NCBI GenBank assembly: GCA_022821725.1
Contig: JAJEDB010000043.1
Coordinates: 22,563 to 86,562, forward strand
DNA length: 64,000 bases
From: Candidatus Poribacteria bacterium
Lineage (GTDB): Bacteria; Poribacteria; WGA-4E; WGA-3G
Direction: 5' to 3'
Of the stretch, positions 1 through 64,000 are shown one piece after another. The notes beneath the pieces were generated by a model, which worked only from the letters and a program-made list of their open reading frames with translations, had not been told where the DNA came from and made no database searches. Position 1 is the stretch's first letter. Each line of letters starts with the position of its first letter. The position numbers were made by a program, and so were the translations under genes.

Positions 1-2489
1 TTAACTTCCAAACAATGGTAATTGATTTAACCGGTTTACCCGTCGCGAATGCCTCCCTCTTAGATGAGGCAACCGCCGCCGCTGAGGCGATGGGAATGTG
101 TGTTGCAAACGTACCACAAAAGATCAGTCGAAACTTTTTTGTGTCAGAAACCTGTCATCCACAAACAATCGCTGTCCTACAAACACGCGCTGAACCCCTC
201 GGTATTGAATTACAAATCGGTGATCATCGCGAGGTCAATTTTGACACACCGATCTTAGGTGCCATCGTGCAATATCCGGCTACAGATGGGGCGATTTACG
301 ATTACAGTGAGTTCGCTAAACAAGTGCATGCCGCTGGCGGTTTATTCGTTACTGCAACGGATCTGTTGGCACTAACACTTTTACGTCCTCCTGGGGAATT
401 CGGCGCTGACATCACTATCGGTAGCGCTCAGCGATTTGGGGTGCCGCTCGGATACGGGGGTCCCCACGCAGCTTTTCTTTCCACACATGAAGAACTTAAA
501 CGTAGTATTCCGGGACGGATTGCGGGGGTTTCTCAAGATGCGACCGGCAAACCTGCGATCCGTCTGGCACTTCAAACGCGGGAACAACACATCCGACGCG
601 AAAAAGCCACGAGCAATATATGCACCGCACAGGTCCTCCTCGCTGTAATGGCGGGGATGTACGCGGTTTATCATGGACCTACCGGACTTAAGCATATCGC
701 TGAACGCGTCCACTCCCTCACTTGCACATTACGGACGGGACTTGAAGAACTGGGATTTACAACAGGCACAGCTCCCTGTTTTGATACGCTTTCTGTTACG
801 ATCCCAGCGGAAGCAACAGCAGAATTGCTCGCTTCTGCACGTGCGCGGGAAATCAATTTTCGGGCAATTGATTCAACGCATATCGGCATCTCTTTAGACG
901 AAACAACAACACCTGTTGATATTGAAGGAATCTTGCAAATATTTGGGGCACAGACACGTTTGGAAAACGTTCCCGGTAGGAGCGAGCTCCAACTCGCAAT
1001 CCCTATGGATTTGCAACGCAAGAGTGCCTACCTAACACATCCGGTGTTCAATAGTTACCATTCTGAAACCGAGATGCTTCGCTATATCCACAAACTTCAA
1101 ACCAAAGACCTCTCCCTTGTGAATGCCATGATACCGCTCGGTTCTTGCACCATGAAACTCAACGCTACGGCGGAGATGGTCCCGGTAACATGGAACGAAT
1201 TTGGCGGATTGCACCCCTTCGCACCGCTGGAACAAGCAAAGGGGTATCAACATCTATTTTCACAATTGGAGACGTGGTTAGCTGAAATAACGGGTTATAG
1301 TGGTATATCGTTGCAGCCGAATGCGGGTTCGCAAGGTGAATATGCCGGACTGTTAGTCATACGAAAATATCACCAGAGTCGCGGGGAGTCGCATCGTAAT
1401 GTCTGCCTAATACCAACATCTGCACACGGCACGAATCCTGCGAGTGCTGTGATGGCGGGAATGCAAGTGGTCGTCGTGGCGTGCGATACGGATGGGAATA
1501 TTGATCTCGCAGATCTTCAATTAAAAGCTGATGCGCATCGTGAAAATCTCGCAGCTGCCATGATTACGTACCCTTCAACACACGGGGTCTTTGAGGAGAA
1601 AATTCGAGAAATTTGCGATATTGTTCATCAATCCGGTGGACAGGTCTACATGGACGGTGCGAATCTGAATGCGCTTGTTGGCATCGGGCAGCCTGCGGAT
1701 ATTGGCGCGGATGTCTGCCATTTGAACCTCCACAAAACTTTCTGTATCCCACACGGAGGCGGGGGTCCGGGGATGGGACCTATTGGAGTCAAGGCACATC
1801 TCACAGATTTCTTGCCAACACATCCACTTGTCCCTGTCGGGGGTGATGCTGGCATTGGTGCGGTATCCGCTGCGCCGTGGGGAAGTCCAGGCATCCTGCC
1901 TATCTCATGGGCTTATGTGGCGATGATGGGACCGCAAGGACTTACAGCAGCGACAGAAGTCGCGATCCTGAACGCCAATTATATTGCCAAACGGCTTGCT
2001 CCGCATTATCCTGTCCTTTATACCGGAAAAAATGGTTTAGTGGCACACGAATGTATCATTGATTTGCGTGCTTTTAAGAAGAGTGCCGACATAGATGTGA
2101 CGGATGTCGCAAAGCGATTGATGGATTATGGATTCCACGCACCGACTGTCTCTTGGCCCGTCTTGGGCACGATGATGATTGAACCGACGGAAAGCGAATC
2201 GACAGCGGAATTAGAACGGTTCTGTGATGCCCTCATCTCAATTCGTGAAGAGATAGCAGAGATTGAGGCGGGTGCCGCTGATCGGGCAGACAATGTATTG
2301 AAAAACGCGCCCCACACCGTAGAAATGGTTACACACTCTGAGTGGGAGCATTCCTATACCCGTGAAAGCGCCGCGTTTCCGAAACCGTGGGTTCGTGAGG
2401 CTAAATTTTGGCCCGCAGTCGCACGTATCAACGAGGTTTATGGCGACAGGAATTTGATGTGTGCCTGCCCACCACTTGATGAATATTAG
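1..2489 (+). CDS. gcvP: Glycine dehydrogenase (glycine cleavage P protein), 5' end outside window
   Basis: Motifs [46 protein letters not shown] and the PLP-lysine motif HLNLHKTF; frame is open from the window edge. Confidence 0.97.
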
Positions 2490-2547
2490 AATTTACGCAA
2501 ACTAAACCAGTATCGGACTTATACGCTGAAAAAATGCGTAAGTCCTA
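2487..2547. repeat. Small MITE-like element with imperfect terminal inverted repeats (TAGAATTTACGCA ... TGCGTAAGTCCTA)
   Basis: Same ends as the element at 31245-31334. Confidence 0.5.
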
Positions 2548-2567
2548 TCCTATATAAAACAAAACCC

Positions 2568-2655
2568 GTAGCCCGTAATGTAATGGAGGGCGGATATAAG
2601 AAACGTATTTGATAGTTCTAACGCACGTTATTTAACCGCAAGGTAAAATTAAAAG
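2568..2655 (+). repeat. 88-bp leader repeat, copy A, ending at the trkA ATG
   Basis: GTAGCCCGTAATGTAATGGAGGGCGG ... CCGCAAGGTAAAATTAAAAG-ATG; six related copies in the window. Confidence 0.85.
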
Positions 2656-4062
2656 ATGAAAGCGATAATTATAGGGGCAGGAGAGGTTGGATTCCATATT
2701 GCCAAACTTCTCACTGTCCAGGCTAACGATGTTGTTCTCATTGATGAATCCGATGCTGCTTGCGATCGGGTTAATGAACAATTGGACTTGCAAACGCTGC
2801 AGGGTTCCGGAGCATCCCCGCGCCTTCTCAAGACCGCTGGCATTGACGAAGCGGATCTCCTCATTGCCGTTACGAATAGTGATGAGATTAATATGCTCGC
2901 TTGTCAGATAGCCGGCAGGTACAGCGTCAGCACAAAAATCGCACGGGTCTCAAATCCTGACTACTTCTCCACAGAGAGCGGACTGACTCCGAAAGACTTC
3001 GGTATCGATCTACTGGTGAGTCCAGAGCAACGCTGCATTGCTGAATTTGTCCGGCTCTTGCAGATACCTGAGGCACGAGAAATTGTCGACTTTGAAGACG
3101 GAAAAGTCCAACTTGTCTCGTTTCGTGCCAGACAGTCAAACCCCTTAATAGGAAAATCGCTCGCCGAGTTGGACGCAAGTGGGCTGCTCGCCGATATCCG
3201 CTTTGCTGCCATCAGTCGTCGTGGCAATCCTAATAACGGCAACCCGATCAGTAACGGCAACAGGCACATTATCATTCCGAGAGGGGCAGATGCACTGCAA
3301 CAAGGGGATGAAGCATTTGTCATCGGCAGTTCGCTGGCAGTTGAGCAATTGTTACGTATTAGTGGTATCACATTTAACCAGCAACTCGATCGTGTTATCA
3401 TCGTGGGGGCAAGCCCCATTGGCATTGGACTCGCCCGTGTGCTTGAAGAAAATGACACCGATGTCAAACTCATTGAAGCCGATCAAACCCAAGCGCGACT
3501 GGCATCCCAACGCCTCAAGCGGACCACCGTTTTACAAGGCGATTATCTTCAATACAGACTCCTTGAAGAAGCAGGTGTAGAGGGTGTTAATGGATTCGTC
3601 TCCGTCACAGGGGACGATGAAAACGACATTATGGCATGCATGACCGCTAAAGAGAACGGTGCCCAGCGTGTCCTCGCGCTCGTTCAGCGGCCTCGTTATC
3701 TCCCCTTGTTGGCGCGTATTCCGAGACTTGATGGTGCGGTGAGTAGACATCTCACGGTTGTTAGCAATATCCTGCGGCTCATCCGTCGCGGAAATATCAT
3801 TTCTGTTGCATCGCTTCACGGAATAGATGCGGAAGTGATTGAGATTGTCGCTGGTGTCAACGCGAAGATTGTCCACAAGGAACTCATCTCTTTCAAAACA
3901 AAATTCCCAGAAAACGCCTTTATCGGTGCCGTCCTTCGACGGGAAAAACTCATGATTCCAACCGGTCAGTCTGTTATCCAACCTGCAGATCGCGTGATCG
4001 TCTTTAGTATGCCCGACGCGATTCCAATTGTCGAAGACCTGTTCGCGGAGCGGAGAGACTAA
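2656..4062 (+). CDS. trkA: Trk K+ uptake system NAD-binding subunit
   Basis: Two RCK-N/RCK-C repeats, IIGAGEVG Rossmann motif, AVTNSDEINM; adjacent to trkH. Confidence 0.95.
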   Translation: MKAIIIGAGEVGFHIAKLLTVQANDVVLIDESDAACDRVNEQLDLQTLQGSGASPRLLKTAGIDEADLLIAVTNSDEINMLACQIAGRYSVSTKIARVSNPDYFSTESGLTPKDFGIDLLVSPEQRCIAEFVRLLQIPEAREIVDFEDGKVQLVSFRARQSNPLIGKSLAELDASGLLADIRFAAISRRGNPNNGNPISNGNRHIIIPRGADALQQGDEAFVIGSSLAVEQLLRISGITFNQQLDRVIIVGASPIGIGLARVLEENDTDVKLIEADQTQARLASQRLKRTTVLQGDYLQYRLLEEAGVEGVNGFVSVTGDDENDIMACMTAKENGAQRVLALVQRPRYLPLLARIPRLDGAVSRHLTVVSNILRLIRRGNIISVASLHGIDAEVIEIVAGVNAKIVHKELISFKTKFPENAFIGAVLRREKLMIPTGQSVIQPADRVIVFSMPDAIPIVEDLFAERRD

Positions 4063-4084
4063 AGGTTGTCAATTACCTATTAAA

Positions 4085-5590
4085 ATGAGCCTTAAATTAA
4101 TCGCTTATACGCTTGGTAATTTACTTATCTGTCTCGCCGGAACGATGCTACTGCCCTTGGGAGTGGCTATCTATTATCAGACGAGAGCCGGTGAAGCCGA
4201 GAGCAATTTGTCGGCTTTTGTCATCTCAGCGATACTCACCTTAGTTGTCGGCTTGGTTCTCCGTTTTAGTATTCGCGCACGACAGGAAGAACTCGGCATC
4301 CGCGAAGGCTTTGCGGTTGTCGCTTTGGGATGGGTAACGGTTGCCCTTTTTGGATCGCTCCCCTACATATTTGCAGACGTGTTTCGCAGTGAAGGTCGCT
4401 CCCCGTGGGTAGAATTTTCCTTCTGTTATTTTGAATCTATGGCGGGGTTCTCGACGACGGGTGCCACTGTCCTCACCGAAATTGAGCATCTTTCACACGC
4501 TGTGCTCTTCTGGCGGAGCCTTTCCCACTGGCTGGGTGGCATGGGAATTGTTGTGCTTGCTGTCGCCATTCTTCCGATGCTCGGCATCGGGGGTATGCAG
4601 CTTTTTCGCGCCGAGGCTCCCGGACCGCAGACCGATCGACTCACCCCGCGTATCGCACAAACGGCTAAACTTCTCTGGGGCGTTTATCTCTTGCTCTCTT
4701 TTTTAGAAACAGCCCTCCTGATGCTCGGCGGCATGTCACTCTTTGACGCGCTCTGCCACACCTTTGGCACGATGGCAACTGGAGGGTTTTCAACGAAGAA
4801 CCAGAGCATCGGGCACTACAACAGTGTTTATGTTGACATGGTTATAAGTTTCTTCATGTTTCTCGCCGGAACTAATTTCGCGCTGCATTACCGTGCGCTT
4901 CGAGGCGATGTCAAAGCCTATTTCCAAGATACAGAATTCAAATTCTACTGTATTGTTATCGCAGTGAGTATTACCCTAATTTCATGGAATACCATCAGGT
5001 TTCAGGTCGATGGGGATATCCCTTATGATTCAATGTGGACATCGCTACGCTATGCTACGTTTCAGGTGACGTCTATCATCACGACCACTGGCTACGGGAC
5101 GGCTGACTTCGAACAGTGGCCCGCCCTCTCCCAATTCATTTTAGTGACACTTATGTTCTACGGGGGGTGCGCTGGCTCCACGGGAGGCGGTATGAAGCAG
5201 GTTCGATTCCTACTCCTTATTAAACAGAGTCGCGCCGAAATTAAACGCCTCCTTTTCCCGCATGCTGTACTTCCTATTCGCGTTAACGATCGAGTCGTTC
5301 CCCCCGAAGTGATGACGAATGTTCTGGGTTTCTTTTTCTTTTTCATCGGGATTTTTGCGATTGTAACGTGCATTATGGCAACTTTGGGGCTTGACCTTGT
5401 GAGTGCCGCTGGTGCGACAATCGCTACACTCGGAAACATCGGTCCCGGTCTCGGTAGCGTAGGACCCACGGATAACTACGCCCATATTCACACGGCTGGA
5501 AAATATATTCTGTCTTTCTGTATGTTACTGGGACGTTTAGAACTTTATACCGTGCTTATCCTCTTTTCACCAAATTTCTGGAAACGATGA
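4085..5590 (+). CDS. trkH: Trk K+ uptake membrane protein (probable start MSLKL at 4085)
   Basis: Selectivity-filter motifs GFSTTGAT, ATGGFS, TTTGYG, GNIGPG; ends LGRLEL. Confidence 0.95.
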   Translation: MSLKLIAYTLGNLLICLAGTMLLPLGVAIYYQTRAGEAESNLSAFVISAILTLVVGLVLRFSIRARQEELGIREGFAVVALGWVTVALFGSLPYIFADVFRSEGRSPWVEFSFCYFESMAGFSTTGATVLTEIEHLSHAVLFWRSLSHWLGGMGIVVLAVAILPMLGIGGMQLFRAEAPGPQTDRLTPRIAQTAKLLWGVYLLLSFLETALLMLGGMSLFDALCHTFGTMATGGFSTKNQSIGHYNSVYVDMVISFFMFLAGTNFALHYRALRGDVKAYFQDTEFKFYCIVIAVSITLISWNTIRFQVDGDIPYDSMWTSLRYATFQVTSIITTTGYGTADFEQWPALSQFILVTLMFYGGCAGSTGGGMKQVRFLLLIKQSRAEIKRLLFPHAVLPIRVNDRVVPPEVMTNVLGFFFFFIGIFAIVTCIMATLGLDLVSAAGATIATLGNIGPGLGSVGPTDNYAHIHTAGKYILSFCMLLGRLELYTVLILFSPNFWKR

Positions 5591-5678
5591 TTTTAATTTT
5601 ACCTTGCGGATAAGCGTCATAGTCTGTATTTTGAAAGTTTTTGATTTCGAGTCGTCCTCCATTACATTACGGACTTGC
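5591..5678 (-). repeat. 88-bp leader repeat, copy B (inverted, abuts the trkH stop codon)
   Basis: Reverse complement reads GCAAGTCCGTAATGTAATGGAGGAC ... CCGCAAGGTAAAATTAAAA. Confidence 0.8.
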
Positions 5679-5767
5679 GGTTCGATCTTAAGAAGTATGT
5701 TCAGAATACGCAAAAACCTGCGCGTAAGCGAAGCGAAGCGCAGATCGAAAACCCAATCATAAAAAAA

Positions 5768-6412
5768 ATGAACACCGATAAACTACGCAGAGAATATAGA
5801 GTCCATGATGGACACCTACTTGAAGAGAATGTTTCGTCCGATCCGTTTGAACAATTTGAAAGGTGGTTCTCGGATGCGATCGCCGCCAAACTCGACCTAC
5901 CGGATGCGATGACGTTGGCAACGGCAACGCCGCAAGGTATACCGTCTGCTCGAATGGTGGTCCTCAGAGGTTTCAATGCGAGAGGTTTCTGTTTCTACAC
6001 GGATTATGGAAGCCAAAAGGGACAGGAACTGGCTGAGAATCCGAACGCGGCGTTGGTATTCTATTGGCGTGAACTCGATCGGCAGGTCCGCAGCACTGGC
6101 ACTGTCGAAAAAATGACAGCCGAGGAATCAGATGCTTACTTCGCCAGTCGTCCAGTGAGCAGTCAACTCGCCGTGTGGGCAGAACGTCAGAGCCTTTTGA
6201 TTTCAGGACGAGAACATCTCACAGAAGGATATCAACGAGCGGAACAGACGTATGCCCAGGATACCATTCCACGTCCACCACAGTGGGGTGGATACCGACT
6301 CGTGCCGAATCTGTTTGAATTTTGGCAGGGGTGTCCGAACCGTCTCCATGATCGACTCTGTTATACGCTACAACCCGATGGGACATGGGAGATGAAACGC
6401 CTATCGCCATAA
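5768..6412 (+). CDS. pdxH: Pyridoxamine 5'-phosphate oxidase (probable start MNTDKLRREY)
   Basis: AMTLATA, PSARMVVL, SQKG, WGGYRL, EFWQG..NRLHDR, C-terminal RLSP. Confidence 0.95.
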   Translation: MNTDKLRREYRVHDGHLLEENVSSDPFEQFERWFSDAIAAKLDLPDAMTLATATPQGIPSARMVVLRGFNARGFCFYTDYGSQKGQELAENPNAALVFYWRELDRQVRSTGTVEKMTAEESDAYFASRPVSSQLAVWAERQSLLISGREHLTEGYQRAEQTYAQDTIPRPPQWGGYRLVPNLFEFWQGCPNRLHDRLCYTLQPDGTWEMKRLSP

Positions 6413-6529
6413 ATTTAATATTTTGTTAGATGAATCAAAGAAATCTCGGAAATCACTTAATTTTTCTTGCAGACTCGTATTACAGTTTAACCGCTCGTAG
6501 AATAGATCGAAAACTGGAGGAGACTCCCA

Positions 6530-6739
6530 ATGAATTCAATGAAATTGGTATGCCTTGCAGGAACACTTTTTCTTTTCTCTTTCCCTGGATGGACAGGTAC
6601 GTTTATCGAAACCTTCAATGAGGACGACCTCATGGGGACGTTTGAAATAGGGAAATTGACAGATATACACCTTTGCGAAAGCGCGTGTGAATGTATCTGC
6701 TGTAGGAGCGACCTCCCGGTCGCGACTCACACCGCATAA
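6530..6739 (+). pseudogene. Truncated N-terminal relic of a secreted protein paralogous to the next gene
   Basis: Signal peptide plus GTFIETFNEDDL resembles GTFVETFDAKDL of 6774-7472; the frame then degenerates into a REP element. Confidence 0.5.
6702..6726 (+). repeat. GTAG-type REP palindrome
   Basis: GTAGGA-GCGACC-TCCC-GGTCGC-GAC. Confidence 0.7.
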
Positions 6740-6773
6740 CAAGGAAAATCATATGAAATTAAGGAGACCGCGG

Positions 6774-7472
6774 ATGAAATTTAGACGTATCATAATTCTG
6801 CTGTTTTTTCTGCCTTTCTCTGCTTCGGCGGGGACGTTTGTGGAAACATTTGACGCCAAAGATTTACAAGATTGGCAGGATCTTACCATGGTGAATCTCG
6901 ATGCTGCTCAAGCTACTTGGGAGGTACTTGATGGCGAACTTCAGGGGATGAGCCATACCACCTTGGTGAGTTTACTTACAGTTGGGGATAAGGCATGGAA
7001 AGATTACATCGTCGAATTTGATGTCAAACCTATGAAAAAACATGGTCCAGGAAGCATAGCAATTGCGGCCCGGAAGAAAAAGACCGCAATCATGACATGT
7101 ATGATCGGTGACATAGAATTTCCAGATCCAGAATCAAAGGCTATCTGCTTCAGCGGTGACTTCCACGGGAATAGATATGTGGTTCTCAACAGCGAAGCCG
7201 CTCCGTTGTTAACATTGGAAACATGGTCACATCTGAAATTGAGCGTTCATGGCCCAACCTTTACCTTCTGGATTAATGGTAAACAGATATTGGAAGCAAG
7301 AGATCAGGAAGCTAATTTTCTGATAGGGGGTGTCGGTTTTGGGATAGCGAACTATACGGCGCGCTTTGATAACATCATCATTACCGGTGATACTATTCCG
7401 AATAAGGGACGGCTTGCCGTAACACCCCAAGGAAAACTCGCGACGGTGTGGGGACAGTTGAAGAAGTTTTAG
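6774..7472 (+). CDS. Secreted DUF1080/concanavalin-like beta-sandwich protein with C-terminal LAVTPQGKLATVWGQLK motif
   Basis: Signal peptide ending SASA; W.DY.VEFDV, W.HLK..V.G..F..W.NG and GGVG.G...ARFDNI.I pattern; AAGGAG RBS (alternative start 6753). Confidence 0.7.
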   Translation: MKFRRIIILLFFLPFSASAGTFVETFDAKDLQDWQDLTMVNLDAAQATWEVLDGELQGMSHTTLVSLLTVGDKAWKDYIVEFDVKPMKKHGPGSIAIAARKKKTAIMTCMIGDIEFPDPESKAICFSGDFHGNRYVVLNSEAAPLLTLETWSHLKLSVHGPTFTFWINGKQILEARDQEANFLIGGVGFGIANYTARFDNIIITGDTIPNKGRLAVTPQGKLATVWGQLKKF

Positions 7473-7556
7473 ACATAGAAACAAGAGGCTATCTTTTCCA
7501 ATGTGAATATAGAGTTATGGTAGTCTTAATTCAAAAATATTTTTTCTAAAAAAAAC

Positions 7557-7585
7557 TTGACAATGTTTTTGAAATATGAGAAACT
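7557..7585 (+). promoter_or_regulatory. Putative sigma70 promoter of the nuo operon
   Basis: TTGACA at 7557, 17-nt spacer, weak TG-n-GAAACT -10 box; AT-rich upstream. Confidence 0.4.
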
Positions 7586-7692
7586 ATTAAGCATATTAGG
7601 GAATTGTGTTTCTGAATCGGCATTAACTTTTAACTTTGGCAAAGTTCACGAGCCAATATTAAGATGTGTGAGGGCAAAATAGATTAGAAACA

Positions 7693-8061
7693 ATGTTAAT
7701 AGATTATCTTCCAATCTTGTTGTTGGGACTCTTCGCAGTCCTCTTTGCGGGTATTAATCTCGCCCTAACCCATATTCTTGGACCCAAACGCCCGACCCGC
7801 GTTAAACTCTCCGTTTACGAATCGGGTGTCCGCCCCGTCGGCGACGCGAGACAACGCTTTACAATTCGGTTTGACCTCGTCGCGATGCTCTTTATCATCT
7901 TCGATATTGAGGTGGTATTCCTTTATCCGTGGGCAGTGGTCTTCAAGAAATTCTCTGAAACGAGTGGTTTATTTATTTTAATTGAAATGCTGGTGTTTAT
8001 CGGTATTCTTCTTCTCGGCTATATCTATGCTTGGAAGAAAGGAGGCTTAACATGGGATTAG
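7693..8061 (+). CDS. nuoA: NADH-quinone oxidoreductase subunit A
   Basis: [27 protein letters not shown]. Confidence 0.97.
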
Positions 8062-8561
8062 ATTTTGTTGGACGCGGGGTCGGAGAGACGGATGGAAATA
8101 TCATCACAACGAGTATAGAGAAGGTTGTCAACTGGGGACGTAAGAACTCGTTGTGGCCCATGCCGTTCGGAACAGCGTGTTGTGCCATTGAGATGATGGC
8201 GACCTTGGCTTCCAAATACGACCTCTCTCGATTCGGTTCTGAAGCGATCCGCTTTTCACCCCGCCAATCGGATCTGCTCATCGTTTCCGGCAGGATTTCC
8301 ATCAAGATGATGCCGGTGCTAAAACGGATTTATGACCAAATGCCGGATCCGAAGTGGGTGATTTCGATGGGGGCATGCGCTTCCTGCGGCGGCGTGTTTG
8401 ACACCTATACCCTCATCCAAGGCGTTGATCAGTTCCTCCCCGTGGATGTTTACATACCCGGATGCCCGCCACGCCCCGAAGACCTCATTGATGCCGTGAT
8501 GCAGGTGCAGCAGAAAATCACCAGTGGTGCTTCACCTAAGGGAGTAGAGGCAGTCGTATGA
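8052..8561 (+). CDS. nuoB: NADH-quinone oxidoreductase subunit B
   Basis: [11 protein letters not shown] (N2 tandem cysteines), SPRQSD, GACA, PGCPPRP. Confidence 0.97.
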
Positions 8562-9106
8562 ATGAAGAGAAAGAAGTTGAAGAACAGTCGAAACCGCTCG
8601 TCCTTGAAAAATTAGAGGAACATCACGCAGATGCTCTCTTGGCACAGGACGAAATGCGTGGCACTGTCGTCGTTGTTGTTCGTAAAGAACAGGCTTACGC
8701 CGTTTTGGAGTATCTGAAAACGGATGCTGAACTCGCCTATACCTTTCTCGTTGATGTTACCGCTGTCGACAATTCTCAGATGGAATCCGAGTTGATGCAG
8801 TTTGACTATGCGCGGTTCATGGTCGTCTATCAGCTCTATTCCTATCAGGGGCAGTGTCGCCTCCGAGTAAAGGTCCCTGTCCATGAAAGTGACTTAAGCA
8901 TTCCATCCGTGACTGCATTGTGGAAAGGTGCGAACTGGCTGGAGCGTGAGACTTACGACATGTTTGGTATCAATTTTGAGGGACACCCCGATCTGCGTCG
9001 GATCTTGATGCCGGACGATTTTGAGGGACACCCGCTCCGTAAGGATTATCCACTCCGCGGACGTGGCGAGCGCGAACGCTTTAATTTTGATAAACAGAAT
9101 GTCTAA
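8558..9106 (+). CDS. nuoC: NADH-quinone oxidoreductase subunit C
   Basis: [25 protein letters not shown]...GHPLRKDYP. Confidence 0.97.
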
Positions 9107-9251
9107 AACTGCCCAGGATTTTTGTAATTTTTGTGATTTACCATGATAGAATGATGAGAACTCCGATAATTATGGTAAATCTCCCCTCTTATATCGCTGG
9201 CACATCAATCATAGTTCAGATTTTAACTGAAAGCCAAAAAAGGAGTATTTT

Positions 9252-10448
9252 ATGCAAGGTGGGCTGGAACGCGCCACAGGTGAGAAGATGGTCCTCAGCT
9301 TCGGTCCGCAACATCCGGCAACGCATGGCACCCTTCGCATTGTGTTAGAACTTGATGGCGAATCCGTTCTGAAAGCGACACCACATGCCGGCTACCTGCA
9401 TACCGGATTTGAGAAACTCGGTGAACACTTGGATTACAACCAGTACATCGTTGTAACCGATCGGATGAACTATCTGTCGCCGTTGTCTAACAATTTCGGC
9501 TATGTGCTTGCTGTCGAGCAGTTGCTCGACATTGAGGTTCCAAAGCGGTGTCAATACATCCGTATATTGATGGCGGAACTCTCACGACTCGCAGATCACC
9601 TCTTATGGTTGGGAACTGCCGCCTTGGACTTAGGGGCATTCTCTGTATTCCTCTATAGTTTCCGAGAACGCGAGAAGTTGTATAGCATTTTTGAAAAGAC
9701 GACCGGCGCACGGTTGACGACCAGTTACACGCGTATTGGCGGTGTGCTTCGCGATCTCTATGCTGGGTGTGAAGAAGATGTGCGCGAATTCGTCAATAAC
9801 TTCCCGAAGGCGTTGAAGGAGACGCATACGCTCCTCACACGAAACCGTATCTGGATGGATCGGACGAAAGGTGTCGGACCCATTTCAGCTGATGATGCCA
9901 TCGACTACGGATTAACAGGTCCCTGCCTTCGAGCCGCCGGTGTAGCGCATGATATACGCAAGGCTGAACCGTATTCCAGTTACGATGAGGTCACCTTTGA
10001 TGTGCCAGTTGGAACGAATGGTGATGCCTACGATCGCTACCTTGTCCGGATGGAGGAGATGATCCAGAGTTGCGGTATCGTTAGCCAAGTCTTGGATAAC
10101 ATGCCTGACGGACCGGTCAACGTTGAGAATAATAAGATCACGATGCCGAATAAATCGGATGCTTACGGGCATATTGAGGGTTTAATCCATCACTTTAAGG
10201 TTGTCATGGATGGACACGGTGTCGAAACGCCAAAGGGTGAGCATTATTGTGCAACCGAGTCCCCGAACGGCGAACTCGGATTTTATATTCTCAGTGATGG
10301 CAGCGGCACGGCTTATCGCATCCGCATCCGTCCACCGAGTCTTTTGCACTTCCAAGCACTCCCCCACATGTTAGAGGGCGGAATGGTTTCCGATACCGTG
10401 GCCGTCTTGGGAAGTTTGAATGTTATTGCCGGAGAGTTGGATCGCTAA
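9252..10448 (+). CDS. nuoD: NADH-quinone oxidoreductase subunit D
   Basis: GPQHPATHGTLR, GYLHTGFEK, DRMNY, C-terminal GELDR. Confidence 0.97.
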   Translation: MQGGLERATGEKMVLSFGPQHPATHGTLRIVLELDGESVLKATPHAGYLHTGFEKLGEHLDYNQYIVVTDRMNYLSPLSNNFGYVLAVEQLLDIEVPKRCQYIRILMAELSRLADHLLWLGTAALDLGAFSVFLYSFREREKLYSIFEKTTGARLTTSYTRIGGVLRDLYAGCEEDVREFVNNFPKALKETHTLLTRNRIWMDRTKGVGPISADDAIDYGLTGPCLRAAGVAHDIRKAEPYSSYDEVTFDVPVGTNGDAYDRYLVRMEEMIQSCGIVSQVLDNMPDGPVNVENNKITMPNKSDAYGHIEGLIHHFKVVMDGHGVETPKGEHYCATESPNGELGFYILSDGSGTAYRIRIRPPSLLHFQALPHMLEGGMVSDTVAVLGSLNVIAGELDR

Positions 10449-10463
10449 AATAGAGAGAATGAA

Positions 10464-10820
10464 ATGAAAGAGAATGAATTGAATCTCAGCGGCATTATGC
10501 TTTTCGTCAAAGACATGAAAACTGTCATAGCGTTTTACAGGGATGTCATCGGATTGACGCCTGACGAAGATCAACCGTTCCCAGAACACCGCTTTTTTCG
10601 CTTTAACGCGGGTGATTGCACCTTGTGCCTCCATAGCGCGAGCAAACCCAACGAAGGCAGACAGAAACTCATGTTTCACGTTGAAAGCGTGAGTGCCATT
10701 CATCAGCACATAAAATCGAAAGGGAAGCGATTACGGAAACTTGAGAACGACGAGGGGCATGCCATTTTCGATATCCGCGATCCAGAAGGCAACCGTATTC
10801 AGTTTTACGGGAAATACTAA
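10464..10820 (+). CDS. VOC/glyoxalase family protein
   Basis: V.D....AFY..V.G N-terminus and DPEGNRIQ C-terminus. Confidence 0.8.
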   Translation: MKENELNLSGIMLFVKDMKTVIAFYRDVIGLTPDEDQPFPEHRFFRFNAGDCTLCLHSASKPNEGRQKLMFHVESVSAIHQHIKSKGKRLRKLENDEGHAIFDIRDPEGNRIQFYGKY

Positions 10821-10993
10821 TTTCGATATAACAGGAGAGGATACAACAGAAGAAGAAGTGAAAGATCTTGCTGGCACCTGTTACTTCACTTCTAATCCGC
10901 AGTATTTACAGTTAGTGTTTCGGCGGACCTCGTTAGAAATACTTCATTCTCTTTTTGAGAAGATTTACTCGCGGAGGCAAAGGACTACTACAG

Positions 10994-11464
10994 ATGTTTA
11001 AAAGTGTATGGATTCAGGGTTTGGTCGCTCTGATGATTCTTTTGGGCTCTGGTATAGTGTTTTCTCAAGCACAACTACCAATAACACCTACTGCAACGGT
11101 GAAAACTGTATTCATAGGACTTCCCAAAACAGGTACGGCTTTCAGTGGAACGGAAGATGCAAAACTTCTAAAGTTATCGCATGAGCGGGCAAAGAAACTT
11201 GATTGCGTCATAATCAAGAAGGGCGATAAATATTTTTGGACATCTCGTGATGATCACGAAGTAGAAAAAATTGTTGGAGGTGCTTTCATTACGTTTAGAA
11301 GATTAGATCGTCCTGATTATGTCAGAATTGTTAACCCGGATTTAAAAAGAAGTGCTGCACTATTGGACGAGGCTGCGGAAAAGTTTGACTATGTTGAGCA
11401 TATAACGATTAACTTAACCAGTTTAACTTATTACGGATCAGCAATAAAATATCAACCTGACTGA
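10994..11464 (+). CDS. Hypothetical secreted protein
   Basis: N-terminal hydrophobic signal (MFKSVWIQGLVALMILLGSGIVFSQA); no recognised domain. Confidence 0.6.
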   Translation: MFKSVWIQGLVALMILLGSGIVFSQAQLPITPTATVKTVFIGLPKTGTAFSGTEDAKLLKLSHERAKKLDCVIIKKGDKYFWTSRDDHEVEKIVGGAFITFRRLDRPDYVRIVNPDLKRSAALLDEAAEKFDYVEHITINLTSLTYYGSAIKYQPD

Positions 11465-11489
11465 TTCAGATCCATTCAATTTATAACCA

Positions 11490-11723
11490 ATGTACTTTGA
11501 AATCATTGGCACAATCGAAAACATTGAAACGATTGCCGTGGGTGGACGAATCCGTGAAATTCAAAGGCTTCGTAAACAATATGGTTCTGGAAGATGGCGG
11601 AAGCTTAAAGGTATTGCCTATATTCGCCTGACGAAAGGTAGTATTCGGAGAGCAGAGATTCATTGGTATGAAGCTCATGGAATTGGTAAAAAGAAGATGA
11701 AAATCAAACGATTTCTGGACTAA
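11490..11723 (+). CDS. Small basic protein, putative toxin of a two-gene module
   Basis: 77 aa, Arg/Lys-rich, AEIHWYEAHGIGK motif; 4 nt from an acidic partner. Confidence 0.65.
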   Translation: MYFEIIGTIENIETIAVGGRIREIQRLRKQYGSGRWRKLKGIAYIRLTKGSIRRAEIHWYEAHGIGKKKMKIKRFLD

Positions 11724-11727
11724 AATT

Positions 11728-11958
11728 ATGAAAAAAAAACTATTAGAAACCCAATTCGTGCTTTGCATCGAAAATAGAGACTGTGAGGACATAGAGAAGC
11801 GGAAATTCTACCAACTTTTGCCTGACGTAGAAGCGGCTCGCGAGGGATATCTGCGAGTTGTTGATGAATCTCAGGAAGACTATCTGTATCCTGAATCTTA
11901 TTTCATTTTTGTTGAACTGCCTCGCAAAGTACAGGAGGCATTTGTAGCAGCAGATTAA
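11728..11958 (+). CDS. Small acidic protein, putative antitoxin/immunity protein
   Basis: 76 aa, RVVDESQEDYLYP motif; coupled to the preceding ORF. Confidence 0.65.
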   Translation: MKKKLLETQFVLCIENRDCEDIEKRKFYQLLPDVEAAREGYLRVVDESQEDYLYPESYFIFVELPRKVQEAFVAAD

Positions 11959-11965
11959 TATCAGC

Positions 11966-12102
11966 AAAATGTTACACTTTTCGCCAAATTATTATTTTTT
12001 TTCACCGCGGGAGATCAGAAAAAATGACCTTGAACCCTTACGGTCCCTGGGTTTTATATGCCTAACCTCTGCAAGGAAAATGTTACACAAGTGTAACATT
12101 TT
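11966..12102. mobile_element. MITE-like element with 14-bp terminal inverted repeats
   Basis: AAAATGTTACACTT (11966) and AAGTGTAACATTTT (12089-12102); the right end is itself the palindrome AAAATGTTACAC-AA-GTGTAACATTTT. Confidence 0.55.
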
Positions 12103-12126
12103 TGGAGAATTTTAAGGAAAACATAG

Positions 12127-12645
12127 ATGTCAGATGAACTCATTCAAATCGAAACGCCTTTCGCGTTTAATGAAGAAAATCAACGCGAATTCGACGCGTT
12201 GATAGGACGGTACCCCGTTAAAGAAGCGGCGATGCTCCCAACCCTTCATCTTGCGCAAAGGCAAGCAGGGTACATCACCCCTGCCGTCATGAAGTATGTC
12301 GCAGAGCAACTTGAAGTCTCTGTGATGAAGGTCAAGGATGTCGTTACTTTCTATCCGATGTTCTTTGAGGAACCGGTCGGTGAGTACGTGATTCGGGTAT
12401 GCCATACGTTGCCTTGTGCGTTGCGAGATTGTAAAGGCGTTTTGGACCATCTTAAGACGAAGTTGGACACGGATGTTGCTGCTGAAACCAATCTCGCCAA
12501 AGGCACAACCCCTGATGGGAAGTTCACGCTCATGAAAGTGGAATGCCTTGCCTCATGTGATGTCGCTCCTGTTATCATGGTGAATGACGATTTGCATAAG
12601 AATTTAACCCCGGAAAAAATTGATGAAATCATAGATAATCTGTAG
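12127..12645 (+). CDS. nuoE: NADH-quinone oxidoreductase subunit E
   Basis: VVTFYPMF, CxxxxC and ECLASCDVAPV [2Fe-2S] motifs. Confidence 0.95.
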   Translation: MSDELIQIETPFAFNEENQREFDALIGRYPVKEAAMLPTLHLAQRQAGYITPAVMKYVAEQLEVSVMKVKDVVTFYPMFFEEPVGEYVIRVCHTLPCALRDCKGVLDHLKTKLDTDVAAETNLAKGTTPDGKFTLMKVECLASCDVAPVIMVNDDLHKNLTPEKIDEIIDNL

Positions 12646-12655
12646 AGGAGATAGT

Positions 12656-14131
12656 ATGGTAGAAGAAAGACGAATTCTCTACGAGCATCTGGATGTGCCT
12701 GATATTAACACGTTCGATGTCTTTCGGCAATACGACGGTTACACCCGCTTTGAAAAGGCAATCACGGAATATCAACCAGACGATATCGCAAAAATGGTGA
12801 TGGATTCCGGGTTGAAGGGTAGAGGCGGTGCCGGATTTTCGACAGGCTTGAAATGGAGTTTCGTTCCAAGAGACATAAAACCGTGTTATCTCTGTTGCAA
12901 TGCCGACGAAAGTGAACCAGGGACGTTTAGTAATCGCTACGTTTTGGAAAAGAATCCACACCTATTGATTGAGGGTATCCTGATTTGCTGCTATGCAATG
13001 GGCATTGAGACGACGTATGTCTACATTCGCGGTGAATTCACACTCGGGAAAAAGATGCTGGATGCCGCTATCAAAGAAGCTTACGAGAAGGGATACCTCG
13101 GCAAAGACATCCGTGGCACGGGTCTCAACATCGACATCTATACACACCCAGGTGCCGGTGCCTATATCTGTGGCGAGGAGACGGGACTCATTGAATCGCT
13201 TGAGGGCAAACGTGGGCAACCGCGGAACAAGCCTCCGTTCCCTGCTGTTGAAGGCGTATTTGGAAAACCCACCGTCGTTCAGAATGTCGAGACGTTGTGT
13301 AACCTGCCTTTCATCGTTGGCAACGGCGTTGAATGGTATACCCAGATGGGACCGACGTATGCCGATACGCGCGCGAATCCACCGACACCCGACCCCAACA
13401 CAGGCACGAAGCTTTATTGCATCAGTGGCGATGTTAACGAACCCGGTGTTTATGAGCTCGATCTCGGTTTGACCTGTTCAGAACTCATTGAGGTCGCAGG
13501 TGGACTGCGCGGCGAAGAGGTGAAAGCAGTTATCCCTGGTGGGAGTTCCGCACCGATTTTAACACACTACGAGTTGGACACGCGACTGGACTTTACCTCG
13601 CTCACGCTTGCTAAGTCAATGCTCGGCTCCGGGGGCATCATTGTCATGAACGAGACCCGGAACATCGTCGATTGCCTGCTCAATATCATGAAGTTCTATG
13701 CCCATGAATCGTGTGGACAGTGTACGCCGTGCCGTTGGGGAACCCCGTGGGTGCGAGATATTGTGCAACGGATCGCCGATGGAGATGGGCGAAAAAGCAC
13801 GATGACACGTCCTAAATTCGGTGTCGCTGAAAATGGTAGATGGGGTGATACCGGTGAGACAGAAGAGATCTACGAGGACTTAGATTTGCTGGAAAGTGTC
13901 GCCAATAACATTGCGAATGTGGATACAATGACGTGGAATACGATTTGTGTCTTTGGCATCGCAGTTTCCTGGCCTGCTGTGAGTTATCTGCGCAAGTTCC
14001 GACCCGAATTTGAAGCCGCTATCCGAGAAGGGAAACTTGTCACGCTACCTGTTGCTGAGGCGACTGTCCCACCGGAAGAAAATTACGCGTATCAACAGCG
14101 GTTTATTCCGAAGGAGTTCGCTGACCTATAA
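12656..14131 (+). CDS. nuoF: NADH-quinone oxidoreductase subunit F
   Basis: GLKGRGGAGF, NADESEPG, GAGAYICGEET, ESCGQCTPCR. Confidence 0.97.
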   Translation: MVEERRILYEHLDVPDINTFDVFRQYDGYTRFEKAITEYQPDDIAKMVMDSGLKGRGGAGFSTGLKWSFVPRDIKPCYLCCNADESEPGTFSNRYVLEKNPHLLIEGILICCYAMGIETTYVYIRGEFTLGKKMLDAAIKEAYEKGYLGKDIRGTGLNIDIYTHPGAGAYICGEETGLIESLEGKRGQPRNKPPFPAVEGVFGKPTVVQNVETLCNLPFIVGNGVEWYTQMGPTYADTRANPPTPDPNTGTKLYCISGDVNEPGVYELDLGLTCSELIEVAGGLRGEEVKAVIPGGSSAPILTHYELDTRLDFTSLTLAKSMLGSGGIIVMNETRNIVDCLLNIMKFYAHESCGQCTPCRWGTPWVRDIVQRIADGDGRKSTMTRPKFGVAENGRWGDTGETEEIYEDLDLLESVANNIANVDTMTWNTICVFGIAVSWPAVSYLRKFRPEFEAAIREGKLVTLPVAEATVPPEENYAYQQRFIPKEFADL

Positions 14132-14146
14132 GGAAAAAATTTAAAA

Positions 14147-15808
14147 ATGGCATTTGTTAAACTGAATGACCTTGAGATAGAGGTTGAAGATGGAACGAAT
14201 GTAGTCGAGGCAGCAAGGCAACACGGTATTGAAGTCCCTCACTACTGTTATCACCAAGGGTTGAGCCGTCCAGCGAATTGCAGAATGTGTCTCGTTGAAC
14301 CGCATGTCTTCTTCCCACCTGCTGGCGCAATCGTCCCGGATCGACAACTCGCAACCGGGTGTACCACGGTGTTGAGAACGGCACCGCCCGATAGAAAACT
14401 TGATGGGAAATACGACTTTATTGTCCGCACAGATAGCGAGCGCGTCAAAAAGGCACGCGCGGACATATTGGAATTTCTGCTTGTGCATCACCCACTTGAT
14501 TGCCCCGTCTGTGATCAGGCTGGTGAATGCGATTTGCAAGACTACTCACATCGACATGGACATGATAAGAGTCGCTATCTTGAGGTCAAAAACGTTCCAC
14601 CTAAGAAAGACTTGGGGCCTGATGTATTGCTCTACGCGACACGCTGCGTTGTCTGCACCCGGTGTATCCGATTTGCTGACGAGGTTTCTGGAACGGGGGA
14701 ATTGGGCTTAGTTCACCGCGGCTCCCACGATGAAATTGATATCCCACGCAGCCACGAGGGTGTTCCCCTGCAGGTACTGGATAACAAATTGGCAGGAAAT
14801 GTTGTTGATATCTGTCCCGTTGGGGCATTGATTAGCAAAGACTTCCTGTTCAAGTCGCGTCCATGGTTCTTGGAGAAAGCGAATAGCGTCTGTTCAGGAT
14901 GTAGTGTCGGTTGCAATATCACCGTAGAATATAAAGCCGACGGTGTTTACAGACTCAAGCCGCGCTTCCACGAAGACATCAACCAACATTGGATGTGCGA
15001 CGACGGTCGCCTCGGTTACCACTATGTTAACAGCGATGACCGGCTCCAACTTCCCCTTAAACGGGTTGACGACGCTCTCACGCCAACACATTGGGCAGAT
15101 GCCTTAGCGACGATTACAGAAAAATTGTCGGAAATAGAAACTGAAGATATTGTTGTTATCGGCTCTGCACAGGGCACCAATGAAGACAACTACGTCTTAC
15201 AGCAGTTCGCGCATGATGTCCTGAAAACAACACAGTTGGGACTCTTTGGACATCTGCCCGGTGAAGCACACAAGTTCCCACAATTTACAATTGAAGCCGA
15301 CAAGAATCCAAACACGGCAGGGGCACGAACGATACTCGGTTCCACGAATGGCAACACCGTTTTAGAGGGTGATGCGCTTTGGGAAAAGGTATCAAGTGCC
15401 AAAGTCGTCTACCTCGTGAGTGGTGCACCGGAACGTCCTCTTGAAGATGCTGAAAAAGCTGCATTGGAGAGTGTCGATTTCCTTATTGTGCAAGATGTTT
15501 TGCCTTCAGAAGTAACCCAGTTCGCTGATGTCGTCCTACCCGGAACAACCTTCGCAGAGAAAGATGGCACCTTCACCAACTCTACAGGGTGGGTGCAGCG
15601 GATTCGTAAGACGATTGATCCGCCGGGCGAAGCACGTGTGGATTGGGAAATTACGCAGCAGCTTGCTAAGCAGTTGGGCGGCGAGATGAACTATCACTTT
15701 GCGGGTGAAATCGCATTGGAAATTGCTGAGAATGTACCGGGCTATGCTGATGCAACACATCAAAAAATTGGAGATGCGGGGATTAAGTTAGCAGACAGCA
15801 CTCAGTAA
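14147..15808 (+). CDS. nuoG: NADH-quinone oxidoreductase subunit G (short form, 553 aa)
   Basis: CYH...NCRMC, HPLDCPVCDQAGEC, CVVCTRC..CP and CSGCSVGC...C cluster motifs; EKDGTFTN. Confidence 0.92.
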   Translation: MAFVKLNDLEIEVEDGTNVVEAARQHGIEVPHYCYHQGLSRPANCRMCLVEPHVFFPPAGAIVPDRQLATGCTTVLRTAPPDRKLDGKYDFIVRTDSERVKKARADILEFLLVHHPLDCPVCDQAGECDLQDYSHRHGHDKSRYLEVKNVPPKKDLGPDVLLYATRCVVCTRCIRFADEVSGTGELGLVHRGSHDEIDIPRSHEGVPLQVLDNKLAGNVVDICPVGALISKDFLFKSRPWFLEKANSVCSGCSVGCNITVEYKADGVYRLKPRFHEDINQHWMCDDGRLGYHYVNSDDRLQLPLKRVDDALTPTHWADALATITEKLSEIETEDIVVIGSAQGTNEDNYVLQQFAHDVLKTTQLGLFGHLPGEAHKFPQFTIEADKNPNTAGARTILGSTNGNTVLEGDALWEKVSSAKVVYLVSGAPERPLEDAEKAALESVDFLIVQDVLPSEVTQFADVVLPGTTFAEKDGTFTNSTGWVQRIRKTIDPPGEARVDWEITQQLAKQLGGEMNYHFAGEIALEIAENVPGYADATHQKIGDAGIKLADSTQ

Positions 15809-15842
15809 AAAGAGTGGATTTTGGAAACGTTAAAACCAAATT

Positions 15843-15930
15843 GTAGCCTGCAACAACGGTGCAGGCGGATATAGGGAAGGCGCGTTAGAGTCAGCACCTA
15901 CGTTCTTTCTCCGCAAGGAATATTTAAAAT
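15843..15930 (+). repeat. 88-bp leader repeat, copy C, ending at the nuoH ATG
   Basis: GTAGCCTGCAACAACGGTGCAGGCGG ... CCGCAAGGAATATTTAAAAT-ATG. Confidence 0.85.
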
Positions 15931-17115
15931 ATGGAAAATTTCCCTCTCGTTTTAATCATCAGTTCAATCGTCAAGATTCTCATCATTGTGCATCTGCTGC
16001 TGATTGGCGTGATGATAATGATCTGGGCGGAACGGCGGGTGAGCGGATGGATGCAGGATCGGTTGGGACCCAACCGGGTTGGTCCCCAAGGACTCCTCCA
16101 ACCTGTTGCAGATGGGCTTAAGTTTCTGTTTAAAGAAGACCTCATCCCAGATCACGTGGATAAGCCGCTGTATGTGATGGCACCCGCGATGTTGTTAGTC
16201 CCAGCACTTGTGGCGGTCGCAGTCGTGCCATTTGGGAGCGCTATTACGGTATTTGGGCATGAAATACCGCTCCAGATTGCAGATATCAACATCGGTATCC
16301 TATATATATTGGCGATAACGTCCCTTGGGGTCTATGGTGTTGTGCTGGGGGCATGGGCATCTAACAACAAGTATTCCCTTCTGGGGGGTCTACGTTCTTC
16401 TGCGCAGATGATTAGTTACGAGCTAACGCTCGGATTGGGTATTATCGGAATACTGATGCTAACGAGTTCTCTCAGTCTTCGGACAATCGCAGTAGAACAA
16501 GGTGCCTATCCGTGGCAGTGGAATTTCCTGATTCACTTTCCGGCATTTCTGGCGTTTACAACAGCGATGTTCGCAGAAACCAACCGATTGCCCTTTGACC
16601 TCGCTGAAGCGGAACAGGAGCTTGTCGCAGGCTATCACACCGAATACAGTAGCATGAAATTCGCAATGTTTTTTATGGCTGAATATATGAACATGATTGT
16701 TGGGTCTGCCGTGACAGTGACGCTCTTCTTAGGAGGATGGCATTTCTTCGGTTTAGAAAATATGGGCGGTCCTGTATGGAGCGGACTGATCTCGTTCGGT
16801 ATCTTTTTTGTCAAAACAGCGATTTTCCTGTTCGTGTTTATCTGGGTGCGTTGGACGCTCCCGCGGTTCCGCTACGACCAACTCATGAACTTCGGTTGGA
16901 AATTCCTGTTGCCTGTCGCTTTGACTTCAATTGTCGTAACCGGCATTTTATGGATAACGACCAACTCTCGCCTCATTGTGGGTATTGGTAATGTCGTCTC
17001 CGCGTTTATTGTTGTATCCATTGTCGCAAGTCTCCTTGTAATGAAGACGCCTAAACCGGCAATCCAAGATAGCGACAATCGGCTCACACCGTCCGCTCTC
17101 GACGCAATAGAATAG
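15931..17115 (+). CDS. nuoH: NADH-quinone oxidoreductase subunit H
   Basis: GPNRVGPQGLLQPVADGLK, AETNRLPFDLAEAEQELVAG, PRFRYDQLM. Confidence 0.97.
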   Translation: MENFPLVLIISSIVKILIIVHLLLIGVMIMIWAERRVSGWMQDRLGPNRVGPQGLLQPVADGLKFLFKEDLIPDHVDKPLYVMAPAMLLVPALVAVAVVPFGSAITVFGHEIPLQIADINIGILYILAITSLGVYGVVLGAWASNNKYSLLGGLRSSAQMISYELTLGLGIIGILMLTSSLSLRTIAVEQGAYPWQWNFLIHFPAFLAFTTAMFAETNRLPFDLAEAEQELVAGYHTEYSSMKFAMFFMAEYMNMIVGSAVTVTLFLGGWHFFGLENMGGPVWSGLISFGIFFVKTAIFLFVFIWVRWTLPRFRYDQLMNFGWKFLLPVALTSIVVTGILWITTNSRLIVGIGNVVSAFIVVSIVASLLVMKTPKPAIQDSDNRLTPSALDAIE

Positions 17116-17120
17116 GAGGC

Positions 17121-17657
17121 ATGCTTATGAATGCAGAACAGATTCTATTTATTCTCTTTGGAGCGGTCTCGCTGATTGGCGCGATTGCTGTCATCTCGTT
17201 TCGACATCCGATTTATAGCGCGCTTTCGCTTATTGTAACGTTCTTTGCACAAGCGGGGCTTTTCGTCCTGTTGGGTGCACATTTCGTCGCGGCTGTCCAA
17301 GTCATCGTCTACGCCGGCGCGATTATGGTCCTATTCCTCTTTGTGATTATGCTCTTGAACTTGGGGACACTCTCGGTGAAAGGGGCTATTGGAACGAAAC
17401 TGAAGGGATTCGCTATTATTTTAGGCATCCTTCTTGCCGCCGAAGGCATTTACATCGCAATGAATGCCCTGAATGACACCGCAGTGGCATCGGCAGAACC
17501 TGCAGCGATAACGACAACCACTTATGACATTGGTGAGCTCTTGTTCAGCAAGTACCTCTTACCTTTTGAAGTTACCTCGCTTATCTTGTTAGCGGCATTG
17601 ATCGGCGTTATCGTCTTGGTCAAACGCGATAGTCAAGAAGAAAACCAAAATCGGTAA
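17121..17657 (+). CDS. nuoJ: NADH-quinone oxidoreductase subunit J
   Basis: QVIVYAGAIMVLFLFVIMLL, LLPFEVTSLILL. Confidence 0.95.
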   Translation: MLMNAEQILFILFGAVSLIGAIAVISFRHPIYSALSLIVTFFAQAGLFVLLGAHFVAAVQVIVYAGAIMVLFLFVIMLLNLGTLSVKGAIGTKLKGFAIILGILLAAEGIYIAMNALNDTAVASAEPAAITTTTYDIGELLFSKYLLPFEVTSLILLAALIGVIVLVKRDSQEENQNR

Positions 17658-17693
17658 CCAGTAGGTGAGTGTTATCTTCCTAACTTCAAAAAC

Positions 17694-17781
17694 ATAGCCC
17701 ATAACGTAGTGGAGGGCGGATTTGAGAAAGGCACGTTAAAGTCCAAACTCATGCCGTTTAACCGCAAGGAAAGTTAAAAGT
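17694..17781 (+). repeat. 88-bp leader repeat, copy D, ending at the nuoK ATG
   Basis: ATAGCCCATAACGTAGTGGAGGGCGG ... CCGCAAGGAAAGTTAAAAGT-ATG. Confidence 0.85.
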
Positions 17782-18081
17782 ATGTCATTAGAGTATTATC
17801 TCGTATTGAGTGCACTCCTGTTTACAACGGGAGTCATCGGGGTCCTCATCCGCAGGAACGCAATTATCATCTTTATGTGTATCGAACTGATGCTGAATGC
17901 GGCGAACCTCGCCTTTGTAGCCATCAGTCGGAGTCTCGGTGAGGCAACGGGACAGGTGTTCGTTTTCTTTGTAATGACTGTCGCCGCTGCTGAGGTCGCG
18001 ATTGGACTCGCAATTATCGTGAGCGTCTTCAAACATCGACAGACGATTAATGTGGATGAAGTTAATTCGTTGAAGGGCTAA
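17782..18081 (+). CDS. nuoK: NADH-quinone oxidoreductase subunit K
   Basis: RRN...[21 protein letters not shown]. Confidence 0.97.
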
Positions 18082-18166
18082 GCAAAATTGGCTATCAGTT
18101 AAAGAAGATTCTGATGTGCGTCACAAATCTCTGACTGAATACCTCGAACCCATAGAAGGATAAAAA

Positions 18167-20056
18167 ATGACAATAGAATTAATTGTTGTCCTGTTAGCTG
18201 CCCCACTTGTTGGGTTTCTGATTAACGGGTTATTAGGAAAATGGCTGAAAGGGAACGAGCAACTGAGCGGGTGGATAGGTTCGCTTGCAGTGCTTATCTC
18301 TTTAGTCTGTTCGATTATCGCTTTTGCCAGTTTGCACGGCGGTGCCGCCCCGTTCGATGAAACCCTGTATGAATGGATTACAGGCGAGTCGTTCGCTTTC
18401 AATATCGGGTTCCGCGTGGACGCACTAACGTCAGTGATGTTGTTAGTGATTACGGGTGTCGGGTTTCTCATCCACGTCTATTCGATTGGCTACATGCATG
18501 GCGATGCAGGATATACACGCTATTTTGCCTATCTGAACCTATTCGTCTTTGCAATGCTGATCTTGGTTCTCGGAAACAACTATCTGATGATGTTCGTCGG
18601 ATGGGAAGGCGTTGGACTCTGTTCATACCTCCTCATAGGATTCTGGTATGAGAAGCAAACGGCGACAGATGCTGGAAAAAAGGCTTTCATCGTGAACCGA
18701 ATCGGCGACTTCGGGTTCTTGCTGGGTATGTTTACCCTGTTTGCTGCGTTCGGAACCCTTGATTTCGCGTCGATATTCGATGCCGCTGAGGCAGATAATT
18801 TTCAGAAAGTCTTTGGTGCCAGTACCCTCGTAATTGCGACGTTGCTACTCTTCGTTGGCGCGATAGGTAAATCGGCGCAGATTCCGCTCTATGTATGGCT
18901 TCCAGACGCAATGGAAGGTCCCACACCTGTCAGTGCATTGATTCACGCCGCTACAATGGTGACAGCGGGTGTATATATGATAGCTCGCTCGGCTGTGCTT
19001 TATAATATAGCACATACCGGCGAAGTGGTCGCATGGATTGGGGTTTTGACTGCCTTCTTCGCCGCAACAATAGCACTTACCCAGAACGATATAAAACGTA
19101 TCCTCGCCTATTCCACTGTAAGCCAACTCGGCTATATGTTCCTGGGTGTCGGTGTTGGGGCTTACGCTTCTGGCATCTTCCATTTAGTAACGCATGCTTT
19201 CTTTAAAGGATTGATGTTCCTTACCGCTGGCAGTGTAATGCACGCGATGGCGAATGAATTGGATATGCGGAAGATGGGCGGCTTAAAAGCAAAGATGCCG
19301 ATAACGCACTGGACCTTTTTAGTGGGTGCGCTTGCTATTGCAGGGTTTCCATTTCTGAGCGGTTTCTGGAGCAAAGATGAAATCCTGCACAGTGCGTGGG
19401 GAAGTTCACCCATTATTTACGTCATCGGTTTAGTCACCGCGTTTTTGACGGCGTTTTATATGTTCCGCTTGATCTTTGTGACGTTTTACGGTGAATCCCG
19501 TGTTGAACCTGAAGTTGATTCGCATCTCCACGAATCGCCACCCGTCATGTGGGTACCGCTGGCAATCCTGGCGATTCCTTCTGCCTTAATCGGCTTACTT
19601 TTAGGCTGGGGTGGACATGACAGTTGGCTCCACCACTTCACAAAGAGTGTGTTCCCAGAGGCGCACCATGACGCATCGGGTAATATGATCTTGTTCATGG
19701 TGATTTCATCTGTAGTCGGTTTGGCAGGCATTGCGTTCGCATGGTCGCGTTATCGCGACAGGACCCCATCCGATGAACCCACGAATGCCCTACACAAGCT
19801 TCTTGCGAACAAGTACTATGTCGATGAGGTATACAACGCACTCATTGTGCAACCGATTAAAAACGGTTCTCATTACTTACTCTGGCGGATTGTAGACAAC
19901 GGCATTATCGATGGGATTGTCAACGGTGTAGGCGCTATTATCCGATTTATTGGTGGAACATTGCGCCGCTTCCAGACAGGCATTGTCCAAGCCTATATCG
20001 TATCAATGGTTCTCGGCATAGTGTTATTCCTTGCATACTATCTGTTTTTTGTATAG
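18167..20056 (+). CDS. nuoL: NADH-quinone oxidoreductase subunit L
   Basis: GWEGVGLCSYLLIGFW, GKSAQIPL.WLPDAMEGPTPVSALIH, HAFFKG. Confidence 0.97.
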   Translation: MTIELIVVLLAAPLVGFLINGLLGKWLKGNEQLSGWIGSLAVLISLVCSIIAFASLHGGAAPFDETLYEWITGESFAFNIGFRVDALTSVMLLVITGVGFLIHVYSIGYMHGDAGYTRYFAYLNLFVFAMLILVLGNNYLMMFVGWEGVGLCSYLLIGFWYEKQTATDAGKKAFIVNRIGDFGFLLGMFTLFAAFGTLDFASIFDAAEADNFQKVFGASTLVIATLLLFVGAIGKSAQIPLYVWLPDAMEGPTPVSALIHAATMVTAGVYMIARSAVLYNIAHTGEVVAWIGVLTAFFAATIALTQNDIKRILAYSTVSQLGYMFLGVGVGAYASGIFHLVTHAFFKGLMFLTAGSVMHAMANELDMRKMGGLKAKMPITHWTFLVGALAIAGFPFLSGFWSKDEILHSAWGSSPIIYVIGLVTAFLTAFYMFRLIFVTFYGESRVEPEVDSHLHESPPVMWVPLAILAIPSALIGLLLGWGGHDSWLHHFTKSVFPEAHHDASGNMILFMVISSVVGLAGIAFAWSRYRDRTPSDEPTNALHKLLANKYYVDEVYNALIVQPIKNGSHYLLWRIVDNGIIDGIVNGVGAIIRFIGGTLRRFQTGIVQAYIVSMVLGIVLFLAYYLFFV

Positions 20057-20113
20057 ACCTGTCACCCCTATGCGGTTTCCCTTTAGCCGATAACCATTAA
20101 AAAGGAGATTTTT

Positions 20114-21676
20114 TTGCTACTCTCAACAGTCATCTTTTTACCATTACTCGGCGTGATAGCGATCGCGTTGCTCAGAGGTCTCGGTGCATCCGCTGTCAAA
20201 GGCATTGCACTTGTCATTGGGCTCCTGACGTTTATTGTCTCGTTGGGGCTTTACACCGGGTTTGACGCAACGACTGCCACGTTTCAAAACGTCACACAGC
20301 AAGCGTGGATTCCCGGTTTAGGGACAAGCTACCACATCGGCATCGATGGTATATCGCTATGGTTAGTGTTGCTTACAACTTTCCTGACACCGCTATGTAT
20401 CCTTGCCGCATGGAATTCGATCGAGAAAGGGTTGAGTGGCTTCATGATGTCGCTCCTTGCTCTTGAGACCGGGATGTTGGGTGTCTTCTGCGCCTTGGAT
20501 CTGTTCCTCTTTTTCGTATTTTGGGAGTCGATGTTGATTCCGATGTACTTCCTCATCGGTATTTGGGGTGGAGAACGTCGAATTTATGCCACTGTGAAGT
20601 TCGTGCTTTATACAATGGCAGGCAGTGCGCTCATGTTGGTTGGTATCTTGGCGCTCTACTTCCAAAACGACAACAGTTTCGACCTCACGACGCTCAGCGG
20701 TCCGTTTGAACATTCACACCTATTGTTCTTGGCATTTTTCATTGCATTTGCCATTAAGGTTCCGCTTTTTCCCTTCCATACGTGGCTACCAGACGCCCAC
20801 GTTGAAGCCCCCACGGCGGGAAGTGTAATCCTTGCCGGGGTGCTGCTGAAGATGGGGACCTATGGCATCATCCGATTTTGCCTACCCCTTTTTCCCGATG
20901 CCGCGGCTGAATTCACGCCATTGATTGTCCCGCTCGCTGTTATAGGTATCATTTACGGTGCATTGGTGGCGATGGTCCAACCAGATCTGAAAAAACTGGT
21001 CGCCTATTCCAGTGTAAGTCACCTTGGATTTGTGGTGTTGGGGTTGTTTTCTAAAAATCCCGCCGGTATTCAAGGCAGTGTCTTACAGATGATTAATCAC
21101 GGCTTGAGCACGGGTGCGTTGTTCCTTTTGGTCGGAATGATTTATGAACGCCGACACAGCAGGATGATTGTGGATTTCGGAGGCTTGGCGAAGCGTATGC
21201 CTATCTTTGCTACAATTTTTATGGTGGTGACGCTATCCTCAATTGGGCTACCGGGTTTGAACGGATTCGTTGGCGAATATATGATACTGCTCGGTAGTTT
21301 TGTTCAGGGAGCCTTCTCGAAAATATATGTAGTTTTGGCAACAGCGGGTGTAATTCTCGCAGCCGTGTATATGTTGTGGATGTTCCAACGGGTGATGTTC
21401 GGGACACTGGATAAGACAAATGAAGCCTTACCTGACCTGAACGCACGTGAAATCGTTGTGATGCTCCCCATATTACTGTTCATCGTCTGGATCGGCGTTT
21501 ACCCGAAACCTTTCTTGAATAAGATGGAGAAATCCGTAGGCCTTGTCGTGACGCAGGTGCAAACTGAATCTGCTATCGGACGCGCGGGGGAACGGATACA
21601 ACAAGACACTGAACTCGCTCTACACGGAACACAGCGCGTCCAACGTGAAAAGATTGAAAAGGAGGCACAGCAGTAG
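20114..21676 (+). CDS. nuoM: NADH-quinone oxidoreductase subunit M (TTG start)
   Basis: KVPLFPFHTWLPDAHVEAPT, LLKMG.YG, AYSSVSH, GLPGLNGFVGE; AAGGAG RBS. Confidence 0.96.
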   Translation: MLLSTVIFLPLLGVIAIALLRGLGASAVKGIALVIGLLTFIVSLGLYTGFDATTATFQNVTQQAWIPGLGTSYHIGIDGISLWLVLLTTFLTPLCILAAWNSIEKGLSGFMMSLLALETGMLGVFCALDLFLFFVFWESMLIPMYFLIGIWGGERRIYATVKFVLYTMAGSALMLVGILALYFQNDNSFDLTTLSGPFEHSHLLFLAFFIAFAIKVPLFPFHTWLPDAHVEAPTAGSVILAGVLLKMGTYGIIRFCLPLFPDAAAEFTPLIVPLAVIGIIYGALVAMVQPDLKKLVAYSSVSHLGFVVLGLFSKNPAGIQGSVLQMINHGLSTGALFLLVGMIYERRHSRMIVDFGGLAKRMPIFATIFMVVTLSSIGLPGLNGFVGEYMILLGSFVQGAFSKIYVVLATAGVILAAVYMLWMFQRVMFGTLDKTNEALPDLNAREIVVMLPILLFIVWIGVYPKPFLNKMEKSVGLVVTQVQTESAIGRAGERIQQDTELALHGTQRVQREKIEKEAQQ

Positions 21677-21697
21677 GAGCGATCTTCGAATCGCGAC
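21673..21697 (+). repeat. GTAG-type REP palindrome overlapping the nuoM stop codon
   Basis: GTAGGAGCGATCTTCGAATCGCGAC; same family as 6702. Confidence 0.65.
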
Positions 21698-21709
21698 TCT
21701 CGATCATAA

Positions 21710-23203
21710 ATGAAGTTTAAACTCACATCCGGTCTTATTTTTTGTGTAATTTTAGGGATTGCGCTGTTAGTTTCAGTGGGGGTTTCCTTCGGAGCAGACG
21801 ACGCACATGGCGGTGATGCACACCACGGGCATGGCGTAGACGGCGCGAAATTGCCTATCTGGAGTATTATCCCGTTTGTTGGCATACTCCTCTCTATTGC
21901 GATTTTTCCACTCGTGTTGGATTCCCATTTCCTAGTCCACCACGGCGGAAAAATGTCATTGGTTTGGGCGTTAGCCTTCGCTATTCCGTATCTCATAGCG
22001 TTTCAAGGAGAAGCATTTTACGACATTCTGCATATCTACCTGATAGACTATATCCCGTTTATTATTCTGTTGTGGGGATTGTTCACGGTCGCGGGCGGAA
22101 TTCTCGTGCGTGGGACATTACGGGGCACGCCGTTGGTTAACACACTCTTACTGCTTATTGGTACTGCTATCGCCTCATGGGTCGGCACAACAGGCGCGTC
22201 GATGCTTCTCATCCGCCCACTGATTCGAGCAAACGCGTATCGGCAGAGCAAGGTCCATCTGGTCATTTTCTTTATTTTTCTCGTAAGTAACATCGGGGGT
22301 TCTTTAACACCCTTGGGGGACCCGCCGCTGTTTTTGGGATTCTTGCACAACGTCCCTTTCTTCTGGACAACGACGGCTCTCTTTCCGCACATGCTGTTTA
22401 TCAGTGTGATCTTAATTGTGCTTTTCTTTGTGTTGGACACATTCATGTTTAAACGGGAAGGCGGGGTCGTGCCAGACGATGGAACCAACGAACCAATTCG
22501 TGTAGACGGACTTTTCAACCTCGTCTTCCTCCTGGGCATCGTCGCTGCTGTTTTAATGAGTGGTAGTTTCAAGTGGGGAGAAGTCAATATCTTTGGTGTC
22601 CATGTATACTGGCAGAATATTACCCGCGATGTATTGATTGTCGTCATGGGGCTGTTATCTCTCAGGTTCACACCCTTTAGTGGTAAGTTGCGTCAGGAGA
22701 ACGAGTTTTCGTGGGAGCCGATTGAAGAGGTCGCCAAAGTATTCGCCGGTATCTTTATGACCATTATTCCGGCGTTAGCGATCCTAAAGGCGGGTGAAAA
22801 CGGGGCGTTAAGTGGGTTAATTGGGGCGATAAAAGAACCGATGCACTATTTCTGGATAACTGGAATTCTGTCGAGTTTCTTAGATAATGCCCCGACGTAT
22901 TTGACATTTTTCAACACAGCACTCGGGAAATTGCATCTCACTGAAGCCATGATACCAGAAATTTTGTCTGGGCAATTGGCAGGTCCCGAACACTTAGAGT
23001 TCGTCAAATTGCTAACGGCTATATCTGTTGGAGCGGTGTTTATGGGGGCAAATACCTATATCGGCAATGCTCCGAATTTCATGGTGAAGGCAATCGCGGA
23101 ACAAAGCGGTATCCGTATGCCGAGTTTCTTTGGATATATGCTCTGGTCAGTAGTAATTTTAGTCCCGCTCTTTGTGATTGTAACGTTTGTGTTCCTACGC
23201 TAA
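21710..23203 (+). CDS. Putative Na+/H+ antiporter (ion-transporter superfamily, DUF1646-like)
   Basis: GTTGASMLLIRP, NIGGSLTPLGDPPLFLGF, SSFLDNAPTY, GANTYIGNAPNFMV; many transmembrane segments; His-rich N-terminal linker. Confidence 0.8.
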   Translation: MKFKLTSGLIFCVILGIALLVSVGVSFGADDAHGGDAHHGHGVDGAKLPIWSIIPFVGILLSIAIFPLVLDSHFLVHHGGKMSLVWALAFAIPYLIAFQGEAFYDILHIYLIDYIPFIILLWGLFTVAGGILVRGTLRGTPLVNTLLLLIGTAIASWVGTTGASMLLIRPLIRANAYRQSKVHLVIFFIFLVSNIGGSLTPLGDPPLFLGFLHNVPFFWTTTALFPHMLFISVILIVLFFVLDTFMFKREGGVVPDDGTNEPIRVDGLFNLVFLLGIVAAVLMSGSFKWGEVNIFGVHVYWQNITRDVLIVVMGLLSLRFTPFSGKLRQENEFSWEPIEEVAKVFAGIFMTIIPALAILKAGENGALSGLIGAIKEPMHYFWITGILSSFLDNAPTYLTFFNTALGKLHLTEAMIPEILSGQLAGPEHLEFVKLLTAISVGAVFMGANTYIGNAPNFMVKAIAEQSGIRMPSFFGYMLWSVVILVPLFVIVTFVFLR

Positions 23204-23325
23204 TACACTTTATTGAATAGTCTTCAGTTACACGTTATCATATATCTCTTAAAAGGTAGACTGTAACACGCTACTTCCATCTGAAGTCAATCAGGATGAC
23301 ATCAATTGTTACGGGAACCCCTCTT

Positions 23326-23357
23326 AACTGACAACTGACAACTGATAACTGACAACC
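23326..23357 (+). repeat. Heptamer tandem repeat (AACTGAY)x4
   Basis: CCTCTT-AACTGAC-AACTGAC-AACTGAT-AACTGAC-AACC. Confidence 0.8.
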
Positions 23358-23375
23358 ATTTTATGGAGATTTCGA

Positions 23376-24809
23376 ATGCCAATAGAGATTAACTGGCAAT
23401 TACTGATGCCGGAGCTGGTTATCGTTTTAACACTGCTCATCGTCCTCGTTTTTGACCTGTTCGACTCCATTTCAAAAGCGATTCTCGGCTGGATGACGAT
23501 CGTTGGCGCTGGGATTGCACTATGGGTCTCTATCCAGATGCACCAAGCAGGCACTGTGGGCACCCAGTTCAACGACATGTTTAAGGTGGATAATTTCTCC
23601 CTCTTCTTCAACATCATTTTCCTTGTTTCAACGATTTTGGTCGCTTTGATTTCGATGAGTTATTTGAGCAGGGACGATAGAAAACAGGGACCTTACTACC
23701 TACTGATCCTGCTGGCGACCCTCGGTATGATGTTGATGGCTGCGGGCAATGAGTTGATTATTGTCTTCCTCGGATTGGAACTGATGTCATTATCGTTGTA
23801 TGTGTTGGCAGGCTATTTTCGAGATAACCCTGCATCAAGCGAGGCAGGCATGAAATACCTGTTGCTCGGCGCGTTTGCCAGTGCATTTTTCCTTTATGGG
23901 ATCGCTTTGATTTACGGGGGTGCAGGCACAACGAATGTCCCCGCGATCGCTGAGGCAATTACTGCCCCGAATAAATCGCCACTGTTGTTAGCGGGTATGT
24001 TCCTTCTCATTGTTGGCTTCGGGTTTAAGGTCGCTATTGTTCCGTTCCATCAATGGGCACCCGATGTTTACGAAGGCGCGCCCACAACGATAGCCGCGTT
24101 TATCTCTGCCGGACCAAAGGCGGCGGGGTTCGCAGCGTTCCTCAGAATTTTCATGGAAGCCCTCCCAAGCCTGCAAGTCGAATGGAGTAGCGTTGTGATT
24201 GTGTTGGCGATGTTAACGATGACTGTCGGAAATGTCATTGCCATTGCGCAGACGAGCATCAAGCGGATGCTCGCTTATTCAAGTATCGCCCATGCGGGTT
24301 ACGTGCTCATAGGTTTGGCGGCTGCAAATAACGACGGCATTTCGAGTGCGATGCTTTATCTGCTCGTTTATTGTGTGATGAACATCGGTGCGTTCGGTGC
24401 GGTCATCTTGGCGAAAACGGAGGACGGCGAGAGTCTCATGATTTCCGATTACGCCGGACTCGGTCTCCGAAAACCGTTACTGGCTATGTTTATGACGATC
24501 ATGCTTTTGTCACTCGCCGGTTTTCCACCGACTGCCGGGTTCGTCGGGAAATTCTATGTTTTCAAATCCGCAGTCCAAGCAGGGCATATCTGGCTTGTTA
24601 TTGTGGGTGCCATCAATACAGCAATATCGGCGTTCTACTATCTCCGAGTCGTTGTGACGATGTATATGCGTGAACCCGAAGAGGAACTCAACTTTACCGC
24701 ATACCCAAGCACCCTTGTTGTGGGATTGGTCCTCGCGGCGATTGGTGTATTACTCATAGGCATTCTGCCATCGCTCATGCTCACGCCAGCACAGAATTCA
24801 GTCTTTTAG
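23376..24809 (+). CDS. nuoN: NADH-quinone oxidoreductase subunit N
   Basis: EAGMKYLLLG, FK...VPFHQWAPDVYEGAPT, KRMLAYSSIAHAGY, GFPPTAGFVGK. Confidence 0.97.
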   Translation: MPIEINWQLLMPELVIVLTLLIVLVFDLFDSISKAILGWMTIVGAGIALWVSIQMHQAGTVGTQFNDMFKVDNFSLFFNIIFLVSTILVALISMSYLSRDDRKQGPYYLLILLATLGMMLMAAGNELIIVFLGLELMSLSLYVLAGYFRDNPASSEAGMKYLLLGAFASAFFLYGIALIYGGAGTTNVPAIAEAITAPNKSPLLLAGMFLLIVGFGFKVAIVPFHQWAPDVYEGAPTTIAAFISAGPKAAGFAAFLRIFMEALPSLQVEWSSVVIVLAMLTMTVGNVIAIAQTSIKRMLAYSSIAHAGYVLIGLAAANNDGISSAMLYLLVYCVMNIGAFGAVILAKTEDGESLMISDYAGLGLRKPLLAMFMTIMLLSLAGFPPTAGFVGKFYVFKSAVQAGHIWLVIVGAINTAISAFYYLRVVVTMYMREPEEELNFTAYPSTLVVGLVLAAIGVLLIGILPSLMLTPAQNSVF

Positions 24810-24810
24810 T

Positions 24811-24878
24811 AGCTGTCAGCAGTCGGCAATCAGCAGTCAGAAGAATATGTAGCAGTGGGAGGGGTTTGTAACCCTGAC
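24811..24878. repeat. Degenerate heptamer run followed by a REP-like hairpin
   Basis: GCTGTCAGCAGTCGGCAATCAGCAGTCAG, then GTGGGAGGGGTTTGTAACCCTGAC. Confidence 0.45.
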
Positions 24879-25023
24879 TCCACCACAAGCTGGAACCTTA
24901 AATTAAAGTGTGGAAGAATAGAAGGTTGATTCTTCGGTCTTCCACACTTCTGTTTTTCCCTTGTCTTAATAAGAAAACAAGGGATTTTGCATAAGTCTTA
25001 AGGCAAATGGAAAAGAGGACGTT

Positions 25024-25992
25024 ATGTCAGACGTTAGGTTAGGTTTTATCGGCACAGGTGGCAACATGAACCGTCACCTACGTGAATTAACCGAGATTGG
25101 CGGCACAAAATTCGTCGCCTTCTGTGATATTGTCATCGACAAAGCGGAGCAGGCTGTTACCCAATACGGTGGTAAAGCCTACGGAGACTATAATCAAATG
25201 CTCGCGAGCGAGGAATTGGATGCCGTTTATATTTCAATTCCGCCGTTTGCCCATGGTGCCCCTGAGCGTGCTGTCATTGCCGCTGGACTGCCGATGTTTG
25301 TAGAGAAACCGGTGCACATGGATACCAGCGAAGCGAAAGAGATCGCAGCTGAAGTCGAAGAAAAGGGAATTATCACCGCGACTGGGTATCAGGAACGTTA
25401 TCTTGATATTATCGATAAGGCACAGGAACTCCTCGCTTCTCGACGTGTAGGGTTCTTCATGGGCTATTGGATGGGAGGTATGCCCGGTGGATGGTGGCGC
25501 GAGAAGGCAAAATCCGGCGGACAACTCATGGAACAGACGACACATGAATTTGATATGGCGAGATACCTCTTCGGTGAAGTCAAAACCGTCTATGCCGTCG
25601 CACGCAACGATCTGATCCCGAATACCGATTACGATATCGAGGAAGCATCTGCTGTCTCACTACACTTCGAGAGTGGTGTCTTCGGTGTTATGTTTTCTGC
25701 CTGCTTTACAACGAACGGGATGCGACGGTCCGGGTTAGACATCTTCTGTGAGGACGGTTCGCTCGAATACCATCTCCGTAGCGCGCTTGTGCTCTCTACT
25801 GCTGATGAGACAACTACGTGGAATCCGAAAAACAATTGCACAATTGATATGGATAGCACTTTTATTCAAGCAGTCCGCACAGGCGATGGCAGCGCGATCC
25901 GATCCCCCTATTCGGATGCCGCCAAAACCGCTGTTTTGTCAATTGCTGCCAACGAATCTCTTGAAACGGGTCTACCTGTCCACTTAGGATAA
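25024..25992 (+). CDS. Gfo/Idh/MocA family oxidoreductase
   Basis: GFIGTG Rossmann motif, FVEKP, SGGQLMEQTTH. Confidence 0.9.
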   Translation: MSDVRLGFIGTGGNMNRHLRELTEIGGTKFVAFCDIVIDKAEQAVTQYGGKAYGDYNQMLASEELDAVYISIPPFAHGAPERAVIAAGLPMFVEKPVHMDTSEAKEIAAEVEEKGIITATGYQERYLDIIDKAQELLASRRVGFFMGYWMGGMPGGWWREKAKSGGQLMEQTTHEFDMARYLFGEVKTVYAVARNDLIPNTDYDIEEASAVSLHFESGVFGVMFSACFTTNGMRRSGLDIFCEDGSLEYHLRSALVLSTADETTTWNPKNNCTIDMDSTFIQAVRTGDGSAIRSPYSDAAKTAVLSIAANESLETGLPVHLG

Positions 25993-26032
25993 TTGGAAGG
26001 GCAGGTGAGATAGCGTTATTTTTTTCACAGCA

Positions 26033-26170
26033 ATTGCCAGGGAGATAGTCCATGTGACACGCATGTCCAGCGATTTGTGGTCCCTCCGCGATGCAATTCG
26101 GCTCAGCTGCTCGCCGATGCGCACGATTAAACAGAACCTTTTCTGGCGTTCTTCTACAATGTGCTTATTT
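26033..26170 (+). pseudogene. Degenerate ~135-bp fragment of a P1B-ATPase gene, similar to 29029-29167
   Basis: Shares CGATGCGCACGATTAAACAGAACCTTTTCTGG with copA; has a 1-bp deletion and many substitutions. Confidence 0.8.
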
Positions 26171-26172
26171 GC

Positions 26173-26201
26173 TTGCCCCTCCAAACTTTACCTGATATAA
26201 T
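26173..26201 (+). promoter_or_regulatory. sigma70-like promoter of the PIN toxin module
   Basis: TTGCCC-17 nt-TATAAT with extended TG. Confidence 0.6.
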
Positions 26202-26212
26202 TAGAGAAATAT

Positions 26213-26704
26213 ATGCGATCTAAACCGCGCGTTTATATTGAGACTTCAGTTATCAGTTATCTGACTTCCAGACCCAGCAGTAACGAAGGAATTCGTGGTT
26301 GTCAATATTTCACTCGCTATTGGTGGGAAAATTTTGCCGAACAACAATTTGAACTTGTTTCCTCACCGATTGTCCAGCAGGAAGTCAGTTTAGGCAATAC
26401 GGAAGCTTCTCAAAAACGTCTCAAGGTTTTGGAGAAACTGACTTTATTGGACACGCCAAGAGAGATACTGGATTCTCTTAGCGATGATTTGATAAATGCA
26501 GGAGCTTTGCCCCTGAAAGCACGGATTGACTCGTTTCATATAGCGATTGCTGCGATAAACAGTGTAGAGTATTTGGCAACATGGAATTTTAAGCATATTG
26601 CCAATATTAACAAAATTCCCTTGATACAGCAGGTGTGTCGAAAAATAGGTTATCAACCACCGATCCTTTGCACACCCCAACAACTGCTAATGGAGGAATT
26701 TTAA
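26213..26704 (+). CDS. PIN-domain (VapC-like) toxin
   Basis: VYIETSVISYL, S..V..E, DSFHIAIA, LATWNFKHIAN, ICTP-like C-terminus. Confidence 0.85.
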   Translation: MRSKPRVYIETSVISYLTSRPSSNEGIRGCQYFTRYWWENFAEQQFELVSSPIVQQEVSLGNTEASQKRLKVLEKLTLLDTPREILDSLSDDLINAGALPLKARIDSFHIAIAAINSVEYLATWNFKHIANINKIPLIQQVCRKIGYQPPILCTPQQLLMEEF

Positions 26705-26705
26705 A

Positions 26706-26918
26706 ATGTGGAAAGACCCGTTTGTTGATGAAATTCATCGAATTCGAGAGGAATGGGCTGCGAAGTTCAACTATAACTCGAAAGCATTACTTGAAAACAT
26801 CGAACAACAGAAACAGCAAGACTATTTAACTGACGAAAACGGGGACTTCATAAAGGACGAAAAAGGTGGATTAATCCTCAAATCTGAATTGAAATTGAAG
26901 GATAAAGTTAAAAGATGA
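26706..26918 (+). CDS. Putative antitoxin downstream of the PIN toxin
   Basis: MWKDPFVDEIHRIRE..A.KFNY pattern, which typically follows this PIN subfamily. Confidence 0.7.
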   Translation: MWKDPFVDEIHRIREEWAAKFNYNSKALLENIEQQKQQDYLTDENGDFIKDEKGGLILKSELKLKDKVKR

Positions 26919-26952
26919 TGCTTGCGGCGTTCGTCAAGGGAACCGAGAAGAG

Positions 26953-27017
26953 GGTTATCGGTTGTCCGGGAAGAGAAGTTGTTAAACGAAACCTCTTAAC
27001 TGATAACTGACAACCGA
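26953..27017. repeat. Heptamer-armed hairpin element
   Basis: GGTTATCGGTTGTC ... CCTCTTAACTGATAACTGACAACCGA. Confidence 0.6.
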
Positions 27018-27090
27018 AAGGATTTTCGCAGACGGGGAAGCTCATAAGGGCTTCATACCGTTGATTCATCCGAACTGACAATTCTAAAAA

Positions 27091-29358
27091 ATGGAACACC
27101 AACTTAACCTTCCCATCACTGGGATGCACTGCGAAAACTGTACAAGCACTATCACACGACATCTGAAAAAGATGGATGGTGTCCTTGCCGCAGAAGTTAG
27201 CCTCGCCACTGAATATGCGGCGGTTACCTTTGATGCGTCCGCGATCAGTGAAGAAACCATCGTCGATAAGATCCGAGATCTCGGTTTTGACGTTGTCGAT
27301 GAAGGTGAAGAAGACGTTGCACGCGCTGCGGAATTCCAACGGCAAAAGAGGCAATTCACTGTCGGGATCATCTTCACGCTCCCACTCTTTCTCCTCAGCA
27401 TGGGTAGAGATATGAATCTGTTAGGTGCGTGGGCATCAGCAGGCTGGGTTAACTGGTTCATGTTTGGCTTAGCATTACCGGTGCAGGGTTACGTCGCTTG
27501 GGACTATTACATTGGCGGTATTAAAGCCTTGCGCCACGGATCCGCCAATATGGATGTCCTCGTCGCTATGGGTTCATCCGTAGCGTTCCTCTATAGCCTC
27601 GTTGTAACGATTGCATTGGGGATGGATGCAGGGACGCGCTTTGGAACCCATGTCTATTTTGAGACAGCCGCGGTTATCATTACGTTGATTAAGTTAGGGA
27701 AACTGATCGAAGCCCGCGCCAAAGGTAAGATAAACGCAGCCCTTAAAAAACTCCCCCAGCTTTCCCCCCAAATCGCGTGTCGCTTAGAAAACGGAGAAGA
27801 ACAACACATCCCTATTGAACAGGTCGGCATAGGAGATGTCCTTCTCGTGCGTCCCGGCGAAAGTATTCCTGTTGATGGTGTGGTGCGCAGCGGCAAAAGT
27901 GCCATTGATGAAAGCGTCTTCACCGGAGAAAGTCTGCCCGTCGATAAGGGACCCGGCGACCCTGTGACCGCAGCGACAATGAATCAGAGCGGAATGCTCA
28001 CAATGGAAGCCACACATATCGGAGCAGAAACGGCACTTGCGCGTCTTGTCCAATTGGTCCAAACAACACAACAGAGCAAACCGCCCATCCAACGCGCCGC
28101 CGATGCGGTCACAAACGTGTTTGTGCCTATTGTCTCTGGGGTCGCCATTGTGACGTTTCTTGTGTGGTGGTTTCTTCTCGGAGAAGGTTTCACCCCGGCA
28201 ATGCTCCGTTTAGTTGCGATCCTTGTCACAGCCTGCCCGTGTGCGTTGGGACTCGCCACCCCAACCGCCGTTATGATGGGGACGGGTATCGGGGCACAGC
28301 GCGGCATCCTCTTCCGAAACGGCGAAGCACTCGAACGCGCTGGAGACTTAACCACAATTGTCCTCGACAAAACAGGCACCTTGACAGAGGGGAAACTCAC
28401 GCTTACCGATATTCTCACGGATACAGACGCATCGGAACTCCTACAACTCTGTGCCGCTGCGGAACGCGGCAGTGAACATCCCATCGGAAGGGCAGTCGTC
28501 CAAGCGGCTCAGGAACGTGGACTGGACCTCGCGACACCGAGCCAGTTTGAAGCCGTCACTGGGCACGGTATTACCGCACGGGTCGGTGAAAACAGCGTCA
28601 TTATCGGCAATTTATCCTTAATTCAACAGCACAACATTCCAACAAGGAGATTTGAAGAAGACGCAGCGCGTCTGCAGACCGAGGCGAAAACCGTCCTATG
28701 GGTCGCCATTGATGAACGGGTTGCGGGACTTCTGGCGGTGGCGGACACCTTGAAATCGGAAGCGCAGGCTGCAGTCTCAGAACTCTACGAACTTGGATGT
28801 ACTGTGGTAATGATGACTGGGGACAACCGCGTCACGGCTGATGTGATCGCCAAGGCTGCGCGGATTGGCGATGTCATGGCAGAACTCAAACCCGAAGGTA
28901 AAGCAGCCGCTGTTCAGAAGTTACAGGCGGAAAATGGCGGACTCGTCGCGATGGTAGGTGACGGCATCAACGATACCCCTGCATTGGCACAAGCCGATAT
29001 CGGAATCTCCCTCGGCACAGGCACCGATATTGCCCGAGAGACAGCACACGTAACGCTCATGCATAGCGATTTGCGTGGACTCCCCGATGCGATTCGGCTC
29101 AGCCGTTCGACGATGCGCACGATTAAACAGAACCTTTTCTGGGCGTTTTTCTACAATGTGCTTCTCATTCCTGTCGCAGCGGGTGCACTGTATCCGCTCT
29201 CTTTTATGCCGATGATGTTTCGGGAGTTACATCCGATGCTTGCAGCGTTCGCAATGGCGTTTAGCAGTATTTCTGTCGTGCTAAACAGCCTGCGGCTGCA
29301 GTGGAGAAAATGGCCCACTGGAACACAGAAAGCATCGTCTCTACCATCCAGGAACTAG
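27091..29358 (+). CDS. copA: Copper-translocating P1B-type ATPase
   Basis: GMHCENC heavy-metal-binding domain, TGES, CPC, DKTGT, SEHP, GDGIND, YN and MAFSS transmembrane motifs. Confidence 0.93.
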
Positions 29359-29363
29359 CGAAT

Positions 29364-29834
29364 ATGGACGAAAAACAGGAATTGTTAGAAATCTACAAAC
29401 TACACGCAGAACTCGCCGATAGCGTCAGCAGGCAACGGGGAACCGCAAACCGTTTTTATATGCTGGTTTTATCAGGGTTAGCAGTGCTTTTTTCTGCCTT
29501 CCTACAACGCAAAAACGGAGTACCCCTCGAATGGCTTATGGTAGGTTTCGGACTGTTCGGTATGCTTTTAGCCTCAGCGTGGTATATTGTCATCCGTTCT
29601 TACCGTCAACTGAATTCTGGCAAATTTAACGCATTGCATGAATTAGAGGAAAAACTTGCGTACCCATTTTTTAGACGCGAATGGGAATCGCTAGGCGAGG
29701 GCAAAGAGCGAAAAACCTATTGGAAACTATCTGTCGTTGAAACTTTTGTACCGGCTATCTTTTTTCTTTCTTTTGCCGTGTTATTGGGAAGTGGAATTTA
29801 CTTGTTGGTCACTGGCAATGGTGGAACGCAATGA
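29364..29834 (+). CDS. Small 3-TM membrane protein (RipA/SLATT-like; possible defence effector)
   Basis: YKL..E.AD.VS.QR..ANRFY, W...I.SYRQLNSGKF..L.ELE, YWKLS..E..VP..F. Confidence 0.6.
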   Translation: MDEKQELLEIYKLHAELADSVSRQRGTANRFYMLVLSGLAVLFSAFLQRKNGVPLEWLMVGFGLFGMLLASAWYIVIRSYRQLNSGKFNALHELEEKLAYPFFRREWESLGEGKERKTYWKLSVVETFVPAIFFLSFAVLLGSGIYLLVTGNGGTQ

Positions 29835-29904
29835 CAATTTGTGTATAGAAAATTAATCGCATATTCACTTGATAAACCCATTTTTGATAAAGGAGATGCA
29901 AACA

Positions 29905-30132
29905 ATGGCGCAGGCAATAGAGTATATCCCCTTCCAACGCGTGAAGGACTGGAAAGTTGGCGATAGGATCATCGTAGACGGGATCCCTGGGCAAATCCGC
30001 GATATTGCTGAATTTGAGAATCCTTCAGGGGTCGGAGAAACGATTGCATCCATTGGTGTAGTGTACGACAATGAACCTGGTGTGATTAGACTTGTTGAAT
30101 ATGATCGACACCAACTCAAACTTGAACGTTAA
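29905..30132 (+). CDS. Small hypothetical protein
   Basis: AAGGAG RBS; 75 aa; pattern resembling an SH3/KOW fold (WKVGDRIIVDG). Confidence 0.55.
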   Translation: MAQAIEYIPFQRVKDWKVGDRIIVDGIPGQIRDIAEFENPSGVGETIASIGVVYDNEPGVIRLVEYDRHQLKLER

Positions 30133-30349
30133 CAGCTATCTCTCTATCTGTTGGTAGAGTCCAGAGATGCCCTCCTCGGCGGTTATCATTTCCACTGTAC
30201 AGGCACAATTGTTGTGATACTGAAGAAGGTTATTCACCCAGTGTTTAGAGACTAATTCGCTCGCGAACTTCAAAGTAATTTTCACAGAAATCTGGAAAAA
30301 TCATTCGCCATGGTAGGTTAGACAACCTTTTCTCGATACTGGATAAGGA

Positions 30350-31237
30350 ATGAAGATGGAACAACAAAACCAAGCGATATTGACGAGAGAGTTGTCCCAG
30401 CCAATTGCAGCTTGTGTTTTTTCTAAGGATGATTTGAAAAATCTTTGTGAAATACTGCAAGAGTGGTGCTCTAAAGCATCAGATGAAGAGATAAAACATT
30501 ACAGGCCGCTCAATCGAACGCCAGAACAATTTGGTGCAGATATTACAGCACTGAAGTCTGGTTTTGAATTGAAGGTGACTGTACAAGGCGTGGATGATGA
30601 ACGGATTTATGGAACGATTCCAGATGTGTTTAACTCTCCTCGTTTTCCGAATCAGGTTAAAACACTTTATATCAACAGTGAATCGGATCTAAGAAATTTA
30701 TACAATTGGTATCCGAGGAATCGCTTTGCATTATTCTTAGATTTTACCAAGCCGGAGCTTTTCAATTTATCATTATTATCCTCCATATCTACGCCAAACG
30801 CGAGCAATATCCATGTTTCCGGATTAGATTCTACCTGGGTGAGTGGTGTCTATAGCGAGGTTACGAATTTTATCAAGGAAAAAAGAACGCGTCGCGGATT
30901 TTTCCATAGACATAGCGTTTATAATTTGCTGATGCTTTTTCTAGGCATCCCACTCACATTTTGGATAGCATACAAGTCATCAGGATTAATAAACCGAATA
31001 TTTGGCGAATTTTCCGTATTCGTTCAAAATGGGGTCTATGTTTGTCTGTGCTTCTTGATGCTAAACTTATTCAAAATACTATTTGACTATGCCAGATGGG
31101 TCTTTCCGCTTGTTGAATACAAAAGCACAATGGGTACTGCGCGCAAACATAGATTGATCTTAGGCAGTCTAATAATAGCGATTTTCGGGAATTTCCTTTA
31201 CGATCTGCTTAAACTTGCCACTACTCTCATATCCTAA
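30350..31237 (+). CDS. Hypothetical protein: soluble N-domain plus three C-terminal transmembrane helices
   Basis: 295 aa, AT-rich, hydrophobic C-terminal third. Confidence 0.7.
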   Translation: MKMEQQNQAILTRELSQPIAACVFSKDDLKNLCEILQEWCSKASDEEIKHYRPLNRTPEQFGADITALKSGFELKVTVQGVDDERIYGTIPDVFNSPRFPNQVKTLYINSESDLRNLYNWYPRNRFALFLDFTKPELFNLSLLSSISTPNASNIHVSGLDSTWVSGVYSEVTNFIKEKRTRRGFFHRHSVYNLLMLFLGIPLTFWIAYKSSGLINRIFGEFSVFVQNGVYVCLCFLMLNLFKILFDYARWVFPLVEYKSTMGTARKHRLILGSLIIAIFGNFLYDLLKLATTLIS

Positions 31238-31244
31238 ACCTGAC

Positions 31245-31334
31245 AGGACTTACGCAGCTCCCTTGCTGGCGAGGTTTCCGAACCTCGCCAATAGCGCAAT
31301 CTGTAGCGTTTTATGGGAAAACTGCGTCAGTCCT
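31245..31334. mobile_element. MITE-like element (AGGACTTACGCAG ... CTGCGTCAGTCCT) with a nested hairpin
   Basis: 13-bp near-perfect terminal inverted repeats; internal TGGCGAGGTT-TCCG-AACCTCGCCA. Confidence 0.65.
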
Positions 31335-31341
31335 ATGGGAT

Positions 31342-32334
31342 TTATCTATTGCTAATCGGTGGTGGAGCGTAATAACTCTCCATCGCTTCCAATACCTGTT
31401 CCACCGTAATCCTCGCAATCACTTCGCAACTACCAGCGCCGCATCCTCCCGGACGCCGCCCCGGATGACAAGGATTACACCCCAGATTTATCCCACTCTG
31501 CAAAACTGTATGTGAATCCCCGTAGGGACCGCTCCGAATGTGGTTCGTTGAACCGAAAAGCGCGACGACAGGTGTTCCCACAGCAGCTGCGATATGCATC
31601 GGTCCCGTGTCATTTCCAATATACACATCACACATGGAGATTAATGCCGCGAGGTGTCGAAGACCGTCTGTTTTGACGAGAATGGGTGGGACATCCATCA
31701 TTTCGGTGACCTGTGCTTGGAGTGCGCGCTCATTCGGACCCGCAAAGAGTAAAATCGTTGCGTCTAACTTCTCTGCTAAAATACTTGCGACATCCGCATA
31801 GTTCTTTCCGTCCCACAACTTATATTCCCAGTTCCCACCGGGATGGATCCCGATTCGCAATCGTTCTGACTTAAGACCCACCTCGACAAGAAAATTATGT
31901 GCAGCAGTCCGTTCCGCTTCCGTCAATGCTACGAGTGGATGTGCATTGGTTGTGTCAACGCCTTGTCTCTGAAGCACTTCCAAATATCGAGTGACAGCAT
32001 GGCGATTTCCCTCACCGCGTGCTATCCCCCAATGTTCTGCCTCGATACATCGCGCCATGAGGCTGTCCCGTAGGTTGACAACGAGGTCGAATTTCTCAAG
32101 CCGTAAGGTTCTGATGAGACGCAGTCTCCCTTTCCAACCGGCGTGTTCGCCTCGATTGTCATAAACAAGCGTGGCATCGATGTTGGGATCCGTCGCAAGG
32201 AGGTCAAACGCTCGCGGTCCGACGAGGAAGGTAATATGGGCATCTCGGAAGTGTCTTCGCAAGGGTTGGATAACAGAAGTAGACAGGACCGCATCACCGA
32301 TAAAAGAGAAACTAAAGACGAGAATTTTCTTCAT
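31342..32334 (-). CDS. Glycosyltransferase family 9 (LPS heptosyltransferase-like)
   Basis: IGDAVL, HPGG...K.W, GNDTGPMHIAAAVGTPVVALFG, C.PC. Confidence 0.9.
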   Translation of the reverse strand: MKKILVFSFSFIGDAVLSTSVIQPLRRHFRDAHITFLVGPRAFDLLATDPNIDATLVYDNRGEHAGWKGRLRLIRTLRLEKFDLVVNLRDSLMARCIEAEHWGIARGEGNRHAVTRYLEVLQRQGVDTTNAHPLVALTEAERTAAHNFLVEVGLKSERLRIGIHPGGNWEYKLWDGKNYADVASILAEKLDATILLFAGPNERALQAQVTEMMDVPPILVKTDGLRHLAALISMCDVYIGNDTGPMHIAAAVGTPVVALFGSTNHIRSGPYGDSHTVLQSGINLGCNPCHPGRRPGGCGAGSCEVIARITVEQVLEAMESYYAPPPISNR

Positions 32335-33562
32335 AAGATTCAATGAGATCAACGGCTGTCGTCAAGCCCTCTTCTGATTCTATCCGTTCTCCCAACACCT
32401 GAGCACGCGCAGTCACCGCAGGCGTTTCCAAGACCTGCTGAATCCGTTTTGCCAAACGTTTGGCAGTCAGGTTTCGACGGTGTAGATGTTTGGGGGCAAC
32501 TCCTAAATCCGACAGGCGTTTTCCCCAATAGGGTTGGTCGGCGTGGTGTGCTACAACAACAGAAGGGACTTTAGCACGACACACAGATGCCGTTGTTCCG
32601 GCTCCCCCGTGGTGCACAACGCAACACCCCTTCGGAAACAGCCATTGGTGGGGGACATATTCCGTGCAGAAGATATCAGGGAGGGGATCCTCTGTGCCGA
32701 GTTGTCCCCATCCGGCTTGGATGATCGCACGTTGTTTTATTTTTTTCACAGCATCGACCAAGATTTCTGTTGTCTCACGTCCGTTGGAACCCCCCATGGA
32801 GCCGAACGAAATAATAACGGGTGGTGGACCCTCCGCTAAAAAATTGACGAGTTCAGAGGGTGGGGTATACGCAGGCGACGCAAGATGCCATACACCCGTG
32901 AACTTGTGATTCGATGGAAACTCACTTGGTGGACAAAGCGTCGGAGACGCGGCGATGAGGTTCAGATATGGTGAATACATCTCTTCTAACGCCACTGACC
33001 CTCGTGGCTCTCCACCGACAGAGGCGATAAATTGATTGAAAAGCACGTCCACACTTGAAGCAAGCCGAACCTGCGCCAATTTCCACACAATCGCGTTGAA
33101 TATGCGTCCCCAACTTGGAAATGGATACGGGGCGAAGTCAGGGGACTTTATGAAACCCGGACAATACGTTACAGTCAACCACGGGACCCCCGTGCGAATC
33201 GCTGCCTCTTGGGCGGGGATGTCCACTGAATGGCAGATGACTATATCACACCCTTGCATTGCGGTCAAACAATCCTGATACCACTGTCCGCCACGGCGCA
33301 CAATTCCTTCTTCTACGATGAGCCGTAGCATCGCAGTCGGATCGCGCTTCGGAATAATCGCATCCATCGCCGTGTGAAATTCTGACAGATCGAAAAGGAC
33401 CCCTATCTCATAAAACTCCGCGCCGATCTCAAGGACCTTATCCCTATAGAATCCTGGCACACAGACCCGAACCTGATGCCCTCTTTCGAGCAAACGTTCC
33501 GACAGTGCCAAAACGGGGTAGACATCTCCCGTTGAGCCCCACCCAACCACAACAATCTTCAT
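32312..33562 (-). CDS. Glycosyltransferase family 1/28 (sterol glucosyltransferase-like)
   Basis: GSTGDVYP, FGSM, VPHQWLF, VHHGGAGTT, DQPYWG. Confidence 0.88.
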   Translation of the reverse strand: MKIVVVGWGSTGDVYPVLALSERLLERGHQVRVCVPGFYRDKVLEIGAEFYEIGVLFDLSEFHTAMDAIIPKRDPTAMLRLIVEEGIVRRGGQWYQDCLTAMQGCDIVICHSVDIPAQEAAIRTGVPWLTVTYCPGFIKSPDFAPYPFPSWGRIFNAIVWKLAQVRLASSVDVLFNQFIASVGGEPRGSVALEEMYSPYLNLIAASPTLCPPSEFPSNHKFTGVWHLASPAYTPPSELVNFLAEGPPPVIISFGSMGGSNGRETTEILVDAVKKIKQRAIIQAGWGQLGTEDPLPDIFCTEYVPHQWLFPKGCCVVHHGGAGTTASVCRAKVPSVVVAHHADQPYWGKRLSDLGVAPKHLHRRNLTAKRLAKRIQQVLETPAVTARAQVLGERIESEEGLTTAVDLIESYEENSRL

Positions 33563-34623
33563 TTGCGTTTTGCCTCTACGGTTGCTATCGCCGCATTCCA
33601 AACCGGTTCAATCGGAAGTTTTTTCGTGCACTCCCATCCGATTTTACACTTATGTGCGCTACAGGGCCAGCACGGCATATCCCGCCGCACGATAGCGGCG
33701 TTTTCACTCAATGGATGCCACGCCACATGATCCGTCGGACCGAAGATTGCTACCGTTGGTACATCCAATGCGGCGGCGAGGTGCATCGGACCAGAATCGT
33801 TGCAGACGACCAAATCGCAACACGATAGCAGTGCCCCCAACCTGCGAATAGTTTCTGGGGCATGTGTAATAGCAGGGAACTTCATCGCTTTCTGAACATT
33901 GCGCGTCAATGCCTCCTCTCCGGGACCGTGTAAAAGGAGTATCGTAGCATTGTAGTGGTGTGCCAGTCTGTCTGCGAGTTCGGCATACTGCTTTTCGGGC
34001 CATCGTTTATCTAAGGAACTCCCACCAGGATGGATACCGATGAGAAATGCATCGTCTCCGATATCCCACGCGGCAATCCGTTTTTTGGCGATGCCAATCT
34101 CATTAGGCAACAAACGGAATGTGAGTTTCCGTTCGCCTTCTCCGTTACAGATTAATCGGACGAGTTGTAGATTTCTGTCAACTTCGTGGGTTTCGCCTTT
34201 TGGATATTTACCGCGCCACGCGTGTGTGAGGGTGGATCTGAAGCGTTTCTGATAACGTCCTAAACGGTAGGGCGCCCCCGACAGAAAAGCAACCAGATGG
34301 GACCACATTGCTGTCTGCATGGCAACAACGAGTTGATATTTCTCACGGCGTAACTCTCGGTAGAATTGGAACTTTGCAAATAGCCCTTGATCTTTTCCGT
34401 CTGGATCAAAGAGGAGAATTCTGTCCACATCGAGGTTGCCGATGAGCACAGGGGCATTAAAGGGTCGTGCTAATACTGTGATCTCCGCTGACGGATAGTT
34501 TTCTCGCAACAACGAGATCGCCGGGGTCGAGTTCAACAAATCTCCGATCCCGTCAACGCGGATGACGAGTATCTTATCGATGTTAGGAAGTGGCGCATTA
34601 GTGTCCAAACCGCGGGGTAGCAT
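33559..34623 (-). CDS. Glycosyltransferase family 9 (LPS heptosyltransferase-like)
   Basis: DGIGDLL, HPGGS..KRWP, NDSGPMHLAAAL..PTVAIFGPT. Confidence 0.9.
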   Translation of the reverse strand: MLPRGLDTNAPLPNIDKILVIRVDGIGDLLNSTPAISLLRENYPSAEITVLARPFNAPVLIGNLDVDRILLFDPDGKDQGLFAKFQFYRELRREKYQLVVAMQTAMWSHLVAFLSGAPYRLGRYQKRFRSTLTHAWRGKYPKGETHEVDRNLQLVRLICNGEGERKLTFRLLPNEIGIAKKRIAAWDIGDDAFLIGIHPGGSSLDKRWPEKQYAELADRLAHHYNATILLLHGPGEEALTRNVQKAMKFPAITHAPETIRRLGALLSCCDLVVCNDSGPMHLAAALDVPTVAIFGPTDHVAWHPLSENAAIVRRDMPCWPCSAHKCKIGWECTKKLPIEPVWNAAIATVEAKRK

Positions 34624-34758
34624 AACTTTTCCCTGTGTGTGAAGTTAAAGTGTTCTTTATTATAACACGAAGCAAGGGAAATGGCAAATCCCAGCATACG
34701 GCGTTTAACAGGGACGTATCATCTGTATTGACATCAGAAAGTATGATATACTATGACT

Positions 34759-36651
34759 ATGCGGCACAGAGTACCCCCTACAACTGAGATCAATCAGAAA
34801 CCGTCAGCACTCCGTTTTCTTTTCGGGACGCTCGTCTTCGGTTCAATCCTTATCGTCCTCACCTGTTATTGGATCATCTCCGCAGAAAACCGGGTGGTGT
34901 GGGAACTGACCGATTTTTCTATCTTTCCGACGGTGCTTTTCACCTTTTTTCTTCTCGCCCTCATCACCCCGCTCCTTAAAAAGGTTTTCAGAGGGTTCAC
35001 ACCTACAGCCCGTGAACTGGCATTGACGTATACGATGGTATCCGTGGCAACTGCGCTCGCGGGACACGACATCGTTCGGCAGTTAGTGCCGATGATTGCC
35101 AATGCAGGCTGGTTCGCAACCCCAGAAAATGAATGGTCAGATCTTTTCTTCCGATTCATGCCCACGTGGCTAACGATTACGGATCGCGGGATTCTACAGG
35201 GCTACTTTGAGGGGGATGATACGTTTTGGCAGGAACACTATCTAAATGCGTGGATGTGGCCGATTGTGGCGTGGAGCGGGTTAGTGATTGTCATCCTGTT
35301 TATGATGCTGTGTGTCAACATTATCATCAGGAGACAGTGGATCGACCACGAGAAGTTGAGTTATCCTTTGACGACGCTACCTGTCGAATTACTCGGTAAT
35401 ACGTCTACGCTTTTTCGCAATCAGTTGTTTTGGCTCGGTTTCGGCATCGCATTTGGTCTGGAGATTCTGGCAGGCTTGAACTACCTTTTTCCTGTGATAC
35501 CCTCCCTCAAAATCAAGTATCAACTCTACTTTTCTGAACGTCCGTGGAACGCAGTAGGACGTTTGCCGGTCTATGTCTATCCATTTGCGATCGGGTTTGG
35601 GTATCTCATGCCGTTGGAATTGTCGTTGTCGTTTTGGTTTTTCTACCTATTTTGGGGTGCGCAGCGCGTCTTTTTCAGCGCAACGGGATGGACGACCGCC
35701 ATCGGTTTACAAACAGAGCAACGCGCCGGGGCATGGCTTGGCATTGGGACACTCGCACTCATTACAAGTCGCCGACAGATTCTGGGAGTCCTCAGCGGCG
35801 TGTTTTCCTTTAGATCCAAAGACGGTTTATACCGTCTTGCTGTTTTTGGATTGATATTCGGTATGGCGTTTGTGTTGGGGTTCTGGTATTTCGCCGGATT
35901 GTCACCGTGGGTTGTGCTCGGCTATTTCAGTATCTATCTGGTGTTATGCCTTGGGATGACACGCATGCGTGCCGAACTCGGACCCCCGACCCATGAACTG
36001 CACAATGTGCATCCCGACAGGATTATGTTGCTGTTTGCTGGGAGTCGACCCTTGGGCGCGCAAAACCTAACCAACACGACCCTCCTCTCATGGCTTGCGT
36101 ATGGTTACCGATGCCATCCGATGCCGCATCAGTTAGAGGCGTTCAAAATCGGTAGGCACTTCCGTTTGAGTGAGAATCGGTTGGTTATTGCGCTGATTGT
36201 GGCATCAATTGTGGGGACAATCATTTCGATTGTTGGACATGTAGCACTCTATTACGAATACCGATTTGCACAGTGGGGTGTTGGTGAGTTTAACCGCTTG
36301 CAAAGTTGGATTATCGCGCCACGGTCCCCGAATCTACCGGCTATCCAGCATATCGTGTCCGGCTTCCTATTCACGGGTGCGCTCACGTTTCTGAAACGTC
36401 AATTTTTATGGTGGCCCCTGTATCCCGTAGGTTATGCAGTCGGTAACGGTTGGGCGATCGGTTGGATGTGGTTCTCAATATTTCTGGGGTGGCTCTTCAA
36501 GCAGTTACTTTTCACAGGGGGTGGGGTCCGAGCCTATCGCAGGGCATTGCCGCTATTTTTGGGTTTCGTCTTCGGTCAGTTTCTCGCGGGGAGCCTTTGG
36601 AGTTTGATAGGTGTCGTGTTAAATATGAACATGTACACACTTTTCCCATGA
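34759..36651 (+). CDS. Uncharacterised polytopic membrane protein (DUF6785/DUF6784-like), paralogue 1
   Basis: About 16 hydrophobic segments; ATPENEW, W..HEKLSYP, RMRAELGPP, HPMPHQLEAFK and WWPLYPVGY shared with 51045 and 61960. Confidence 0.75.
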   Translation: MRHRVPPTTEINQKPSALRFLFGTLVFGSILIVLTCYWIISAENRVVWELTDFSIFPTVLFTFFLLALITPLLKKVFRGFTPTARELALTYTMVSVATALAGHDIVRQLVPMIANAGWFATPENEWSDLFFRFMPTWLTITDRGILQGYFEGDDTFWQEHYLNAWMWPIVAWSGLVIVILFMMLCVNIIIRRQWIDHEKLSYPLTTLPVELLGNTSTLFRNQLFWLGFGIAFGLEILAGLNYLFPVIPSLKIKYQLYFSERPWNAVGRLPVYVYPFAIGFGYLMPLELSLSFWFFYLFWGAQRVFFSATGWTTAIGLQTEQRAGAWLGIGTLALITSRRQILGVLSGVFSFRSKDGLYRLAVFGLIFGMAFVLGFWYFAGLSPWVVLGYFSIYLVLCLGMTRMRAELGPPTHELHNVHPDRIMLLFAGSRPLGAQNLTNTTLLSWLAYGYRCHPMPHQLEAFKIGRHFRLSENRLVIALIVASIVGTIISIVGHVALYYEYRFAQWGVGEFNRLQSWIIAPRSPNLPAIQHIVSGFLFTGALTFLKRQFLWWPLYPVGYAVGNGWAIGWMWFSIFLGWLFKQLLFTGGGVRAYRRALPLFLGFVFGQFLAGSLWSLIGVVLNMNMYTLFP

Positions 36652-36701
36652 AGGGATAATTTGTGTGCTGCATCCACTGTTCTCAAACGACGCACAACGT
36701 A

Positions 36702-37067
36702 TCAGAAATCCTCTAATGCGTCTGCTTCGGATTCAAAGACCCCTATACTCTGTGTCAGTCCAATAGTATTGAAGATATTCCGGACCTGTGTAGACGGATG
36801 CGCGACGCGTAGCATTTGTCCTTTCTCTCGCATTTTCCAAAGCAGTCTGATGATCTCACCGAAGCCACTACTTGTGATGAAACTCCGGCGTTCAAAATTG
36901 AGCAAAACCTTTTCAGCGCCCTGAACTTCAGTGTTGGCGTAAGCCTCACTCAACATAGCTTCCGAAGCATCGGTGAGATAGCCGGTAATGTCAAATATTG
37001 CAATCTTTCCTTCGTGTCGAATAGAGATTTGAGAATTTGCCCTCACAATTTCCTCCTGTAAGATCAA
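36702..37067 (-). CDS. STAS-domain anti-sigma factor antagonist
   Basis: FITSSG phosphorylation motif, V.NIF..IGL, ESEADAL. Confidence 0.85.
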   Translation of the reverse strand: MILQEEIVRANSQISIRHEGKIAIFDITGYLTDASEAMLSEAYANTEVQGAEKVLLNFERRSFITSSGFGEIIRLLWKMREKGQMLRVAHPSTQVRNIFNTIGLTQSIGVFESEADALEDF

Positions 37068-37109
37068 TCCTGAATTCGTTAACCCGATTATTAGTTGCAG
37101 TGCGGTCCG

Positions 37110-38054
37110 TTAATCTTCGGTAAAAGTTCGCTGAAGGGGCACATGTTCTGGTTGTTTTTGGACGATTGTCCCATCATCCAGATGAAGCCACGTTTCAAAT
37201 TGACGCTCGCCTTCCTGTAAAGTTATAACGCGTGCGCCGCGGGGAAATCCGTCTCTGCCGTAAGTATTGTAGCCAGAAGCGCGCCCATAACACAAGCGAA
37301 TTCCGTGCAAATCCCCCCAGAAATCGTTAATATGTTCGTGTCCAACAAACGTTCCCATGACATCGCCGGCTTCATGCATCGCAGCGAAGAACCCAGTATT
37401 CAATCGAGGCGCGCAAACGTTCTCATATTTCACCCCGTAGCAGGTGTGAAAGTCCCATACCTCATCATATTCAGGGATTGGGATGTGAAAAAAGGCGAGT
37501 GCCGGAAGTGGATGCCCCGCGTCAGCAGTGAATTTTTCGGATTCTTGCAGGTACCACACAATTTGTTCCCGTTTAATCCAATCATAGCCATCAATACGTG
37601 TTTGGGAGTAGCTGCCGGAATCGATAAAATAGAGGAGGGCTGCGGATACATTCTCCTCAGCGTTTTGGATGGGTAAAACGTAATTTCCGACACCGGGTAT
37701 CTCTGTGGGTCCTGGCTCTGCAAGAGAGAATGTGCCTTCTTGCAGGACTGCCATCAACTCGTCGCGATTAGCGGTCCCTTCATCGTCGTGATTTCCGAAA
37801 ACGGCTGCCCACGGTGCGCCGCATCCTTCTACGATTTTAACAACTTCTCGGAGAGCGTCGGCGGCATTGTCGCACCCACCGCCCGATAAAATATCGCCTG
37901 TCAGTACAATTAAATCCGGAGCCTCAGCTTTCGCGATTCGGACCATCAGGTCGGCTGATTGCTGATCGGGTTCTTCACCATTCTCCCAATGAATATCCGT
38001 AAATTGCACGATTTTGAAAGGACGACCGCTGCGGAACTTCAATGTATTTTTCAC
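37110..38054 (-). CDS. Metallophosphoesterase (Dcr2-like)
   Basis: DIH, TGD, GNHD, FFHIP, GHEH. Confidence 0.9.
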   Translation of the reverse strand: MKNTLKFRSGRPFKIVQFTDIHWENGEEPDQQSADLMVRIAKAEAPDLIVLTGDILSGGGCDNAADALREVVKIVEGCGAPWAAVFGNHDDEGTANRDELMAVLQEGTFSLAEPGPTEIPGVGNYVLPIQNAEENVSAALLYFIDSGSYSQTRIDGYDWIKREQIVWYLQESEKFTADAGHPLPALAFFHIPIPEYDEVWDFHTCYGVKYENVCAPRLNTGFFAAMHEAGDVMGTFVGHEHINDFWGDLHGIRLCYGRASGYNTYGRDGFPRGARVITLQEGERQFETWLHLDDGTIVQKQPEHVPLQRTFTED

Positions 38055-38297
38055 TATCTATTGTTCTCCTTCGCCTTTAATCATAACATAATTCGCAAAA
38101 ATTGCAAGCGAATTCTTTATGTAAGAATTATTCCATTTGGCATTATGAACAGAATACCACACTCTCTTCTATAGAGACATCTATCCTGAAAAAGATAGTT
38201 AAAAGATTCCATATATATGCTTTTCGCCAATGCACAAACTGGAAATCCTGCTATAATAACCTTGCTATCTCCATCTTGACGTGGTAATATATACGCT

Positions 38298-39116
38298 ATG
38301 CCAAGTAACTGTTCCTTAAACACATACGACACTCGGACAACTATACTCTCTAACGAAGAGGTAGCGGAAGCGCATTATTTGTTGCGTTGTGAATGTGCTG
38401 AGATCGCGCAGCATGCGCGTCCGGGGCAGTTCATCCATGTCATGATTTCGCAAGGTCCAGGCATGTTGCTCCGTCGTCCCTTCACGATCTATACGGTGGA
38501 AGGGGACGAGATAACGATGCTCTATCAAATTATCGGCGAGGGAACGAAACAATTGTCGGAGATGCCGAAGGGCGCCTCCCTACACGTTTTGGGACCGCTC
38601 GGTAATACGTTTAATCTGACGACAAACCCGGAACCAGCGATACTTGTTGGTGGGGGTGCCGGTATTGCTTCGCTCATGTTACTGGCTGTTGCGTTACGTG
38701 AAAAAGATATACAAACGCTTGGATTGGTCGGTGCCCAGCATCGCGCCCGACTTTTGAGTGTGTCAGATTTGGAATCTATCGGCATCGCCGTGCATATTGC
38801 TACAGACGATGGGAGCATCGGACATCACGGATATGTAACTGAGATCCTCACGGATTTGCTGCGCGAAACCCAATGGCACCGTCCGACGATTTATGCGTGT
38901 GGACCGCATGGGATGCTCGCTGCTGTTACGAAAATAGCGACAGATTTTCAAGTGCCTACGCAAATTGCTATGGAGAATCGAATGGGGTGTGCGATGGGGG
39001 TGTGTCTCGGCTGTGTTTGTCCTGTCCGAATAGACACGGATCGCTTTGAATACCAACGTGTTTGTACCGAAGGTCCCGTCTTTAATGCCACCGACATCGC
39101 GTGGGATATTTCTTAG
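38298..39116 (+). CDS. pyrK: Dihydroorotate dehydrogenase electron-transfer subunit
   Basis: PGQF, LRRPFT, GPLG, GGGAG, ACGP, MGCAMGVCLGC...VC.EGPVF. Confidence 0.88.
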   Translation: MPSNCSLNTYDTRTTILSNEEVAEAHYLLRCECAEIAQHARPGQFIHVMISQGPGMLLRRPFTIYTVEGDEITMLYQIIGEGTKQLSEMPKGASLHVLGPLGNTFNLTTNPEPAILVGGGAGIASLMLLAVALREKDIQTLGLVGAQHRARLLSVSDLESIGIAVHIATDDGSIGHHGYVTEILTDLLRETQWHRPTIYACGPHGMLAAVTKIATDFQVPTQIAMENRMGCAMGVCLGCVCPVRIDTDRFEYQRVCTEGPVFNATDIAWDIS

Positions 39117-39187
39117 TTGGACGCAAGATGTAACAATAGGAGTTCTTGATAGCATAAACTGTTAGTTACCGCAGTTCTAAAGAAACC

Positions 39188-39276
39188 GTAGCCTGCAACA
39201 ACGGCGCAGGCGGGTTTCAGGAACGCACTTGATAGTTTAGACGCCCCTCATTCCCCCGCAAGGTATAATTAAAAAT
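39188..39276 (+). repeat. Leader repeat, copy E (89 bp), ending at the bioB ATG
   Basis: GTAGCCTGCAACAACGGCGCAGGCGG ... CCGCAAGGTATAATTAAAAAT-ATG. Confidence 0.85.
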
Positions 39277-40350
39277 ATGGAAACAACATTTTATCAAGAA
39301 TTAACAACGATTAGCCTCAGCGGCGAGCTCCTTTCCGATGCGACTTGTGAGAAACTTCTAACCGCATCAGAAATAGAATTACTCCCGCTCCTAAATGCAG
39401 CCTATCAGGTTCGCAAAACCTACTTTCAGAACGAGGTCCAACTACATATCCTCAACAACGCCCAGAACGGCTACTGCCCAGAGGATTGTCACTATTGCGC
39501 GCAGGCGAGTTCCGCCACAACAGACATCGAAGCCTACCCTTTAAAACCTGATGCCGAGATTCTCGCAGAAGCTGAACGTGCATACCAATCCGGCGCGTAT
39601 CGCTACTGTATTGTAATGAGCGGACGTGGGCCCTCACCAAAACGCGTTTCTCACCTTGCGAAGCTCATCCGCACTGTCAAAGCGCGCTACCCGATCGAAG
39701 TATGCCTCTCTGCCGGATTGATTGATGTAGACGCTGCGGGTATCTTGAAAGAAGCGGGATTGGACAGACTGAACCATAATCTGAATACTTCCGAAGCCCA
39801 TTACCCAAAGATATGTAGCACACATAGTTATCAGGATAGGATGGATACATTGCAAGCCGCGCAGCGGGTTGGACTCGCCTGTTGTTCCGGTGTGATCGTT
39901 GGGATGGGTGAAGAGACGGTGGACTTAATTCGGGTGGCGAAAGAACTCCGGCACCTTGAGGTCGCCTCGCTCCCCGTAAACTTCTTCTTACCAATCTCCG
40001 GCACGCGACTGGCGGAAATGCCTACGCTAACGCCAGATTATTGTTTACGCGTGTTATGTCTCTACCGATTCCTGAATCCGCGGGCTGAGATACGGGTCGC
40101 TGCAGGCAGGGAACACCATTTTCGGAGTATGGAGGTGATGGCACTCTATCCAGCCAATTCCATGTTTATTGATGGCTACCTGAATGCGGAAGGTTCGACG
40201 GCATCCCGCACACTCCAGATGATCAGAGATGCCGGGTTTACGATACAGACAAACGGTGATGATGTAGAACACCTCAAGCGGAGAGAAACCGAAAAAAGGG
40301 ACGTGCTTCTCAAGGAGTTGAAAGTCCTTCGTCCGCGCATGGAATCTTAA
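39277..40350 (+). CDS. bioB: Biotin synthase
   Basis: Radical SAM motif CPEDCHYCAQ, NHNLNTS, CSG.I.GMGE, IRVAAGRE. Confidence 0.95.
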   Translation: METTFYQELTTISLSGELLSDATCEKLLTASEIELLPLLNAAYQVRKTYFQNEVQLHILNNAQNGYCPEDCHYCAQASSATTDIEAYPLKPDAEILAEAERAYQSGAYRYCIVMSGRGPSPKRVSHLAKLIRTVKARYPIEVCLSAGLIDVDAAGILKEAGLDRLNHNLNTSEAHYPKICSTHSYQDRMDTLQAAQRVGLACCSGVIVGMGEETVDLIRVAKELRHLEVASLPVNFFLPISGTRLAEMPTLTPDYCLRVLCLYRFLNPRAEIRVAAGREHHFRSMEVMALYPANSMFIDGYLNAEGSTASRTLQMIRDAGFTIQTNGDDVEHLKRRETEKRDVLLKELKVLRPRMES

Positions 40351-41321
40351 CAGCAGGCGCAGCGTTTTTCTTCATGAATGTTCATGTATTGTTGGGGTGT
40401 TTGAGGTGTTGTTGGGACTACGCCGCCCCCGGTTTTGATCTTCTCAAAATCAATACGCCTCACGTCTTGTGGAATCACAAAATAGGACTGCAATAGATCC
40501 CAGTCTTTGTCGGCAATTGTGATGATTTCATCGCGATAGAAACTTACCCAAATATCCCCAATTTTAGAATTTGGTGATTCTTGTGCCAATTTGTGTTGTG
40601 TAATTTCTACATATTGGGGATCTAAATCTATACCGATAACTTTTCTTCCCAATCTTGCAGCAGCGACAGCTGTTGTACCGGTTCCCATAAATGGGTCTAA
40701 AACTATATCCCCCTCGTCCGTGCTCATCAAGATGAGACGTTCTAAAAGATGAATTGGGAGTTGACAGGGGTGCGGGTCCCTATGTTTATTATGACGGATG
40801 CGATGAATATCCGACCAGTTATCAGAAACAAGCGGTCCAAAGGGATGCAAAATCTTCTTTTTCCCACCATAGTCTTTCAACAAATATCCGCATTTCCGGC
40901 ACCGCTTATGCGGGTAGCGGATTTCATAAAATTTGTTTTCTTTTTGGCTTTTCGCATAAAATAAGATGCCATAGTGGGACGGTTGCAAGGTTTTACCCAT
41001 AGGAGATGTTGGAGCATCCCAAGCGATCCAGTGACGGAAGTCCGCGACTTCATTTAGAAAACCCGCATAATAGAGGAGCCATTTTGGAATATTGTGGACA
41101 AAAATAGATCCGCTCGGTTTTGTGATTCTCACCATCTCCAGAATCCACTGCCTGCACCACAGGAGATAGTCGTCTGTGTCTTTTTCGTCTTTGTAAGTGC
41201 CATACTTCTTTTTCAGATTGAACGGAGGATCGGCAAACGTAACGTCAATGCTGTCTGAAGGTATGTCCGACATGACCTCTATACAATCGCCGTGAATGAT
41301 TTTGTTGATATACTTTTCCAT
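40347..41321 (-). CDS. Beta-class N4/N6 DNA methyltransferase (type II R-M)
   Basis: Motif IV DPPF precedes HPCQ.P and motif I DPFMGTGTT. Confidence 0.9.
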   Translation of the reverse strand: MEKYINKIIHGDCIEVMSDIPSDSIDVTFADPPFNLKKKYGTYKDEKDTDDYLLWCRQWILEMVRITKPSGSIFVHNIPKWLLYYAGFLNEVADFRHWIAWDAPTSPMGKTLQPSHYGILFYAKSQKENKFYEIRYPHKRCRKCGYLLKDYGGKKKILHPFGPLVSDNWSDIHRIRHNKHRDPHPCQLPIHLLERLILMSTDEGDIVLDPFMGTGTTAVAAARLGRKVIGIDLDPQYVEITQHKLAQESPNSKIGDIWVSFYRDEIITIADKDWDLLQSYFVIPQDVRRIDFEKIKTGGGVVPTTPQTPQQYMNIHEEKRCACC

Positions 41322-41360
41322 AATGCGCCTCAAGTGATCCCGGGATTTGTTAATACAATG

Positions 41361-42344
41361 TTACCCCAAAACGGTAAGTAATAATTCGCTGAAACGTTTA
41401 AGTTCCGATTCTTCCAAAGTGAAGACATCTTCAAATGCACCAACCATTCTTTCCAAATCCCTTTTACGGACATACCATCCAATACCATCAACAAATCCCC
41501 AAAAATGCACACCAGGGTAATGTTCTTCAATGAGTTCTCTAATGGCGATTTCTGTCTTCGCTTTATCTCCTTGACCCGAGGAGGTTGTTGTTAAATACGA
41601 AGCCTCAATAACAATTTGTGGATTTTCTCTGTTAGGGATGATAAAATCCATTGTGCGCTTTTGATTCGGAGCATGCTGTTTCAACTTATCCAAGTCTAAA
41701 CTTTTTTCAAAACTGATTTCCATATCATCTAACAAGTTTTGTATAACGACTTCAGCGTTATTTCGTTCTTTTCCTGAGTAAGAACCTTTCTCTTTATAGC
41801 GAATTAATGTATCTATCATCGCCTCAGTCTCAAAACTGAGTTTAGAAACGCCTAATTTTTTTAGTTCAAAAAGCGGGAGTGTCTCGGAAAGCACGGGAAC
41901 GGTGCAACCCTCAAAAAAAAGATTAACAATACCCTTTCTAAAGTTGGCACACTCCCCGATTTTCTTTTCTATCTTTGAATCGGACCATTCCTTTATGTCA
42001 GATTCTTCTGAGTCTGACTCTTCCTGCCAATGATCTTTACATGTAAGTTTTGAAAGTTCTTTGTCATCAGCAATTCGGATAAAGGTGATTAACCGTTTAA
42101 AGGTTTCGTTAGAAAATCCTGTCAGTGCCAACAAAGCCTTGAAACCGTTCTGCTTTTCCAAAATAAGGTCTTCAATCAACTTTTTGGTGAGACCTTCGTT
42201 TTGAACTTTGTTTCTCACGACAAGTAAAGTTCCTTTTAGAGCAGTAATATCTGCTTCGCTTTTTTCCTCAAACGTTTTAGTCTGAAACCAAAAAGTATTT
42301 TGTGTTAAGACGGTATTGACTTTCTCAACGTTGGTCCTTGCCAT
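41361..42344 (-). CDS. Putative type II restriction endonuclease (PD-(D/E)xK fold, DpnII-like C-terminus)
   Basis: R.MDFIIP...IVIEAS...SSGQGDK, FVDG.GW; directly upstream of the methyltransferase; AT-rich. Confidence 0.7.
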   Translation of the reverse strand: MARTNVEKVNTVLTQNTFWFQTKTFEEKSEADITALKGTLLVVRNKVQNEGLTKKLIEDLILEKQNGFKALLALTGFSNETFKRLITFIRIADDKELSKLTCKDHWQEESDSEESDIKEWSDSKIEKKIGECANFRKGIVNLFFEGCTVPVLSETLPLFELKKLGVSKLSFETEAMIDTLIRYKEKGSYSGKERNNAEVVIQNLLDDMEISFEKSLDLDKLKQHAPNQKRTMDFIIPNRENPQIVIEASYLTTTSSGQGDKAKTEIAIRELIEEHYPGVHFWGFVDGIGWYVRKRDLERMVGAFEDVFTLEESELKRFSELLLTVLG

Positions 42345-42419
42345 ACTCGTTGTCCTTATTAAGGGCTTATTTTAACCCAGAATTCAGAATTTTCCTATCC
42401 CAAGTTGAATACCTCAACC

Positions 42420-43709
42420 CTAACCAATTTGCTTGATACCGCCCATGTAAGGTTGCAGCACGGCGGGGATACGCACGGTGCCATCAGGGTTCTGATATGT
42501 TTCAAGGAGTGCAATAACAACGCGTGGCAATGCGGTGCCGGATGCGTTCAGCGTGTGAACGAACTCCGGTCTCGCCCCGGCTTCACGGCGGAAGCGAATA
42601 CTCGCGCGACGTGCCTGAAAATCCTCAAAGTTGCTACAGGAGGAGACCTCTAAGAATCGCTGCCGTGCGGGTGCCCACACCTCAATATCGTAGCATTTCG
42701 CCGCGGCAAAAGAGAGTTCCACTGTGCAATGTTGCACGACCCGGTAAGGCAAACCGAGTGCCTGTAGCACGCTCTCAGCGTTCGCCAATAGCGTTTCGTG
42801 TTCAGCATAAGAGGTTTCAGGGGTGGTAAACTTCACCATCTCCACCTTATCAAATTGGTGGATACGTTGTAAACCGCGTGTGTCCTTACCGTAAGCCCCC
42901 GCCTCGCGTCGGAAACAGGGGGTGTAGGCGGTGTAGTAGATAGGCAGTTCATCGCCAGCAAGTATCTCACCTGAGAACATATTCGTCACGGGAACCTCGG
43001 CAGTCGGAATGAGAAACAGATCGCTATCGGGGTTTTCTTCATCCCTGTCACACCGATACATATCAGACTCAAGTTTAGGAATTTGCCCTGTCCCTGTCAT
43101 TGTCGGACGGTTGGCAAGGAATGGCGGCGAGATTTCGGTGTAGCCGTGCTGCGTCGTGTGTAAATCCAGCATAAACTGAATCAACGCACGCTCCAACCGC
43201 GCCCCTACGCCTTTAAAAAGCACAAAGTTGCTCCCCGCGACCTTCGCACCGCGTTGAAAGTCAACGATGTCCAATTGTTCAGCGATTTCCCAATGCGGTT
43301 TTAATTCAAAATCGAAACTCGGCAATTCACCCCACGTTTTAATTTCGATGTTGTCATCTTCACCCATACCGACAGGTGTGCTTGCCTCCGGCATATTCGG
43401 GATCGTCAACAGAATGGCATCTATCTCCGCTTTCGTAGCGTTGGCTTCGGCGGTGAGTTCCTTTATTTCTTGGGAGAGCTTCCGCATCTCAGCGATAGTT
43501 TCTGTGGCATCCTGTTTCGCCTTTTTACGCTCGGCAATTTGTTGTGAAACCTGGTTCTGGTGCGCTTTGAGAGATTGTGTATGTGTCAAATTCTCGCGCC
43601 AACATGCATCTAATTCTACCAACCTATCCAATTCAGCTTCCGTCCGGCGATCTGCTAACATCTGACGGACATCTTCGGTATTTTCACGAATAAACTTAAG
43701 ATCAATCAC
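42420..43709 (-). CDS. serS: Seryl-tRNA synthetase
   Basis: LIPTAEVP, FRREAG..G.DTRGL.RIHQFDKVE, EVSSCSN, HTLNASG. Confidence 0.98.
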   Translation of the reverse strand: MIDLKFIRENTEDVRQMLADRRTEAELDRLVELDACWRENLTHTQSLKAHQNQVSQQIAERKKAKQDATETIAEMRKLSQEIKELTAEANATKAEIDAILLTIPNMPEASTPVGMGEDDNIEIKTWGELPSFDFELKPHWEIAEQLDIVDFQRGAKVAGSNFVLFKGVGARLERALIQFMLDLHTTQHGYTEISPPFLANRPTMTGTGQIPKLESDMYRCDRDEENPDSDLFLIPTAEVPVTNMFSGEILAGDELPIYYTAYTPCFRREAGAYGKDTRGLQRIHQFDKVEMVKFTTPETSYAEHETLLANAESVLQALGLPYRVVQHCTVELSFAAAKCYDIEVWAPARQRFLEVSSCSNFEDFQARRASIRFRREAGARPEFVHTLNASGTALPRVVIALLETYQNPDGTVRIPAVLQPYMGGIKQIG

Positions 43710-43784
43710 GGCAGTGCCGCTCCTCTATTATCAGAAGTGAGATAGTAAATTATTGTTATAGGGTAGATTGTCTTTTAACTAACG

Positions 43785-43820
43785 AAAAAGCCACAACATT
43801 GTAAGACACAACGTGTGGCT
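43785..43820 (-). terminator. Intrinsic terminator after the tRNA pair
   Basis: Minus strand: AGCCACACGTTGT-GTCTT-ACAATGTTGTGGCT followed by a T run. Confidence 0.6.
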
Positions 43821-43838
43821 AATTCAGCGTAATCAAAG

Positions 43839-43914
43839 CGGGCCCGACGGGACTTGAACCCGCGACCTCCTGCGTGACAGGCAGGCGCGCTAAACCAAAC
43901 TGCGCCACGAGCCC
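43839..43914 (-). tRNA. tRNA-Asp (GTC)
   Basis: GGGCTCG acceptor stem, CCTGC-CTGTCAC-GCAGG anticodon arm, GGTTCAAGTCC T-arm; CCA not encoded. Confidence 0.95.
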
Positions 43915-43968
43915 ATATTTTTCAATCTTGCATCGAGAGACTTCTGATTTTTAGGCAGTTACGGTAGG

Positions 43969-44042
43969 TAGGCGGGACAGGACTTGAACCTGTGGCCTAC
44001 AGCTTGTAAGGCTGTCGCTCTAGCCACCTGAGCTACCCGCCC
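43969..44042 (-). tRNA. tRNA-Val (TAC)
   Basis: GGGCGGG acceptor stem, CAGC-CTTACAA-GCTG anticodon arm, GGTTCAAGTCC T-arm. Confidence 0.95.
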
Positions 44043-44076
44043 AGAATTTCTTCATTATCTCCCAATAGCATTATTA

Positions 44077-44105
44077 AGTATACCACAGAGTTCACTGTTT
44101 GTCAA
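44077..44105 (-). promoter_or_regulatory. Strong sigma70 promoter for tRNA-Val and tRNA-Asp
   Basis: TTGACA-17 nt-TATACT with extended TG on the minus strand. Confidence 0.85.
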
Positions 44106-44202
44106 GAAAAAAATGAAAAAGCATCACTTTTTTCAAAAAAGCAGATTTTCAGAGGATCTTTGCGAATGCGTCCTCATTTACTGTAACCCAATTCCGGCGA
44201 AA

Positions 44203-44907
44203 TTATTCACGAGGCTTGTCGTTTCCACGATAAGGTCGTTCGCCACGCACAAGCACCTTCCTTGGATTATCTTCCAACGCGAGTTCATCAACACCGTGGT
44301 ACCCCAGGGTCATACTCATCCGCGTGCTATCCGTGCGATTAATCCCTGCTGCGTGAATTATCATGCTATCTATAGCGAGCAACCCTCCGGCTGGCATCGG
44401 TAAGGGTATCGCTTGACTCGCCGCGATGTGCTGGATTGCATCGTCGTTGAGACTCGCGAACGCAGGCAAATGATGTGAGCCGGGGACAACCCGTGTGCAG
44501 CCGTTCTCTAAGTTTGTGTCCTCGAGATAGATCAGAACAGTCGCAATCGTCCGAGACCAATGACGGACATCGCGATGCAATTCAAGCGAATGCGTTGAAC
44601 CTGCGTCTCGGAGATAGACGTGATTGTGGCGATTCAGCACAAATTCTATATTCGGGCCCAGCAATGATTCCAACGGATTGAGAATTTCGTCGCAAGTAAT
44701 CGTTTCTTGGAAGATGCCACCCCGTTCCCAAACAGCAGAGATTCGGATAATTCGACCGTCCTGTCGGGCAACAGGTTCCACGCCTTCCTCCATGTCTTTG
44801 AGTGCGGCGGCTTTAAGTGCCTCTACATGGTCTTTAGACAGTTGCGTCGGGAATCTAATAAAACCGTTGTGGCGAAATAGTTGGATTTCTTGGGGACTCA
44901 GTTCCAT
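44203..44907 (-). CDS. Phytanoyl-CoA dioxygenase (PhyH) family protein
   Basis: F..NGF, HRD (HxD), ENGCT.VVPGSH, H...N.....R. Confidence 0.88.
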   Translation of the reverse strand: MELSPQEIQLFRHNGFIRFPTQLSKDHVEALKAAALKDMEEGVEPVARQDGRIIRISAVWERGGIFQETITCDEILNPLESLLGPNIEFVLNRHNHVYLRDAGSTHSLELHRDVRHWSRTIATVLIYLEDTNLENGCTRVVPGSHHLPAFASLNDDAIQHIAASQAIPLPMPAGGLLAIDSMIIHAAGINRTDSTRMSMTLGYHGVDELALEDNPRKVLVRGERPYRGNDKPRE

Positions 44908-45110
44908 CGGTTTTCCTTACCTCGCTCTTTTAAAGTCAATTATATGATGTTAGTTTAACGCGAATTGATAAGGAAGTCAACAGAGAAATAAGGGGACAGA
45001 GTTTTCTCAGGAAGCGGGATAATTACGCCTTGATAGCGTAATTTGGTAACGAAAGATGAGAATATTTCGTTTTGTTTTATAGGATTCGAGATAAAAACAG
45101 GAGAAAAATA

Positions 45111-46574
45111 ATGAAAATATGGTGTGCTTGCCTGCTGTTTCTTTTGGGCGTGGTATTATCCGGATGCGGAACTCTGTCCGGTTATAAAGCGGCTTCCCAA
45201 CGCCATCGTGCGTATGTGACCGGCAAAAAACAGGCGACTGCCGCTGACTGGGGCGCGCTTATTTCAGAATTTCAGCAAGTGATCGATACAGACCCGCAAG
45301 GCCCCTCCGCTGATGATGCCCAATATGCGCTCGCTTCCAGTTGGGTCTGGCGTATCAAAGCCGGGGACACTGAAGCACCGAAGCAGGCGATTGGAGCCTT
45401 CCAAAAACTGATTCGCAACTACCCGCATTCGGGGTATGTCCCACACGCACATTACTGGTCGGGACGTTGCTATGCACATATCGGTGAGGATTACCGATCC
45501 ATCACGCAATACCAGATCGTCGAGAGTCGTTATGCGGGTTCCAAAATCGCTGGTGCCTCCCAATTAGAATTGGCACGTGTATATGTCAGACAAGGTTACA
45601 TCACACGCGCCGAGGTGCTTTATGCGACGCTTATCGAATCTTCAAGAGATCAGGGAATTGTTGTTGCTGCCACCGAAGAACTCCGTCCTCTCAAAACGCA
45701 ACCCTTCAAAATACAACAAAAACCGATAGGATCATCCCGCGAACGGACAATTCAAGCACAAAAGCAATCCGAACCTCAGTCGAAACCTCCGTCCCCACTT
45801 CTTGATACGAAGAAACCTTCGGTTCCAGACTCACTGACGCGTGAATTTGGATTAACCGCGAAAACGATTGTTATTGACCCTGGCCATGGCGGTAAAGACC
45901 CGGGGGCGTTGGGTAGCGGCACCTTACAAGAGAAAGCCATTGTGCTGGGCATCTCGAAAAAACTGCGTGAAGTGCTAACGCGAAGAGGCTACACTGTCCT
46001 AATGACACGGGATACCAATCGTTACATTCCGCTCAAGCAACGCACTGCATTCGCAACACAACACAAAGCAGACCTCTTTTTGAGCATTCATGCCAACGGC
46101 AGTGAAAACCGTAAAGCCAAAGGTATCGAAACCTACTATCTGAGTGTCACCAGTATGGACAGCGCCTCAGAAGCACTTGCGGCGCGGGAAAATGCAGACT
46201 CCGGCTATAGCATCCAAGAACTGGAAGCACTCCTGAAAGGGATCATACAGAAAAGCAAAAGCGAAGATAGTAAGCAATTGGCAAGGCACGTCCAACAAGC
46301 GTTGGTGCAAGCCACAGGTGCGATTGACCGTGGTGTCAAACACGCACGATTTGTCGTTTTGATCGGGACAAACGTCCCCGCTATCCTCATTGAGGCCGGA
46401 TTTGTATCGAATCCAACAGAAGGACATAAACTCACAACACCGGCGTATCAACATAAAATCGCCACTGCTATCGCACAAGGCATCGAGACATTCTTAGGGA
46501 AAACCGAGAAACCGCCTCTTGCCAAAAGTGGGAACCCACCGCTTGCCACTACACAGATTGAGAGGAACAGGTAA
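45111..46574 (+). CDS. Lipoprotein N-acetylmuramoyl-L-alanine amidase with TPR/BamD-like N-domain
   Basis: Lipobox LSGC; TPR-like repeats; IDPGHGGKDPGA, EK, FLSIHAN, ILIEAGF. Confidence 0.9.
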   Translation: MKIWCACLLFLLGVVLSGCGTLSGYKAASQRHRAYVTGKKQATAADWGALISEFQQVIDTDPQGPSADDAQYALASSWVWRIKAGDTEAPKQAIGAFQKLIRNYPHSGYVPHAHYWSGRCYAHIGEDYRSITQYQIVESRYAGSKIAGASQLELARVYVRQGYITRAEVLYATLIESSRDQGIVVAATEELRPLKTQPFKIQQKPIGSSRERTIQAQKQSEPQSKPPSPLLDTKKPSVPDSLTREFGLTAKTIVIDPGHGGKDPGALGSGTLQEKAIVLGISKKLREVLTRRGYTVLMTRDTNRYIPLKQRTAFATQHKADLFLSIHANGSENRKAKGIETYYLSVTSMDSASEALAARENADSGYSIQELEALLKGIIQKSKSEDSKQLARHVQQALVQATGAIDRGVKHARFVVLIGTNVPAILIEAGFVSNPTEGHKLTTPAYQHKIATAIAQGIETFLGKTEKPPLAKSGNPPLATTQIERNR

Positions 46575-48577
46575 TGTTTTTGACGCAAACTACACATAAA
46601 GTGTGCTGTCTCCTAAGAATCTTGCTCGTCTGTCTGCTTTTCTGGTGTGTGGGTGAACACAATCCTGCGGTTTCACAGCAAGCACAGATTGCGATTGTCT
46701 TACCGACAGCCACTTCTGGGGTATCCGAGGGAGATGTTCAATATGCGCGTTCTGTCGCTAAGCGGTTCAGTCGAATGCTCAGCATGATCGGGTTCACTGC
46801 CGACATCCTTGAAGACCCATCGCTCTCTAAGGACCAACTCAAATCCCTTAAGTTGATTGTTCTGCCATTGAACCCCGTGGTATCAACACAGACGACGCGC
46901 CTATTGAAAAATTTCGTTGCGGGTGGCGGTAAACTTTTCGTAACCTATAGCTTGGCGGATACGGTGGCACCGCTATTGGGTTTACGACAAACGGATTGGC
47001 GCAAAGCGGAATCGCCTGGACAGTTTGCTTCAATTGCGTTGCGTGCGCCCGAAATACCTGATATGCCGACATCTATTAGACAGGCATCGTGGAACATTAC
47101 AGTCGCAACACCGACAACGCCGCAAACGAAAGTTATCGGGTATTGGCACAATACGGCAGGAGAATCGACACGTTTGCCTGCCCTTTTTGCGGGCAAATCG
47201 GGTGTATTTTTCAGCCACATTTTCCTCCCAGACGACATTCTAACCAAGACGCGAATGCTTGCAGCACTCTTAGGACATCTCGTTCCAGAATTTCGGGGTT
47301 CACTCACCAAGCAGGCGATAGAAACGATGACCACCGTGGGGCATACAGACGGGCTTGAGGCGTTAGCGACGTTTGTCCGAAAGAGCGGTGTGTCAAGCGC
47401 AGCAGACGCTTTGGAAACAGGAAAACGTTTGATGGAGAAGGCGCACGCTGCGTATAACAGTCAGGCTTACACTGCCGCGATAACGACAGCACGGGCAAGC
47501 CGAGAAGCATTTTCAGGAGCCTATTTCTTGTCGCAGCGTAGCCTTGAAACTGAGGGACGCGCCGTGTGGAATCATTCTGGACTTGGCGCCTATCCCGGAG
47601 ATTGGGAGAGATCGGCCAAAGAATTGGCAGCGGCAGGCGTGAACATGATTCTCCCAAACATGGCATGGGCAGGGGTGGCGCATTATGCCAGTAAGATCTT
47701 ACCCCACAGCAAAACCTTTACGCAATATGGAGATCAGTTATCACAATGCGTCGCGGCGGCACGCCCATACGGTTTAGAAGTGCACGTGTGGAAGATTACG
47801 TGGAATTTGGAGGGGGCCCCGAAAGAATTCATTGAGAAAATGCGGAAAGAGCGGCGAACCCAAGTCTCCGGGACCGGAAAGCCATTGAATTGGCTCTGTC
47901 CATCACACCCGAAAAACGTCCAGTTGGAATTAGAGAGCATCTTGGAAATTGCGATGAATTACGATATAGATGGCATCCACCTGGATTATATTCGTTATCC
48001 GGGAAGCCACGCCTGTTACTGTGAGGCGTGCCGTAAAAGATTCACGCTTGCGACGCGACAGCAGATAGACGAATGGCCCAAGGCAGTATTGCCTGAAACG
48101 GGAGTTTATAGTGACCAGTATATTCAGTGGCGGTCGCAGCAAATCACCCGTTTGGTGCGTTTGCTACACAAGCGGCTGCGAGAGGCGACCCCTAACATCA
48201 AACTTTCTGCAGCCGTCTTTGGTGGTTACCCAGCATGTGTCACTTCTATCGGACAGGACTGGATCGCGTGGGCAAAGGCGGGTTACGTCGATTTCGTCTG
48301 CCCAATGAACTATACAGAAGATGCGAACTATTTCACAGGGTTGTTAGCCAACCAACTCGCCTTGATGCCTAAAGGGGTAGCCATTTATCCCGGTATTGGT
48401 GCGACTGCCACTAATTCGCTACTAACGCCAGATGGCGTCGTTGCACAGATTTATCTCGCACGGAACTTAGGGGCTTCGGGGTGGACGATTTTTGACTATT
48501 CTCTTGATATTTCTGAGACTGTGTTACCAGCACTCAGAGCAGGGGTCGGAAAACGCAAGGCTGCCCCTCCGTATTGA
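46574..48577 (+). CDS. Secreted GHL10/DUF187-family glycosyl hydrolase
   Basis: RAVW, GLEVHVW, WLCPSHP, YDIDGIHLDYIRYP, QDW..W...G.VD...PMNY. Confidence 0.85.
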   Translation: MFLTQTTHKVCCLLRILLVCLLFWCVGEHNPAVSQQAQIAIVLPTATSGVSEGDVQYARSVAKRFSRMLSMIGFTADILEDPSLSKDQLKSLKLIVLPLNPVVSTQTTRLLKNFVAGGGKLFVTYSLADTVAPLLGLRQTDWRKAESPGQFASIALRAPEIPDMPTSIRQASWNITVATPTTPQTKVIGYWHNTAGESTRLPALFAGKSGVFFSHIFLPDDILTKTRMLAALLGHLVPEFRGSLTKQAIETMTTVGHTDGLEALATFVRKSGVSSAADALETGKRLMEKAHAAYNSQAYTAAITTARASREAFSGAYFLSQRSLETEGRAVWNHSGLGAYPGDWERSAKELAAAGVNMILPNMAWAGVAHYASKILPHSKTFTQYGDQLSQCVAAARPYGLEVHVWKITWNLEGAPKEFIEKMRKERRTQVSGTGKPLNWLCPSHPKNVQLELESILEIAMNYDIDGIHLDYIRYPGSHACYCEACRKRFTLATRQQIDEWPKAVLPETGVYSDQYIQWRSQQITRLVRLLHKRLREATPNIKLSAAVFGGYPACVTSIGQDWIAWAKAGYVDFVCPMNYTEDANYFTGLLANQLALMPKGVAIYPGIGATATNSLLTPDGVVAQIYLARNLGASGWTIFDYSLDISETVLPALRAGVGKRKAAPPY

Positions 48578-48668
48578 CAAGTATATTCGCTTTCGTTTTT
48601 ATAGTAGGATCGCTAAACATCTTGATGATTGCTTCTCCACACTTAGGGTATGGAAGGACCAGGACTCG

Positions 48669-48692
48669 GTAGGAGCGGTTTCTAACCGCTCC
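48669..48692 (+). repeat. GTAG-type REP palindrome
   Basis: GTA-GGAGCGGTT-TCT-AACCGCTCC. Confidence 0.7.
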
Positions 48693-48729
48693 GGGCATTG
48701 AAAAACACTGTTCAAACACCAGATTCTAC

Positions 48730-48758
48730 TTGCATATCATTCATAAATCGTGTAAACT
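48730..48758 (+). promoter_or_regulatory. sigma70-like promoter for the toxin-antitoxin-like pair
   Basis: TTGCAT-17 nt-TAAACT. Confidence 0.5.
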
Positions 48759-48836
48759 AAATTGAAGGTAAGAACCCTTTGTGAACATGATTTCTGAGGG
48801 TACAGGTAAAGAACGCGATGTGGCAGAGGCGTATTT

Positions 48837-49133
48837 ATGTGGCAGGTTACTGATAGGTGGGGTAATCTTATTGAATTAACTGATGAGAGATGGCAGCATA
48901 TCCTTCAAAATCATTGGGAATTAAGAGAACACCTTGATACGATCCTTGAAACAGTCCAGACAGGTAGAAGAAAGCAGTCCCCCATAGATCCCCACAAATA
49001 TACTTATTACAAGGATTTTGACGGCTTACCTCACAATTACACCCGCGTTGTTGTTATTGTTAAACTGATTCGGAACAATTTCATTATTACCGCGTACCCT
49101 ATAAGAAAAAGGAGATTCCATGAATCTCAATGA
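48837..49133 (+). CDS. Putative RelE/BECR-fold ribonuclease toxin
   Basis: I.LT.ERWQHI...H, V.VIVK....FIITAY. Confidence 0.7.
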   Translation: MWQVTDRWGNLIELTDERWQHILQNHWELREHLDTILETVQTGRRKQSPIDPHKYTYYKDFDGLPHNYTRVVVIVKLIRNNFIITAYPIRKRRFHESQ

Positions 49134-49374
49134 AGACAGACTTAAAATTGTCTATGACCGGGAAGCAGATGTGCTCTATGTAACAAAAGGCACCCCCGAG
49201 CACACCGACTATGTTGAATACACCGAAGATGTCATTCTGCGCTTCCATCCGGAGACGAAACAACTGGTGGGTTTCACGCTTATTGATTTTTCTGAGCATT
49301 TCGCTCAGAAGGACTCAGGCATCGCGCTGCCTTTCGGTGTGGATTTTCATACGGATGCGCTGCCGCGTGCTTAG
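49120..49374 (+). CDS. DUF2283-family putative antitoxin
   Basis: I.YDREADVLYV ... D.ILR......VGFT. Confidence 0.8.
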   Translation: MNLNEDRLKIVYDREADVLYVTKGTPEHTDYVEYTEDVILRFHPETKQLVGFTLIDFSEHFAQKDSGIALPFGVDFHTDALPRA

Positions 49375-49437
49375 TTTTCCAAATACAGATTGTGGAAGGT
49401 GCTCCGCTACCGAAAATTAAAGGAGATTTTTTGATTA

Positions 49438-50901
49438 ATGGCGCAAAAACCGAATATTCTATTTTTGATGAGCGATGAACATAGTCCGCACGCTATGGGG
49501 TATGAGGGTAATTCTATTGTCCAAACACCGAATCTTGATCGGCTCGCAGCCTCTGGCACCTATTTTGAGAGTGCCTACTGCCAAGTCCCGCTCTGCACAC
49601 CCTCCCGGATGTGTATGCTCACTGGAAAACACGCGCATCGGTGTTCAGCGTGGAATAATAGGTCTATTTTGTTTCCTGAACATCTCACGATGCCAGCGCA
49701 TTTTGCACAACACGGTTATGCGACTGCCCTCGTTGGAAAGATGCACTTCGGCGGCAAAGAGCAGAACAACGGTTTCCAGTCTCGACCTTACGGCGACTTG
49801 CGTGGGCATGCCGGACATCAAACAGATCCGCTAAAGACCCCATCTGGGACGCGACAGCGCACACGGCTCGCTGGAATTACCGAGATTCCGACCAGTATGC
49901 TACAAGAACGGGTTATCAATGCGGAAACGCTCGAATACTTAAGGTCCCAGCCATCGGAACAACCGTGGTTCCTATTGGCAAGTTACAGTCGCCCGCATTT
50001 CCCGCTCACAGCCCCCAAACGACTTTTTGATAAGTATTTTCCCGATAATGTGGATATGCCCAATGTGCCGGACGGACACTTGGAACAGACGCACCGTTAC
50101 GCGAAGGGTTTGCGGGATAACTTCAAAACGGATGAAATCCCACCCGAAGAAGCGCGTAAAGCGCGAGCGGCTTACTACGCTTGTTGCGAATTCCTTGACG
50201 AGACCATCGGAGATCTCCTCACACTTTTAGAACGGGACGGTTTACTGGATAACACCATCATCGTTTATACGACTGATCACGGTGAAATGGCAGGAGAACA
50301 CGGGCAGTGGTGGAAATCCAGTTACTATGAGGCAGCCGCACGCGTGCCTTTAATCATATCGGACAGACATCTACCGCATCCATACGGAGAACGCGTGACC
50401 ACCCCTGTCGAGTTAAACGACCTCTTCCCGACGCTATGCGCCAGAGCGGGTATCCCCACCCCCGAAGATTTAGATGGCGCGGACCTGACGAATCTTATGT
50501 CGGGGGACACTGAAGGGTGGCGTAACACTGCGATCACTGAATACTGGGCGAACCAGACCACGGGACCGATGCGTATGCTCCGAACGCCTCGCTATAAATA
50601 TGTTGCCTTCCCTGAAGATGAATCCATTCTCTTTGATTTGGAAACAGACCCACATGAATTTGAGAATCTCGCAGGTCAAGCAGCGTCCCAGGAATTGGAA
50701 GCATCTCTCCATGAACAACTCATGGACGGATTCTCATGGGAATCTGTTAGGGAACAGATAGATGTAGATAGAGAGCGAAGCCGAGATTTCAAAGAGCCGT
50801 GGGGTAAAGGCACCCCGAACCAGTACACACTCCCTGATGGGCGTGTCGTCGATGCGGAAACCTGTCTCTATCGTCCTTCAGTGAGAGAAGAAGGCTCATA
50901 G
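49438..50901 (+). CDS. Sulfatase (Cys-type formylglycine enzyme, choline-sulfatase-like)
   Basis: PNILFLMSDEH, CTPSR...LTG, GKMH, PH.P, TDHGEM.GEHG.W.K. Confidence 0.92.
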   Translation: MAQKPNILFLMSDEHSPHAMGYEGNSIVQTPNLDRLAASGTYFESAYCQVPLCTPSRMCMLTGKHAHRCSAWNNRSILFPEHLTMPAHFAQHGYATALVGKMHFGGKEQNNGFQSRPYGDLRGHAGHQTDPLKTPSGTRQRTRLAGITEIPTSMLQERVINAETLEYLRSQPSEQPWFLLASYSRPHFPLTAPKRLFDKYFPDNVDMPNVPDGHLEQTHRYAKGLRDNFKTDEIPPEEARKARAAYYACCEFLDETIGDLLTLLERDGLLDNTIIVYTTDHGEMAGEHGQWWKSSYYEAAARVPLIISDRHLPHPYGERVTTPVELNDLFPTLCARAGIPTPEDLDGADLTNLMSGDTEGWRNTAITEYWANQTTGPMRMLRTPRYKYVAFPEDESILFDLETDPHEFENLAGQAASQELEASLHEQLMDGFSWESVREQIDVDRERSRDFKEPWGKGTPNQYTLPDGRVVDAETCLYRPSVREEGS

Positions 50902-50942
50902 TGCTTTAAGAACAAGGTTTGGAATTAACAATCATCAGAATA

Positions 50943-51040
50943 GTTTTCGGTTATCGGTTTTCAGTTATCAGTAACAAGAGGATTTCCTTAGACGATACCC
51001 TTCTTAACCGACAACTGACAACTGACAACTGACAACTGAT
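50943..51040. repeat. Heptamer-armed inverted-repeat element
   Basis: Left arm GTTTTCGGTTATCGGTTTTCAGTTATCAGT, right arm AACCGAC(AACTGAC)3AACTGAT. Confidence 0.8.
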
Positions 51041-51044
51041 AAAG

Positions 51045-53096
51045 ATGTTGCTAAATACGCGTCAAAAACCCGATCTGGACAATGAAAAAATCGGAGTGAA
51101 TTCGGTAGGGGCTGGGGAACCCAGCCCTTACAAAAACCAAAAAATCCGGTTCCCTGCCATTCTTGTAGGATTGCTTTTGATAGGGGCGATGTGTGCAATC
51201 ACACCCTACAACAATTATTTCCTACAAAACACGAAGATCGCAGGCAATCATCTCCCTGTTGGTTCCATCTTCGGGGTTCTCATTCTGGTGTTCCTCGTCA
51301 ATGTGCCGTTGCGTAAGTTGATGCGGAATGGGCGTTTCGCTTTCTCTGCGCTGGAATTAACCGTTGTCTGGATGATGCTGATCGTCGCAGTCGGCATTCC
51401 ATCAATGGGATTATTGCAGTTTCTGCTGCCCTCCCTTGTTGCGCTTCAGTACTTTGCGACGATGGAAAATGATTGGTCAGAGACGCTCCATCCGCACGTT
51501 CCCGAATGGCTTGTCGTCACGGAACCCCACGCCGTAACAGACTTCTATGAAGGGATTGCTCCGGGTGAAAGCGTTCCCTGGATGCTATGGCTCAAGCCTT
51601 TGCTCATCTGGGGTCTTTTCGTGCTGGTCTTCTATTTTACGACGCTCTGCCTTTCCACAATTCTCCGAAAGCAGTGGGTAGAACGCGAAAGGTTTTCGTT
51701 CCCCTTAATCCAGATTCCGATACAACTCGCTGCTGAACCGGCGCGCGGCGCACTGCTTAATACCTTTTTCAAAAACAGGCTACTTTGGGCAGGGATGATC
51801 CTGCCGGTGGTGTTGCACCTTATCAACGGATTGCACGCCCACTTCCCGAGGGTACCAGAGATCCCACTGATTTACAATATCTATACCGTCTTCACCGAAA
51901 AACCGTGGCATACCCTCGGATGGTGGCCCGCGATGCGGTTCGTCATCTATTTTTCGGTCATCGGGATCGCCTCGTTACTCACGCTCGAGGTTTCGTTTAG
52001 CCTCTGGTTCTTCTATCTCTTTTTCAAACTCCAGTATATCATCATGAATGCGATCGGACTCAGCATCGGTCCGTGGATTAGTTGCAGCCGTCAAGTGATG
52101 GGCGGTTATCTCGTTTTTGTTCCTGCGGTTTTCTGGATAGGACGTGAACACATCATGGCAGTTTTTAGGAAGACGTTCGGTCTCGGACACGCACGGACGA
52201 GTTACGACACCATAGGAGGTCAACCGATAGACGATTCAAACGAACCCGTCTCGTATCGTGTGGCACTGCTTGGATTTCTCGTGGGATTTATTGTTCTTGT
52301 CGTGTTTTTGGTCGTTGCGGGGGTAACAACGTGGGTTGCGGTCGTGACGCTGCTCTCTATTTTTATCACATCAATCGTTTTGACCTGGATGGTGGTTAAC
52401 GGGGGATTGTTGCTGGTGCAGGCTCCCTTTTTCCCTTCGGAATACATTGATATTACTTTGGGTTCCAACGCATTAGGACATAAGAGTCTTGCGATCCTGA
52501 GTTTCCAACGCACTTTTCTACGCGATTGGGGCGAATTTATGATGCCGAACTTTCTGCATAGCTTCAAGGCGGCAGATGAGGTGAAACTCGCCCGCCGTCG
52601 TGTCATGCCGATTTTGTGGGTCTCAATTGTCGTAGCACTCCTTGTGTCCGTTTACGCTTCATTGACGCTCATTTACGACAAAGGTGCACTATTTTTACAG
52701 AGTTGGTCTTTCGTGGTCGCGCCGCGGAACTATTTCCAACGGATGAGCAGTCTTATCCAATTCCCGATTGAGACGAAGTGGGACGAGGTCTACAGCATGA
52801 TTGCGGGTGCCGGGTTTACAGGCTTCATGCTCTGGATGCGGCAGAATTTTGTCTGGTGGTCCCTCCATCCGATCGGTTATCTGTTGGGGGCAACCTATCC
52901 ACCCTTTCATCTTTGGTCGTCCATTCTGATTGGATGGTTCATTAAGTATATGGCCCTCAAGTTTGGCGGTGCCTCGACGTATCGGAAGATTCGACCTGTT
53001 GCGTTCGGCTTGATTTTCGGTGAATACGTGATGGTGGGACTCTGGATGATAGTTGGTTTCTTTACAGGAATTGGCTATTTTGCGTTGCCGTCATAA
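51045..53096 (+). CDS. Uncharacterised polytopic membrane protein (DUF6785/DUF6784-like), paralogue 2
   Basis: ATMENDW, QWVERERFSFP, WWSLHPIGY, GLIFGE; highly hydrophobic. Confidence 0.75.
   Translation: MLLNTRQKPDLDNEKIGVNSVGAGEPSPYKNQKIRFPAILVGLLLIGAMCAITPYNNYFLQNTKIAGNHLPVGSIFGVLILVFLVNVPLRKLMRNGRFAFSALELTVVWMMLIVAVGIPSMGLLQFLLPSLVALQYFATMENDWSETLHPHVPEWLVVTEPHAVTDFYEGIAPGESVPWMLWLKPLLIWGLFVLVFYFTTLCLSTILRKQWVERERFSFPLIQIPIQLAAEPARGALLNTFFKNRLLWAGMILPVVLHLINGLHAHFPRVPEIPLIYNIYTVFTEKPWHTLGWWPAMRFVIYFSVIGIASLLTLEVSFSLWFFYLFFKLQYIIMNAIGLSIGPWISCSRQVMGGYLVFVPAVFWIGREHIMAVFRKTFGLGHARTSYDTIGGQPIDDSNEPVSYRVALLGFLVGFIVLVVFLVVAGVTTWVAVVTLLSIFITSIVLTWMVVNGGLLLVQAPFFPSEYIDITLGSNALGHKSLAILSFQRTFLRDWGEFMMPNFLHSFKAADEVKLARRRVMPILWVSIVVALLVSVYASLTLIYDKGALFLQSWSFVVAPRNYFQRMSSLIQFPIETKWDEVYSMIAGAGFTGFMLWMRQNFVWWSLHPIGYLLGATYPPFHLWSSILIGWFIKYMALKFGGASTYRKIRPVAFGLIFGEYVMVGLWMIVGFFTGIGYFALPS
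51105..51131 (+). repeat. GTAG-type REP palindrome inside the 5' end of the CDS
   Basis: GTAGGGGCTGGG-GAA-CCCAGCCCTTAC. Confidence 0.7.
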
Positions 53097-53104
53097 CTTG
53101 AAAG

Positions 53105-53211
53105 CGATGTTGGGTTTCACTGTGATCCTTCTATATTCAATCAACATCGGAAAATAGAATCTTTATTTTTAGCAAGAGAGCCTTGTGCTTTTACCGTTCA
53201 ACCCAACCTAC
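53105..53211 (-). repeat. GTAG-type REP / REP doublet
   Basis: Minus strand begins GTAGGTTGGGTTGAAC; far end GTGAAACCCAACATCG. Confidence 0.55.
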
Positions 53212-53235
53212 ATATACCTTTCAAGGAATTACATT

Positions 53236-54438
53236 ATGCACGCCAATGAAAATAAATTCACAACCACATGGAAAACACGTGCGAAAACCCGACATACTGT
53301 TGTTGGGATTCGGACGTGGCACGTTAACCTGAACCCTCGCGCTATGCCGAGCTTAGGGTTCGCCAAGGGACAGTGGCAGCAACCCACGACTCAAACGGTA
53401 CATGTCGATTGGCGGGGTCCCTTCGCCGCACAAGCCGGGGCATTAGTCGTTGAAATTACCACCGATAAAGGCTTAAAAGGATACGGACTTGGAGGTGGCG
53501 GACTTGCTGGCGCGCTCATCATTGAGAAACACCTCCAGAACTTCATCATCGGACGCGATCCACTTGAGGTTGAGGAGATTTGGGAGCACCTGTATCATAT
53601 CACCTCCATTTATGGGCGACGCGGCTTGGTGATTTACGTCTTGAGTGGCATAGAACTCGCGCTTGTTGACCTGTGTGGAAAGATCGTAGACGTGCCTGTC
53701 TATAGTCTTATTACGGATACGCCACGCCTTGAGATCCCTGCTTATGCGACGGGTGCCGATGTCGGTTATTACGCGGAGAACGGCTTCGTTGCTTGCAAAC
53801 TGCCGCTCCGTAACGGTCTTGCGGAGGGTGAAGATGGGTTTGCGGAAAACGTCGAATTGATACACGCGGCACGAGACGCTGTCGGAACGGAAACAGAATT
53901 GATGACGGACATCTACCTCCGTTGGGATGTAGATTACACGCTCCGTTTCGCCGAGGCAGCTGCTGATGTGAATCTCAAATGGATCGAAGAACCTATCCCG
54001 CTTGACGACTATGCGGGCATGGCGCAATTGGTGCGTGAAGTTCAACCGGCTTGGATTGTCTCCGGTGAGCATGAGTTCACACGATACGGGTTTCGGGAGT
54101 TACTGCGTTGGGAGGCTGCGGATATGATTCAACCTGATATCAGTTGGGCGGGTGGTTTCACGGAATGCTTACGCATCGCACGTGAAGCCACTGAACTGGA
54201 TATTCCGACATGGCTCCATCAAGCGGGGACACCGTGGGGCTTGCATCTCACTGCCTGTCTGCCGATGCCGTGTATGGCAGAGACCTTCGGTCCTTCTCGC
54301 GATGGCGTTGAAAACGAGTTGTATCGCCGCCTGCGCCCCATGCCTCATGATGGATTTTTCACCCTCAACGATGCGCCCGGTTTCGGCGTAGAACTTGACG
54401 AAGCGTTGTTAGATGCTTATACAGTTGATCGGTTATAG
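53236..54438 (+). CDS. Mandelate racemase/enolase-family sugar-acid dehydratase (L-rhamnonate dehydratase-like)
   Basis: SGIELALVDL.GK, YATG, LMTD, KWIEEP, SGEHEFT.YGF, QPD. Confidence 0.85.
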   Translation: MHANENKFTTTWKTRAKTRHTVVGIRTWHVNLNPRAMPSLGFAKGQWQQPTTQTVHVDWRGPFAAQAGALVVEITTDKGLKGYGLGGGGLAGALIIEKHLQNFIIGRDPLEVEEIWEHLYHITSIYGRRGLVIYVLSGIELALVDLCGKIVDVPVYSLITDTPRLEIPAYATGADVGYYAENGFVACKLPLRNGLAEGEDGFAENVELIHAARDAVGTETELMTDIYLRWDVDYTLRFAEAAADVNLKWIEEPIPLDDYAGMAQLVREVQPAWIVSGEHEFTRYGFRELLRWEAADMIQPDISWAGGFTECLRIAREATELDIPTWLHQAGTPWGLHLTACLPMPCMAETFGPSRDGVENELYRRLRPMPHDGFFTLNDAPGFGVELDEALLDAYTVDRL

Positions 54439-55257
54439 TTCCGACTGGTTTTCCTTCATCCGTTTGACGGCATCCAATTTCGTCTGTTGCCAGTCGGTCC
54501 AGTCTTTCTTTCCCTCATAACGGACGACATCGTGAATCGTTGCGCGCGGTTGGTAGGTAATGTAGTTCCCTGTGTGCCACGCGAGGTTCCGGTACACCAT
54601 GAAATCTCCCGGTCCCAGATGCACTTGAACTGCTCCAGGAAACTGCCGACAATGCTCTAAACAGAATCGCTCGGCTTCCGCGTTGGACTGTCCTTCAGCG
54701 GGTTTCCGCAGCCTCGGGTCGTTCGTTGATTGCTCTTCACCGGGCAGATCCCACTGGCGTAGATGGCTGCCGGGGACGAACCAAGTGCAGGCGTCGGCAT
54801 AAATCGCGCAGTTGACCTGATTGAAATGACGCAGATCATACCAGACTTCCGCTAACTTCGCTTTGACAATCTCATCACGCGCTTCGGGAGGGACCTCCAC
54901 AACACCGTCTCGGTGCCAACCGATATGCCACGGATGCTCAAGCGGCTCAACGAGGAGTCCCATGATGTCAACATGACCGTGCGTATAGTCAGGACCGAGC
55001 AATTTCTCGATAGCGTCACGGAGTTCCGGTAACTCCGTGTAGTCGTAAAACGGTTTCAGATCCAATTCGTCGCCGTAATTGGATAGCGGTTGAATCCGTT
55101 GCGTTTGCGGTCCGTTGCGTTCATGTGCCAGATCGCGTGCCTTTTCCGCCTCGCGGCGCAAATCGCTGAGCAACGATGGGGGTACGATCCCTCGAAAGAT
55201 GAGATAGCCTTCCGAGAGGTATTCGTTGACCATAGAATCTTCAAATTGAAATGCCAT
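54433..55257 (-). CDS. PhyH-family dioxygenase
   Basis: EGYL, WHRD, VPGSH, L.PGD...Y....WH.G. Confidence 0.85.
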   Translation of the reverse strand: MAFQFEDSMVNEYLSEGYLIFRGIVPPSLLSDLRREAEKARDLAHERNGPQTQRIQPLSNYGDELDLKPFYDYTELPELRDAIEKLLGPDYTHGHVDIMGLLVEPLEHPWHIGWHRDGVVEVPPEARDEIVKAKLAEVWYDLRHFNQVNCAIYADACTWFVPGSHLRQWDLPGEEQSTNDPRLRKPAEGQSNAEAERFCLEHCRQFPGAVQVHLGPGDFMVYRNLAWHTGNYITYQPRATIHDVVRYEGKKDWTDWQQTKLDAVKRMKENQSEL

Positions 55258-55277
55258 TTTTTAAACTATGTGCCTTC

Positions 55278-55682
55278 TTAGACTGTCACGCCGCGCCATT
55301 CATCCTGCGCGCAGGTAATATCAACGACATTTCCGTCGGGATCGGCAACTTTGAAGGAGCGATCCGGTGGCTTGTCGTCATCAATCTCATCCCCTTTTTT
55401 TACATTATCCATAATCAATTCAAAACCGCCATCGCGGAGGGTGTTGTAGATGCTTGCTAAATCCTCAACAATGATACCGAAATGGATGAACTCCGTGCCT
55501 TCCGCAAACGGTGGACGTTCCGTCCCGTTGTATTGGAGGATTGTCATGTTCAGGGTGCCGTCCGAGAGGTCTAATCCCCCGCGCCCGCGATACCCGACAA
55601 ACGCAAAACCGATGGTTTCGTAAAAACGACGCGAGGCTTCCATATCCTTCGTCCGTAGTGCGATATGTCTCAAAAATGCCAT
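55278..55682 (-). CDS. VOC/glyoxalase family protein
   Basis: LRHIAL..D....RFY, HFG..V, DPDGN.VDI. Confidence 0.88.
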   Translation of the reverse strand: MAFLRHIALRTKDMEASRRFYETIGFAFVGYRGRGGLDLSDGTLNMTILQYNGTERPPFAEGTEFIHFGIIVEDLASIYNTLRDGGFELIMDNVKKGDEIDDDKPPDRSFKVADPDGNVVDITCAQDEWRGVTV

Positions 55683-55745
55683 TGTGGTTGCTCCTTTTTC
55701 GTGAGGTGCGTTCAATCTGCCAAAGACGTATTGGAATTAGGCTCT

Positions 55746-55823
55746 ATTTTACAATAAAAACTATTCAAATGTCAATAGATGACCGTCCACTACACTTGAC
55801 AAAAACTCGCGTGTGCATATAAT
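55746..55823. promoter_or_regulatory. Divergent sigma70 promoters
   Basis: Plus strand TTGACA(55796)-16 nt-TATAAT; minus strand TTGACA(55775)-18 nt-TAAAAT. Confidence 0.6.
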
Positions 55824-55859
55824 GAAGGAAATCCAATACAAGTTCACGAGGGATTTTAG

Positions 55860-57317
55860 ATGCGTCCTCAAGGTCCCAATCTGCTCTATATCCATTCCGA
55901 CCAGCATAACCCGTATGTGACGGGTTGCTACGGCGACCCGTTGGTGCAAACCCCTCATCTCGATAGCCTCGCCGCCGAGGGAGTAGTGTTTGAAAACGTC
56001 TATTGTCCATCTCCGATCTGCGTGCCATCCCGGATGTCAATGTTGAGTGGACGCTACCCGCATGAGAACGCCGTCTGGACGAACAGCCACATCCTCGATT
56101 CTGGGATTCCGACTTTCGCACATGCGATGGGTGCAGCGGGGTATCAACCTGTGCTCATTGGAAGGATGCATGCCTTGGGACCTGATCAGCTGCACGGGTA
56201 TGCCGAACGCCTCGTCGGGGACCACGGTCCGAACTATCACGGTGGGGGTGGTGTCGATCACGGTGAACTTTCTGGCACAGCAGGACCGGCACGTGTGAGT
56301 CTCGAAAAATCAGGGGCAGGGCAGAGCGCTTATCAGGTGCACGATGAGGATGTGACGGCTGCGACAGTGGATTACCTCAATCGACTCGGTGTCCAGAAAC
56401 GGGCAGGACTTTTAGACGCACCCTTCTCCATTTCCGTTGGGTTTATGCTCCCGCATCAACCCTTCGTCGCCCGTCAGGAGGATTATCGACTGTATGAAGG
56501 GCAGATGACGATGCCCCAAAATCCTGAACCCTTTACGGAGGCGTTACATCCCTACTTTCAGTGGTGGCGTGAAAAATGTGGTATTGTTGAGGTCTCGGAT
56601 GCTGAGATATTACGTGCACGCACGGCGTATTGGGCATTGGTAACCCGAATGGACGTGATGATTGGACAGATCTTAACGGCACTCCGAGAAAACGGGTTAG
56701 ATGAGGATACCCTCATCCTGTATAGTTCAGATCACGGTGAACAGGTCGGCGAACACGGACTCTGGTGGAAACAGACGTTTTATGAACATTCCGTGAAGGT
56801 CCCGACAATTTTATCGTGGCGTGGTGCTTTACCGGAAGGCGTGCGGTGCGATCGGGTTGTCAGTTCGCTCGATTTGAATGCCACGATGTTGGATGCACTG
56901 GGGGCACCATCTTTACCGCATTCCCGCGGGCGGAGCACCTTACCCCTTCTCCGCGGTGAGGATACACACTGGGAGGATATCGCCTTCTCTGAATATTGTA
57001 CCGATGACGGGTGCTATCATCGGATGGTCCGAGAGGGTGAGTGGAAGCTGAATTATTATCACGGACACCCCCCGCAATTGTTCAACTTGGAAGACGACCC
57101 AAACGAATCGCAGGACCGGGTAGACGATCCCGCATGCCAAGACATTTTAGCACGTATGACACAAAAAGTATTGGAGGGGTGGGACCCGGATGCGATTGCC
57201 GAGCAGATGGCTGCGAAACAAGCCGACACGCAACTTCTCGGCAGGTGGGGACGGAACATACAACCTGCAGACCAATACCGCTGGAATCTGCTACCAGAAA
57301 TGGATTATTTGGATTGA
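55860..57317 (+). CDS. Sulfatase (Cys-type formylglycine enzyme, choline-sulfatase-like)
   Basis: SDQH, CVPSR..MLSG, GRMH, PHQP, SDHGEQ.GEHGLW.K. Confidence 0.92.
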   Translation: MRPQGPNLLYIHSDQHNPYVTGCYGDPLVQTPHLDSLAAEGVVFENVYCPSPICVPSRMSMLSGRYPHENAVWTNSHILDSGIPTFAHAMGAAGYQPVLIGRMHALGPDQLHGYAERLVGDHGPNYHGGGGVDHGELSGTAGPARVSLEKSGAGQSAYQVHDEDVTAATVDYLNRLGVQKRAGLLDAPFSISVGFMLPHQPFVARQEDYRLYEGQMTMPQNPEPFTEALHPYFQWWREKCGIVEVSDAEILRARTAYWALVTRMDVMIGQILTALRENGLDEDTLILYSSDHGEQVGEHGLWWKQTFYEHSVKVPTILSWRGALPEGVRCDRVVSSLDLNATMLDALGAPSLPHSRGRSTLPLLRGEDTHWEDIAFSEYCTDDGCYHRMVREGEWKLNYYHGHPPQLFNLEDDPNESQDRVDDPACQDILARMTQKVLEGWDPDAIAEQMAAKQADTQLLGRWGRNIQPADQYRWNLLPEMDYLD

Positions 57318-57356
57318 AAGTGGAAGGCAGGTCAGAAACTCAATAGGAGAGACAAC

Positions 57357-58220
57357 ATGGCGAACAGTCCAATTCTCAAAGGTGAGCCTTTTAGCGAAGA
57401 GAAAACAGCACAGATTGCCGAGCAATTCTTCCGTGATGGCTTTGTTTACATTCCGGGGGTGTTGACTGAGGGAGAGGTCACCGCATTACGGGAAAAATCT
57501 GATGCGTTTTTCGCGGATCCGAAACTTGCCGAGATAACGAATCCTGAACTCGCAGATGTCAGATACATCCAGATGGGTGCACATGCCGAATCCCAGGAAA
57601 CGCTACCCTTCATTTTACGGAACACGATCGAACTCGATCCGATTTTCCGGGATATGCTGCTCCGTGAACCGATTCTGAGCTTGGCAGAGGCGATCGTCGG
57701 TGAGAACTGCAAGTTTTGTGGGCAGAACGTCCTACGGAACCTCCCTGGGCTATCGATTGACCGGTGGCATGTTGACGGCTCGGTTCACTTCCCAGTAACC
57801 GAGAAAATGCCGCGCCACGATCCCCGTCTCCGGATGCCTGTGATGTGGTTCACCGTCCAGATGGCGTTGAACGATATTGATACGATTGAAGAGGGACCGA
57901 CGCAATACGTCCGTGGCAGCCATTACTCCGGCAGACATCCTAACGATCAGGAAAACCCCGAATTTGAAGGAAATAAACCTGTTTCTATCTTATGTAAGGC
58001 GGGCGACATCTACCTACAGGATCCGCAGTGTTGGCATCGGGGTGCCCCGAACCTTTCGGGTAAGACGCGTTATATTTTGCAATCGCAGTATGCGGCATAT
58101 TGGGCATATTGGCGGTTTAGTCTCTGCAACGGCGTGCCTGTCCCTAAAGACGCACTGGAAAATGCAGACGATCGTTTGATGAGCCTTTTAGGACGCCCGC
58201 GTGTGAGTGAGTTGAATTAA
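57357..58220 (+). CDS. PhyH-family dioxygenase
   Basis: FFRDGF, WHVD, GPT.YV.GSH, KAGD...WHRG.PN. Confidence 0.88.
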   Translation: MANSPILKGEPFSEEKTAQIAEQFFRDGFVYIPGVLTEGEVTALREKSDAFFADPKLAEITNPELADVRYIQMGAHAESQETLPFILRNTIELDPIFRDMLLREPILSLAEAIVGENCKFCGQNVLRNLPGLSIDRWHVDGSVHFPVTEKMPRHDPRLRMPVMWFTVQMALNDIDTIEEGPTQYVRGSHYSGRHPNDQENPEFEGNKPVSILCKAGDIYLQDPQCWHRGAPNLSGKTRYILQSQYAAYWAYWRFSLCNGVPVPKDALENADDRLMSLLGRPRVSELN

Positions 58221-58243
58221 GGCGTCTGGAAACGAGGAAAAAC

Positions 58244-59644
58244 ATGGCTGAAACACCACTTCATTTCAGAACGATTACCGAGATCTCGGCAGCGATTGCT
58301 ACAAAACAGGTATCGCCTGTAGAGATTACGACTGCGATGTTGCAGCGTATCGACGCACTTGACGGTCAATTGAAGAGCTACGCCACGGTGATGGCGGACT
58401 CCGCGATGGCTGCAGCGCAGAAGACGGAGCAGGAGATTGACGCAGGAATGTCCCGCGGTCCGTTGCACGGTGTGCCGATTGCGGTAAAGGATCTCTGCTT
58501 TACAAAAGGTGTCCGCACGATGGGAGCGGCGAAAGTTCTCGCGGATCACGTTCCATCGTTTGATGGCACTGTTATCGCAAAGCTTAAATCAGCGGGTGCA
58601 GTGCTGCTTGGGAAACTCAACCTGACGGAAGGCGCGATGGGCGGCTATAATCCTGAATTCGATATTCCGAAAAATCCGTGGAATCCTGACCGGTGGACAG
58701 GCTCATCGTCGAGCGGTTCCGGTGTGGCAACAGCCGCAGGATTGTGTTTCGGTTCACTCGGCAGCGACACAGGCGGTTCCATCCGATTCCCTTCAGCGGC
58801 ATGCGGTATTGTCGGTATAAAACCGACGTGGGGGAGAGTCAGTCGCTACGGGGTACTCGCGCTCGCCGAGTCGATGGACCATGTCGGTCCAATGACGCGG
58901 AGTGTCGCGGATGCCGGCATTATACTTGAAGCCATTGCTGGGTTTGACGAAAACGATCCGACTTCTCTGCCGACGCCTGTGCCGAATATGCTTGCGCGAA
59001 TTGGGCAGGACCTTCAGGGCATTCGCATTGGATTTGACGAGAACTATGCCACGAACGATATTGACCCTGAACTCGCCGAAGCAGTGCACGCTGGCGTGGA
59101 AGTCTTGGGGGATCAAGGTGCTGACATCGTTGAAGTGCAAGTACCAGATGTCGATGAATACGTCTCCGCATGGCCCACGCTGTGTTCAACAGAGGCAGTA
59201 TTAGCACACGCCGCCACGTATCCGTCCCGACGGGAGGATTACGGTCCTTGGTTTCGAGGTTGGCTGGATATGGGAGCACAGGTGACAGGTGCCGAATACG
59301 CAAAGGCGAACAATTTGAGAGCCGCCTGCACAGGACATCTCAGGCGGGTGTTTGAGGGGATCGATGTGCTGGTGTGTCCGTCAATGTCAGCACCACCACA
59401 CCGCATCACGCCAAAGATATTGTATGGACGGTATGATGCCCGGGACCCGAAATTCCAACGGTTCACCGTGCCGTTTGACTACAACGGGGCACCGACGCTA
59501 TCTGTGCCGTGTGGCATGAACAGCGAAGGGCTACCGTTGAGCATTCAGTTTGTCGGAAAACACTTGTCAGAGCCGTTGTTGTGTCAGGTCGGACACGCTT
59601 ACGAAAGTGCTACGCCGTGGCACAATCTCCATCCCGATGTTTAA
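58244..59644 (+). CDS. Amidase-signature family amidase
   Basis: LHGVPIAVKD, GSSSGS, GSDTGGSIRFP. Confidence 0.92.
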   Translation: MAETPLHFRTITEISAAIATKQVSPVEITTAMLQRIDALDGQLKSYATVMADSAMAAAQKTEQEIDAGMSRGPLHGVPIAVKDLCFTKGVRTMGAAKVLADHVPSFDGTVIAKLKSAGAVLLGKLNLTEGAMGGYNPEFDIPKNPWNPDRWTGSSSSGSGVATAAGLCFGSLGSDTGGSIRFPSAACGIVGIKPTWGRVSRYGVLALAESMDHVGPMTRSVADAGIILEAIAGFDENDPTSLPTPVPNMLARIGQDLQGIRIGFDENYATNDIDPELAEAVHAGVEVLGDQGADIVEVQVPDVDEYVSAWPTLCSTEAVLAHAATYPSRREDYGPWFRGWLDMGAQVTGAEYAKANNLRAACTGHLRRVFEGIDVLVCPSMSAPPHRITPKILYGRYDARDPKFQRFTVPFDYNGAPTLSVPCGMNSEGLPLSIQFVGKHLSEPLLCQVGHAYESATPWHNLHPDV

Positions 59645-59671
59645 GTAGGGGTTGGGTTCTCCAGTTCCTAC
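59645..59671. repeat. REP-like palindrome between convergent genes; includes the lactonase stop codon
   Basis: GTAGGGGTTGGG-TTC-TCCAGTTCCTAC. Confidence 0.55.
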
Positions 59672-60696
59672 TTTTGCGGCAGGTGATACCCCTCTTTCAG
59701 CGTTTGGATGCTGTAGAGGCAATTTTCTGCCGTGATATAGAGCGTCTTGCTCGTTTTGCCGCGTCCGAAGGCGACGTTCGTGGGTTTATCGGGGGTCTTA
59801 ACATATGCCAACTCCTCCCCTTCAGGTGTATAGACGCGGACTCCCGGATGGGTTTCATCTCGCACCGCTACGAAGAGATTTCCCTCAGCATCAACCACCA
59901 TACCGTCTGGACCGTCTTGTGGGGCGTAATCAACCAGCACTTTTCGGAAAGTCGCTGTGCCTTCCGATGAGAGGTCGTAGGCGAGGAGTGCCATACGTCC
60001 ATTCAGCAGGGGCACATCCTCAGGAAAACTATCCATCGCACCGTTGTCATGGCTGATGACATAAAGCGTTTGTTGATCCGGAGAGACCGCCACACCGTTG
60101 GGTTTGCCAGCATCCGTAACGATGAGATGCACAGAGCCATCTGGATCGATGCGATAGACACCAAAGATGGGCTGTTCAACGGGTTCATGCCCGGCATACC
60201 GAGGATCCGTAAAATAGATGCGTCCCTGCTCATCAATCGACAGATCGTTGGGTGAGTTAAAGGGTTTTCCGTTATAGAGACCGGCAATAATTTCGCACTT
60301 ACCTGTCGTCAGGTCTGTCCGAGTAATCCTACGTCCCCCGAAATCCGCGCCCTCTGCGACAACCAAGCGACCCTGTGCGTCAAACTTCGTCCCGTTCGAC
60401 ATGCCACTCGGAGAACGGAAAACGGTTGTTTCCCCAGTCTCTGGATTGTGTTTCCAGATGTTCCCAGCTTGCATATTCGTCTGATCGGTGAAGGTAATGT
60501 CGCTGAAATAGACTGTCCCGTCCGGAGCGACGGAGACCCCTTCCGTAAAATGTGCTTCGTTGAAGAGTTCTTTAAGCTCGGCATCCGGGGCAAAGATGGT
60601 ATTGTGGCTGGCAGCGTTTCCAATCAAGGCAGGTGCTAACGCGAAACCCGCAGCAACGGCACATGCAAGCGTTTGTGACATATTTAGATTCGGCAT
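59668..60696 (-). CDS. SMP-30/gluconolactonase family protein, probably exported
   Basis: FTEG, SNG, NSPND, PNG, PDGM..D..GNL, TNVAFG. Confidence 0.9.
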   Translation of the reverse strand: MPNLNMSQTLACAVAAGFALAPALIGNAASHNTIFAPDAELKELFNEAHFTEGVSVAPDGTVYFSDITFTDQTNMQAGNIWKHNPETGETTVFRSPSGMSNGTKFDAQGRLVVAEGADFGGRRITRTDLTTGKCEIIAGLYNGKPFNSPNDLSIDEQGRIYFTDPRYAGHEPVEQPIFGVYRIDPDGSVHLIVTDAGKPNGVAVSPDQQTLYVISHDNGAMDSFPEDVPLLNGRMALLAYDLSSEGTATFRKVLVDYAPQDGPDGMVVDAEGNLFVAVRDETHPGVRVYTPEGEELAYVKTPDKPTNVAFGRGKTSKTLYITAENCLYSIQTLKEGYHLPQK

Positions 60697-60757
60697 ATTC
60701 GACTCCTTCCGATTCCATTTTTGAATGGCAAAATTCTATCACACATTCTGAACGCCG

Positions 60758-61771
60758 TCAACCCATCGGATGCGGACCGTGGGTTATCACGTTCTGTCGG
60801 GCGTGCGCGTAGACGGCATCTTGGATTTCAAGGATACGCACCGCATCAACAACTGTCGGTTCAAAACTACCACCCTCGCGGATGGCATCAAAGGCACCCC
60901 CCATCACACCTTGAATCCTTGCACCATGTGAGATGTCCTCGCTGAACTCCACGCCTTCGGTTGTGTGCACTTCAATCAAAGGTTCACCGTTGCGACCATA
61001 CTGTTCAAAGACGGATGCCTTCGTTCCAATGAATCTAAAGAAGTGATCGCCACCGCGCGTCCCTGAGGGGTAGTTATACCCCGATTCAATAATGCCCGTG
61101 ATACCGTCTGCTGTTCGTAGGACACCGACACCACTGTCCTCTATAACGCGGCTGTGCATGGCATTGGACATGACCCCACCGACAACTGTAATTTCCCGAT
61201 CACCAACAAATTGAAGGAATGTATCGATACCATGCGCCGCTTCAACTGCCCAACACCCACCGCCCGATATACTCGGCGTGCTATGCCAAGCCGAAGGGGT
61301 CGGATCGTAACGGGATGGGGGTCCGTTGTTCAGTCTGCTGCTATAGAGGACGAGGTCCCCTAAACTTCCATCAGCGATCATCTCTTTGACGACTCCCACG
61401 ATTCGACTCGCACGATTCGGTAGCACCAGCGCGCTGAAGACGCCGTGCTTTTCAGAGGCTTCAGCGGCTGGACGCAGCCGATCCGCACAATCCGCGAACG
61501 GCTTGTCTAAAAGATACGGGATACGCCGGTCCACGCACGCCTGTACATGGTCGGGCATCTCAATGTGTTTCCCTGCGACGAGCGCTGCGTCCGGCTTGCT
61601 CACATCAAGGCACGCTGCTGTCTCATATCCGGGACATTCAAAATCGTCTGACAACTGCTGTCGCGGTTCTGCTTCGGCATCCATGACCCCTACAATCTCG
61701 TGTCCGAGTCCATGCGCCGTGCGTGCCATACTGCGTCCGTGGTGACTATAGGAAAGAACAACCAGTTTCAT
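60758..61771 (-). CDS. Gfo/Idh/MocA family oxidoreductase
   Basis: LLDKP, SGGG.W...A.H.ID, ED motif. Confidence 0.8.
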   Translation of the reverse strand: MKLVVLSYSHHGRSMARTAHGLGHEIVGVMDAEAEPRQQLSDDFECPGYETAACLDVSKPDAALVAGKHIEMPDHVQACVDRRIPYLLDKPFADCADRLRPAAEASEKHGVFSALVLPNRASRIVGVVKEMIADGSLGDLVLYSSRLNNGPPSRYDPTPSAWHSTPSISGGGCWAVEAAHGIDTFLQFVGDREITVVGGVMSNAMHSRVIEDSGVGVLRTADGITGIIESGYNYPSGTRGGDHFFRFIGTKASVFEQYGRNGEPLIEVHTTEGVEFSEDISHGARIQGVMGGAFDAIREGGSFEPTVVDAVRILEIQDAVYAHARQNVITHGPHPMG

Positions 61772-61881
61772 ATTTTAATTTTTCCTTGCGGTTCGGTAAG
61801 GGAAGTTAGAGACTTCACGTGCCATTCCGTAGATCTGCAGAAATACCCAAGCAAAAACCCTGCTCCGTTGTTGCAGGCTAC
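61772..61881 (-). repeat. Leader repeat, copy F (110 bp), ending at the Gfo/Idh/MocA ATG
   Basis: Minus strand GTAGCCTGCAACAACGGAGCAGGG ... CCGCAAGGAAAAATTAAAAT-ATG. Confidence 0.85.
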
Positions 61882-61898
61882 GACTTCGCTAAATCTAT

Positions 61899-61959
61899 CT
61901 TTAATTTTTCCTTGCGGTTCGATAAGGGAAGTTAGAAGTTTCACGTGCTATTCCATTTT
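61899..61959 (-). repeat. Leader repeat, partial copy G (3' half), a tandem duplicate of F
   Basis: TTTAATTTTTCCTTGCGGTTCGRTAAGGGAAGTTAGA repeated at about 61774 and 61900. Confidence 0.8.
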
Positions 61960-63885
61960 TCATCTATAAAATGAATACATCGGCATCCCTGTGATGAGTC
62001 GAATCAGCACCCATACACCCCCTACCATGAATTCGCCAAGTATCAGTCCTAAAAAGAGTGGATACGCTTTGCGATAGAGGCGAATCCCGCCCACCTTCAG
62101 CAATATTGTTTTGACACCCCAACTGATCAGTATCGAAAACCACAACCGACCGATCGTTGATTTTTCACCAGCGACCATATACCCGGCAGGATGAAAGGGC
62201 CAGAACGGAAATATTGTGCGTAGCCACCAGAAGAAGCCGGTAAAAAGCGCGCCGATGCCGATAAAAATCACGGCAGGAATATCGGTATCGACCGGGTGAT
62301 AGATCCAACTTTGCAAAAGGTTGTAACCACCGGTACCGAGGTCACTCACAACACCGATGTTGTATCCGACAACAAGATACGCCCAAAAGGATGCCAGAAT
62401 CCCGATTACCGAGGCGAACATCATCGCCACAATGAGTCTACCGGAGCGCATGCCTGTTTCCTCTGCGAGTTTGAAGCCTTCCAGTGTATGTGGCATCGGA
62501 TGGGCGCGCGACCCACGATTGAAGGTGAGATAGAGACGCATCATCGTTAAACTACCGTGCGAAATCAATCGTGTGCCGAAAATATCTGTGAGGATATCGT
62601 GAGGCGTTGCATACGTCCGTATTGTCGGGGGTCCGACTTCAGCACGGATGCGCGTCAGACTCATCGCTAACAGGTAATAAATTAAAAAGTAAAGCCCGAT
62701 TGTCCAAAATTCCATGCCACCTTGTCGTGAGAAAGCGAATAGGAAAAACAAGCCGCACACCAACCCGATCGCGGCCCAGCGATAGCGCATGGGTTCTCTA
62801 CTGTCGTCAATGGCGCCGGGTGCCTTACGCCATCGAAAGATATACTTGAGAATCCTAAGAAAGTAGCGGCGTCCGCCCCACAGTGCGAGGCACGCCAGCA
62901 CAAGATAGCCCCCCATGACCTGTTGCCAGTCATAGGGGAACCCCGGCATAACATCAAGACCGATCGCGCTGCCCAGTATCCGTTGTGCTTTCCAGAACCA
63001 GTAGAAAAACCAAATTGAAAATGACATTTCCAATGGCATCAGATACGCGAGTCCGACGGCGAACGAGCGAATATAAACCGGGGTCCATCCCATTGAACTC
63101 CACGGTTTCTGTGTGAAGTATTGCCCCAGTTCAGCATGCCGCACGGGGACTTCGGGAATCTCTGGGAACAGCACATGGAGCCCGTTGATGAGGTTGATAC
63201 CCCCTGCGATCGAAAACCCAAGCCACATCATCGGGGATCGGAAAAGCCGTCCGTCGAGCCGTGTCATTTCCAAGGGTAATTGCACAATCGGGTACGTCAA
63301 TCGTTCATGCTCGATCCACTGCCTTCGAAGAAAAACGTCCAAGCAGATCATAACCCAGATGAGGACGGTCAGGAAGAGTGTCCACCAGAAAATCGGACGT
63401 AGCCACCCCCGCAGATGCCCCATCCTGTAGATAGTGCTCTCTCCGTCATAGAACGCCGGCAGGCTTGCCATATCGTTAGAGGTCAGCCACGCAGGGAGAT
63501 ACCGCCAAAACAGCTGTTTCCATTCGTTTTCAGGGGTTGCGAACCAGAAAGCATCGGTTATTGTCGGGATAACGGTTTGCATCATATCGTGCCCTGCGAT
63601 CGCCGAAGAGAGCGACAGCATCACAAAGACCGTCAGGAGTTCACCCTGTCTCAGCGCAAACCGTGGGAGAAACCGATTTAGCAGAAGGTTAAACGGGATG
63701 AGCACCATCAACGTGATAATCACGTTATAGATGAGGGACATCGTCGTCGGGAGAGTACTCCAGAATTTGAGGTGGTTTGCCATGATGAAGTAGGTATTCA
63801 CCGGAATCAGTAGCAAACCGAGTATGATGGCGCGAACCGTTACGCCGGGATGGGGATTTTGATTTTTTTGTGTTGCGTTTGCCAT
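61960..63885 (-). CDS. Uncharacterised polytopic membrane protein (DUF6785/DUF6784-like), paralogue 3
   Basis: AIAGHD, ATPENEW, QWIEHERLTYP, RIRAEVGPP, HPMPHTLEGFK, WPFHPAGY, GLILGE. Confidence 0.75.
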   Translation of the reverse strand: MANATQKNQNPHPGVTVRAIILGLLLIPVNTYFIMANHLKFWSTLPTTMSLIYNVIITLMVLIPFNLLLNRFLPRFALRQGELLTVFVMLSLSSAIAGHDMMQTVIPTITDAFWFATPENEWKQLFWRYLPAWLTSNDMASLPAFYDGESTIYRMGHLRGWLRPIFWWTLFLTVLIWVMICLDVFLRRQWIEHERLTYPIVQLPLEMTRLDGRLFRSPMMWLGFSIAGGINLINGLHVLFPEIPEVPVRHAELGQYFTQKPWSSMGWTPVYIRSFAVGLAYLMPLEMSFSIWFFYWFWKAQRILGSAIGLDVMPGFPYDWQQVMGGYLVLACLALWGGRRYFLRILKYIFRWRKAPGAIDDSREPMRYRWAAIGLVCGLFFLFAFSRQGGMEFWTIGLYFLIYYLLAMSLTRIRAEVGPPTIRTYATPHDILTDIFGTRLISHGSLTMMRLYLTFNRGSRAHPMPHTLEGFKLAEETGMRSGRLIVAMMFASVIGILASFWAYLVVGYNIGVVSDLGTGGYNLLQSWIYHPVDTDIPAVIFIGIGALFTGFFWWLRTIFPFWPFHPAGYMVAGEKSTIGRLWFSILISWGVKTILLKVGGIRLYRKAYPLFLGLILGEFMVGGVWVLIRLITGMPMYSFYR

Positions 63886-64000
63886 ACAGAGACTGGAACT
63901 TGGTATTTGTGATGGAGCGATTTTTTACGGCAGGGCGTTTGAGGGTTATTTGAAAATGGCGACGGCGATGGAGATAATTATGGCACCGATGGCACATGCA

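Follow-up and report, generated by a model that had tools for sequence, protein, structure and literature searches.

The window, by which we mean the whole 64,000-nucleotide stretch of Candidatus Poribacteria DNA analysed here, carries a dispersed repeat directly upstream of five genes (trkA, nuoH, nuoK, a BioB-like gene and a Gfo/Idh/MocA gene) and at two further sites. An iterated nhmmer search of the window returned exactly seven copies, alignable over approximately 97 nt and lettered A to G in Table 1; these are the seven that an earlier note, written from the sequence alone, had described, and direct read-out of the sequence agrees with the search for all of them. Pfam also agreed with the gene names in that note, the fourth (bioB) being matched as a radical-SAM/BATS, BioB-like gene, and its assignment of hairpin types fits provided that its lettering is taken to follow coordinate order. 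As had been observed there, copies A to E all finish in TTAAAA and one or two further nucleotides, after which comes an ATG. The TTAAAA of copy A (2649-2654) is followed by G and the trkA ATG at 2656. Copies B and D, with tails reaching 15929 and 39275, are each followed by T and an ATG, that of nuoH at 15931 and that of the BioB-like gene at 39277, while copy C, with a tail to 17779, is followed by GT and the nuoK ATG at 17782. On the minus strand, the tail of copy E runs from 61773 and the ATG lies at 61771.

Table 1. Copies of the repeat, component parts of copy A and related leaders within the window.
Feature	Positions	Strand	Evidence
Copy A, full length, adjoins trkA start	2558..2654	+	nhmmer 73 bits; Pfam TrkA
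Copy A, 5' extension	2558-2567		
Copy A, GTAG	2568-2571		
Copy A, hairpin P1	2571-2591		
Copy A, CCGCAAGG	2636-2643		
Copy A, A/T tail	2644-2654		
Copy F, reversed relative to flanking genes	5591..5688	-	nhmmer; Pfam TrkH
Body-less tail-like leader before nuoG	14129..14146	+	sequence; Pfam
Copy B, between nuoG and nuoH	15833..15929	+	nhmmer; Pfam NuoH
Copy C, between nuoJ and nuoK	17684..17779	+	nhmmer; Pfam NuoK
Copy D, adjoins radical-SAM/BATS (BioB-like) gene	39178..39275	+	nhmmer; Pfam
Short leader of a sister family, ending ...CATAGTTTAAAAA	55258..55277	-	sequence
Copy E, adjoins Gfo/Idh/MocA gene start	61773..61891	-	nhmmer; Pfam
Copy G, 5'-truncated, model positions 33-86	61900..61953	-	nhmmer

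The two remaining copies lie beside stop codons. The tail of copy F (5591-5596 on the plus strand) touches the TGA stop of the TrkH gene (5588-5590), and copy G, directly 3' of the stop of a DUF6785 gene, is the distal partner of copy E in a tandem pair. Two leaders in the window resemble the end of the repeat alone. Before nuoG, the TAA of the preceding nuo gene overlaps an AAGG, which is followed by an A/T run and the ATG at 14147; in a related strain this position carries CCGCAAGG (loose end at 14135). The sister-family leader is confined between a TAA at 55278-55280 and an ATG at 55257. Other short repeats share the window. Tandem arrays of the heptamer AACTGAC/AACTGAT at 23326-23356 and 51006-51039, and also at 50943-50969, are situated just 5' of two gene starts, with ATGs at 23376 and 51045; arrays of this heptamer are found genome-wide, and in relatives they directly precede tails or copies of the element, often ending in GTTAAGAGGTTT on the opposite strand. 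At 2536-2547, 5' of copy A, there is TGCGTAAGTCCT, which is seen 12-25 nt before many other start codons of the genome and is perhaps the end of another small repeat, or a regulatory box.

From 5' to 3', the element consists of a weakly conserved CCAAAACC-type extension, which in copy D is longer and begins near 39150; a GTAG head, replaced by ATAG, CAAG or GCAG in some copies (ATAG in copy C, CAAG in copy F); a 21-nt hairpin directly after the head; GCGGAT; a variable linker of approximately 45 nt; the block CCGCAAGG, which is invariant; and, last, an A/T tail with TTAAAA at its end. The earlier note had claimed that the 5' hairpin covaries, and this was confirmed on an alignment of 44 copies, in which both sides change at three of the four stem pairs and at the apical Y-R pair, the paired fraction of cells is 94.6%, none of 500 shuffles matches the observed score and slid controls collapse; it holds on 205 copies too. 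The outer stem varies among CG, UA, AU and GC pairs (GCCTGC/GCAGGC in copy B, GTCC/GGAC in copy F), the apical Y-R pair closes a GNA triloop, and the interior of the hairpin contains a conserved GTAAYGNARTGGAG. Across the 205 copies, the middle region has no conserved fold and there is no covariation outside the 5' hairpin. The GCGG and CCGC columns are invariant, and so covariation says nothing on the alternative pairing proposed for them. Neither terminal inverted repeats, the two ends not being complementary, nor any consistent target-site duplication was found; TTAR was present 5' of 82 copies out of 313, compared to 37 for a control window.

Many apparent truncations are in fact full copies in which 21-42 nt have been inserted in or next to the hairpin loop. 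Copy E, a variant 107-110 nt long, has 21 nt inserted beside the hairpin. A nested insertion of approximately 42 nt (…TAGGTTCTCCTTAAATGGCATAATTTGTCTT…) occupies the hairpin loop of at least ten copies of this family and of the sister family (C62:30651, C127:85339, C52:5077 and others), and a second type of insertion consists of CCCAAGCAAAAACA-like units. The final A/T run is common to this family and its sister families. In one of the latter the hairpin shares the loop motif and is followed directly by CCCAGGAG and the tail; others have small hairpins such as CCCGTTAGGG or CGCTTGGCG in place of CCGCAAGG. In approximately 190 more genes TTAAA stands at -7 or -8 and the CAAGG block is absent.

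The assembly from which the window comes (G000; 4.97 Mb in 151 contigs, 48.6% G+C, 91% complete) was searched with an HMM built from the four plus-strand window copies and iterated once, accepting E values up to 1e-3. This returned 449 copies of the ~95-nt repeat, on nearly all of the larger contigs; 445 of them extend to the model's 3' terminus, and 360 begin in its first ten positions. Placement was counted on the 421 copies with a complete 3' tail; in 206 of these, the start codon of a long ORF follows at a distance of 0-5 nt. A stricter count, requiring an ATG 0-4 nt past the model end and an ORF of 80 aa or more opened by it, gives 186 copies, among which 148 share a single offset, TTAAAA-N-ATG. 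For 68 tails, the opposite strand has a long ORF whose stop falls between -12 and +10 of the tail end; for 42 of the 68 the stop is a TAA at exactly -5, that is, the TTA of the tail read backwards, and the proteins so terminated mostly end in ...xF. Another 28 tails run into a further copy, and 83 have a sense ATG 6-200 nt beyond, about ten of these with a duplicated tail at 22-24 nt and about a dozen with an intervening ordinary Shine-Dalgarno (SD) sequence. The other 36 are placed otherwise. No ATG lies within 12 nt of 191 of the 421 tails, and the tandem and antisense copies have none. The suggestion of the earlier note that the repeat sits at gene boundaries, checked here by tabulating distances to starts and stops, therefore holds genome-wide and far beyond chance.

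Orientation is also biased. With genes called crudely from ORFs, the copies that lie between co-directional genes number 246 in sense and 59 in antisense orientation. Among 199 start-abutting copies, 176 come after a co-directional gene, the nuo operon included, and 23 have a divergent neighbour; in 21 of these 23, more than 100 nt remain outside the element for a promoter. The 49 close pairs comprise 36 tandem and 13 head-to-head arrangements, and none that is tail-to-tail. At two loci of this genome (C91:3812 and C104:14555) we observed proteins with a C-terminal TTWGxIK-type tag that end 2-3 residues later in an element-derived F-stop.

The translation signals of the host are conventional. 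The 3' end of 16S rRNA is canonical. In the genes of the genome that lack the element, the SD signal is normal and strongest between -12 and -8 (for GGAG, at -11), and neither a sign of leaderless starts nor a TAnnnT signal at -12 is seen. The AAGG of the element lies at -16 to -13, which is 4-5 nt farther from the ATG than the usual SD of this genome; pairing with the anti-SD is nonetheless plausible, and the start regions led by the element are predicted to be less structured (-2.26 vs -3.98 kcal/mol, p = 1.6e-17). In the nuo operon the native SD has been replaced. Congeners without the element there (G054 and G077) have AAGGAG-type sites in spacers of 46-48 nt before nuoH and nuoK, and the position of the start codon is the same with or without the element. 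The earlier note had proposed that the repeat brings its own initiation signal, and the sequence supports this: since the full 95 nt before the ATG are repeat, and relatives lacking it have an ordinary AAGGAG at that place, the repeat probably carries the initiation signals of the genes that it abuts.

The leader of nuoH could be read at 25 of 30 congener loci. In three it is AAGGAGAAACT-ATG and in 22 it ends in the tail, preceded by at least five kinds of body: this repeat in six, a different hairpin body in seven, the sister family in three, the tail only or a 25-nt stub in two, and heptamer arrays or other sequence in four. Among the matches listed, the NuoH protein is 76-97% identical to 24 Candidatus Poribacteria records and at most 61% identical to others; the 24 Poribacteria-titled loci divide by distance, the tail being present in the 11 closest and absent from the 13 farther away, 11 of which have an SD-type site. 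Motif counts point the same way. The counts of TTAAAANATG are 278 in the window's genome (control 47) and, in two close relatives, 246 (control 32) and 297 (control 39), compared to 63 (control 40) in the element-free congener G054 and 86 (control 54) in G077; for AATTAAAANATG the count is 183 in the window's genome (control 4) and 10-16 in three sister-genus genomes. Because the tail motif is near control level in the element-free congener, the tail was imported with the repeats and was not a pre-existing landing site.

Reversed copies were followed at one antisense locus, on contig C30, by comparison with nine relatives. At empty sites the upstream protein ends in ...EEL-TAA, with the AAGGAGG of the next gene directly after; at the filled site of the window's genome the protein has the same length and ends in ...EDF-TAA, its last bases being derived from the tail. 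TTTAA was already present at the stop in two of the empty sites. At the same stop codon four other relatives (L125, L126, L131 and L135) have a different small repeat with GGTGCGGTTAGAAACCGCACC hairpins. That repeat is flanked by a duplicated gene-end stretch of ~10 nt, and the protein there ends in ...EEF-TAA.

The repeat is phyletically restricted. A covariance model of the 44 copies, run on 101 sampled genomes of the Poribacteria phylum, found matches in 38: in 30 of 31 from the window's own genus, where most reach the scoring cap, in 2 of 30 from the sister genus, and as a few single hits elsewhere. Within the genus, turnover is rapid. Upstream of trkA, four genomes with flanking genes 95-97% identical have four different states, namely the full element; 31 unrelated nucleotides and a 16-nt tail; heptamer repeats and TTTAAAAAT; and a 1.9-kb insert ending 14 nt into the tail. 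The last 9-16 nt before the ATG are kept in all four. The 1.9-kb insertion, in G122 (L101/L104), has at least one extra ORF. In a 96% identical genome (G016), 17 nt separate the nuoG stop from the nuoH ATG; they carry the same unusual tail variant as the window and are bounded by an AAG microhomology, and the body was probably deleted here, given that more distant genomes have a full copy together with its left flank. At nuoK two relatives have the sister family and two have different copies of this repeat, and relatives differ at the BioB-like gene and at the locus of copies E and G too. Breakpoints cluster just 5' of the last 9-25 nt, a pattern that selection on a working initiation region would be expected to give. 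Tandem arrays look like local duplications that include the downstream flank, examples being C105, with a 23-nt repeat, and G102, with a remnant ATGAAG. Eighteen RNA-labelled runs overlap the window as assembled contigs, and four were compared with window positions 1-20000; the strains are 93-99% alike, and the runs give allele information only, with 80 other letters in place of 2488-2650 and 170 in place of 17645-17781, matching the alleles of G067 and G122. Among genomes at least 95% identical there was no clean pair of an empty site with native SD and a filled one, and transposition itself was thus not observed.

The interpretation offered in the earlier note was in part upheld. A high-copy repeat with a REP-like GTAG hairpin at gene boundaries is supported by the 449 copies and the covariation, and the absence of any Rfam match agrees with the view that it belongs to no described family: at gathering thresholds the window yields two tRNAs only, and a permissive scan of ten copies gave one chance-level snoRNA hit (E = 0.72). 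A search of the literature on Poribacteria repeats found no paper on the element. The proposed link to RAYT transposases was not supported. The genome (assembly 91% complete) has four Y1_Tnp loci, none with a rayt gene flanked by inverted copies; the nearest copy is 5.5 kb off, and a hairpin-only HMM found no orphan hairpins near them. A Y1 transposase was rejected as the mover, its presence not tracking that of the element, since 75 of the 81 genomes in the family have Y1 genes, with G054, which lacks the element, and the sister genus among them. The best Y1-transposase match, L001 (G000:C79:11715-12059), has an in-frame TAA and is probably a broken copy.

Inverted doublets or alternating clusters of the REPIN/BIME kind are absent from the 49 close pairs, there being one hairpin per unit. 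Copies truncated at the 3' end are essentially absent; two orphans proved to be full copies of other families. Truncation at the 5' end in the manner of SINEs was rejected, as the 'truncated' hits are often full copies with loop insertions and the distal truncated copies in arrays are local duplications with the downstream flank. Carriage by phage was dismissed too, an exact tail match being present in only one viral contig, with a weak model score (22 bits). Among the matches listed for complete genomes there was no clear replication-strand bias.

We consider the element to be a non-autonomous, REP-like dispersed repeat fused to a portable translation-initiation tail, a reading to which, from sequence comparison, we give a probability of roughly 0.6. 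The last 16-25 nt would act as a portable initiation region, in which AAGG pairs with the CCUU of the canonical anti-SD and an unstructured A/U-rich spacer sets AAGG at -16 to -13; we infer that the tail is a working ribosome-binding region, and it would have displaced an ancestral AAGGAG in approximately 200 genes. In reverse, the tail (TTTAA) would give the neighbouring gene its last codon or two and a TAA stop. Because the tail would serve starts and, reversed, stops, the element would be tolerated at either gene boundary and leave operons unbroken. Selection would preserve the tail, and the body (hairpin and linker) would be dispensable to the gene and turn over fast by deletion, local tandem duplication and replacement. 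The hairpin is presumably the recognition site of a copying machinery, most likely as single-stranded DNA, and the element appears to be mobile now or to have been so formerly.

Several other explanations bear on the same evidence. The tail could be a portable promoter for leaderless mRNAs, with TAAAAT/TATAAT at -12 to -7 as a -10 box and transcription from the A of the ATG. The geometry of hexamer, 6-7 nt and ATG fits, the spacing is strict (most ATG-abutting copies share one offset) and the AAGG is farther upstream than a normal SD, but there is no conserved -35-like motif, the element-free genes have no TAnnnT at -12, most start-abutting copies follow a co-directional gene even inside the nuo operon, the 17-nt nuoH leader of G016 leaves little between stop and start, and the hexamers of the sister family vary (CATAGT, for example); we judge this highly unlikely. 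Somewhat in the spirit of the RNA switch of the earlier note, the hairpin with its GTAAYGNARTGGAG might instead bind a protein or ligand as a domesticated RNA operator, placing ~200 genes under one post-transcriptional control, like Neisseria REP2. Covariation of the stem, the conserved loop, the recurrence of that loop motif in the sister family just before an SD-like CAGGAG, and the excess of sense copies would all suit such an operator. Yet the switch alternative is not supported, since only the 5' hairpin covaries and in close relatives the body, hairpin included, has been lost while gene and tail persist intact, and the operator meets further obstacles in that the hairpin tolerates nested insertions of 21-42 nt, some 59-68 copies are antisense and would be represented in RNA by their complement, no conserved fold joins the hairpin to the start site, and the genes served are unrelated housekeeping genes. 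An operator is accordingly improbable in our estimation.

It is also conceivable, if distinctly doubtful, that there is no transposon at all, and that a favoured leader tail has spread through local duplication, through illegitimate joining and through homologous exchange between the conserved 25-nt blocks, only well-placed copies being retained by selection. Tandem arrays that are local duplications with their downstream flank, the shuffled alleles of close relatives and the failure to find either a transposase or a target duplication all agree with this, but 449 copies and ~200 unrelated starts invaded within one genus need efficient copying, the covarying hairpin subfamilies resemble lineages of a replicating element, and neither the one exact offset nor the -5 stop class is expected of random joining. 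Pure target preference, in which the element inserts at a pre-existing TTAAAA before starts and contributes nothing, has very little probability left. The tail end is the junction in both orientations, and TTTAA was already at the stop in two relatives' empty sites at the one antisense locus; against it, TTAAAANATG stays near control in G054 and reaches 6-8 times control in element-rich genomes, and native nuoH and nuoK leaders have no such site. It is largely refuted for start sites and could hold for the stop-codon class. A bolder possibility, which we think unlikely, is mobile DNA of a new kind that homes to gene boundaries, its copying machinery setting the tail at a fixed offset from start codons or into stops and so rewriting the translation signals of ~5% of a genus's genes; the shared hairpin may then add a common control at the RNA or DNA level.

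A dispersed repeat with a portable initiation tail would matter in several respects. Previously known repeats with a ribosome-binding site, those of Neisseria and Borrelia, exist in a handful of copies; in this genome ~200 initiation regions would be concerned, those of core respiratory-complex genes within operons included, and the repeat is specific to one genus of uncultured sponge symbionts and donates stop codons when reversed. It offers a natural experiment on how far translation signals can be exchanged, a source of compact portable leaders, and a caution for gene calling, and for anyone searching these genomes for riboswitches or leaders. If placement were mechanistic rather than selective, it would point to an unknown gene-boundary targeting.

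Among known systems, palindrome-associated elements derived from IS200/IS605 have subterminal hairpins, no target duplication, one defined end that joins a short specific sequence, and probably single-stranded intermediates, and the YGNAR apex of the Poribacteria repeat resembles very stable DNA mini-hairpins; unlike those derivatives, the repeat has dissimilar ends and no cognate TnpA was identified. The mycobacterial interspersed repetitive units (MIRUs) fill operon spacers in gene orientation, with ends overlapping the flanking stop and start codons, and are tandem minisatellites with small coupled ORFs. Like MIRUs, the Poribacteria repeat overlaps gene boundaries; unlike them, it is dispersed, untranslated and hairpin-bearing. 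REP/BIME sequences have a GT(A/G)G head and a palindrome kept by compensating changes, and association with rayt defines them (Nunvar et al. 2010, PMC2817692). The likeness consists of the GT(A/G)G head, the compensated palindrome, a copy number far above 100 and mosaicism with other short repeats; the differences are that no rayt is flanked by the hairpins, that each unit has one hairpin and forms no inverted doublets, that a 60-nt linker and leader are fused to it, that it stands before starts and not after genes, and that its host is outside the proteobacteria.

Of the known systems Neisseria REP2 comes nearest, by description, as an analogue rather than a relative. The contact-regulated REP2 and the Borrelia plasmid IR are dispersed intergenic repeats directly before unrelated ORFs, with a ribosome-binding site and 5' stem-loops (Delihas 2011, PMC3184786); REP2, with 23-26 copies per genome, is said there to include promoter and ATG, and it marks a co-regulated gene set (PMC3184786). 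The tail of the Poribacteria repeat has a -10-like hexamer. All three stand immediately before unrelated ORFs, with a 5' stem-loop and no terminal inverted repeats; unlike REP2, the Poribacteria repeat has ~450 copies, leaves the ATG outside the repeat, donates stops when reversed, and has bodies that are modular and replaceable.
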